46,960 nt of DNA from Octopus bimaculoides (taxonomy: Eukaryota), in contig NC_068981.1 of the NCBI RefSeq assembly GCF_001194135.2, positions 72,988,149 through 73,035,108 on the forward strand. Reading direction: 5' to 3'. Below, piece by piece: positions 1 through 46,960 of this stretch (the stretch's first letter is position 1; each line of letters opens with the position of its first letter). A program made the translations under genes and the position numbers. The notes beneath the pieces are model-generated. The model made no database searches and was not told the DNA's origin. It saw only the letters and a program-made list of their open reading frames with translations.

Positions 1-228
1 AAGACACCATTTCGAGCGTGGCCGTTTTCGTGCGGGTGACACGTAAAAGCACCCACTACACTCTCTGAGTGGTTGGCGTTAGGAAGGGCATCCAGCTGTA
101 GAAACTCTGCCAAATTAGACTGGAGCCTGGTGTTGCCATCCGGTTTCACCAGTCCTCAGTCAAATCGTCCAACCCATGCTAGCATGGAAAGCGGACGTTA
201 AACGATGATGATGATGATGATGATGATG
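1..228 (+). mobile_element. Young SINE-like retroposon 3' part with (GAT)n tail
   Basis: About 98% identical to copies at 28821-28993 (+) and 33428-33600 (-). Ends ...GGACGTTAAAC(GAT)n and abuts a Tc1 transposase remnant. Confidence 0.75.
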
Positions 229-420
229 ATTGAGATCTGGGGACTGTGGTGGCCAGATAAGATGTTCAACGTCCCTAGAATGTTCCTTGTGCCATTTAGT
301 AACAACTTTAGCTGTGTGAATTAGTGCATTATCATCCTGGAAGATTGCGTTACCCTCTGGAAACAGTTCCACAACCATAGGATTAATTTGATCAGATAGA
401 ATGCTTAAATAGTCTTGACT
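229..420 (-). mobile_element. Tc1-family transposase fragment (DDE region)
   Basis: Translation QDYLSILSDQINPMVVELFPEGNAIFQDDNALIHTAKVVTKW...HLIWPPQSPDLN carries the FQDDNA..H and WPPQSPDLN motifs. It is cut right after PDLN by the SINE tail. Confidence 0.85.
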
Positions 421-427
421 ATTAATA

Positions 428-428
<1 letters not shown>

Positions 429-498
<70 letters not shown>
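429..498. repeat. (TG)n(TA)n microsatellite
   Basis: Seen directly. It is followed by a SINE-type body at about 503-703. Confidence 0.95.
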
Positions 499-502
<4 letters not shown>

Positions 503-791
503 GGGTGTGCCTCTGTGTCTGTGATTGTCCCCCACCACCACTTATCAACTGGTGTTGGTGTGTTTACATCTCCATAACTTAGTGGTTCAGCAAAAGGGAT
601 TGATAGAATAAGTACCAGGCTTTAAAAAGAAAAGTACTGGGGTAGATTCATTTGACTAAAAATTCATCAAGACAGTACCTAATGACTGAAATGAATATAA
701 AAAACCAAAAATCATTATTAACTCTATCACTTTAATTTACTTGCCTGTTAATTCTTGCTGTTGGATGTGTTGGGCATATGAATTTAGAATT

Positions 792-1177
792 AACAAGAGC
801 ACTCAGAGAGCGCAAATTTCTACCAAGACAACACCAACATCCTCTCAATGATTAGCCAGAGATGAGTTTTAAAATGAGAATATCTGGAGTAAATTCGACT
901 GCTCTCATAAGCAAGAATATTAAAAATGAACCCGACCACTCTCAAAAATTAAGTAAAAAAAACAAGAAAAATAATCCAGAATCCTTGTCCTTCACTAGAT
1001 TGATCCCCAAACCTAATCAGTTCCTGCCAGTCACAAGTCCAAACATCCCTGAAAGTTTCATCTGAATCTATCTGGCGGTTCTTGAGATATCTTGTCCATG
1101 GACAAACAAACAAACAAACAAACAAACAAACACGGCTGAAAACAATACCTCTACCTTCGCTAAAGTGGAGGTAATAA
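792..1177 (-). mobile_element. Putative non-autonomous Helentron-like (HINE/DINE-1-type) element
   Basis: The minus strand begins TTATTACCTCC...GAGGTATT (short terminal inverted repeat/stem), then (TTTG)n, then a GATATCTCAAGAAC...GATGAAACTTTCAGG core. This layout resembles HINE elements as recalled. Confidence 0.45.
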
Positions 1178-1304
1178 GAAGACAACTGTCTTATTAATCA
1201 TGGTTCTATAAACTCCATAATCAATATTCACTCTTTGCGCTACATATATTCTTTGGATAGATGTTTTAATTATGTTTTTATTTTATGTCATATTTTTCTT
1301 ACAG

Positions 1305-1438
1305 TTCTACAATCCTAACCGGGTTGCCTCAGCACCAAAATGGCATGTATGGACTTCACCATAAAATACACCACTTCAATTCTTTTGATGATGTCAAAAG
1401 TTTACCTCTTATTTTACGCAAAGCTAACATAAGGACAG
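1305..1438 (+). CDS. SGSH: N-sulphoglucosamine sulphohydrolase (sulfamidase), first exon visible in window
   Basis: ttacag| acceptor and |gtgaga donor. Encodes [44 protein letters not shown] (human [34 protein letters not shown]). Earlier exons with the CSPSR motif lie upstream of the window. Confidence 0.95.
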
Positions 1439-1866
1439 GTGAGAAAATATTTATATTATTATTATTATTACTAACTGGCCCCATGCTGTCAAAAATGATG
1501 GCTATTTGTAGTATTTTATATATAAATACGGTACAAAATAGGATACATAATAATCAGAGATACAAGCATTCACATACTTCCTTTGTACACGCACACATAT
1601 ACTCACACAGAGTTGAAACGCAGGTTTTTATTTTTACACCCCTTCCTTCATTATTCATTTATCACCCCTTCCTTTCTCATTCATATGTTGTGACAGAGGA
1701 AAACAAAAGATACATGACACACTCTTTGCCACTTCCTCTCTCTCATTGCTATTACTTTTTCTCGCTCCCTCTCAGTCAGGGCTATTACTCTCACTACTTC
1801 GCCTTCACTGAATTACTATTTTCTCTCCTCTCCCTTCATTTATACTACTTTGTGTGATTTTAGACA

Positions 1867-1915
<49 letters not shown>

Positions 1916-2428
1916 AACGTATATAAAAACACTTTGTTCATTATTATATTAAGGGATTATTATTATTACGTCATCTTCGTTAAAGTGAGGATGTATTCTA
2001 ATAACTGAAGAAGCTTTAAGTAAATAGAGTATCTATAGATTAAATAATGGATATAAATTTTGGTACAAGGCCCGCAATTTTAGGTGACTGGGTAAAGTCA
2101 ATTACAGTAACCTCAGTGTTCAGCTGGTACTTATTTTATTGACTTTTACAGGATGAAAAGTAAAGTTGACCTCAGCAGAATTTGAACTCGGAATGTAATA
2201 AATTGGAAAAGATACTACAAATCAGTTTTTCCAACTTATAACTTATCAGGTTATCCCATAAGTTCTGTCCAATTTTACCTTTTTTAAAATTGAATGAAAT
2301 TTAATAGTATTTTAGAATGTCTAATGGAATTTAAAATTATTTTTATACATTTGTGTACATTTAAACAAATTAAATATTATTTTACAGAATAATAGAATTA
2401 AAATTTTTTTATTAAAACCCTTTCGAGC

Positions 2429-2905
2429 ATGGAAGTATCCAAAGAGCATTTAAGGTACATAATGCTTTATGAGGACAAAAAAGGAAACTCTGCAGCCGAA
2501 ATGACTTGAAACATACACTCAGTTTATGGGAAAGAATGCTTGAATGAAAGAACTTGCAGAAGATGGTNNNNNNNNNNGCTTGAATGAAAGAACTTGCAGA
2601 AGATGGTTTGCAAAATTCAGAAGTGGAGATTTCAGCCTTGAAGATGAAGATGATAAGCCCTTTGAAGCATTACTTGAAGAAAATCCTTCATTATCAGCTG
2701 AAGAATTGGCAATAAAGCTTAGTTCAAACCATACAACTATTCATTATCATCTTCAACAACTTGGAAAGGTTCCTAAACTTGGAAAATAGGTGGGGGACAT
2801 AACTTTCTCAAGCTGGGATGAGGTTGAAACTGATATTTCAGAGTTCTTTGCTTTGAAACCGAAAGCGTTTTACATAGTTGGGAGTAAAAAGCTTGTAAAT
2901 AGATT
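2429..2905 (+). mobile_element. Degenerate, internally deleted mariner transposase
   Basis: MEVSKEHLRYIMLY...ERTCRRWFAKFRSGDFSLED (HTH region) with an in-frame stop, followed by a C-terminal-like EFFALKPKAFY segment. Confidence 0.85.
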
Positions 2906-2913
2906 GTTGGTTG

Positions 2914-3298
2914 TGTAGTGCTCATACAGCAATGATGTAGACAGGCGTCTGGTGGAGATGAAAGCGGAGACTGGTTGGTGTCAGAACATCATTGCCAGAG
3001 ATGAGTTGCATGTGGTCATGCCAAAGACCTAAAACAGTTGAGAATTGCCGTTCTTATAGGGAATAGGGCTACCGGAAGCTGGTGATTAATTTCCCGCGTA
3101 AGGAAAAATAAACTGTTTCGCCAATGCGATTAGACAGCTGGAAGCTGACCAATACAAACAACAGGTTCATTTAATCACAAGGTCATGTGACCTGCTGGAA
3201 TGAAAAGGCTTTGTGGAGCTGATATTTGGGTATTTAAGCCTAGATAAGTCAAAACGAAAACATCTCACATAATGATGGTGTAAATCACTTCTGCTACA
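2914..3298. mobile_element. Possible solo LTR-like insertion
   Basis: TGTAG...CTACA termini, with CCAAT-, E-box- and TATA-like motifs inside. No target-site duplication found. Confidence 0.25.
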
Positions 3299-3319
3299 AC
3301 AGCAAGCCATAGCATACAG

Positions 3320-3560
3320 GGATTAAAATTGGGTCCCTAGATCTGTGATGCCTCCAGGCAAATCAATACCCTGCACTCTATAGTATTTATTTATTGACAG
3401 CAAGTCACAGCATATATAGATTGGAATTAAACCCCTAAATTTATGAGTTCCCCAGGCAACTGCCCAGTGCACTTCTACCTTAAGACAGCACATTATATTT
3501 GTCCATGTTCCTGAAGAACCTTGGTAGGGCCTATAAATATCTGGCAGGCCCTCCAAAAAG
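3320..3560 (+). mobile_element. Decayed C-terminal end of an RLE-type (R4/Dong- or NeSL-like) LINE
   Basis: Frameshifted pieces LGSLGSVM and GIKPLNL*VPQATAQCTSTL..HII resemble the GALG...LGI...Q.A...GTAHI end of RLE ORFs. Confidence 0.3.
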
Positions 3561-4176
3561 ACAAAAAGATAATAATTTACAGCTACTTGGATTTTGAGAG
3601 AAGTTCCTCCTTGGGGACCTGAAACCAGTCTTGCTTCAGCTTGCAATATTTTGTCTCCAAGGAAGGTGATGAGCTTGGCAGAATTGTTAGCACACTAGGC
3701 AAAATGTTTAGCTGCATTTTGCATGTCTTTACATTCTGAGTTCTAATTCCACTGAAGTCCACTTTGCCTTGCATCCTTTCACATGTCAATAAAATAAGTA
3801 TCAGTTGAACACTGGGGTTGATGTAATCAACTTACCCCCTCCACCAAAATTGCTGGCCTTGTGGAAAATTTTGAAACCAATATTTTGTCTCAAAGGCCTT
3901 ATCCATTGAAGAGCTTTAATTCAACATTGCAAGCTAAACACTTGACACAATATTACTGTAGCTTAAAAAATACATATGACTGGGCCAGATGAAAGATCAA
4001 TACCATGGACTTGGAAAAAAAGCAGCATTAGTAATAGGGTAAAAGACAAACTAATAACCTGGTCCACATTGAGCTGTGACTTGGTCTTACAATAGTCATA
4101 CAGAGAGGGAAAAAATCTATGAAAGAAATGAAAATTAATTATTGATGAAAATTGTGTTTCTTTTTCTTTGTTATAG

Positions 4177-4327
4177 GAATAATTGGTAAAAAACACGTTG
4201 GACCTGAATATGTTTATCCTTTTGATTATGCTAAAACCGAAGAGAATGAGTCCATTCTGCAAGTCGGTCGAAATATTACACATATCAAAGAACTTGTGAG
4301 GCAGTTTCTTACAGAAACAGGATCCAA
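4177..4327 (+). CDS. SGSH: Sulfamidase exon
   Basis: ttatag| and |gtcagt, 151 nt, phases consistent with neighbours. Encodes [45 protein letters not shown] (human [35 protein letters not shown]). Confidence 0.97.
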
Positions 4328-4377
4328 GTCAGTATGCTTTTATATATGCATGCATATAATAATGATAATAATAATCC

Positions 4378-4580
4378 TTTCTACTATAGGCACAAGGTCT
4401 GAAATTTGGGAGAGGGTCTATTACATTAACCCCAGTGTTCAACTGATACTTATTTAATCACCCATAGAAGGATGAAAGACAAAGTTGACTTTGTAGGTAT
4501 TTGAACTCAGAACTTAAACCCAGAAGAAATACTGCTAAGCATTTTGTTTGGTGTGCTTATGATTCTGCCAGTTTGCTGTT
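4378..4580 (-). mobile_element. tRNA-derived SINE (GATAAAATAAGTACCAG-type core), head abutting (AAT)n
   Basis: Homologous to copies at about 2040-2240, 3660-3880, 8885-9110, 27855-28030 and the 43.1-46.4 kb cluster. Has a B-box-like GAGTTCAAAT. Confidence 0.7.
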
Positions 4581-4586
4581 TTAATA

Positions 4587-4630
<44 letters not shown>

Positions 4631-4894
4631 CGGGATGGGTTACTCGACCTGAAGAAAATTCTAACTGGGCCCCACCTGCGAGGTCATGCGCTGTTTATCT
4701 TGATATGAGATCTCCATGTCGCGCACATATGGTTGTGATGCATGTGCCTGGTGTACCCTTGTCAGACGGGTAGTCATGATGGGTATAATGGGCTTCGTAT
4801 ATTTTACCCCAGTGTCACTTTGATGGCATGCACTGCTCTCTCACTCAATAATAGTAATGATGATGATGATGATAACAACAACAACAACAATAAA

Positions 4895-5075
4895 AATAAT
4901 CATTGTGTTTGGACAGCAATGGTGCATGGCAGTGAAATGTGGACCTTGAATGCAGAAGACTAATGAAAGCTAGTAAGAAATGGGGAAAGAATGTTCCAGT
5001 ATATGTATCATATTAGTGAGCATGAATGACAGGGTAGAAGTGATCAGGGAGAAAAATTAGGTATGATTAGAATTT
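4895..5075 (+). mobile_element. RTE-clade LINE remnant
   Basis: VWTAMVHGSEMWTLNAED*..RNGERMFQYM resembles the RTE AMLYGSETW...RNEMRMLRWM region. Truncated by a mariner insertion. Confidence 0.55.
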
Positions 5076-5086
5076 TATGTAATGTA

Positions 5087-5525
5087 TTGGGTCATCCCAT
5101 AAAAAATGTGGTTTTTCAATTGCATGAACTGAAAGTCAGAGGGGGACGGGATAAACTACCTGCATCAACTTGCTATAAAAGCAAGTAGTAATTTTATCTT
5201 GTTCTTATACTTAGTGCAAGTTTTGAAGAGTTATTTTTTCAAAGCTATAAATGGAAGTGACAAAGGAACGTGTTTGTTATATTTTGCTTTATGGGTTCAA
5301 TAAAGGCAGCAATGAAACGGAAAGTGCAAAGAGTATTAATGCAGTATATGGGGTTCAGACAATAAGTGTAAACCAGTGTCATTGGTGGTTCCAGAAATTC
5401 CAAGCCAGAAACTACAGCCTAGAAGACAAAACTCATCCTGGAAGATCTGTAGAGTTTGAGGATGATGTTCTGCAAACCCTGGTGGAACAAAATCCCATCG
5501 TAGCTGTTGATGAACTATTATCAAT
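5087..5525 (+). mobile_element. Mariner element 5' part (TIR + transposase N-terminus)
   Basis: TA|TTGGGTCATCCCATAAAAAATG terminus. ORF MEVTKERVCYILLYGFNKG...QCHWWFQKFQARNYSLEDKTHPGRSVEFEDDVLQTLVEQNP. Confidence 0.85.
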
Positions 5526-6556
5526 CATGGAGGAAATAACAATTGATATTGATTGGCAATATCAAGAGCTGCAGGAAATCTGCCTGCTCATATTGAGTTA
5601 AGAGTAGTGATAGATACTGAGATCTTATGTACTTGTGTATGTGTGTGTCTGTGTAAATGCATGCATGCATGTGTACATACATACATGCATACAGACAGAC
5701 AGAGTTTAGATTAGTTCAAATATGTTTGGGATATATTTGACCTATAAAAAGGCATCTTCTCTTCAGTTTGCCACAGAGAAACAAATTCTTTCTTTTAAGC
5801 AAAAGATGTTAAAAAATATCAAAATCAGTTCAAATTGCCCCCTATGGATAAGCATTTCAGACATTTTTAGCTCCTCAGTACCAGATACCAAGTGGGGCAA
5901 CTAACTGAAAGACTTAGCTTCCTTATAGGAAATTAGTAAAACTTATTTACTAATTGTGTGTTTCAGCCATCAGTCCATAGGAGGCTCTGTGAACTGACTC
6001 TGGTATTTTTAATGCCTTTTGCCTAAAGCAAGAATTTTTTTCCGTAGCAAACCATAATGAAAATGGCCTCTTTACAAATCAAATATATATATATATATAT
6101 ATTTTTATATTATTAATAAAATTATTAACAATATTCTTAGGAAATCAATATTCAAATTTCTGAAAGATGTATGTTTTATATGACACAATAATCATTTTGA
6201 AACCAAATCAAATATATTCCAAACATATTTGAACTGATCTAAAGTTTGTTTACTTTACACAACCATGTTCTGTTCATATATCTTGTTCTGACCTGGTGTC
6301 TGAAGTATGCAATTGTTGAATAATTTTTATTGATTTTTAAAGCAATGGCACTTCTAAATGTAATGGAATTTAGTTCCTCATTAAGTGATGATTATCATGT
6401 AAAGTACAAAAAGAGTAAAAACAAAAACAAAGAAGAAAAATATAAAAAACCATAAGCTTAGGGCTAGGTATACAATATATATATATTTTTTTAATATTCC
6501 ATTGTAGTGTGTGAATCTATACAAATATATATGTATGTATTCTGATTTTTTTAAAG

Positions 6557-6798
6557 ACCATTTCTGCTATACATTGGTTTCCATGATCCTCATCGCTGTG
6601 GCCATACCCATCCTCAATTTGGTGCTTTCTGTGAAAAATTTGGAGATGGAATCACAAAGGGAAGTGGAATTATCCCTGACTGGAAACCGATACACTATGA
6701 CCCTAGTGAAGTAATAGTGCCGTACTTTATACCCGATACACCTGCAGCCCGAGCTGATATAGCTGCACAGTATACAACTATTAGTCGACTCGATCAAG
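6557..6798 (+). CDS. SGSH: Sulfamidase exon
   Basis: ttaaag| and |gtaagc, 242 nt. Encodes [31 protein letters not shown]...[42 protein letters not shown]. Confidence 0.97.
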
Positions 6799-8011
6799 GT
6801 AAGCAAACTTTTAATGTAATGAATGATTTTAAATGCCTTTGTAATTTACAAAGCTTTACAAGTCTTACTTCACTGAAGCTCTTTACTCAATGTGGAGCAT
6901 TGGCTATCGATGACTTTTCTCTACTGTTCTCAGTCTGGACTGTCTTTTCTGCTTCTCACCATTTGGATCTCTGCTTTCTTTTGGATTTTGCTGCACTATG
7001 TCATGTTTCCCTGGGGAAAGGCCTTCCTCTCCCTGGTGTTATTGGTTTTCAATTGCCATTGATGCTTCTGTAACTTTGCTTTTTTCTAGCTAGGGGTCTT
7101 TGTAAACTGGAAAGAACTGGTCCATATGCCTAATTACCTAACTTTGAAGTTATTCCTTGCATTGAGCTGTAAATAATTAGAATGAGATGACACATCACAA
7201 TTCTGTAAGCTGGAGAAATGCTCTATAATTTATTTCTCAAAGAGATATATGTAAGATATAAATTATACAGTATTTACTGTATAATTTATATCTCAAATTT
7301 GGTGGGATAGGTACTGTTACTTAGACTAACCCAGTATTCAACTGGCATTTACTTTACCAACCATGGAAATCAATCTTGGCAAGATTGTAACTCATGAGGT
7401 AAAGATACATGTTGAGTAATGAGCAAGTGTTGTGTTAGTTTTCACTCCTAAATTCTGACCATTACATGTGTGAAAATTTGAGAGCTAAGATTTGTGAGAT
7501 AAACTACATGAAACCAAAGTTTTCAAGTGGTGCCGTTGATATTCAGTTGGTTACAGGGTACACAAATGTAAATTATAAAGCTCTGTAAATCTTAAAGTTA
7601 TTAGAGTGTCATTGTCTTCGAGTAATGATCGTACACAAGAAGAATTATTGTTTACCTTCTCAAATCTTTTGGAATTATTTGAGCTCAGAAAGCTAAGAAA
7701 ACACATTTATTATGCAACAACCCTGCTGCATGGCAAATTTTGAACTCTAAAACTCATGATAGTTATTTTAGAACTAGTTATATTTGGTCATCAAAAGTAC
7801 AAAGGTTTTATTGAAAGACATAGCACAACACTAGTGACATCTTACTGAGCATTGATAAACAATATGAAGATAAATTTTCCAAGTGATGTTTTGTATGACT
7901 TACATATGTATATTTCATAATGGAACTGATTCACATTTAATTTTTCAATTGTACTTGTTCATAACAGAAATCTTCAAGTAACATAGATATTAATGTATTC
8001 AATTTACACAG

Positions 8012-8187
8012 GCATTGGGCTAATAATTAAAGAATTGAATGATGCTGGACATCTCAATGACACTCTTGTTTTGTACACATCTGATAATGGTATCCCATTT
8101 CCTAATGGCAGAACAAACCTTTATGATCCTGGTATAGCAGAGCCATTTTTGATTTCTTCACCTTTACACCATCAGAAATGGGGCCAA
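8012..8187 (+). CDS. SGSH: Sulfamidase exon
   Basis: acacag| and |gtaagt, 176 nt. Encodes [59 protein letters not shown], including the metal-binding SDNG motif. Confidence 0.97.
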
Positions 8188-9229
8188 GTAAGTTATTAAC
8201 CATTAAGTTTCCAATAACTTTGTTTTAGCCATATTTCTACTTGATATACACTGTATATGTGTTTTAATTGATTTTAAAAATAATCAAGAACCTGGAAAGA
8301 TTTGCTGAATCATCCTCCTCCTCCTCCTCCTCCTCATCATCATCATCACTTAACGTCGATTGTCCATGCTGGCATAGGTTGGATGGTTTGACCAGAGTTG
8401 GAGAGCTGCACCAGGCTCCAGTCTGATTTGGCATGGTTTCTATGGCTTGATGCTCTTCCTAATGCTAACCACTTTACAGGGTGTACTGGGTACTTTTATG
8501 TGGCAATGCAAGGATGCTTTTATGTGGAACCACACGGATACTTTTATGTGGCACTGCCATGAGTGCTTTTTACATGGTACTGGCACAGGACTCTTGCAGG
8601 TCAATCCTTACCACCAGGGGGGGGGGGCGGTCTCAACATTTCTACTGTGGAGTATGGGTCTTCTTGAGTACAAAAAATAAATAATAAATTTTCCTTAAGA
8701 TGGTATTTGGAACATAATATTATAAAAGGTTCTTATGACAGTTATGATGGATGGTCTTAATTTATATATGAAGCCTTTAAAATATGAGGTTACGTATTGT
8801 AGAAGTATGGCAGTCTCAGGCAAATTGGTAACAAAAAAAGAGTTAAATGAAATCAATGATATTATACTTAATTAAAGTTAACAAGCCTTTCTACTATAGG
8901 CACAAGTTCTGAAATTTTGTGGGAGGGAACTAATTGATTAAATCAATCTCAATGTTTAACTGGTACTTATTTCATCCCCAAAATAGATTGAAGCCAAAGT
9001 CAACTTTGGTGGAATTTAAACTCAGAACATAAAGCCAGAAAAACTGCTGCTAAGCATTTTGTCCTGCTAATGATCTGCTAATGAGCTGCCAGCTCACTAC
9101 CTTAATTAAAGTTAATAATGAAATCTATAACACTTTAATAAAACAGATTATGCTGCAGTTCAGGTGGAAAATTCAAAGTTTGAAGTCCTAATATTATTTG
9201 TCTTTGCATTTAATAGTTAAGTCGTAGCA

Positions 9230-9602
9230 CTCTGTTGGTTATGCCGACGAGGGTTCCAGTTGATTCGATCAATGAAACAGCCTGCTCTTGAAATTAACAT
9301 GCCAGTGGCTGAGCACTCCACAGACATGTGTACTCTTAACGTAGTTCTCAAGAAGATTCAGCATGACACAGAGTGTGACAAGGCTGGCCCTTTGAAATAC
9401 AGGTACAAGAGAAACAGGAAGAAAGAGTGAGAGAAAGCTGTGGTGGAAGAGTACAGCAGGGTTCGCCACCACCCACCGCCAAAGCTTTAAGTGTTTTTGT
9501 TCAATAAACACTCTCAATGCCTGGTCTGGGAATTGAAACCGCAATCCTACGACTGCTAGTCTGCTGCCCTAACCAGTGGGCCATTGGCCATTGCACCTCC
9601 AC
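9230..9602 (-). mobile_element. Full-length tRNA-derived SINE (same family as 38993-39359)
   Basis: Reverse complement begins TGTGGAGGTGCAATGG...GGTTAGGGCAGCAGAC...GGTTTCAATTCCCAGACC and is colinear with 38993-39359. Confidence 0.85.
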
Positions 9603-9741
9603 AATATTAAAGTATTACTAGGATTATTAAAGAGGAAACCAGATATATCATTGTAGCTAGATTTCATCAAAAAGGAATTTTAAAATCTACAGGTATTTTT
9701 AATGACAAGAATTTCTCTTTCTCTTTGAAGAATACATTATT

Positions 9742-10037
9742 GAAGATAATTGCAGTGTGGAAGATGTTTATAAGCCATTTAAAATAACACACAAAAACCA
9801 TTAGATTCACTTGAACATTTAAATTTAATTTGTCAAAATATTTTCGTTGCTTTGAGACCACGACCTGTTCACTGACAAAATTCTGTGCTGCATCTGAATT
9901 TTGTCAGTGAACAGGTCGCAGTCTCAAAGCGACGAAAATATTTTGGCAAATTAAATTTAAATGTTCAAGTGAATCTAATGGTTTTTGTGTGTTATTTTAA
10001 ATGGCTTATAAACACCTTCCACGCTGCAATTGTTTTC
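9742..10037. repeat. Foldback (palindromic MITE-like) element with ~140-bp arms and a 12-nt loop
   Basis: Arms are near-perfect reverse complements around the loop TGTGCTGCATCT. The differences seen are transitions. Confidence 0.9.
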
Positions 10038-10473
10038 GTTCCAGCACACGATCTCAGATCAGGTCACTTGTTATACAAGTACATCTCCGTAATTATTGAA
10101 GATGTTTGTCAAAAATGTGATGCTCTATGACAGTAAAACTAGAGTAGTAAAATCATGGCATGTACGAAATTAAAACGGAATGATTTCTTTCAACAAAGCT
10201 TTGGGTCATCATCATCATCATCATCCTTTAGCTTCCATTTTCCATGCTGGCTTGGACTGGACAATTTCACTGAAACTGGTAAGCAGGGGTGCAGCACCAG
10301 GCTCCAGTCTATTTTGGCTTGGTTTCTACAGCTGGATGCTCTTCCTAATGCCAGCCACCCCACAGAGTGTACTGTGTGTTTTACATGTCACCAGCAAAAT
10401 ATATATTAGATATAAACAACCATTTAAATAATCTTTAGACATTCATATTTTAAAACTTTAATACCAATTTATC

Positions 10474-10770
10474 TATACTTTATTATTAAAGCTGTAAAAA
10501 CATCACAAAAATATCACAAGATACTACCACTCAGAATTTCACCTTCCCATTTGTCAGGCAGTTGTAAGAATGGAATAAAAAATTTTATTCTATTCTTGAT
10601 CACAACTGCTCGATGAACAGGAACCTGAAACTCTGAGTGGCNNNNNNNNNNATAAAAAATTTTATTCTATTCTTGATCACAACTGCTCGATGAACAGGAA
10701 CCTGAAACTCTGAGTGGCAGTTTTTTGTAATATTTTTGTGATGTTTTTGCAGCTTTTATAATAAAGCATA
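10474..10770. mobile_element. MITE-like element with ~65-bp terminal inverted repeats
   Basis: CTTTATTATTAAAGCTGTAAAAACATCACAAAAATAT...CCACTCAGAATTTCA mirrors TGAAACTCTGAGTGG...ATATTTTTGTGATGTTTTTGCAGCTTTTATAATAAAG. The interior holds an assembly duplication around an N gap. Confidence 0.7.
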
Positions 10771-11592
10771 CCACTCTGCCTCTGGTATTTGAGTACTATT
10801 TTTTCCCACCTTGTTTCACATTTATGTGCTTACTCAGGTGTACCTATTTATCTATGAAGTATGCTAATTGAATTAACATGATTTGGTTAAGGATTCACTA
10901 CAATATTTAAACAAGCCTAGTGTTTAAACAAATATCATCCTCCTTTAATATCTGTCCCCCATGCTGACATGAGTTGACAGTTCAAGAGGTTCCAACAAGT
11001 CAGAGGGATACATTGAGCCCCAATATCTGCTTTGGTGTGGTTCCTATGGCTGGATGCCTTTTTTTTATGGCAGCAACACTATGAGGTTGCCAAGTAACTT
11101 GCAAGACAAAACAAAGCAACAGAAAATAGACTCTTCTACTGAATGGGAGTGGCATTATAGCTGGTGTTGAGAGGCCAAAGTATGATAGCAGGACAGACAT
11201 TTTGCTGTAGAGGAGATACATGGCTACTTCACATTATATAAGGGTGGGCTGGAGATAAAGAGAGATAATGTTGGTGGTAACATAGTATCAGAGTGTAGCC
11301 TTGAAGTACAAGAAGGTGAGAACAGAGATTAACTTATTGAAATGATATTTAAATGAATGGCCTCAACAACCTCACTCTACTACAACATCTGAAAGAATAT
11401 TTCACTTGTAACTTAATGCTTTATAACTTCTAAAACTAAGCACTTGAGTCAGTTAACTTTTAGAAATCTAATCAATTAACTTTTAGAAATTAGTGCTGAA
11501 GATATTCCTAATTATTTCTATATATTATATATATTCCTTTATTTCAAAAAATATATTCACATATTTCGCATTTTTATCTTTTACATTTTCAG

Positions 11593-12219
11593 ACAAGTGA
11601 CTCATTTGTTTCTCTTTTGGATATCGTACCTACTGTATTGGATTGGTTCCAGATTCCATATCCTCACTACAGGCTGTTCAGAAATCATGTCAAATTGACT
11701 GGGAAATCTCTGTTACCATTGTTACACTATAAATCTGAAAGTAATATTAATCAACACACAAAAGAAATATCAGCGGTGTATAGCAGTCACAACCTTCATG
11801 AAGTCACTATGTATTATCCTATGAGATCTGTTCGTACTTCAAATTACAAGCTGATACATAATCTCAACTACAAAATGCCATATCCTATTGACCAAGATTT
11901 CTATTTGTCTTCAACTTTTCTGGACATACTGAATCGGACAAGATCAAAGCTACCGACTGAATGGTCAAAAACTCTACACCAGTATTATTACAGGGATCAG
12001 TGGGAGCTTTATGATCTCCGGAATGATACAGCCGAGCTTGTTAATGTTGCATACAAGCCTGAGTTCAAAACTACACTAAATTCTCTAAAGAGTTTGTTAC
12101 ACCATTGGCAAAATGTGACAGCTGATCCGTGGATCTGTGGACCTGATGCTGTGCTTGAAAATAGTGGATATTATAAATACCAACCTCAATGTATGCCATT
12201 GGACAATGAACTGATGTAA
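11593..12219 (+). CDS. SGSH: Sulfamidase terminal exon
   Basis: tttcag| acceptor in phase 0. Encodes TSDSFVSLLDIVPTVLDWFQIPYP...HEVTMYYPMRSVR...HNLNYKMPYPIDQDFY...WELYDL...DPWICGPD...PQCMPLDNELM*. Confidence 0.97.
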   Translation, partial: TSDSFVSLLDIVPTVLDWFQIPYPHYRLFRNHVKLTGKSLLPLLHYKSESNINQHTKEISAVYSSHNLHEVTMYYPMRSVRTSNYKLIHNLNYKMPYPIDQDFYLSSTFLDILNRTRSKLPTEWSKTLHQYYYRDQWELYDLRNDTAELVNVAYKPEFKTTLNSLKSLLHHWQNVTADPWICGPDAVLENSGYYKYQPQCMPLDNELM

Positions 12220-12572
12220 CAAAGGAAACAGCTTTGTGGTTGATATTATTTCATCTTTCATTGGCTATATTGCAAATGAAATATATATATATATATATAG
12301 ATACATTATTACACTAAGGGTTGTTACTATAAGTAAAGCCACATGTTAGAAAGGGACACTAAAGTCAAACTACTTTGGATAAAGTAGTCTGACTTTAGCA
12401 TCCCTTTCCAGCATGTGGCTTTACTTATAGTAATAGTCCTTAATATAATAATATATTTTTAAAAAATCATATACTTAGTATTAATTTTTTTGCATTAATT
12501 GGTTTTACACACTGGCTACTTGATAAAATCTTATACAGTTTTTATCCTTATGTTTAATATATATATGTATTT

Positions 12573-12578
12573 AATAAA
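12573..12578 (+). terminator. Candidate SGSH polyadenylation signal
   Basis: AATAAA about 350 nt after the stop codon. Such hexamers are common in AT-rich DNA. Confidence 0.25.
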
Positions 12579-13865
12579 TTTTGAAAATATAATTTTGGAC
12601 TAATTTAGTAAAATCAGTTTCGTTATTCAGCTGATGTTTGGAGCAGAACTTCGCAAAAATGCTCTTACATATGATTATAATGGAAGGCTTTAATTTGAAT
12701 ATGAAGACTTTAAAACAGGAAGTGTTTATGGAACGAGAAGTGATCTCAGGCAATTGGTAAACAGAAATAGAAGTAAAGATAACATTTCTATCAACAAATA
12801 ACTGTGTTATCAAATTATCAGCAATGTGTGCAACAATGCTTTGGTACTTTGAGTACTTTGGAATGAGATCAGTGATAATTCCAAACTTCTCTCCTCTTAA
12901 CATGAAGTGATTAAACTATACAACTCTACATTAAATTTTCTTTTATCATTAAAAATTTATTTAAATTCTTTTACTGGAAAAATTTTCTGTCGTTCTTTTA
13001 TTTAGCAATGTGCAGTAATGTTTTTTTTTTTTTTAAATAATTTAGCCATGGAAAAAGAGACAATGATTACAGTCTTGACAGGAGCTGCCAAACAACTAGT
13101 AACATTGATATGGTTGATGTTGAGCTTGTGAATTGATGCCTGTTGGGGGAGAAAAAAAGTGGGTAGTGAGAAAATTGTGGAAGAGGATATGTGCAAAGAG
13201 TTTAATTCAGGATCTTGGCACCATGACACAATAAAAGTGATGAGAAGAGAAGAGATTGGTGAGCCAAGCTGCAAAGAATATGAAAATATCTAATTCAGAG
13301 GAACAGAGGTCATTGTAGTGGATGAAAAAGAGAGAAAATAGTGTGCCTGTGAGTTGGTAGCTGAAATATGCTGGGAAGTGAGTCTTTGCTAATTTTCCAT
13401 TTTTAATACAGCTGAGGATGTTTGGTGTTTAGATTTTATGGTGTTTGTGAGAAAACTGCAGAACTTCACACCAACAAGTCATGGATACTGGATGCTATGA
13501 AATGTGAAAGGTCAAAAGAAATGAGGTGAGTTTGTTGCGATGAATGTGTAATATCAGAGTGCGTGCTTATATGTATGCATAGAGGGGTGTATATGTGTTT
13601 ATGTGTATACATATAGGGAAACAACTCACCACACACAAATTTATAATTATCTCCCTTACATCGTTCATTGACAATGAACGTTTGCGTTTGTATGTGTGTG
13701 TGTACGCGCCCGCCCGCTCGTATGTTCGCGCGTGGATCTCCATATATGATATCGGATTCGGTCCCACTGCATGGCACTCTGAATAAATGTCTTCTACTAT
13801 AGCTCGCAAGCCAACTAAAGCCTTTGTGAATGGATTTGATAGACGAAAACTGAATGAAGCCAGTC

Positions 13866-14017
13866 GTAGCTGTGTGGTAAGAAGCTTACTTCTCAACCAT
13901 ATGGTTCCAGGTTCAGTCCCACTGCATGAGACGTTGGTCAAATGCCTCCTACTATAGTCTCGGGCCGACCAGAGCCTCGCGAGTGGATTTGGTAGGCGGA
14001 AACTAAGAGAAGTCCTT

Positions 14018-14081
<64 letters not shown>

Positions 14082-14262
14082 AGACTTTGTATCTGTTTGT
14101 CCCCATTACCGCTTGACAACCGGTGTTAGTGTGTTTATGTCCCCGTAAAAACTGATAAAGATAAGTACTAGGCTGAAAAAATAAATAAGTCTTGGGATTG
14201 ATTTGTTTGACTAAAATCCCTCAAGGCGGTGCTCTAGCATGGCCGCAGTCAAATGCCTGAAA
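13866..14262 (+). mobile_element. tRNA-derived SINE with internal (TA)n(TG)n microsatellite
   Basis: Head GCTGTGTGGTAAG...GGTTCAGTCCCACTGC, then the microsatellite, then a body ending GGCGGTGCTCTAGCATGGCCGCAGTCAAATG. Same family at 17445-17673, 31750-31945 and 40190-40860. Confidence 0.85.
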
Positions 14263-14934
14263 NNNNNNNNNNNNNNNNNNNNNNNNNNNNNNNNNNNNNN
14301 NNNNNNNNNNNNNNNNNNNNNNNNNNNNNNNNNNNNNNNNNNNNNNNNNNNNNNNNNNNNNNNNNNNNNNNNNNNNNNNNNNNNNNNNNNNNNNNNNNNN
14401 NNNNNNNNNNNNNNNNNNNNNNNNNNNNNNNNNNNNNNNNNNNNNNNNNNNNNNNNNNNNNNNNNNNNNNNNNNNNNNNNNNNNNNNNNNNNNNNNNNNN
14501 NNNNNNNNNNNNNNNNNNNNNNNNNNNNNNNNNNNNNNNNNNNNNNNNNNNNNNNNNNNNNNNNNNNNNNNNNNNNNNNNNNNNNNNNNNNNNNNNNNNN
14601 NNNNNNNNNNNNNNNNNNNNNNNNNNNNNNNNNNNNNNNNNNNNNNNNNNNNNNNNNNNNNNNNNNNNNNNNNNNNNNNNNNNNNNNNNNNNNNNNNNNN
14701 NNNNNNNNNNNNNNNNNNNNNNNNNNNNNNNNNNNNNNNNNNNNNNNNNNNNNNNNNNNNNNNNNNNNNNNNNNNNNNNNNNNNNNNNNNNNNNNNNNNN
14801 NNNNNNNNNNNNNNNNNNNNNNNNNNNNNNNNNNNNNNNNNNNNNNNNNNNNNNNNNNNNNNNNNNNNNNNNNNNNNNNNNNNNNNNNNNNNNNNNNNNN
14901 NNNNNNNNNNNNNNNNNNNNNNNNNNNNNNNNNN
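14263..14934. other. Assembly gap (N run); other large gaps at 17674-18118, 33288-33383, 34064-34213, 40440-40647
   Basis: Seen directly. Confidence 1.
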
Positions 14935-15039
14935 ACAACAGCTCCTTTATAGGATCCTGTTAGCTCAAGACATCATCAGGAGGAACCACGTCCGGTTTCG
15001 GCCCCTACTCCTCTACGGTTTTCCCCTTCAAAGATTTAG

Positions 15040-15138
15040 CTGCTATTTCTAGCACACCCTGCTACCACGTAACAGCTATTTGCGATGATGGACCCGAAAT
15101 ACTTGTTACGTGTTAGCAGGACGTGCAATAAATAGCAG
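15040..15138. repeat. Imperfect ~45-bp stem-loop
   Basis: CTGCTATTT...CCTGCTACCACGTAACAGCTATTT pairs with AAATACTTGTTACGTGTTAGCAGG...AAATAGCAG around a 10-nt loop. Confidence 0.75.
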
Positions 15139-15248
15139 TCAAAGCTTTCCAACCCACGATACAAAACTCTTTTGCTGGAAGACTCAGTTTCCCGGTGACC
15201 CAAGCAAGCAAGATTGAAACTGACTCTTAATGAATTATATATATATAC

Positions 15249-15347
15249 ATTTAATAAATGGAGTAATACGCATATCTCAAGTGAATTCTTTTATTTCCGA
15301 CATAAAAGAATTCATAAAACATATGCGTATTACTCCATTTATTAAAT
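15249..15347. repeat. 99-bp palindromic hairpin
   Basis: ATTTAATAAATGGAGTAATACGCATAT mirrors ATATGCGTATTACTCCATTTATTAAAT. Inner stem GAATTCTTTTAT/ATAAAAGAATTC with a 7-nt loop. Confidence 0.85.
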
Positions 15348-15699
15348 TTTTATATTTATTCAAAAACCCAAAATAACAGGGAGTTTCTACCTCATAAACA
15401 GGAGTTACACCACAGTCATTTTGTGATCTTTGCTACCCTGGTATCTATTAACCAATTTATTTTGTCGGAGTTAATTATTAACTAACAGAAAATAAATATA
15501 TATAATATATATATATATACATTTTCTCACGATAAAATTATTGTGGAAGACTATTTGTTCCTTATCAGAAAATAAACAGTTTTCTTAAAAGAAATATTTA
15601 TTCACTTGGTCAAAATTGAAACTACTGAAACTTTATCTTAGTTGCTTCCCTTGAAATAAATCTTTTGCCTAGTAAAATAGTTTATCACATTTCATGGAG

Positions 15700-15709
15700 T
15701 TGGCGCGAA
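15700..15709. promoter_or_regulatory. E2F-type site upstream of LIG1
   Basis: TTGGCGCGAA (reverse complement TTCGCGCCAA) about 105 nt 5' of the LIG1 ATG, in otherwise CpG-poor DNA. Confidence 0.6.
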
Positions 15710-15814
15710 TTTTCAGCTCGAGAATCCTTGTTTGTAACCCTTTCTATGTGTGAAACGTCTCAGCTGTTTGCTTTTTATTGAATCTGGATTGATTGACAAT
15801 ATTATTAAGGAAAC

Positions 15815-15831
15815 ATGCAGGCGTTTATTAC
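15815..15831 (+). CDS. LIG1: DNA ligase 1, first coding micro-exon (17 nt CDS, MQAFI-T)
   Basis: AAAC ATG CAG GCG TTT ATT AC|gtatgt. The phase-2 join to 19133 gives MQAFITSYF, a PIP box, matching the human MQRSI-M|SFF layout as recalled. Confidence 0.8.
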
Positions 15832-16846
15832 GTATGTATATATCTATGTAATATATATTGTTATCACTAACATAAAGAGTTTAAATGCTGTGTTTTATTA
15901 ACACTACTAAATATTAGTTGTTTTGTTAGAAAACTAGGATTATAAATATATAATATTTCTGACAATGTAAACATTCTCTTTAGAAAATTTTCAAAAGAAA
16001 ATACTTGATCGTCATTGTTTTTAATTCGAACATTTTTGCAGCTAAACTTCAGTGGATCTTTCGGTTCTGCTTCGAACGGATATAACTTATAAACAACTGA
16101 AATGTTAACTCTTACCTAGATAGTTGTAAATATTTATTTTGGCACCTGTTATTTTTAACATACACCATAGTCTTTTGAAAACTTCTCTGGTATATGTTAT
16201 CTTTCAAAAATTTTGGTGTTCCATCACTTAATGATGTATTCGAATACGAACAGACCTACGTTTTATACACCAATGAGTGATGTAGCGACAAGAGTGAAGA
16301 AAACATACTGGAAAAGCCACCTCAATTCATGCACTGGAGAGAATATGTCGAGTTTGTTTCATATTTAAACCATAAATCTATAGAGTTAGTGGAAACAATG
16401 ATGAAGTTGTGTGATTTTCATGCATTTCTCAAGAGTATTAGCAACGTAATTAAGATTTTTTTATTTGGGAATCCAAACCGTTCTACGCGATTATGTTGCT
16501 TCAGGCCAAGAATGCCGTGTTTTTGCGGGAGGCACTGAAAGACACGAAGTTCAGTTCTTTGCAGTTGTGGTCCTTTGCCGAACGAGTGTCGTTGGTAATT
16601 TAATGCCATTGTACAGGGCAGTGTTGTTGGTTGTGAAACTAAAATGTGTCAATAACTCAGAAAACTTTTTACGGAGCCGTAATTTTCTAGTAAGTCACTT
16701 CATCCGAGACTGTATTTGAAGTAGCTACATCTTGGAAAAGTCATTTAATAACACACAACTATCAAATTTACTTTTTAATTTAATAATTCATGAGGTTTCA
16801 AAATTTTCGTCCCACTAACTGCGACCTGGTTATTGCCACACGGTAG

Positions 16847-17256
16847 AGACGGATTATATGTAATCTGAACCTTCCCCCCACTTATTTATTAATTTTTTTT
16901 ACGGATCCCACGTTTTAGGCTATGGAGATTCCGATTCTGAAAAAAAATTGTTTGAAAAATTTCAATCCCCCCCCCACCAAGCAGGCTATTTACATGCTAG
17001 AAATAACAGCCAAATCTCACAAAACTAATGTTAGGGCTAGGGTCAGAGTTACGGTCAGGGTTAAGGTTTGAGTTAGGGTTAGGTTTACCCTGTGGATCTA
17101 TATAAAAACCGGTGTGGGGGGGGGAATCGAAATTTTGAAATTGAGATTTTTGAAAATATTTTTTCAGAATCGGAATCTCCATAGCCTAAAACGTGGGATT
17201 CCGTAAAAAAAAAGAATAATAAGTGGGGAAAGGTTCAGATTACATATAGTCCATCT
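16847..17256. mobile_element. MITE-like element with long TIRs and internal degenerate (TTAGGG)n
   Basis: TATATGTAATCTGAACCTT...CCCACGTTTTAGGCTATGGAGATTCCGATTCTGAAAAAA is mirrored at 17160-17256. Nine telomere-like hexamers lie at 17031-17084. Confidence 0.8.
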
Positions 17257-17444
17257 GGACCCTTCTACCATGTTACAATCAAAACGATTTTGGTTTATTG
17301 AAAGCTCCTCAATAACGCTAATAGTGCCACTAAAAATAGTTTATTAGTTACCAGAACTCTGTTTTCTTCATTTATGTGACATTTTATAAATGTAAGAAAA
17401 TAAGTTTCAGCATGTTCACTTTTTCTATTCTAGTTTTGTTATTT

Positions 17445-17629
17445 ACTCTTTTACTTGTTTCAGTCATTTGACTGCGGCCATGCTGGAGCACCGCCTTTAG
17501 TCGAGCAAATCGACCCCAGGACTTATACTTTGTAAGCCTAGTACTTATTCTATTGGTGTCTTTTGCCGAACCGCTAGGTTACGGGGACATAAACACACCA
17601 GCATCGGTTGTCAAGTGATGTTGGGGGGA

Positions 17630-17673
<44 letters not shown>
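17445..17673 (-). mobile_element. SINE 3' body running into (CA)n and a gap
   Basis: Near-identical to 40190-40385. Confidence 0.85.
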
Positions 17674-19132
17674 NNNNNNNNNNNNNNNNNNNNNNNNNNN
17701 NNNNNNNNNNNNNNNNNNNNNNNNNNNNNNNNNNNNNNNNNNNNNNNNNNNNNNNNNNNNNNNNNNNNNNNNNNNNNNNNNNNNNNNNNNNNNNNNNNNN
17801 NNNNNNNNNNNNNNNNNNNNNNNNNNNNNNNNNNNNNNNNNNNNNNNNNNNNNNNNNNNNNNNNNNNNNNNNNNNNNNNNNNNNNNNNNNNNNNNNNNNN
17901 NNNNNNNNNNNNNNNNNNNNNNNNNNNNNNNNNNNNNNNNNNNNNNNNNNNNNNNNNNNNNNNNNNNNNNNNNNNNNNNNNNNNNNNNNNNNNNNNNNNN
18001 NNNNNNNNNNNNNNNNNNNNNNNNNNNNNNNNNNNNNNNNNNNNNNNNNNNNNNNNNNNNNNNNNNNNNNNNNNNNNNNNNNNNNNNNNNNNNNNNNNNN
18101 NNNNNNNNNNNNNNNNNNATGACATCTAGTTTTAGTATATAGGTAAATTCATTTTAAGTTTGGAACTTCTGCTGCTCAGTATTCGAGATGAAGTGTGGGC
18201 AAAAAGGGGTTTGAATAGGTTGTTGTTCTGTGAAAAGTAAAATGTTTTTAGGGGCTTGGTTATGTAAGATATTAAAAATGAGAAGAACAGAGGTGGTGAA
18301 TTTTCAGGTGTAGATGAGCAGACACAGCTTGTTGCTATAGTTGATTATATTGATGAATATTGTCTTTCACTGTGATGCTTTTGGATGCAGTGTGGAATAT
18401 CTGTGACTACTAAGAACACTGCTCTTGTGAAAATTATTGGTATTCTAAACTTTGATATTAAGGATTCAGAACAGTATGCATGTCATATCAACATCAAGAG
18501 GAGGAAGTTTCTACACAGCCTTTTTGACCTGCTACAAATAGTAAGCATTCTGTCATTGCTGGTGCTATGGAAAAAGCACCCAGTACACTCTGTAAAGTGG
18601 TTGGTCTTAGGAAAGACATCCAGCTGTAGAAACCAAGCTAAAACAGACAATGGAACCTGGTATGGTTCTCAGCTTTACCATCTCCTGTCAAACTGCCCAA
18701 CCCATGCCAGCATGGAAAAAAGATGTTAAATAATGAAAATGATGATCAGTTTTTTTTTTGCATGTTTTCATTGCACAACAGAGCACACAGCTCTGTACAC
18801 CTTGGATATGCACTGTCTTCTTGTGTTTTCTGTTCTATTGACAGTACTCTTCACAATATGGGTGCAATGCATAGTCATACTATCTTATATGTCATGTATA
18901 TATGTTTAATTATGTATGTCAACATTAAAATTATTCCTGACATGTTATATTATTGAGACTGTTTCCGTCTTCAGTCCCTATATTTTCATTATCTCTATTT
19001 CCAGATCTTTATATTTGGTTAACTTATAGCAGTAATGGCATCTGTACACAAACTATTGCATGTATTTTTGCTTTATCTCTGCAATACACAATGTTACTAA
19101 CATTTTCATGTGTTCTTACACTATTGTTACAG

Positions 19133-19234
19133 GTCCTATTTTAACGCATCACAAAACACTCTACGTGCATCTGATACTGACAGCAGTAAAACAAGCAATG
19201 CAGATAAATCTAAAGAAAAAAAAGATTCCAAGAG
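19133..19234 (+). CDS. LIG1: DNA ligase 1 exon 2
   Basis: ttacag| and |gtcaga, phase 2/2. Encodes SYFNASQNTLRASDTDSSKTSNADKSKEKKDSK. Confidence 0.8.
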
Positions 19235-19920
19235 GTCAGATTCTATTTTTTTTGACATGTTATTTCTTTTATCCCAAAACTTTTTCTGTTTCATATGGTT
19301 AATGAAAAGATGTTCATATTAAATGTAAATAGTCTTAGATTTATGATGATATGGTCAGTAGTCCAGCATCTTAATCCCTTAGCGTTTAAACTGGCCATAT
19401 CTGGCCCAAATATTCTACTGTTTTATGTTCAAAACTGACCAAATTCAACTTCTCATACCAACCCTACAATGTCATTCTAAAAATAAACAATCACATTTGT
19501 AAAATCTTGAAACTGCAAGACAATGCATGAATAATTTAATCCTTTAGTATTTAAAATGGCCACATCTGCCCAAAATATTCTGTTTTATCATCAGTTAGAT
19601 CTGGCCTCTCACACTCTACTCTGTTATTTAGAGTAATCTGAAGCTAAAGTCTTAAATTTGCAACCAGTGGAATGTGACATTACTTTGTTGTCAAATTCTT
19701 TTACTTTTCTTCTAAAGAAAAATTCAATACAATAATTGATAAAATACTGAGGTTGATAGATCAGCTGCTCTTTTCTCTTACAAAAAAAATTGACTTTTGT
19801 GTCTAATCAAAAAGAAACCATTTTTATGTATATGAGCTTGAACTTAACCCTTTGTGATTAAGACATACTATTGTGATATTTTACTTTAGACCGAATGGTT
19901 ATTGCTGGAATGCTTGAAAC

Positions 19921-20240
19921 CAGTGGTTCTCAGCCATTTTTTTATCGATGGACTTCTTTGATTACTATTTTATTCTGGTAGACCCCCCATAGCCATTTAG
20001 TGTTTAAAACTAGTTTTATAAATGCTCTTTTCTAAATTCCTATTTTGTTTTTCACGCAGTATCTCCTGTAAGTTGAACTATGTAAAAACATTTGAGAAAG
20101 AAACCTTGCTGTTTCTTGCAATAAATATACCTAAAGCAAAATTCTTTCATAGACCTTTAAAATACTACTGTTGATCTCAATGTACTATTTTGCTTGTGTG
20201 CATCCCTAGGGGTTATATAGATCTCAGTTGAGAACAACTG
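19921..20240. mobile_element. hAT (Charlie-like) MITE with 8-bp TSD
   Basis: TIRs CAGTGGTTCTCAGC / GTTGAGAACAACTG, flanked by CTTGAAAC (19913-19920) and CTTGAGAC (20241-20248). Confidence 0.85.
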
Positions 20241-21093
20241 CTTGAGACATTAAAGTTGCTTGATGAGGGCTGACCTTAGATTATGCATTGGTATGAGCCA
20301 TGGCTGTGTGGTTAGTTCACTAAACAGACATAGCTTCAGATTGACCAATGCTTTTTGAGTGGAATTTGGTAAACAAGAAATATATCGAAGATATAAGTGA
20401 AGGTGTGGCTGTATGGTTAAGAAATTTGCTTTTCAACCACATGGTTTTCGGTTCAGTCCCACTGCATGACACCTTTTGTCTTCTGCTGTAGCCTCGTGCC
20501 AACAAACAACCCCAAATCTTATGAGTGGATTTGGTAGATAGAACTCCTTAATTAGGAATAACTTGAGTTTAATCATGTATATTTGTGTGGTTGTACATTT
20601 ACACTGAAATCTGTGTGTGTGTACACACACACACACACATATATATATATTTTATCCGAAGTGTATAGTATTATACATGCATTACAGCCAATCATACCAA
20701 TTGGTTTCGTGCTAGGTATTCAATAGAATGCTAAGTAGTAGTGTGAAACTGATTAGTAAGATTGGCCATTATGAATATATAATATTGTGCACTTTGAATA
20801 GTATGCCCACTCTATTGGTAGATATATAAGTGCATTTTTTCCCTGATTTATGGACTTGTAGATGACTTACACACATATATGTATTGAGTCAACAGATAAA
20901 TCTGCCTTCTCTTTTTATATGTATACATGTATATATATTTTAACCCATGCTAGCATGGAAAGCGGACATTAAATGATGAGGATGACATTGAAACTCAATG
21001 TTTGATCTATTTATTTGAATCATTGTCTCTTTGTATATTATATATATATATATATATATAGCTTTTAGTTCACTAAGATTTATATTTCTGCAG

Positions 21094-21373
21094 GGAAGTT
21101 AAAAAAGAACAGCGAAAAGTAAACAACTGCTCAGACAGTCCTATCCAGAAAAAGAAGAGAAGAACTAAGTGTATTATAGAGAGCGATGAAGAAGAAGCTG
21201 GTGATGGCAGTGGAAACGAATCTCCTAAGAAAGAAGATGCTGTGGACAATAATGGTGATGTTTATGACAATGATAAAGGAAAATCTTCTGATAGTGGTGA
21301 TGACGATGATGATGATGATGATGATGATAAGTCAGAATCTGAAACAGCAGAGACCAAAGGACTGAAAGAAAAG
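21094..21373 (+). CDS. LIG1: DNA ligase 1 exon 3
   Basis: ctgcag| and |gtaaga, 280 nt open. SDSPIQKKKRRTKCIIESDEEE resembles human [23 protein letters not shown]. Contains poly-Asp (D10). Confidence 0.85.
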
Positions 21374-22825
21374 GTAAGATATGACTTTTCATATATGTGT
21401 GTGTATGTATATGCATGCATGTATGTAGATAAGTATTTCTGTATTCTGTACCTCTTCACTTATATATAACTTCTTGTAACTTGAGGATATGTTCCAACAC
21501 CCCTCATTCTCTCTTGTTTCTCCTTTTCCTTTTACAGTTGGGGTTGCTATGTATCTCCTCTACAGCAAAATGTCTCTTTCTATCACTCTTATCATACTTC
21601 TATCCTTTCATCACCTGGCACAAAGCCACCTCCCTCACCACTCCTTCCTTATCAGTTGAGATGTCATGTCTTGCAAGTTACTTGGTGACCTTATTGCTGC
21701 TACTGTCACATAAGAAGCATTCACTTCACTCTGTGAAATGGTTGGCATTAGGAAGAGCATCTAACCATAGAAACCATACTGAAGCAAGGCTTCTGGCTTG
21801 CCAGCTCGTGTCAAACTGCCCAACCCATGTCAGCTTGGAAAATGGCTGTTAAATGATTGTATCCATCCATCCATCCATAATACATCTTTGTATCTGTTTT
21901 TCTGTGTATGTGTATCATCATCATCGTTTACCGTCCGCTTTCCATGCTAGCATGGGTTGGACAATTTGACTGAGGACTGGTGAACCAGATGGCTACACCA
22001 GGCTCCAAAGATTACTACCATCTTGACATACTGGACAGTTTTGATGGTGTGCCACTGGGATAACATTGGTGAATCACGGCACCTACTCTGTTATAACAAG
22101 CATCTGAAGTTTTGGACTTACTATTGTAAGCTTATATAATTATCATAAATACAACATCATCCTCTGTAAACATTATGCTCTCATGTATCCCTTCATGCAA
22201 CGTCACTCTCCTTACATATAGCTTGACTGGTCTAATATTTCCATTTCAATGAAGTACGAAACCATTTGTTGGTCACATTATCATCATCATCAACATTTAA
22301 TGTCTGTTTTCCATGCTCACTTGGGTTGGACAGCTTGACAAGACCTGGCAAGACTAGAGGTTGCACCAATTTCCATAGTCTGGCTTTGGTTTCTATGGCT
22401 GGATACCCTTCCTAATACCAACCACTTCACTGAGTGTACTGGGTGCTTATTACATGACACCATGACACCATCATCAGTGCTTTTTACATGGCACCAGCAC
22501 CCACACCAATGCTTTTTACATGGCATCTTGGTTTTAGGATCTCAATTCTGTTGTGGTGGGCAGGTCTCCTCAAGTACTGCAATGTGCCACATATCTTAAT
22601 CCTCTGTTATCCCCTTCCTAAGGTTCAACATTTTGAAATCAGCCTTCAATACTTTGTATTTTGCAGTAACAACTATTTAATTTGTTTCCACCATTTCTTT
22701 TTGTAACTGCTATATTTTTTAACCTATAGCTCTGTAATTATCTTACCTTGTCATGTAGCAATCAACCTCTCTTTAGTGGACTTTTGGATCATATTGCACT
22801 TCATTTTCATTTTCATCTTTTGTAG

Positions 22826-23006
22826 CCTAAAAAGTCTAATAAAGATAACAAAATCAAAACAGAAGACTCTAGTTCTCCAGAAAGTTCACCGTCACCAAAG
22901 GAGACATCATCGGAGACTAGCCCTTCTGCTAAGGCTGGTACTAGTATTGATTCTACAACCATCACACCAAAAAAATCTCCATTTGGTATTCCTAAAAGAA
23001 AAACAG
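22826..23006 (+). CDS. LIG1: DNA ligase 1 exon 4
   Basis: ttgtag| and |gtacag, 181 nt. Ends SPFGIPKRKT (human SPSGIPKRRT). Confidence 0.9.
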
Positions 23007-23962
23007 GTACAGATATTTATCTGACTTACATTGTTGTTGTTCTCATCATCATCATTCATAATCATTGTTGCTGTTGGCATTACCATTATCATCATCACCA
23101 TCACTTAATATCTATCTTTCATGCTAGCATTGATTAGATGGTTAGACAGAACCTGATGTTGTCAGCTGATGGCATCATGTTCTAGTGTCATCTCCAATGT
23201 CATCTTATTAAATAATTTTATGACTTAAAAGTAGTTGGAAAAGAAGCCTTTGCAGCTACAAAGTACATCACTTTATTATTGTAGGTAGCTCTCCCAGAAA
23301 GTCAGCTGCCTTCTCCTAACCGTTACATAAACTGAAACATACAGCATGTTTGGGCTAAATTTGATGAATTTTTGTTTCCTTTTTTTAGGAACAGCTTAAT
23401 GTATTGGTGAACAGTCATCAGTGTTGGAAAGCATAAAGATTAAAGTTGAGATAAAACTAACTGACATGGAGGACTTTAAGCCACCTGAATATTGAAAAGA
23501 ATTACCTGTCTTATGTTGATTTGTGCAGGGTATCAAAATACTGATATCATGACTGATGCTCAGTGTTTTGTGAACACTAACGGTTGTAAGATATGACATG
23601 GACATCATAAAACCAAACTCCCCCAAATTGAGGTGGCTTTTGGGTGTGCCTCCAGTGAAGATGATGTTGTGTTGCTCACAGCTTTGCCCCAACCACCACC
23701 ATTGCTTGACAACTGGTGTTGGTTTGTGTACATTCCTGTAACTTAGCAGTTCAACATAAGGAACTGATAGAATAAGAGTCAGGCTTCAAAAAAAAAATAA
23801 GTACTGGGGATTGATTTGTTCAACTAAAACCCTTCAAGGTAGCGCCCCAGCATGCCCACTGTTGAACGATTGAAATGAATGAAAAATAAATGAAATTGTG
23901 TTGTGTAAACAATGATAGCATATACAGATATATATGTTTATATCTATCCATCTATCTTTCAG

Positions 23963-24138
23963 CTCGGAAAACAGTTGGACCTAATTCTACTCCAAAACGT
24001 AAAATTATTGGAGAAGAGTCATCAAGTTCTTGTAATGGAACTTCCAAGCGACAAAAAGTTGAGCCATTAGAAGAGGATGTGGATTCCACATCCAGTGATC
24101 CAAAGAAGAACCAAGAAAATTTGACAACAGACAAAGAT
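23963..24138 (+). CDS. LIG1: DNA ligase 1 exon 5
   Basis: tttcag| and |gtaagt, 176 nt. Encodes ARKTVGPNSTPKRKIIGEESSSSCNGTSKRQKVEPLEEDVDSTSSDPKKNQENLTTDKD. Confidence 0.9.
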
Positions 24139-26231
24139 GTAAGTGTTTCACAATATATTTCTTAGATCTGTGAAACTATATCTGCTTTGCCCTTGCTAGA
24201 TATCATTTTCCAGTAGCATTGGCTGTTGCTGGAGTATCTATTTCCATTCGCTACATACCTAGTGCATTATATGTAGCGCCTCCTGCCTAATTGATCCTGT
24301 TGATCCACTCTGTAAGGTGGTCAGTGTTAGGAAGAGCATCTAGCCATAAAAACCCTATAAAAACAGATAGTGAAGCTTGGTGCAGTCTTCTGTTTGGCCA
24401 GTCCCTGTCAAATTGTCTAATCCATGCCAGCTTGGAAAGCAGATGTTAAATTATGATGTTTTTATTTAGGGAGGGATTCTACTTCCTTCATTCATTGCCA
24501 GTGGTCCACAACACTTTTGAAATGATGTGTGTGTGTTCAACAACCACGGAAATGGCCATATTGTTAAGAAGTTTACATTACCATACTGTGGTTCCAGGTT
24601 CATTTTTACTGGGCAAAACTTTGGTTAAATGTTTTTGTTTACCATAGCCTTTGGTTGACCTAAGATTTGTGAGTGAAATTGGGAAGGTGACAACTGTGTG
24701 TAAGTTAGTTAGATGAACTGTATATGGACATGATCTGTTGCTCTGTTTAATACTTCTGTCTGGCCCTTGTGTTTTAATGGAATCCACTGTGTTGCAAACA
24801 TTCAGACCAGATTAGAAGATAACTTGATATCTTAATACGGTATTTATTACTGCAGTAACTCACCAGTCACTATTTCTTTCCACTTTTTATCTCGCCACTC
24901 TCAGAGGTCCTGCATCTTTTAACTAAGCCATATTGCATTAATTTAATCACCGTCATCATTAAGTCTGCTTTATTCATATTAACATGACTTGGAGAAGACA
25001 TAATGCAACTGGATACCCTTCCTCTCGCTAACAAGGTACTTGTGCTATTTCAGTTTTCTTTGCACGTTGAGCTGCTGCTCATAGCAAAGGTAGCATTACT
25101 TTCCATGGTTCCCAAATATTTCATCTCTGAATAGTTACTTGCCTATGTAAAGCATAAATATGTTTAAACCAAACTACTACACTCACATAAGGTGTGAAAC
25201 AGTACTTATGAAGTGCATATGGCTATAACCCTTGATGGACAAACTTTTTCAGTAATACTCTCCGAGTTCTGGCCTAAAGTTTTGTGCTCTGTATCTCTTC
25301 TATCACTATTACAATTTTCTGAAAAGTAGAAGCAGACATGCCTGGGTGGTTCAGAAGTTCTCTTCTCAACCATGTGGTTTTGGATTCTGTAATACTATGC
25401 AGCACCGCAGTACTTTGGTTATGGTTTCTTTTCCAGCCATAGCACCGTACTGACCAATCTCATGTGAGGGAATTTGGTAAACAGAAACTACAGGAAGCCT
25501 CTTGTATATAAACATACATGTATGATTATATATTTATGTGTGTAAATGTGCATATATTCTGCAAATGTTTCTAAGCAGTACTTAGTGACAAGTGCTCTGG
25601 GCTTTTGAAGACGTTTGCAGTAAAAAAAATCCCTCACTTGAAAAAACTTATGGATTGACGAGAGGAAAGACATCCTGCTTCAAATAACTCTCTGTCCAAA
25701 CCTATGCTAGCATGGAAAAAAATGATGTTAATCAAATGTATGAGCCATATGCAGTTAAATATATCCAATGTATCCACTACTCTTTGTTGCTCAAATCAAT
25801 AGAAGACATATGCTTTTTGTTATGTTGTTTCTTCAGTGCAAGAACAATTTAGTAATTTAGGGAGGTTTGCTAATTTGTATATGTATGCAAGCTGCTGAAA
25901 CAGAGATTTCATTGTCCATTCTCATTGTCATAAGACTAGCCATTGATTAATATTTATAAAAATACCTGCCATTTGTTTGGTGTTATGATTGGTATCCAGT
26001 TGTAGAAACCAATGCTAAAGCAGACATTGCAGCTTGGTACAGTCCTCCAGCTCCTCAGATCTTGTCAAACTAGCCATTACATGCCAGCTGGGAAGACAAA
26101 TGTTAAATGATGATGATGATGATATATAGCTTTGTAGAGTAAAGCAAATAGAGTTTACTTTTCCCCTGTCCTAGAACACCGGGCTTGTACATTTTGCATA
26201 GATTTAACTGTTGTTTATTGTTTCATTTCAG

Positions 26232-26271
26232 AAAAAAAAAAAAAAATCTGAAGAAAAGCAATCCCAACAAG
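26232..26271 (+). CDS. LIG1: DNA ligase 1 probable exon 6 (40-nt micro-exon)
   Basis: tttcatttcag| and |gtaaat, phase 0/1, fits both neighbours. Encodes KKKKKSEEKQSQQ. Confidence 0.65.
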
Positions 26272-26676
26272 GTAAATGTTTGTGCACATTCAAATTGATA
26301 TTGTCATCATCACAGATCCTATCATGATTTTTCTCCTGTGTTACCAAGTTAGTATGGGGGTTCAGTATATTAGTAAAACGACTGTATTCTACATATTTCC
26401 TTTTACAACATTCTGTGAGGATGCAATTCTCTTAAGTGTGCATGTTTTTTCCATGTCTTCCTTAGATACATGTGTCACTGATGGAGCCTGTTTGCAGTTA
26501 CTTGACTTGTTAGAAATAGCATCCAAATTCCCTCAATCACACCCTGCCAATAAGATTAATATTGGTTTTACTGGCCATTATTGTTCTTGAATCCAGAGCT
26601 AATCTGAGGCTTAACAATATTAGTGATGCATTTGGAAAAATTTCTGTTGTCATTGATTACTTATTCAACAAATATA

Positions 26677-26798
26677 TAGACTGGGCCAAAAGTCATGCAC
26701 GAAAACTGTCAGCATCTTATAATTAAAATGTTACTTTTGAAACATGCAATATATATAAAAAAATTTTTATCTTGGTGCATGACTTTTGACCCGCCTTG
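26677..26798. mobile_element. Short Tc1-like MITE
   Basis: GGGCCAAAAGTCATGCAC and GTGCATGACTTTTGACCC inverted termini in TA context. Confidence 0.65.
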
Positions 26799-27319
26799 TA
26801 TAATTGCTGTAAAATTATTAGTCATACAAGATGTAAACATGGCTGTGTGGTTAAGTTAAGTTCTGAAGCACATGGTTTTGGGTTCAGTTCCACTGCATGA
26901 TACCTTGAACAAGTGTCTTGAACTATATCATTAGGCTGACCAATGCCTTGTGAGTGACTTTGGTAGACAGAAACTGAAAGCCTGCCATATATATGCATGT
27001 ATATAGCCTCTGCTTGTGTTGCTTTGTCTTGATATTATTGCATAGTTATAAATGAGCATCACTTCATACAAGCAGAGGCCCTCATTTCCAGTTGGAAAAA
27101 AGGACTGGGCATGTTTTCTGCAAAAAACATGCCCAGCCGTGAAGAAATGTTACTTTTCTTGGAGACAGGTGAGGTCTGGTGACAGTAAGGGCTTCTTACT
27201 GTATAAAATCTACCTCTACAAATTCTGTCTGGCCCATGCAAACAAGGAATGTCCAATGCCCTAACAATTCTGGCAGCTTACTGCTGCTGCTGCTGATAAT
27301 GATAATAATAATAATAATA

Positions 27320-27855
27320 ATAAATGCCCTGATGCAGTACCAGGCAGTAGCTTTCATGGCTTCTGATCTTAACTGATTGAAAGTGTTATCATGTACATGT
27401 TTTGTCTTGGTTTAAAAGATGGGCTGCACCAAATATTCTGCTGAATACCACAGGATTTGCTTGTCAGTTGTTTGAGCATGTCCTTTAGTGGCTGACGATA
27501 TGTACATCTCTGACCATGAGCAATAGTAGTGGAGGACTATCATAGCCATGTGTTGAGAGGGATTCTTTGGGGTTTGATTAATTCATGTCTGGAAACTTGG
27601 ATGTTTCGGTCATCATCCTTAAACAGCCCTCATTCAGGGACCTTTTGAGCAGGATGGGCTACTCAATGTGAAGATAATTCTAACTGGACCTCACCTGCAA
27701 GATCATGCACTATTCATTTCAATACAAGGTCACCATGTCGTGCACAAATGGTTGTTATGCATGTGTCTGGTGTACTCTTATTAGACGAGTAGTCGTGATG
27801 AGCATACTGGGCTTTGTATATTTGTACTCTGGTGTCACTTTGATGGTATGCAGGA
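27320..27855 (+). mobile_element. Abundant interspersed repeat (LINE 3'-end-like, (AAT)n-tailed); copies at 4629-4850, 38500-39445, 44850-45335 and 46090-46215 (-)
   Basis: Colinear homology among five loci. Several copies end CTCTCTCACTC(AAT)n. Confidence 0.7.
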
Positions 27856-28820
27856 GATAGTCGATCACATTGCCCCCAGTACTTGACTGGTACTTAATTT
27901 ATCGACTTCAAAAGGATGAAAGGCAATGACCACCTTAACGGAATTTGAACTCAGAATGTAAAGCCAGAAGAAATGCCATTAATTATTTTGCCCAGTATGC
28001 TAATGATTCTGCTAGCTCACTGCCTATAAAAATAAAAATAATAATAATAATGATAATCCATACTACTAAAGGCACAAATCCTTAAGCTTTTAGGGGAAGG
28101 GGCTAGTCATTTGCATAGACACCCAGTGCTGAAATGGTACTTATTTTATTTATCTTGAAAGAAAGAAGGAGGCTATTTACCCATAAAATACAGCCCCAAA
28201 CTGATGCTAGCATGGAAAAATGGATATTAAACAAAGAATGTGTACCATTAACTAAGCAATTATGAAACCAGTTGTGGAATCTGTATTTTATCAGACAGGC
28301 AATTTGGAACAAGCTGAGTTGTGTGTCTTGCTCAAGAGCACAACACTGGCTTTAGCTGTCAAGTATGAACTCATAACCATGTTGTCTAGCACCTTAATTT
28401 GGTTAAAGATTAACTATATTTATTAATTTTTGTCTCTTGTCTCTCTCTCTCTCTTACTGTCTATCTACATCTTTCTGTCTCTTCCCCTGACCATCTCCTC
28501 AATTTAAAACCATTCTACTATTATCCACCACTTCTCAGTCCACTGATAAGTCCAGTCAGCCAACATTCTATCTAGATGATGCATTAGGTTTGGATATATA
28601 ATCTACCCCCCCCCTCCCCGACCTCTCCCTGTCTGAAAGACAGTACTAATTCCCTGATGTAGCTAAATGAACATGTGATGCTTTTATGCAATACTATTCA
28701 TTGGTGCTTAAAATCACAGGCTATCTATCTGTCAGTCCATTTGGGCATGCAGCCATGCACCTCTGTATCTGTCGACCTGTTCATCCATCCATCTATTCAT
28801 TCTCTTATATATATATATAT

Positions 28821-28993
28821 ACTACACTCTCTGAGTGGTTGGCATTAGGAAGGGCATCCAGCTGTAGAAACTCTGCCAAATTAGATTGGAGCCTGGTGTT
28901 GCCATCCGGTTTCACCAGTCCTCAGTCAAATCGTCCAACCCATGCTAGCATGGAAAGCGGACGTTAAACGATGATGATGATGATGATGATGAT
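28821..28993 (+). mobile_element. Young 5'-truncated SINE-like copy next to (TA)n
   Basis: Two substitutions versus 54-228. (GAT)n tail. Confidence 0.8.
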
Positions 28994-30967
28994 AAGGGAT
29001 ATTTCTCAACAATTCATGCTGTTGTATAGCAAGGAATTAACTATTCTTAAATTTACTCAAAGCATAGAATGAATCCCCAGACACTTTTCTGAAACAACAA
29101 CAAAAGAACACTATGAAGCAAACATCTTGACTTGTTAGCAACAGATTAGGACTTGGCTACAATTCTTGTTCAATAACCAATAACCCTCTCTTTACACACC
29201 CATACCTTTATGTGGTCTAGACAGGCATAAAGTAAACACCATGAACACAAAAATAGCTGCAAGATCAATTGTTCTTCTAGGTGCAAGTGTTTGTTTCCTG
29301 TTTTAGATACAGATGATAAATACAGAGATCAGTTATGACAATGAGTTATGTCTGACCAATAAAAGTTTTGCAGCTTTCTACAATGTAAAATACACGGTGC
29401 AATATTGATTTGCCAATAAAATTCTCTCAGAGAATTGAATGGTAAAAGTGTCAAAAAGAACATTTACTTTTGTTGAAGATAACATCTTTATGAAATCAAT
29501 ACTCTTTTACTTTAAACCATAGATTATAGATGAGTTATATCTGTTAGTTTTATTTCTTATTCATTATCTCTATCACTATCTATATAGCTATATGTCAATG
29601 TGTCAGTATTCATCTGTGTATTTGTCTATCCTTATGTCCAATACCCACCTCTTCCATTCATTCATTTCTGTATCTTTATTCGGCTATCAGATCTTTATCT
29701 TTACACAGCTTCAAGAGTTCAAAGAATTAAATTCTTTAGGTTGACCCTTTGATTACCATATTTCTGTTGAAATGCATTTCCTTTATTTCAATTAAGTTTG
29801 AAAATAATGGAGAATTTAGTAAAATAATTTTGTCAATATTAATGTGATGTTTAAAACATAAATTAATAAAAGTCTGTTGGAAAGTTTTAATTTAAATCAG
29901 ATTAAAACAAAGTTTGTATTATAGAATCAGAGTTGGTATCAAATAGGTTAAAGATTCTAAATATAATATAACTATAGGCACAGATGCACCCATGTTGTAA
30001 GAAGTTTCCCAACGACATGGCTCTGGGTTCAGTCCTACTGCATGGCATCTTGGGTAAGTGTCCTCTACTATAGTCTTGGGCTGACCATAGCCTTGTGGGT
30101 GGATTTACTAGACAACACGTGCTATTCTTGGGCTATTCTTTTCCTTCTCTCTTGACCTTTCCTCTTTCCTTTTTCTGGCTTGAAATGTCACAACCCTCTC
30201 TTTTTTTACCATCTTAAAACTGAGCATCAACTTAATACATTCACTGTATATGTCCTTTTTACTTTTGTTTTTGTTTTTGATTTGTCTGTGTGTGTATTTG
30301 TTTGTCCCCCTTCCACTGCATGACAACTGATGTTGGTTTGCTTACATCCCCATAACTTAGCGGTTCAGCAAAATAGACTAATAAAGTACCAGGCTTTAAA
30401 AAAAAAAAAAAAGTACAGCATTACCACAGTCTAGTGACTGAAACAAATAAAAGATAAAAGATAGTTAAAAAGGCAATGAAGGAAGTTGCTGATATTTTTA
30501 ATAGCATCATTATATTGATATTATTACTGATATCATATTGCTAATATCATCATTCTAGTTAGCTTGTATTCTGGTGATTATTGGTTTCAGAGTAAGCATA
30601 TGTTTGTGTTATTGTTTTTGTTACTTTCTTTTTTATATATAATTTAAAGGTGCTCAGTTTGTTTGTCTTTAATAGTTTTCAGATAAAATAATATTGATTT
30701 TTATGTGACTCTATACTTTGTAATTAGGATTTGTGAAATAAGGGCATTGTCCATTCTTTGTTATCAGATGCTGGCCATTTTATTTAGTACTCTTGAAAAA
30801 AAGGTGATAGGTGCAGGTGTGACTGAGTGGTAAGAAATGTGTTTCCCAACCACATGGTTTCAGGTTCAGTCCCACTGTGTGGCACCTGGTGCAAGTATTT
30901 TCTATTATAGCCCAGAGTCAGTTAAAACCTTGTGAGTGGATTTGGTAGATGGAAAGTGAAAGAGACA

Positions 30968-31015
<48 letters not shown>

Positions 31016-31137
31016 TAAGAAGAAGGAGGCAGTCAGAGTTTTGAATAATTCTTTATTAGCGCTTTCGTTTGTTCAATTGAATGAATGAAAGCGCTAATAA
31101 AGAAGTATCCAAAATTCTGACTGCCTCTTTCTTCTTA
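31016..31137. repeat. 122-bp loopless palindrome
   Basis: TAAGAAGAAGGAGGCAGTCAGAG...TTCTTTATTAGCGCTTTC...TTCAA|TTGAA...GAAAGCGCTAATAAAGAA...TTCTGACTGCCTCTTTCTTCTTA. Confidence 0.85.
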
Positions 31138-32245
31138 GTTTACAATATCTGTACAATACTTCAAACACTCTATACATATGTGTGTGTGTGTGTGCATATA
31201 TATATTATGTTATGCACACACTCATTAATTTTTTACCTCTGTATATATTTACATGTATAAATTTGTAATGTGTGTGTGTGTGTGTGTGTGTGTGGTGGCA
31301 GCTGATGAAGGAAATGCTCTCTATGTGGCCTGTGTATTTTCTGTACTCTGTTTATCATTTTGTCCACGTTTTTTTGCAACGTCCTGTACCTAGATATACA
31401 TCTATATATACATGTAGATGTAGGTATGTATATACATGTACGTATATANNNNNNNNNNCACACACACACACACACACATATTTACACATAGATTTGTAAT
31501 ATGTGTGTGTTACTGCTTCCTAGCCTTGACATAGCGTGATGGTTATAAACAATTATTACCATTATGGAAACATGTCTGGTCATGATGAAATATTACTTTA
31601 CCTGGAAACAGGTGAGGGCTGGCAACAAGAAGGGCATCCAGTTGTAGAAAATCTGCCTCAACAAATTCTGTCTGACCCATGCTAGCATGGGAAAGTGTAT
31701 ATTAAATCAATGATGATAAAAACTGTGCTTGTTATTTCTAAGTTACTCTTTTGCTCTTTTGATTGTTTCAGTCATTTGACTGTGGCCATGGTGGAGCACC
31801 GCCTTCAGTCGTGCAAATCGACTCCAAGACTTATTTTTTGTAAGCCTAGTACTTATTCTATCGGTCTCTTTTGCCGNNNNNNNNNNGACTGAACCCGGAA
31901 CCATGTGGTTGGTAAGCAAACTACTTACCACACAGCCACTCCTACGCCTGTTTTTTTTTTTTAAACTTTCACCCTTGTTTTATTTCCAGCGGGGTTTTAC
32001 CTTGCAAGTCTTGGAGGGCCTATGAAACCATAGGTACAGCCCCTTTCATTCCAGATTCAGTCCCACAACATGGTACCTTGTGCAAGTATCTTGTTCTATA
32101 GACCTGGGCCAACCAAAAAAGTCAACATTAAGACAAATGTTGAGGATGATATTACAAGCTTTTATATATAACTTGTATTTGTTTCAAGATTAATTGTTAA
32201 ATGATTTCTTTCAAATATTTTCATTATTATCTTTTTCATCGAAAG

Positions 32246-32323
32246 ACACAAATGAATCTTCAGTGAAAAAAGAAGTTAAGAAGTCTAAAGATTCTCCTGA
32301 AGTGAAAGTTGCCTCTATATTTG
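32246..32323 (+). CDS. LIG1: DNA ligase 1 exon 7
   Basis: cgaaag| and |gtaagt, phase 1/1. Encodes DTNESSVKKEVKKSKDSPEVKVASIF-G, comparable to human TLSSFF|T as recalled. Confidence 0.7.
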
Positions 32324-32822
32324 GTAAGTTACTTTTAACTATTAATACATTCACTAGTATAAATTTTAAACTTTTAATTGTCTTAACCAACCCTATATAT
32401 ATATATATATATATATATCATCATCATCATTTAGTGTCTGCTTTCCATGCTGGCATAGGTTAGATGGTTTGACCGAAACTGGTAAGCTGGAGAGCTGCAC
32501 CAGGTTAAAGTCTGATTTGGCATGGTTTCTATGGCTGGATGCCACTCCAAGAATGTAATGGGTAGCACTTTAAGAAAGTCTCCCTTACTATAGCTGCAGG
32601 TCAGCCAAAGCCTTGTGAGTGGATTTGGTAGACAAAAACTAAAAGAAGCCTGTCATGCGTGTGTACATGTAACTATATGATAACTATATTATAAAACATC
32701 ATGCAATAATAACTATATGATAAAGTGGGCTTTAGGTTTTTCCAAATTAAAATTAATTCTAAATTGATGGTGATAATTGGTGTAGAATCTTGTTTATTGT
32801 TTTATTCAATTGATCTTATTAG

Positions 32823-32940
32823 GTAACATCAAATCAAAGAAAACACCTTCAAAACCAGAATCTGAAAAAAAGAAGGAGCCTGCTAAATCAACGAAATCAA
32901 CCACAGAAATAAAGGAAGAAAAATCTGAAGATGTACAGTG
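32823..32940 (+). CDS. LIG1: DNA ligase 1 exon 8 (last LIG1 exon found in window)
   Basis: tattag| and |gtaaga, phase 1/2. Encodes GNIKSKKTPSKPESEKKKEPAKSTKSTTEIKEEKSEDVQ. No downstream YNP..YHP..DACW exon was found in the remaining 14 kb. Confidence 0.75.
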
Positions 32941-33427
32941 GTAAGAGTTTGCTTATTTTCTATTGTGTTTTTTGTTGTTATGTCCATATATCAAGGACAT
33001 TGATTCCAAATTTGACATGTTTGTGCTGGTAGTAGTGGCAGCAGAAGAAGAGTTAGTTTTCTTCATTCACTATTTCCATTTTACATCTATGTTTCTATGC
33101 TTGCATAAATAGGACAGATCTTTGTTGCTGTATCTCGACTCTTGTTGGTGTCTTTTGTCATCTGTGGAGGCGCAATGGCCCAGTGGTTAGGGCAGCGGAC
33201 TCGCGGTCCTAGGATCGCGGTTTCGAGACCCAGACTGGGCGTTGTGAGTGTTTATTGAGTGAAAACACCTAAAGCTCCACGAGGCTCNNNNNNNNNNNNN
33301 NNNNNNNNNNNNNNNNNNNNNNNNNNNNNNNNNNNNNNNNNNNNNNNNNNNNNNNNNNNNNNNNNNNNNNNNNNNNNNNNNNNAAAACCATTCAATTGAC
33401 GACAGTAAACTTACTGGACATGTTTAT

Positions 33428-33600
33428 ATCATCATCATCATCATCATCATCATCATCGTTTAACGTCCGCTTTCCATGCTAGCATGGGTTGGACGACTTG
33501 ACTGAGGACTGGTGAAACCGGATGGCAACACCAGGCTCCAATCTAAATTTGGCAGAGTTTCTACAGCTGGATGCCCTTCCTAACGCCAACCACTCAGAGA
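33428..33600 (-). mobile_element. Young 5'-truncated SINE-like copy next to (TA)n
   Basis: About 3 differences versus 62-228. Confidence 0.8.
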
Positions 33601-33694
33601 ATACATATATATATATATATATATTATTTCACTCTTTTACTACTGTTCTGATTTAGAAAAGAACCAAGAGACAAAGGAGGAAATTCCAACTCAC

Positions 33695-33857
33695 TGCAGC
33701 ACAAGCAGATGATTCAGTCCTCTTTGAGTAACATTACCGGCACTGGAGATCTCCAGGTGTTCCAAGGAATCTTTCACGTAGTGTAGCAAGTGCAAAGCAT
33801 CATCGTCCAGGTAATTACAGTTCTTTAGAATCAGTTTCTTCAAATATTTCAATCCTT
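33695..33857 (-). CDS. ATP5S: ATP synthase subunit s / factor B (ATP5S, DMAC2L)-like LRR exon, isolated
   Basis: ttatttcag| and |gtgagt, 163 nt. EGLKYLKKLILKNCNYLDDDALHLLHYVKDSLEHLEISSAGNVTQRGLNHL aligns with human EGLEHVEKIRLCKCHYIEDDCLLRL...ILEMEIISCGNITDKGIIAL as recalled. Confidence 0.75.
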
Positions 33858-36456
33858 CTGAAATAATATAATACATACATATGTGTATATATATATATAT
33901 ATATATATTACAACATTTTATATAGAGTTACCCTATAGAGCCTTGTGGGTGCAAAACCTTGGGTACCTCCATATAAGATTTTGTTGTAATAATTATTGTT
34001 TTGTTTTATACAGTGTGCTTCATTCTGATATATGTTTTTTTTATTAACTATATATAATATAAANNNNNNNNNNNNNNNNNNNNNNNNNNNNNNNNNNNNN
34101 NNNNNNNNNNNNNNNNNNNNNNNNNNNNNNNNNNNNNNNNNNNNNNNNNNNNNNNNNNNNNNNNNNNNNNNNNNNNNNNNNNNNNNNNNNNNNNNNNNNN
34201 NNNNNNNNNNNNNGGCTCAACACAGCCAAGTATCTAGAGCAGGGGTGGGGAAAATTTCCAATGGAAACGGTCGGCGGGCGGACCACAAGTTCTAACTCTT
34301 ATATCTGTGTCAATATTATATATATATCTATATATAATTCGATTAACTTTATTTTTTTTGAAAACTTTCTCTTGAGTAAGGTACATAACTCTGCTTGTCT
34401 TTATTTGCCTGGTCTGTTAATAAGCAGTGTTCATATTTCCAATTCAAGTTATCTGTTGGAAAGAAGATTCAGCTATGGAAAAAAAGTACTCCAAAAATAA
34501 ATAAATGTCCAAATTCTCAAAAAGTCTTCACCCATCTTCTTCCTTGTTTGGGAAAATGAATGTAGAATAATAAGAAAATAAAACAATTTTTTCAGTTTTT
34601 TTTTTCTTACAGATTTTATTTAAGAAACTTGGGACCATCTACAAAAAAATATGTCTACTTGATAACAATGCTACTAATTTGTTTTTGAGATTAGAGCTAA
34701 TAAGTTTGGGCCATTCTTCAGCTGTTAAAAGTACTTCACATGTAAATTATAAAGGGGATGGATTCCTTATAAAACTATTTGTAAAATGGTAAATGGCTAT
34801 CTCTTAATGTACTCAGTAGATACAAAAACAGTTATTGATTTTCTTTTCTTTACTCAACATAACCTTTTGACAGGAATTAGTATGATTTTTAAAATGTTTT
34901 AAATTTTTCTCTTTGTGTTATTACTTCACCAAGGAAAAAAAACTGATGCTTTCACAAACATTGAAAAGAAAGAAAAAATTTTAAAAAAAAATTACAAAAA
35001 AAAATCTCATAATGGAGCTTAGATGTTTTCTACAAAACCATTTGGACGAAAATAGATCACTATCTTATACAACCATTGGGATGAAAATAGCACAACTATT
35101 TGTATAAAAGCACATTATACCTTACACAACCGTTATAAGTAAAAGTTGCTTTCCTATTTTTTCTTTTTCACAACCATGAAAATTTTACAGTTTATAGAAA
35201 TGTAAGTCAGTTGCTTTCATGACTTTTTGGGAAAATGATGGTGTGTGAAAATGGCTTAGACTGTGAAAATTGTTGGTTTTGTTGTTATCTAAACAGATAA
35301 AAAACTTCAGGCTTTTAAAACATAGAATGTGGAGTGGAAGTCCTATAATGTGATCCAGCTACATGTTTTCTTTTTTGTTGTTAGCATTTCTAAAGTTATT
35401 TCAAAGATTTCAGTCTCTTACAAGAGTTTGTTGATATGTTTTAGTGTTATAATCATTTGTCTGCATCTTCTGTTCCAAGTGTCCTTTTTTTGTGGGGTTT
35501 ATAGACAGTTAAGTAATATTTAAATATAATGTGGAATGATCCCATGAAAGACTGCTACATAGATTTAGAAGATTTCCTTCACTAAATTATATTAAAAGAC
35601 AAATATTACGAAAATAAAAAAAGATATTCAGAAGACAAAACAAAACACGACATACAAATTTCATAAATTGTCTGGTGTTTCTACCTGAAAATAGTTTTGA
35701 AGTATCACCACAGAAAGGCTATATCCATAGCTTTTAGATGCTTAGGATGTAGATGTATTTCTTGGCAATAATCTGTGTTGAGAGTGTTGTGTGTTCTTGT
35801 CATTTAGTGTGGTTTGAAAATGAATATGTTGCATTGACACACACACAGTGGTTTATCTAAATCTAAATGTGGGGTTTCATATTCTGTTTTCATCAGATCA
35901 AGAAATATGTTGGATAGATTTAGACTTGTTTCATTTATGATTATTGCTAAAGAATAGAAGTCAGTGAAGTGATGTCATTTGGTTTTGTTTTTTTTTGTTT
36001 TGTTTTTCGCTCTCATTTCGATTATTATGTAATTAGCATAAATTTGTTTGATTTTTTGTTGTTTTTTTTTTACCCATAGATTTATTTCTTGTTACCTATT
36101 CTTGAAGTGATTGTAAGATTGACTGCTTTTATCTTTTTTTATTTTTTTACTAGATTGTTTTTAAATAACAAAATCTATTTGATCCTGTATCAGCAATATC
36201 TATTTTATAAATTTATAAAAGTTGACTAAATACAATAAGTCCTACTTCAAAAATCTTTTTGACTTATGGAATATTTTCTCCTTAGAAATTCCAACTATAT
36301 TATCATGTCACTCTGCCAAGAAAGTATGGATATTTCTTATTTGATAAAGTTGGCTTTTTCCCTATTGTTAATGAATCTACCATTTTTAAACTGTCAAAGA
36401 CTTGGCTATTTCTCACATATTAGTACTGCAGGCATGACGATAATATTTGTACATGT

Positions 36457-37016
36457 TTAATTCTCAAAGATTAAGAACCCTGAGAATGTTGAGTAATCGT
36501 TGAGCAGTGCTGAGTCTTTACTGAGTTGAATCCAGACATGGTCATCAACATTAAGATTAAGAATTATGGTGTTGCTGCTTGAACCAAATCCTGCTCGGCC
36601 ATCTCCATGCAGTGGAAGCTGGTGCTGGTTATTCACCATCAGCCAGGCAAAGGCATCGATTTTATTTTGACCCATAATATGTGCTGTGAAAAGGTAAGTC
36701 CCATTGAGCTGACAGACGAAATGGGATGTATAAATGTCAAAATTGTCACCAATATTTACAAAGATGTTGTTGAAAGTCACTATTGTGTCTTGTAAAACCC
36801 GTCCCAGCTTGGTTGTTCTGCTGGCAGAAAATGCAATTCGTTTACTAGGTTTACTTGAAAGACCCTTTTCCCCTCTATCTCCCTTGTACCCTGGATATCC
36901 TCGGGGTCCCATAGCTCCTTTAATTCCTTCACCTCCATTTGTGCCGATTTCTCCTTTTTGTCCTTTCCTCCCACGGCTTCCTTTCTCTCCTGTTGGTCCC
37001 AATGCTCCACTTTCAC
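36457..37016 (-). CDS. Collagen + C1q-domain protein, exon 2 (collagen C-half + gC1q domain + stop)
   Basis: tttcag| acceptor in phase 1. Gly-X-Y run, then IAFSASR...VTFNNIFVNIGDNFDIYTSHFVCQLNGTYLFTAH...SSSNTIILNLNVDDHVWIQL...YSTFSGFLIFEN*. Confidence 0.95.
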
Positions 37017-38992
37017 CTGAAATGAAAACACATATAGTATTATGAGTAAAGAACCCTTTAGTTCTGTCTTATTCAAAACTTGTCAACCTCTCTATTGGCC
37101 TATGAGAAAATGCACCCAGTACATTCTGTAAAGTGAATGACAATAGGAAGGGCATCTGGCCATAGAAACCAGGCCAAGTGACATTGACAGGTACCAGTCT
37201 ATTAAGAAATGACCGTGATGACCTACCCAATCCATGCCAGCGTAGAAAGTGAACATTAAATGATAATGATATTTTATAAACAGAAACACATCTCTTTACA
37301 TTCTAAGTTCAAGTTGTATCAAAGTTGACTTTGTCTTTTCTCCTTCTTGGGTCAATTAAATACAATGTACCAGTCCAGTACTTCAATTTTCAATGACTTT
37401 TCATTTGACTACATTATCCAATCTGTTCTTTCTGTTTTAGAATTTGGGGTGTAATTTGAGTGGCAGACTTAATCGATCACTCAATTTAATACCAATATAC
37501 GGCCATTGGGCACATTTAATGAAGTTCACATTATTTCAGCTATCTGGGCCAGGTCTCTGGCCAACTTTCTCCCTTCAGTCTTCTACTATTGGAGGTCCTG
37601 GAATGGGGTCATGAGCACTGCTCTTCCTTTTTTTGCTACTTGTAATATTCAATATACTTCTAAATTTACAGTAATCATTTAATCCATGCTAACCCATGCA
37701 CACGTTTGATTATGTGTGTCTGTGTATTTATTTATATATATCCTTTTATACTTTTCATTCACTGGACCGTGGTTGTATTGGAGCACTGTTATTAGGGGTT
37801 TTAGTCAGTTATATGAAACCCAGTTCCTTGCCCTGTATTTATTTTATAGACCTTACAATAAAGTTGGCCAATGCGTAAAGAGATTTAACTGATGTAAACC
37901 CAAATATAATAAGTATTTTTTGTTCATCATGCTGGTTCTGCTATCCTTTATTTTCACACACACACACACACACCTCTCTCTCTTTGGCTTAAGAGTTTTG
38001 ATGTACTAAGCTATGAGATTGATCCAGAACTACGTGGTTATGCAGCAAACCTCTGATACAGGCACAATCATGGCTGTGTGTGAAGAAGTTCATTTAGCAA
38101 CTGCATGACGTTTGAGTTCTGTTGCATTGAATAGCATCTTGGGCAAGTGTCTTGTACCCATAGCCTTGGGCTGACCAAAGTTTTGTAAATGAAATTTGGT
38201 ACATGGAAACTATGTAGAAACCCCATCAAAACTATATTTTTTTCTTGGGTTGTTCATTTAAATCTTTTGCCTGGTTTCATACCATTACACGGCCTTTGAG
38301 TACCTTTTGCAGAGAGTGCATTTTTACGTGCATCTGGGCTAGATCTTTGGTCTGAGGACGACTTTCTTCCACCAAGTCTCAGAAGCTATGACACTGATCA
38401 ATAGCACAACCTTTCTTCTTTACTAAAACATGTATCTACACACACACATTATATGTTATATTTTTGAATAGTAAACAAAAAAAAAAAGAAAATAATAATA
38501 ATGATAAATGCTCTGATGCAATTGTCAGGTAGTGGCTCTCATGGCTTTTGATGTTAACTGGAAGTGCTATCATGTACATGTTTTGTCTTAGTATAAAAGA
38601 TGGGCTACAGCAAATATTCTGCTCAGTACCACAAATTTGCTTGTTATTTGCTTGGCCTCAACCAGTTGAGCATATCCCTTAGTGACTGACGATGCATGCA
38701 TCTCTGATCACAGGCAGAAGTAGTGGGGGAGCATCATAGCCATGTGTTGAAGAATTTTTTGGAGTTTGAATAATTCCCCTCTGGTAAAATGGATGTTTTG
38801 TTCATCATCCTTAAACAAACCTTATTCAGTGACCTTTTAAGTGGGACAGGTTACTCAACCTGAAAAAAGATTCTAACTGGGCTCTCCCTGCTATGTCATG
38901 TGCTGTTTATCTTGATATGAGATCACCATTTTGTGCACATGGTTGTGATGCATGTGCCTGGTGTACCTTTATCAGATGGGTTGTCATGATGG

Positions 38993-39359
38993 TGTGGAGG
39001 CGCAATGGCCCCGTGGTTAGGGCAGCGGACTCACGGTCATAGGATCGCGGTTTCGATTCCCAGACCGGGCGTTGTGAGTGTTTATAGAGCGAAAACACTT
39101 AAAGCTCCACGAGGCTCCAGCAGGGGATGGTGGCGAACCCTGCTGTACTCTTTCACCACAACTTTCTCTCACTCTTACTTCCTGTTTCTGTTGTGCCTGT
39201 AATTCAAAGGGTCAGCCTTGTCACACTGTGTCAAGCTGAATATCCCCAAGAACTACGTTAAGGGTACACGTGTCTGTGGAGTGCTCAGCCACTTGCACGT
39301 TAATTTCACGAGCAGGCTGTTCCATTGGTCGGATCAACTGGAACCCTCGACGTCGTAAG
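38993..39359 (+). mobile_element. Full-length tRNA-derived SINE with 11-bp TSD, nested in an older repeat
   Basis: A box TGGCCCCGTGG and B box GGTTTCGATTCCC. TGTCATGATGG occurs at 38982-38992 and 39360-39370. Confidence 0.9.
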
Positions 39360-39461
39360 TGTCATGATGGGTATATTGAGCTTCATATATTTTTGTACGC
39401 CAGAGTCACTTTGACAGCATGCATTGCTTTCTCACTCAATAATAAATATTAAAATATTTAC

Positions 39462-39699
39462 CTTTTAATCCAAATGGGCCTTGTGGTCCATGTTCTCCTC
39501 TCTCTCCTTTTTGACCTTCAATTCCCATAGCACCTTGCAGACCTGGTATTCCAGGTACTCCTGACGGACCTGTCTGGCCAACACAGCACTTACACTCCTT
39601 GTCCTGAAGATATGCATGGGTACCTGAAGCAACCACCTGAATGTGCATAGCCAATAGCCATGTCAGACTGGAAAGCTTCAGTCCAAATGTGTGTTCCAT
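39462..39699 (-). CDS. Collagen + C1q-domain protein, first coding exon (signal peptide, CKCC, collagen N-half)
   Basis: MEHTFGLKLSSLTWLLAMHIQVVASGTHAYLQDKECKCCVGQTGPSGVPGIPG...GPFGLK-G|gtaaat, 238 nt, phase 1. An upstream acceptor (tttacag| near 39731) implies a non-coding first exon. Confidence 0.92.
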
Positions 39700-40189
39700 C
39701 AGTCTAGGAAGTGCAGCACTAATATGGTCACCTGTAAATCAATGAGGAGAAATGTAATTTCAAGTTTAATATTTCAACCATTATTATTTGAGCTGGTAAA
39801 ATCAGTTAACATACTGGACGAAATGCTGCTAAGTACTTTGTCTGTCTGTGTTCTGAGTTCAAGTTCTACTCTGTGTGTGTGTGTACGTGTACATGTGCAT
39901 GAACGTGTGCACATATGTGTAGGTATGGCTGAGTTGTTAAGACATTCTCTTCAGAAGTGTGTCTTTGAGAGTTTCCTACTGCATGGACATTGTCAGTTAG
40001 TGTTTTTCACTATAGCTGCATATTAATCAGTGTTTTATGAGAGAACGAAATTGGAAGAGGCCTTTCATATATATATTTCTATATGTGTGTGTGTGTGTCA
40101 TTGCACATGTGCTTTGGGTATGTGTGTGTGTATGAGAGTCATCATTGTTTTAAAATCTACTTTTTCATGCTCGCATGGGCTTTCTCTCT

Positions 40190-40860
40190 TTTTACTCTTT
40201 TACTTGTTTCAGTCATTTGACTGCGGCCATGCTGGAGCACCGCCTTTAGTCGAGCAAATCGACCCCAGGACTTGTTCTTTGTAAGCCTAGTACTTATTCT
40301 ATCGGTCTCTTTTGCCGAACCGCTAAGTTACGGGGACGTAAGCACACCACCATCAATTGTCAAGCGATGTTGGGGGGACAAACACAGACACACAAGCATA
40401 CACCCCCACCACATATATATATATATATATATATATATANNNNNNNNNNNNNNNNNNNNNNNNNNNNNNNNNNNNNNNNNNNNNNNNNNNNNNNNNNNNN
40501 NNNNNNNNNNNNNNNNNNNNNNNNNNNNNNNNNNNNNNNNNNNNNNNNNNNNNNNNNNNNNNNNNNNNNNNNNNNNNNNNNNNNNNNNNNNNNNNNNNNN
40601 NNNNNNNNNNNNNNNNNNNNNNNNNNNNNNNNNNNNNNNNNNNNNNNTACTTACCACCACACAGCCACTCCTGATATATATATATATATACACATATATA
40701 CGACAGGCTTCTTTCAGTTTCCGTCTGCCAAATCTACTCACAAGGCTTTGGTCGGCCCGAGGCTATAGTAGAAGACACTTGCCCAATATGCCACGCAGTG
40801 GGAATGAACCCAGAACCATGTGGTTGGTAAGCAAGCTACTTACCATACAGCCACTCCTGT
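40190..40860 (-). mobile_element. tRNA-derived SINE(s) with internal microsatellite broken by a gap
   Basis: Body at 40190-40385, microsatellite and gap, then head(s) at about 40650-40860. Confidence 0.8.
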
Positions 40861-41775
40861 GCCTGGGTGGCTTTTTTTTTTTTTTGAGGCAGATTTTCTA
40901 TGTCTGGATGCTTTGTCACTAAGCCTCACTTGTTTCCAAGCAAGGTGCTATGTTATTTACAGCATATTGGAAATGAATAACACTTGTATGACAGCGACAC
41001 TCAATTACAACCACCACACAATGTCAAGACAAAATGACACAAACATACATGCACTTACACATGCACATATACATGTAACATGGATGAATACAGATATAAC
41101 AAGGCACCACATAAAAGCACCCATGCCAAAGCCGCATAAAAAGCACCACTTGTGCCGGTGCCACGAAAAAGCATCTGTGCTGGCACCACATAAAATGCAC
41201 CCTGTACACTCTGTAAAGTAGTTGGTGTAAGGAAAGGCATCCAGCTGTTGAAACCATGCCACAACAACTGACTGGTCTAGCTTTCCAGCTCTGAAAATTG
41301 TCAACTCCTTTTGAACTGTCCAACTTATGCCAGCATGGAGAATGGGCTTTAAATGATGATGATGATAATTTCTTGATTTATTTAAATTATCTCTGCCCCC
41401 AGAGGATCATCATCATCATCATTTAGCATCTGCTTTCCATGCTGGCATGCGTTAGACAGTTTGACTGGAACTGGTAAGTTGGAGGGCCGTACCATGTTCC
41501 AATCTGATTTGGCTTGGTTTTGACAGCTGGATCCTCTTCCTAATGCCAACCGCTCCAAGAGTGTAATGGGTGCTTTTTACGTACCAGTTACATGACACTG
41601 GCGATTTCCAAATGGCAGTTAGGACCAGCTCCATATGAGATAATCTCAAGAATCAAGAATTCTCCAAAGTTGATATGCCATTAAGGAAAAGATCAACCTT
41701 AATGCCTGGAGATAAAAGGACAATTGTGAATATGTTTTGACCACAACAGGCATCTTCAGCAAGACAGTGTATCTA

Positions 41776-41983
41776 TGAGGGGATGCTGAAAAGTTCCTGG
41801 CTTTAAGGGTGTCGCGAAAGGCATGTTGGGCCTTCCAAGTTCTTTTGTAGGGCTTAGAAAAACTGAAGGACTACTGTAATAAGTGTGTTAATCTGAGAGG
41901 GGAATATGTTGTATAAAATCATAATTAACTGAACCTCTTGTATTTTCTTTTACCCAAGCCAGGAACTTTTCAGCACCCCCTTG
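41776..41983 (+). mobile_element. Mariner-derived MITE (deletion derivative)
   Basis: TA|TGAGGGGATGCTGAAAAGTTCCTGGCTT ... AAGCCAGGAACTTTTCAGCACCCCCTTG|TA. The interior keeps the transposase end NKCVNLRGEYVV*. Confidence 0.9.
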
Positions 41984-43154
41984 TATATCTATATATATAC
42001 ATATAACCGGTTTCATTCAGTTTATCTACCAAATGCACTCACAAGGCTTTGGTTGGTCCAAGGGCTGTAGTAGAATACACTTGCCTGAGGTTTCATGTGG
42101 CAAGACAGAGCCTAAAACCATGTGGTTGGGAAGCAAGCCTCTGAACCACACCATTGTGTATGTGTTTCCCTTGTTGTGATGTGTGCAATGATTGTTAACA
42201 AAGAGTCACCTTTCATGCAAAAGGCTATGATATGTTTGTAATCTTGCATGAAAGCATGTCCAGGTTTTTCATTGTCCAGTAGACTCAATGAAATGTTATG
42301 CTGCTTGAAAGCAACTGTAGGTTAGTAAATGTCCGAACCTTGCTATCTTGACATGTAGACATTGCAACAACAATAATAATGATGATGATGAGTGTGTGTA
42401 TGTGTGCGTGTCCATCTTTAGGAATTTTTAATACTTTAGCTTTGATTACTTTGCTTATCTTCAATAAAAGTCTAATAAGACTCATGTTTGTGTACTGCCA
42501 TGCACATATTACCATTTATATGTTTTTACTTTATTTTTTTTTTGTTTTAAATTTATTTCCATATTACTCAGCTGTTACCATGGAAGATTGGATAATATTG
42601 CTTTAAAAATAAGCCAGGCATTTTGCTTGTTATTAAATTTAACTGATATAACTCTTTCCTTTAGTATCCAGTCTGATGGCTGTGGAACACACCAAATATT
42701 GAACATTCTATTAAGTGACAGAGCGTATAGGGAAGAAAGAAATGTTAGTAAAACAAAGAGAGATACAGAGCAACCAATTTGAAAGTCTACGTATATTGCA
42801 AATATTATTAATGCAAAATAAAACAGTTTTGCTTTGACCTTTTGATGTCAAATGAAATAAGATATTTTTAGTTACTGTTAAGTAGTTTGTTGTCCTCAAT
42901 GTCTATGTTAATATTTATCTCTTGTGCGTTTGTGTCATGTGTTTGTATGTTGCATGCCTGTATATGAATGCTGGTGCATTTTATTCTTATTTCCTGTTGG
43001 ATATGTGTTTGTATGTATGTGTGTGTGTTTGTCATGGCTACAGTTATCTGTTATGCATGTAATTACTCTTCTTTTTATTATATTAGTGCACACACAACCA
43101 TGAGATTTTGACATGAAATCAGGAGAAAACGGAAGCAATAAAAATAATTCTTTC

Positions 43155-43778
43155 TATAATAGGCATAAGGCTTGAAATTTTGGGAGCAGGGTTAGTCGAT
43201 TACATTAACCCCAGTGTTTGATTGGTACTTATTTTATTGACCATGAAGGGATGAAAGGTCGACCATGGCAGAATTTGAACTCAGAGCACAAGGACGGATA
43301 AAATGCTGCTAAGCATTTTGCCCAGAGTGCTAACTTTCTGCCAGTTTGCCAATAATAATGATATCTGTACAAGGCTTGAAATTTGGGAAGAGGGGCTAAT
43401 TGGTTACATTGGCTCCAGTGTACAACTGATACTTATTTTAGCTCCTCTGAAAGGATGAAAAGCAAAATTAACCTCAGTGGCATTTGAACTGAGAACTTAA
43501 AGCCAAAAGAAAAGCTGCTAATGACTCTACCAGCTTTAATGACTCTACCTTAATGATAATTATGATTATCCTTTCTGTTATAGGCACAAGGTCTGAAATT
43601 TGGGGGAGGGGGTAGTTGATTACATTGACCCCACTGTTTCACTGGTAATTAATTTATCGACCAGAAAGGATGAAAGGCAAAGTCGACTTCGGCGTAATCG
43701 GAACCCAGAATGTAGCAGCAGACGAAATACTGCTAGCATTTCTCCCGGCATGCTAACAATTCTGCCAACTTGCAGCCC
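43155..43778 (-). mobile_element. Three head-to-tail SINE copies
   Basis: Homologous ~200-bp units at about 43155-43350, 43365-43545 and 43575-43778, separated by short AAT-rich spacers. Confidence 0.8.
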
Positions 43779-43792
43779 TAATAATAATAATG

Positions 43793-43826
<34 letters not shown>

Positions 43827-44180
43827 CAATAATAATAACAATAATAATAATAATAACAACAATAATAATAATAATAATAATAACAATAATAATAATAATA
43901 ATAATAAATGATGATGATGATAATGATAATAATAATAATAAATGATGATGATGATAATAATAATAAATGATGATGATGATGATAATAATAATAATAAATG
44001 ATGATGATGATGATAATAATAATAATAAATGATGATGATGATGATAATAATAATAATAATAAATGATGATGATAATAATAATAATAATAAATGATGATGA
44101 TGATAATATAATAATAAATGATGATGATGATATAATAATAATAAATGATGATGATAATAATATAATAATAATTAATGATG
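43779..44180. repeat. Compound (AAT)n/(GAT)n satellite
   Basis: About 125 bp of (AAT/AAC)n, followed by repeated (AAT)4-6-A-(ATG)3-5 cassettes. Confidence 0.95.
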
Positions 44181-45333
44181 ACAGTTTCTCATTTAGGTAC
44201 AGTGTCGTCAACTTTTGAGGAAACGGATTAGTCATAATTGCTTTGGATTACAAATCAATTCTCTATTAATTGAAAACTGTCTTCTCTGGTTTCTTATAAA
44301 TCTTCTACTTATTTTTAACTTTCAAATAATGCCACTGTTTTTTTTTGTTGTTTTTTTTTTGTCCTTTAATATAAAACCCTAATAGTTTCAACCAAGTAGT
44401 TTTACTGTTTTCCTTTAATAAAATAGGTGATTCTGGAACACTAGATCTCACTGATAACAATAACTGAATGACTTCAGACACGTGTTAAAGCTAAGCTCAG
44501 TAACTTGATTGATATGGAAAGTTCAAATAGGTTATATTGAATCCTCAGTAGATTACATTTTCGAAGGCTTTTTTTTTTGAATAATATATATTGTTATTAT
44601 TTCCTTATTTTTTTTCTGCTCTTTTTCTTTTTTTCTTTCTATATTTGTTTATTTATTTTCTGTAAAGTGGAGCTTATCTTTGGGGCTTCAGTATAGTCAT
44701 CAATCATTATATCTTTTTAAATTGTGATATATTTTTAATGTAGGCTCTCTGCATTGATTTAGTCATGTAATAAAAGACAGCATGATAAAATGAAGTAGTT
44801 AGTGCAGTGGTGGCCCTGATCAAGCATATGCTCATGAAAAGAATTTTTCTTGATGCTTTAATGATTCTGTCAATCCAGGCTACAGCAAATATTCTGCTTA
44901 ATACCACAGATTTTCGTGTCAGTTGTTTGACTATAACCAGTTGAGCATGTCCCTTAATGGCTGATGATATGTGCATCTCTGATCATGAGCAGAAGTAGTG
45001 GGGGAGCATCATAGCCATGTGTTGAGAGGAATTCTTTTGGAGTTTGAATATTTCACCTATGGAAACATGGGTGTTTTGTTCATCATCCTGAAACAAACTT
45101 TATTCAGGGACCTTTTGAGCGGGATGGGTTACTCAACTTGAAGAAAATTCTAACTGGGTCCCACCTGCGAGGTCACGTGCTGTTTATCTTGATATGAGAT
45201 CACCATTTTGTGCACATAGTTGTGATGCATGTGCCTGGTGTACCCTTATCAGACGGGTAGTCATGATGGGTATATTGGGCTTCGTATATTTGTACCCCAG
45301 TGTCACTTTGATGGCATGCACTGCTCTCTCAGA

Positions 45334-45361
<28 letters not shown>

Positions 45362-45365
<4 letters not shown>

Positions 45366-46056
45366 TATTGGTTTCAAATTTTGGCACAAGGCCAGCAATT
45401 TCTAGGAGGGGATAAGTCAATTACATCAACCCCCTTGTTCAACTGGTGCTTATATAATCAACTCTTAACGAATGAAAGGCCAAGTCAACCCTGGTGGAAT
45501 TTGAACTGAAAATGTAAAGCTGGATGAAATGCTGCTTGGTGTTTTACCCAGTGTGCTAACAATTCTGCCAGCTTGCCACATTTTTCATGATAATAATAAT
45601 AGTAATAATAATGGTGGTGGTGATAGTTTCAAATTTTGGTATGAGGCCAATAATTTTAGGAGTGAGGGGATAGCCAATTACACTGACCCCATTACTTGAC
45701 TGGTACTTTATTTAATTGACCTTGACCAAATTTTAGCTCAGAATGTAAAAAGCAAAAAATGTCATTAAGCAGTTTGTCTGATGTATGAAGAATTCTGCTA
45801 ACTCACTGCCTATTATTATTAATATTATTATTATCATCATCATTATTAGGTGGTGAGCTGGCAGAATCGTTAGCATGCTGGGTGAAATGTTTAGGGGTAT
45901 TTCGTCTGCCGCTACGTTCTGAGTTCAAATTCCACTGAGGTTGACTTTGCCTTTCATCCTTTCGGGGTCGATAAAGTAAGTACCAGTTGAACACTGTGAG
46001 CAACGTAATCGACTCATCCCCACCTCCTCCAAGCTGCCCTTGTAGCAAAGATTTGA

Positions 46057-46089
<33 letters not shown>

Positions 46090-46410
46090 TATTGAGAGAG
46101 AGAACAGTACATGCCATCAATGTGACACTGTGGTAAAATATATGAAGCCCAATATACCCATCATGACTACCCATCTGATAAGGGTACACCGGGCACATGC
46201 ATCACAGCAATATGTGTGCGACTATTATTATTATTATTATTATTAGTGAAAAGTTGGCATGCTGGCAGAATCGTTACTGTGCTGGGTAAAATGCTTAGTG
46301 GCATTTTGTCTGTCTTTACGTCTTGAGTTCAAATTCCACCGAGGTCAACTTTACCTTTCATTCTTTTAGGGTTGATAAAATAAGTACCAGTTGAGTACTG
46401 GGGTCAATGT
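45362..46410. mobile_element. Cluster of four same-family SINEs (two minus, then two plus)
   Basis: Units at about 45362-45580 (-), 45625-45810 (-), 45850-46070 (+) and 46250-46410 (+), each flanked by (AAT)/(ATT) runs. Confidence 0.8.
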
Positions 46411-46884
46411 AACTGTGACAGTTTCAAGACAATCTCAGATCAATTGTAATAGTTTCAAGATACAATCTCTGATCAAATCACTTGCCAGACAAGTATATCT
46501 CTGAAAATTTTAAGATGAAATTTTGCAGGACTAGCTTTATGAGTATAGATAAGCATAACTACAGTTTAGCACCCCACTCCACTCTAACCTGATTTCCTCA
46601 AAACTTTTAATAATGCATATCTTTTAAGATTCTTTCAAAGCTACAGATTAAGATTATGTTGATGAAGTTCAAAATTTTTATTTATTTAGAAAATAAAATG
46701 TATATAACTATTTTTTAACACTTAAGCAAAAGCATGCTTGTGTGATAAGAAGCTTGCTTCCCAATTACATGGTTCTTAATTAAGTCCTACTGCATGGTGC
46801 CTTGGGCATGTGTTTTCTACTATAGCCCAGAACTGACCAAAGCCTTGTGAGTAGTTTTGGTAGATGGAAACTGAGAGAATTATA

Positions 46885-46926
<42 letters not shown>

Positions 46927-46927
46927 C

Positions 46928-46960
<33 letters not shown>

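Follow-up and report, generated by a model that had tools for sequence, protein, structure and literature searches.

The locus analysed here raises the question whether an invertebrate gene builds, by splicing across an intron, a histone H3K9-like motif in the N-terminal tail of DNA ligase 1 (LIG1), and if so how old this motif would be and what it might do. In human LIG1 the corresponding residues 118-130 read IPKRRTARKQLPK (PMC7585203; also P0001). According to PMC7585203 and PMC10464304, which cite Ferry et al. 2017 and Kori et al. 2019, K126 in this stretch is a methylation target of G9a/GLP, and the tandem Tudor domain of UHRF1 recognises the mark. In the Tudor domain LIG1 K126me2/3 is bound at 9 nM against 1600 nM for H3K9me3 (PMC10464304; PMC7585203), and the LIG1 motif is selective for this domain (PMC7585203). 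R121 of human LIG1 sits in the acidic D142 pocket of the UHRF1 Tudor, and with this Arg at -5 from the lysine the binding is more than 100-fold tighter than for H3 (PMC10464304).

Summarizing, we consider that the window (the whole stretch of 46,960 nt from Octopus bimaculoides that was analysed) probably holds the 5' part of a LIG1 orthologue in an AT-rich, repeat-rich invertebrate genome, and that its TARK motif is ancestral and would act as in mammals. We put the probability of this reading at roughly 0.6.

Exon structure and the spliced motif

The gene model consists of the following features:

15815..15831, + strand: LIG1 coding exon 1, ATG CAG GCG TTT ATT AC and then gtatgt (pattern search and sequence)
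19133..19234, + strand: LIG1 exon 2, with the rest of the PIP box (..T SYF), then NASQNTLRASDTDSSKTSNADKSKEKKDSK(R); ends in phase 2
21094..21373, + strand: LIG1 exon 3, EVKKEQRKVNNCSDSPIQKKKRRTKCIIESDEEEAGD... and then a poly-Asp tract; ends in phase 0
22826..23006, + strand: LIG1 exon 4, Ser/Pro/Thr-rich tail up to ...TPKKSPFGIPKRKT + G; ends in phase 1
23007..23962, + strand: intron 4, 956 nt, gtacag...tttcag; phase 1, within the Ala codon of T-A-R-K
23963..24138, + strand: LIG1 exon 5, (A)RKTVGPNSTPKRKIIGEESSSSCNGTSKRQKVEPLEE...TTDKD
26232..26271, + strand: tentative LIG1 exon 6, KKKKKSEEKQSQQ, 40 nt; placed by phase linkage alone, without homology
32246..32323, + strand: tentative LIG1 exon 7, (D)TNESSVKKEVKKSKDSPEVKVASIF(G)
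32823..32940, + strand: tentative LIG1 exon 8, GNIKSKKTPSKPESEKKKEPAKSTKSTTEIKEEKSEDVQ; ends in phase 2; weak match to human TPRKPAIKKKVKEEEP

Exon 1 supplies the first 17 nt of the coding sequence (MQAFI and two further nucleotides), and its boundary falls inside the PIP box. The first half of the motif (22985-23006, R191 included) lies in exon 4 and the second half (23963-23979, with K196 and Thr197) in exon 5, where a second basic patch, PKRK, follows downstream. The entire exon chain translates without a stop. For the tentative part of the model, 26232..26271 is the sole open AG..GT segment able to connect exon 5 with the following exon in phase. Exon 7 may be the counterpart of the second 'SFF' element of LIG1 N-termini; its VASIF weakly matches this element (...PKTLSGFFS|PRKP in rhinoceros, RTLHSFFSG in Priapulus), and the rhinoceros gene has an intron at the equivalent place. 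Within the window no LIG1 exon was found after 32940, and the segment 33657-33812 was rejected as a further exon because of stops in all frames. The LIG1 gene model is followed by a C1q-like gene on the opposite strand.

Splicing the exon at 22826-23006 to that at 23963-24138 is in frame and yields SPFGIPKRKTARKTVG, the translation across both exons reading ...TPKKSPFGIPKRKTARKTVGPNSTPKRK... Exon 4 closes with ...GGT ATT CCT AAA AGA AAA ACA G at 23006 (then gtacag), the intron with ...ctatctttcag at 23962, and exon 5 opens with CT CGG AAA ACA GTT GGA from 23963; the splice sites are canonical GT/AG with a pyrimidine tract at the acceptor. A sequence-only reading of the same DNA had proposed that this join creates the motif and that no single open reading frame contains it. 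Both statements hold: the sites are canonical, the join is in frame, and the best unspliced match is SPFGIPKRKTGTDIYLT, the whole motif being present in no single reading frame. Its numbering of the exons as 4 and 5 also agrees with our rebuilt model, in which the exons 15815-15831, 19133-19234 and 21094-21373 precede them.

Identity of the gene

That the gene is orthologous to LIG1, as had been proposed for it earlier, is shown by its PIP box, by landmarks in collinear order and by the conservation of four intron positions. MQAFITSYF, encoded by exons 1 and 2, has the canonical PIP-box form QxxIxxYF in residues 2-9 and is comparable to MQRSIMSFF in human and MAQRSITSFF in Priapulus. The order of N-terminal elements is that of human LIG1 (PIP box, SDSP/basic/IIESDEEE patch with its acidic part of CK2 type, TARK motif), and the SDSP/basic/(V/I)IESD.EEE patch in exon 3 is collinear with the human patch and with VSPVK..RKRRRVIESDSEEE of Priapulus. 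Compared with 152 LIG1-family representatives, the N-terminus from the window aligns to LIG1 N-termini alone and at the motif alone; the flanks are otherwise diverged, as the sequence-only reading had stated. In exon 5 the alignment reaches the PKRK and SKRQKVE of frog, lamprey and ray LIG1.

With human and Priapulus LIG1 as queries, tblastn gave no catalytic exon anywhere in the window; if the gene is LIG1, the catalytic core must be located beyond the window. Searches of a large protein database with exons 3-5 and with a 49-aa motif segment found no matching protein, nor one having even three 5-mers in common with exons 4-5, and phmmer against PDB sequences (whole N-terminus and a 35-mer) gave a single match, to the acidic tract of nucleophosmin (E=2.2). 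Because the catalytic exons are outside the window and no database protein has these exons, the identity rests on the N-terminus and the intron positions.

The coding introns 1-4 have identical positions and phases (2, 2, 0, 1) in the window and in the LIG1 genes of rhinoceros (L001) and Priapulus (L002), each of which has all three ligase Pfam domains (N/M/C). Intron 1 follows nt 17 of the coding sequence, exactly as in rhinoceros (ATG CAG CGA AGT ATC AT|gt); in Priapulus the interrupted PIP-box codon and the phase are identical (ATG GCA CAA AGA TCT ATC AC|gt), though the intron follows nt 20 because of one additional codon (MAQ...). Intron 2, in phase 2, splits a Lys/Arg codon in rhinoceros and the window and a Ser codon in Priapulus. 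Intron 4 agrees in position and phase with ACA G|gtaagg ... ccag|CT CGG AAG in rhinoceros and ACC G|gtaggt ... gcag|CG AGG AAG in Priapulus, and the 23006|23963 junction is supported by this agreement in codon and phase with two bona fide LIG1 genes.

Comparison with human LIG1, histone H3 and other mimics

Judged by these shared features, the splice-built motif S184-PFGIPKRKTARKTVG-199 is orthologous to residues 115-130 of human LIG1. It occupies the same site in the protein as in human and mouse, shares 10 of 13 residues over GIPKR.TARK and has the same phase-1 intron in the Ala codon. R191 is the equivalent of human R121, K196 that of K126, and Thr197 stands at +1; the claim that R121 and the T-A-R-K residues are kept proved correct, as R121, T123, A124, R125 and K126 all have their counterparts. 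Differences from human LIG1 are a K instead of R at 122, T-V-G instead of Q-L-P at +1 to +3, and a second basic patch that is five residues farther off.

Similar to histone H3 residues 4-12 (KQTARKSTG), the motif has T-A-R-K, a basic residue at -5, a hydroxyl at +1 and Gly at +3. The window's TARKTVG agrees with TARKSTG at 5 of 7 positions against 4 of 7 for the human TARKQLP; it is thus closer to H3 than the human version is, as had been noted. Unlike H3, the motif carries at -5 an Arg where H3 has Lys (R191 in IPKR-K-TARK, five residues upstream of the motif lysine). Also unlike H3 it lies within a long disordered tail instead of at a free N-terminus, which leaves no possibility for a PHD finger to read an A1/R2 equivalent. 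T-A-R-K-T-V has the pattern preferred by G9a/GLP, an A-R-K core followed by a hydrophilic and a hydrophobic residue.

Other histone mimics of G9a/GLP (the G9a automethylation site, ATF7IP K16 and WIZ) likewise have an ARK core in disordered parts of proteins that act in chromatin or replication, but their readers are HP1, MPP8 or ankyrin repeats. The ATF7IP motif is reportedly conserved among vertebrates and not in flies.

Distribution and age of the motif

A second protostome LIG1 with the motif is the DNA ligase 1-like protein of Priapulus caudatus (XP_014676671.1, P0132; VSPDGVPLRKTARKSFASRRKP), where it reads VPLRKTARKSF. It resembles the window in the four intron positions and phases, in the IESD.EEE patch and in a hydroxyl at +1 that is followed by a hydrophobic residue. 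It differs in having L instead of K at the 120 position, V instead of I, Ser instead of Thr at +1 and a far longer acidic repeat region (1203 aa in total). By sequence and intron position, the LIG1 motif occurs in two protostome phyla, that of the window and the priapulids.

R-[KR]-T-A-R-K is invariant in the window, the priapulid, lamprey, ray, frog and fish. From mammals to the priapulid and the window the residue preceding T-A-R-K varies (R, K, L or I), whereas T-A-R-K itself and the Arg at -5 do not. The +1 context is R-K-T-V in the window, R-K-S-F in Priapulus and R-K-Q/H in every vertebrate sampled, with TARKQ in 113 of 120 mammalian clusters. A search with full-length human LIG1 had mammals only among its matches, and the human query was 100% identical to P0001. 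Among the best 150 representatives, the invertebrates sampled were Priapulus, arthropods and a fluke, most of the other entries being protists, plants or fungi. Six arthropod LIG1s in this sample lack the motif. DNMT1 is retained in several of the sampled arthropod lineages that lack the LIG1 motif, from which it follows that a LIG1-UHRF1 link would not be obligatory.

As motif and intron are common to the window, mammals and the priapulid, both go back to the last common ancestor of protostomes and deuterostomes. By this comparison the motif is shared by homology and no younger than the Bilateria, and the earlier suggestion that it predates vertebrates gains support from Priapulus, whose LIG1 has the motif together with the same intron. 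Cardoso et al. 1997 observed no similarity to the LIG1 targeting sequence in yeast or Drosophila and proposed a recent origin (PMC2141708). The window and Priapulus correct this older view: on the present comparison the targeting region is old, and was lost or has diverged in the yeast and Drosophila lineages.

Proposed function and alternative readings

We propose that the segment works as it does in mammals, as a short linear motif within the disordered N-terminus of a ligase tethered to PCNA. The peptide IPKRKTARKTVGP would be a candidate substrate of EHMT1/2, since T-V after A-R-K suits the EHMT preference for a hydrophilic and then a hydrophobic residue (G9a/GLP preferences after ARK are summarised in PMC8541646 and PMC6172828). 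The EHMT (G9a/GLP) orthologue would convert K196 to its di- or tri-methylated form, and UHRF1, and thereby DNMT1, would be brought to newly ligated lagging-strand DNA. The UHRF1 published for Octopus bimaculoides (Ocbimv22021185m) comprises a tandem Tudor, a PHD and an SRA domain, and DNMT1 occurs there too (PMC9476566); Priapulus possesses the full set of DNMTs, and methylation is predicted for it (PMC8821070). That K196 is methylated and read by UHRF1 in the source animal is what we infer from the sequence and from the UHRF1 and DNMT1 published for O. bimaculoides.

The same basic stretch, with the downstream PKRK, most likely doubles as a nuclear localisation signal (NLS), as residues 119-131 do in human. 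The sequence-only reading had missed that the motif overlaps the mapped LIG1 NLS and replication-foci targeting sequence (PMC2141708). It might be argued that the segment is nothing but such a targeting patch, in which importins select for basic residues and the H3K9 likeness has no consequence for any reader or writer. In human LIG1 the NLS maps to 119-131, and the replication-foci targeting sequence is bipartite (1-28 + 111-179; PMC2141708); the window keeps both halves of the latter, as PIP box and basic motif. Its K/R clusters PKRKTARK ... PKRK stand at the mapped human NLS position in a disordered region, as a putative import signal, and KRK..RK with PKRK thirteen residues on resembles a bipartite NLS. 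Furthermore, the contact between LIG1 and UHRF1 is reportedly dispensable for the maintenance of bulk DNA methylation in mammals (PMC7585203; PMC9614205). However, an NLS tolerates exchange of K and R and has no need of Thr-Ala, yet T-A-R-K is invariant next to a preceding residue that may be R, K, L or I, and the Arg at -5 is invariant as well. Cardoso et al. also saw that 120-131 is neither strictly required nor sufficient for import (PMC2141708). The invariance of a T and an A that an NLS does not need argues for recognition of the H3 type, and the retention of R-x-T-A-R-K and its intron in the window, the priapulid and every vertebrate sampled implies that purifying selection has acted, on these residues too, for well over half a billion years, which argues for a real function. 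An overlapping NLS could explain part of the conservation; as the full explanation it is a minority possibility that we nonetheless take seriously.

A more elaborate proposal concerns the residue after the lysine. From its letters only, Thr197 is a phosphorylatable residue in an R-K-[S/T]-hydrophobic context (R-K-T-V), directly after K196. The ancestral bilaterian LIG1 might then have carried more of the H3 tail than vertebrates do, as R-x-T-A-R-K-[S/T]-hydrophobic with its S10-like phospho-acceptor, with phosphorylation at +1 gating EHMT and UHRF1 in the protostomes that retain it (the source animal and Priapulus). A mitotic or S-phase kinase acting on the +1 residue would block methylation by EHMT and so gate the recruitment of UHRF1 to the lagging strand; vertebrates would have lost the gate with Gln/His at +1, and the intron would give splice forms with or without the methyl-lysine. 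Exon 5 of the window measures 176 nt, and skipping it would break the frame, in contrast to mammals, where exon 5 can be left out with the frame preserved. Binding of UHRF1 to H3K9me has been reported to tolerate S10 phosphorylation. Phosphorylation of H3 at S10/T11, adjoining the lysine, impairs G9a (PMC8541646, PMC5749181), so any switch at Thr197 is likelier to act at the writer. A methyl/phospho switch at Thr197 is only a possibility, and we regard the complete scenario as doubtful.

Splicing itself offers a further objection, namely that the motif is not made in vivo, through an alternative product or because the exons are part of another transcript. Neither a transcript nor a database protein containing these exons turned up, the donor CAG|GTACAG has no consensus +5 G, and the ARK exon is dropped in some predicted mammalian isoforms (P0012, P0032, P0137). 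An alternative donor at 22985|22986 would remove GIPKRKT in frame, and an alternative acceptor at 23974|23975 would remove ARKT, likewise in frame. Nevertheless, the 21 nt that separate the candidate donors encode precisely the conserved GIPKRKT, and ARKT is encoded by the 12 nt upstream of the alternative acceptor, a conservation that is unexpected for an intron. This acceptor moreover lacks a pyrimidine tract, and 23006|23963 matches the rhinoceros and Priapulus LIG1 in codon position and phase, which makes the objection very unlikely.

Finally, a chance or convergent likeness arising from the K/R/S/T-rich tail, which is strongly low-complexity and gave no significant phmmer match (PDB sequences, large protein database), is hardly credible. 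Aligned without gaps to human SPSGIPKRRTARKQLPK, the spliced 17-mer scores 54 (BLOSUM62), whereas 20,000 shuffles that preserve the composition of the 252-aa N-terminus averaged 17.1 (sd 4.1) and rose no higher than 47; 20,000 shuffles of exons 4-5 alone never reached 54 either, and TARK was present in 0.2% of them. The order of PIP box, acidic patch and motif is that of human LIG1. The identical nucleotide position of the intron in three phyla, together with the same landmark order, points to common descent rather than convergence. Chance is hence already disfavoured and would be revived solely if the gene were not LIG1.

Implications

Under our preferred reading, a conserved LIG1 motif that would dock UHRF1 through a methylated lysine, the gene bears on a debated matter. 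In mammals the interaction between LIG1 K126me and UHRF1 is very tight in vitro and seemingly dispensable for the maintenance of bulk methylation in cell lines, and its importance is disputed. Invertebrates with mosaic gene-body methylation are systems in which the purpose of replication-coupled UHRF1 recruitment may be asked, and the absence of the motif in the sampled arthropods permits a comparison with the retention of UHRF1 and DNMT1.

The spliced motif

Exon 4 of the LIG1 gene ends in ...GGT ATT CCT AAA AGA AAA ACA G at 23006, followed by gtacag, and exon 5 opens at 23963 with CT CGG AAA ACA GTT GGA; intron 4 (956 nt) has a pyrimidine-rich 3' end (...ctatctttcag). Joined in frame, the two exons encode ...TPKKSPFGIPKRKTARKTVGPNSTPKRKIIGEE..., the H3K9-like T-A-R-K motif, in which R191 and K196 are equivalent to human R121 and K126. 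The sequence-only reading had proposed such an intron-split motif, and the window sequence and in-frame join confirm its coordinates, sequence and junction. It also held that no single ORF shows the motif: indeed, no single frame contains it, and unspliced DNA comes closest to the human peptide with SPFGIPKRKTGTDIYLT.

The human reference peptide is IPKRRTARKQLPK (LIG1 residues 118-130; PMC7585203), and the full human sequence used is 100% identical to database protein P0001. Ungapped BLOSUM62 comparison of window SPFGIPKRKTARKTVGP with human SPSGIPKRRTARKQLPK yields a score of 54, against a mean of 17.1 (sd 4.1, maximum 47) for 20,000 shuffles of the 252-residue N-terminus and a mean of 17.3 (maximum 44) for 20,000 shuffles of the K/R/S/T-rich exons 4-5. 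This score is reached in 0/20,000 shuffles of either set; of those made from exons 4-5, 0.2% contain TARK. The spliced motif is non-random and real.

The donor (CAG/GTACAG) is without a G at +5. An in-frame alternative donor (22985/22986) would remove GIPKRKT, and an in-frame alternative acceptor (23974/23975) would remove ARKT. The conserved coding content of these nucleotides, together with the conservation of the intron, argues against either site as a main form.

Gene identity and intron positions

Exons of the LIG1 gene in the window (a slash marks a splice site):
15815-15831, + strand, exon 1, ATG CAG GCG TTT ATT AC/gtatgt
19133-19234, + strand, exon 2, rebuilt 5' end
21094-21373, + strand, exon 3, rebuilt 5' end
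22826-23006, + strand, exon 4, first half of motif
23963-24138, + strand, exon 5, second half of motif
26232-26271, + strand, tentative exon 6, chains in frame
32246-32323, + strand, tentative exon 7, chains in frame
32823-32940, + strand, tentative exon 8, chains in frame

Of the tentative exons, only 7 and 8 show a faint likeness to the SFF/PRKP region. Tblastn with human and Priapulus LIG1 found no catalytic exons within the window, nor was a protein with the window's LIG1 exons found in a large protein database; gene identity was therefore judged on the N-terminus and gene structure. The product begins with MQAFITSYF, whose residues 2-9 form a canonical PIP box (human counterpart MQRSIMSFF), and exon 3 encodes SDSPIQKKKRRTKCIIESDEEEAGD, matching a 23-residue stretch of human LIG1 as well as VSPVK...RKRRRVIESDSEEEG in Priapulus. 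The order of PIP box, exon 3 patch and motif is identical in human LIG1. In a BLAST comparison with 152 LIG1-family representatives the window N-terminus matches only LIG1 N-termini, aligned at the motif (ray, cavefish, priapulid, lamprey, frog and one mammalian isoform).

Intron positions were compared with the LIG1 genes of rhinoceros (L001) and Priapulus caudatus (L002), whose products both carry Pfam DNA_ligase_A_N, _M and _C.

Intron positions shared by the rhinoceros, Priapulus and window genes:
Intron 1 (within PIP box), phase 2: rhinoceros ...ATC AT/gt; Priapulus ...ATC AC/gt; window ...ATT AC/gt
Intron 2, phase 2: splits a Lys codon in rhinoceros, Ser in Priapulus, Arg in the window
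Intron 3, phase 0: all three genes
Intron 4 (T-A-R-K Ala codon), phase 1: rhinoceros ACA G/gtaagg...ccag/CT CGG AAG; Priapulus ACC G/gtaggt...gcag/CG AGG AAG; window ACA G/gtacag...tcag/CT CGG AAA

Intron 1 follows CDS nucleotide 17 in rhinoceros and the window and nucleotide 20 in Priapulus, where the same PIP-box codon is split and one extra codon accounts for the offset. At the level of sequence, we regard these positions as decisive: their sites and phases identify the gene as LIG1, the shared intron 4 supports the 23006/23963 junction independently of RNA data, and together they show that the motif goes back to common descent, not convergence. Judged by its PIP box, collinear N-terminal landmarks and four shared intron positions, the gene is a LIG1 orthologue, as originally assigned.

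Nine N-run assembly gaps occur in the window (2568-2577, 10642-10651, 14263-14934, 17674-18118, 31449-31458, 31877-31886, 33288-33383, 34064-34213 and 40440-40647). Since 17674-18118 lies inside LIG1 intron 1 and 33288-33383 just past the last tentative exon, small LIG1 exons could be hidden there. Tentative exon 6 opens with a 15-A run (26232-26246), read as five Lys codons. Homopolymers this long are liable to be sequenced at the wrong length, and such an error would shift the frame of the tentative exons downstream.

In mammals, as in the rhinoceros gene, the exon carrying ARKQLPKR... has phase 1 at both ends. Predicted mammalian isoforms (database proteins P0012, P0032 and P0137) skip this exon (IPKRRT/EAET... 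or RRTAKPP...); the predicted product keeps the PIP box and lacks the methyl-lysine. The TARK-splitting intron of Priapulus contains, on the strand opposite LIG1, an annotated 132-residue gene with no Pfam match (L002 4357-6927, - strand), and an SMG1-like gene adjoins the LIG1 5' end.

Neighbouring genes and repeats

Other features of the window:
6555-7070, 7987-8196, 11512-12216, + strand, SGSH-like (N-sulphoglucosamine sulphohydrolase) exons, upstream of LIG1
36457-37016, 39462-39699, - strand, two-exon secreted collagen and C1q gene (Pfam C1q 8.9e-24, Collagen 2.4e-15)
5251-5598 (+), 2544-2786 (+), 163-621 (-), mariner/Tc1-type transposon remnants (Pfam)
18560-18730, 21700-21850, 22230-22420, 24290-24450, 28830-28970, 33440-33600, both strands, examples of a short dispersed repeat

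The last SGSH-like exon matches Pfam SGSH_C (E=3.8e-11); segment 6555-7070 alone has no Pfam match. The C1q gene follows the last LIG1-like exon and is read in the opposite direction; as the ligase catalytic exons are absent from the window, it probably sits inside a large LIG1 intron. The transposon remnants include one ORF with Mos1 HTH_48 (1.4e-13) and one DDE_3 fragment (7e-06, below the Pfam cut-off). The dispersed repeat (translation ...LALGRASS.RN..K.DW.. / ..HASMG/EW..) often has (CAT)n or (TA)n microsatellites beside it; it resembles a SINE-type family that occupies the LIG1 introns.

Distribution and age of the motif

Motif in other LIG1 proteins:
Lamprey: VIPKRKTARKQLPKRK
Electric ray: PPRRRTARKQF
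Frog: DIPKRKTARKQI
Cavefish: GIPKRRTARKHF
Priapulus caudatus (XP_014676671.1): GVPLRKTARKSF

The comparison covered 149 LIG1-family representatives, vertebrates, Priapulus, arthropods and a fluke among them, but no annelid, cnidarian or echinoderm, and no mollusc other than the window. PKR.TARKQ is present in 113/120 mammalian clusters, varying only at position 122 and a few flanking residues. The motif is absent from the six arthropod representatives (Ischnura, Anticarsia, Timema, Trichogramma, Diaphorina and the ostracod Cyprideis), and the fluke LIG1-family entry is without a long N-terminus. As judged from its presence in priapulid, window and vertebrates, R-[KR]-T-A-R-K with Arg at -5 dates at least to the protostome-deuterostome ancestor, and on the same alignments it has been lost or eroded in some lineages. 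The suggestion that the motif predates vertebrates is supported by the priapulid, which has both motif and intron. Conservation in invertebrates is unmentioned in the literature searched, which did not extend to Ferry 2017 or Kori 2019.

Proposed function

In mammals LIG1 K126 is methylated by G9a/GLP; in the tandem Tudor domain of UHRF1, F152, Y188 and Y191 form the cage around K126me2/3, and the acidic pocket at D142 takes up R121. This domain binds LIG1 K126me2/3 at ~9 nM versus ~1600 nM for H3K9me3 (PMC10464304; PMC7585203). G9a requires Arg before Lys and prefers Ala before that Arg, with a hydrophilic and then a hydrophobic residue after Lys (PMC8541646); its consensus is taken as ARK (PMC6172828). 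By sequence, R191-K-T-A-R-K196-T-V has every residue that these enzyme and Tudor-domain preferences call for. For Octopus bimaculoides, one UHRF1 (tandem Tudor, PHD, SRA), DNMT1 and gene-body methylation have been reported (PMC9476566); Priapulus possesses every DNMT, and its DNA is predicted to be methylated (PMC8821070). Given these points, the motif most likely functions as in mammals: K196 would be methylated and read by UHRF1 like K126.

The main rival is that the segment is conserved for nuclear import alone, its basic residues and the downstream PKRK being kept for that purpose. This segment coincides with the human LIG1 NLS (residues 119-131) and belongs to the latter half, 111-179, of the replication-foci targeting sequence (PMC2141708). 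Two points speak against import alone: the non-basic T-A is invariant while the adjacent basic position can be R, K, L or I, and in the work of Cardoso et al. import did not strictly depend on the stretch, nor was the stretch enough to bring it about (PMC2141708). A dual role, as NLS and in UHRF1 reading, seems most probable. The same authors found no counterpart of the targeting region in yeast or Drosophila and considered it maybe evolutionarily recent (PMC2141708); the present comparison shows, against this view, that the region is ancient.

Histone H3 (TARKSTG) shares 5/7 residues with window TARKTVG and 4/7 with human TARKQLP, so that the window version is, as proposed earlier, closer to H3. 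In both protostome motifs the +1 residue carries a hydroxyl and the next is hydrophobic (K-T-V in the window, K-S-F in Priapulus), and position +1 is Q or H in every vertebrate sampled. From the two protostome sequences, a methyl/phospho switch at +1 is conceivable. UHRF1 is reported to bind H3K9me even when S10 is phosphorylated. In published data, phosphorylation of H3 S10/T11 affects HP1/ankyrin readers and impairs G9a (PMC8541646; PMC5749181). A switch, if there is one, would be more likely to act on the writer than on the reader.

On sequence grounds, then, the window motif is orthologous to a mammalian element that is already well characterised. What is added is evidence of its deep ancestry, including the intron within it, and the function of the LIG1-UHRF1 link becomes testable beyond vertebrates.
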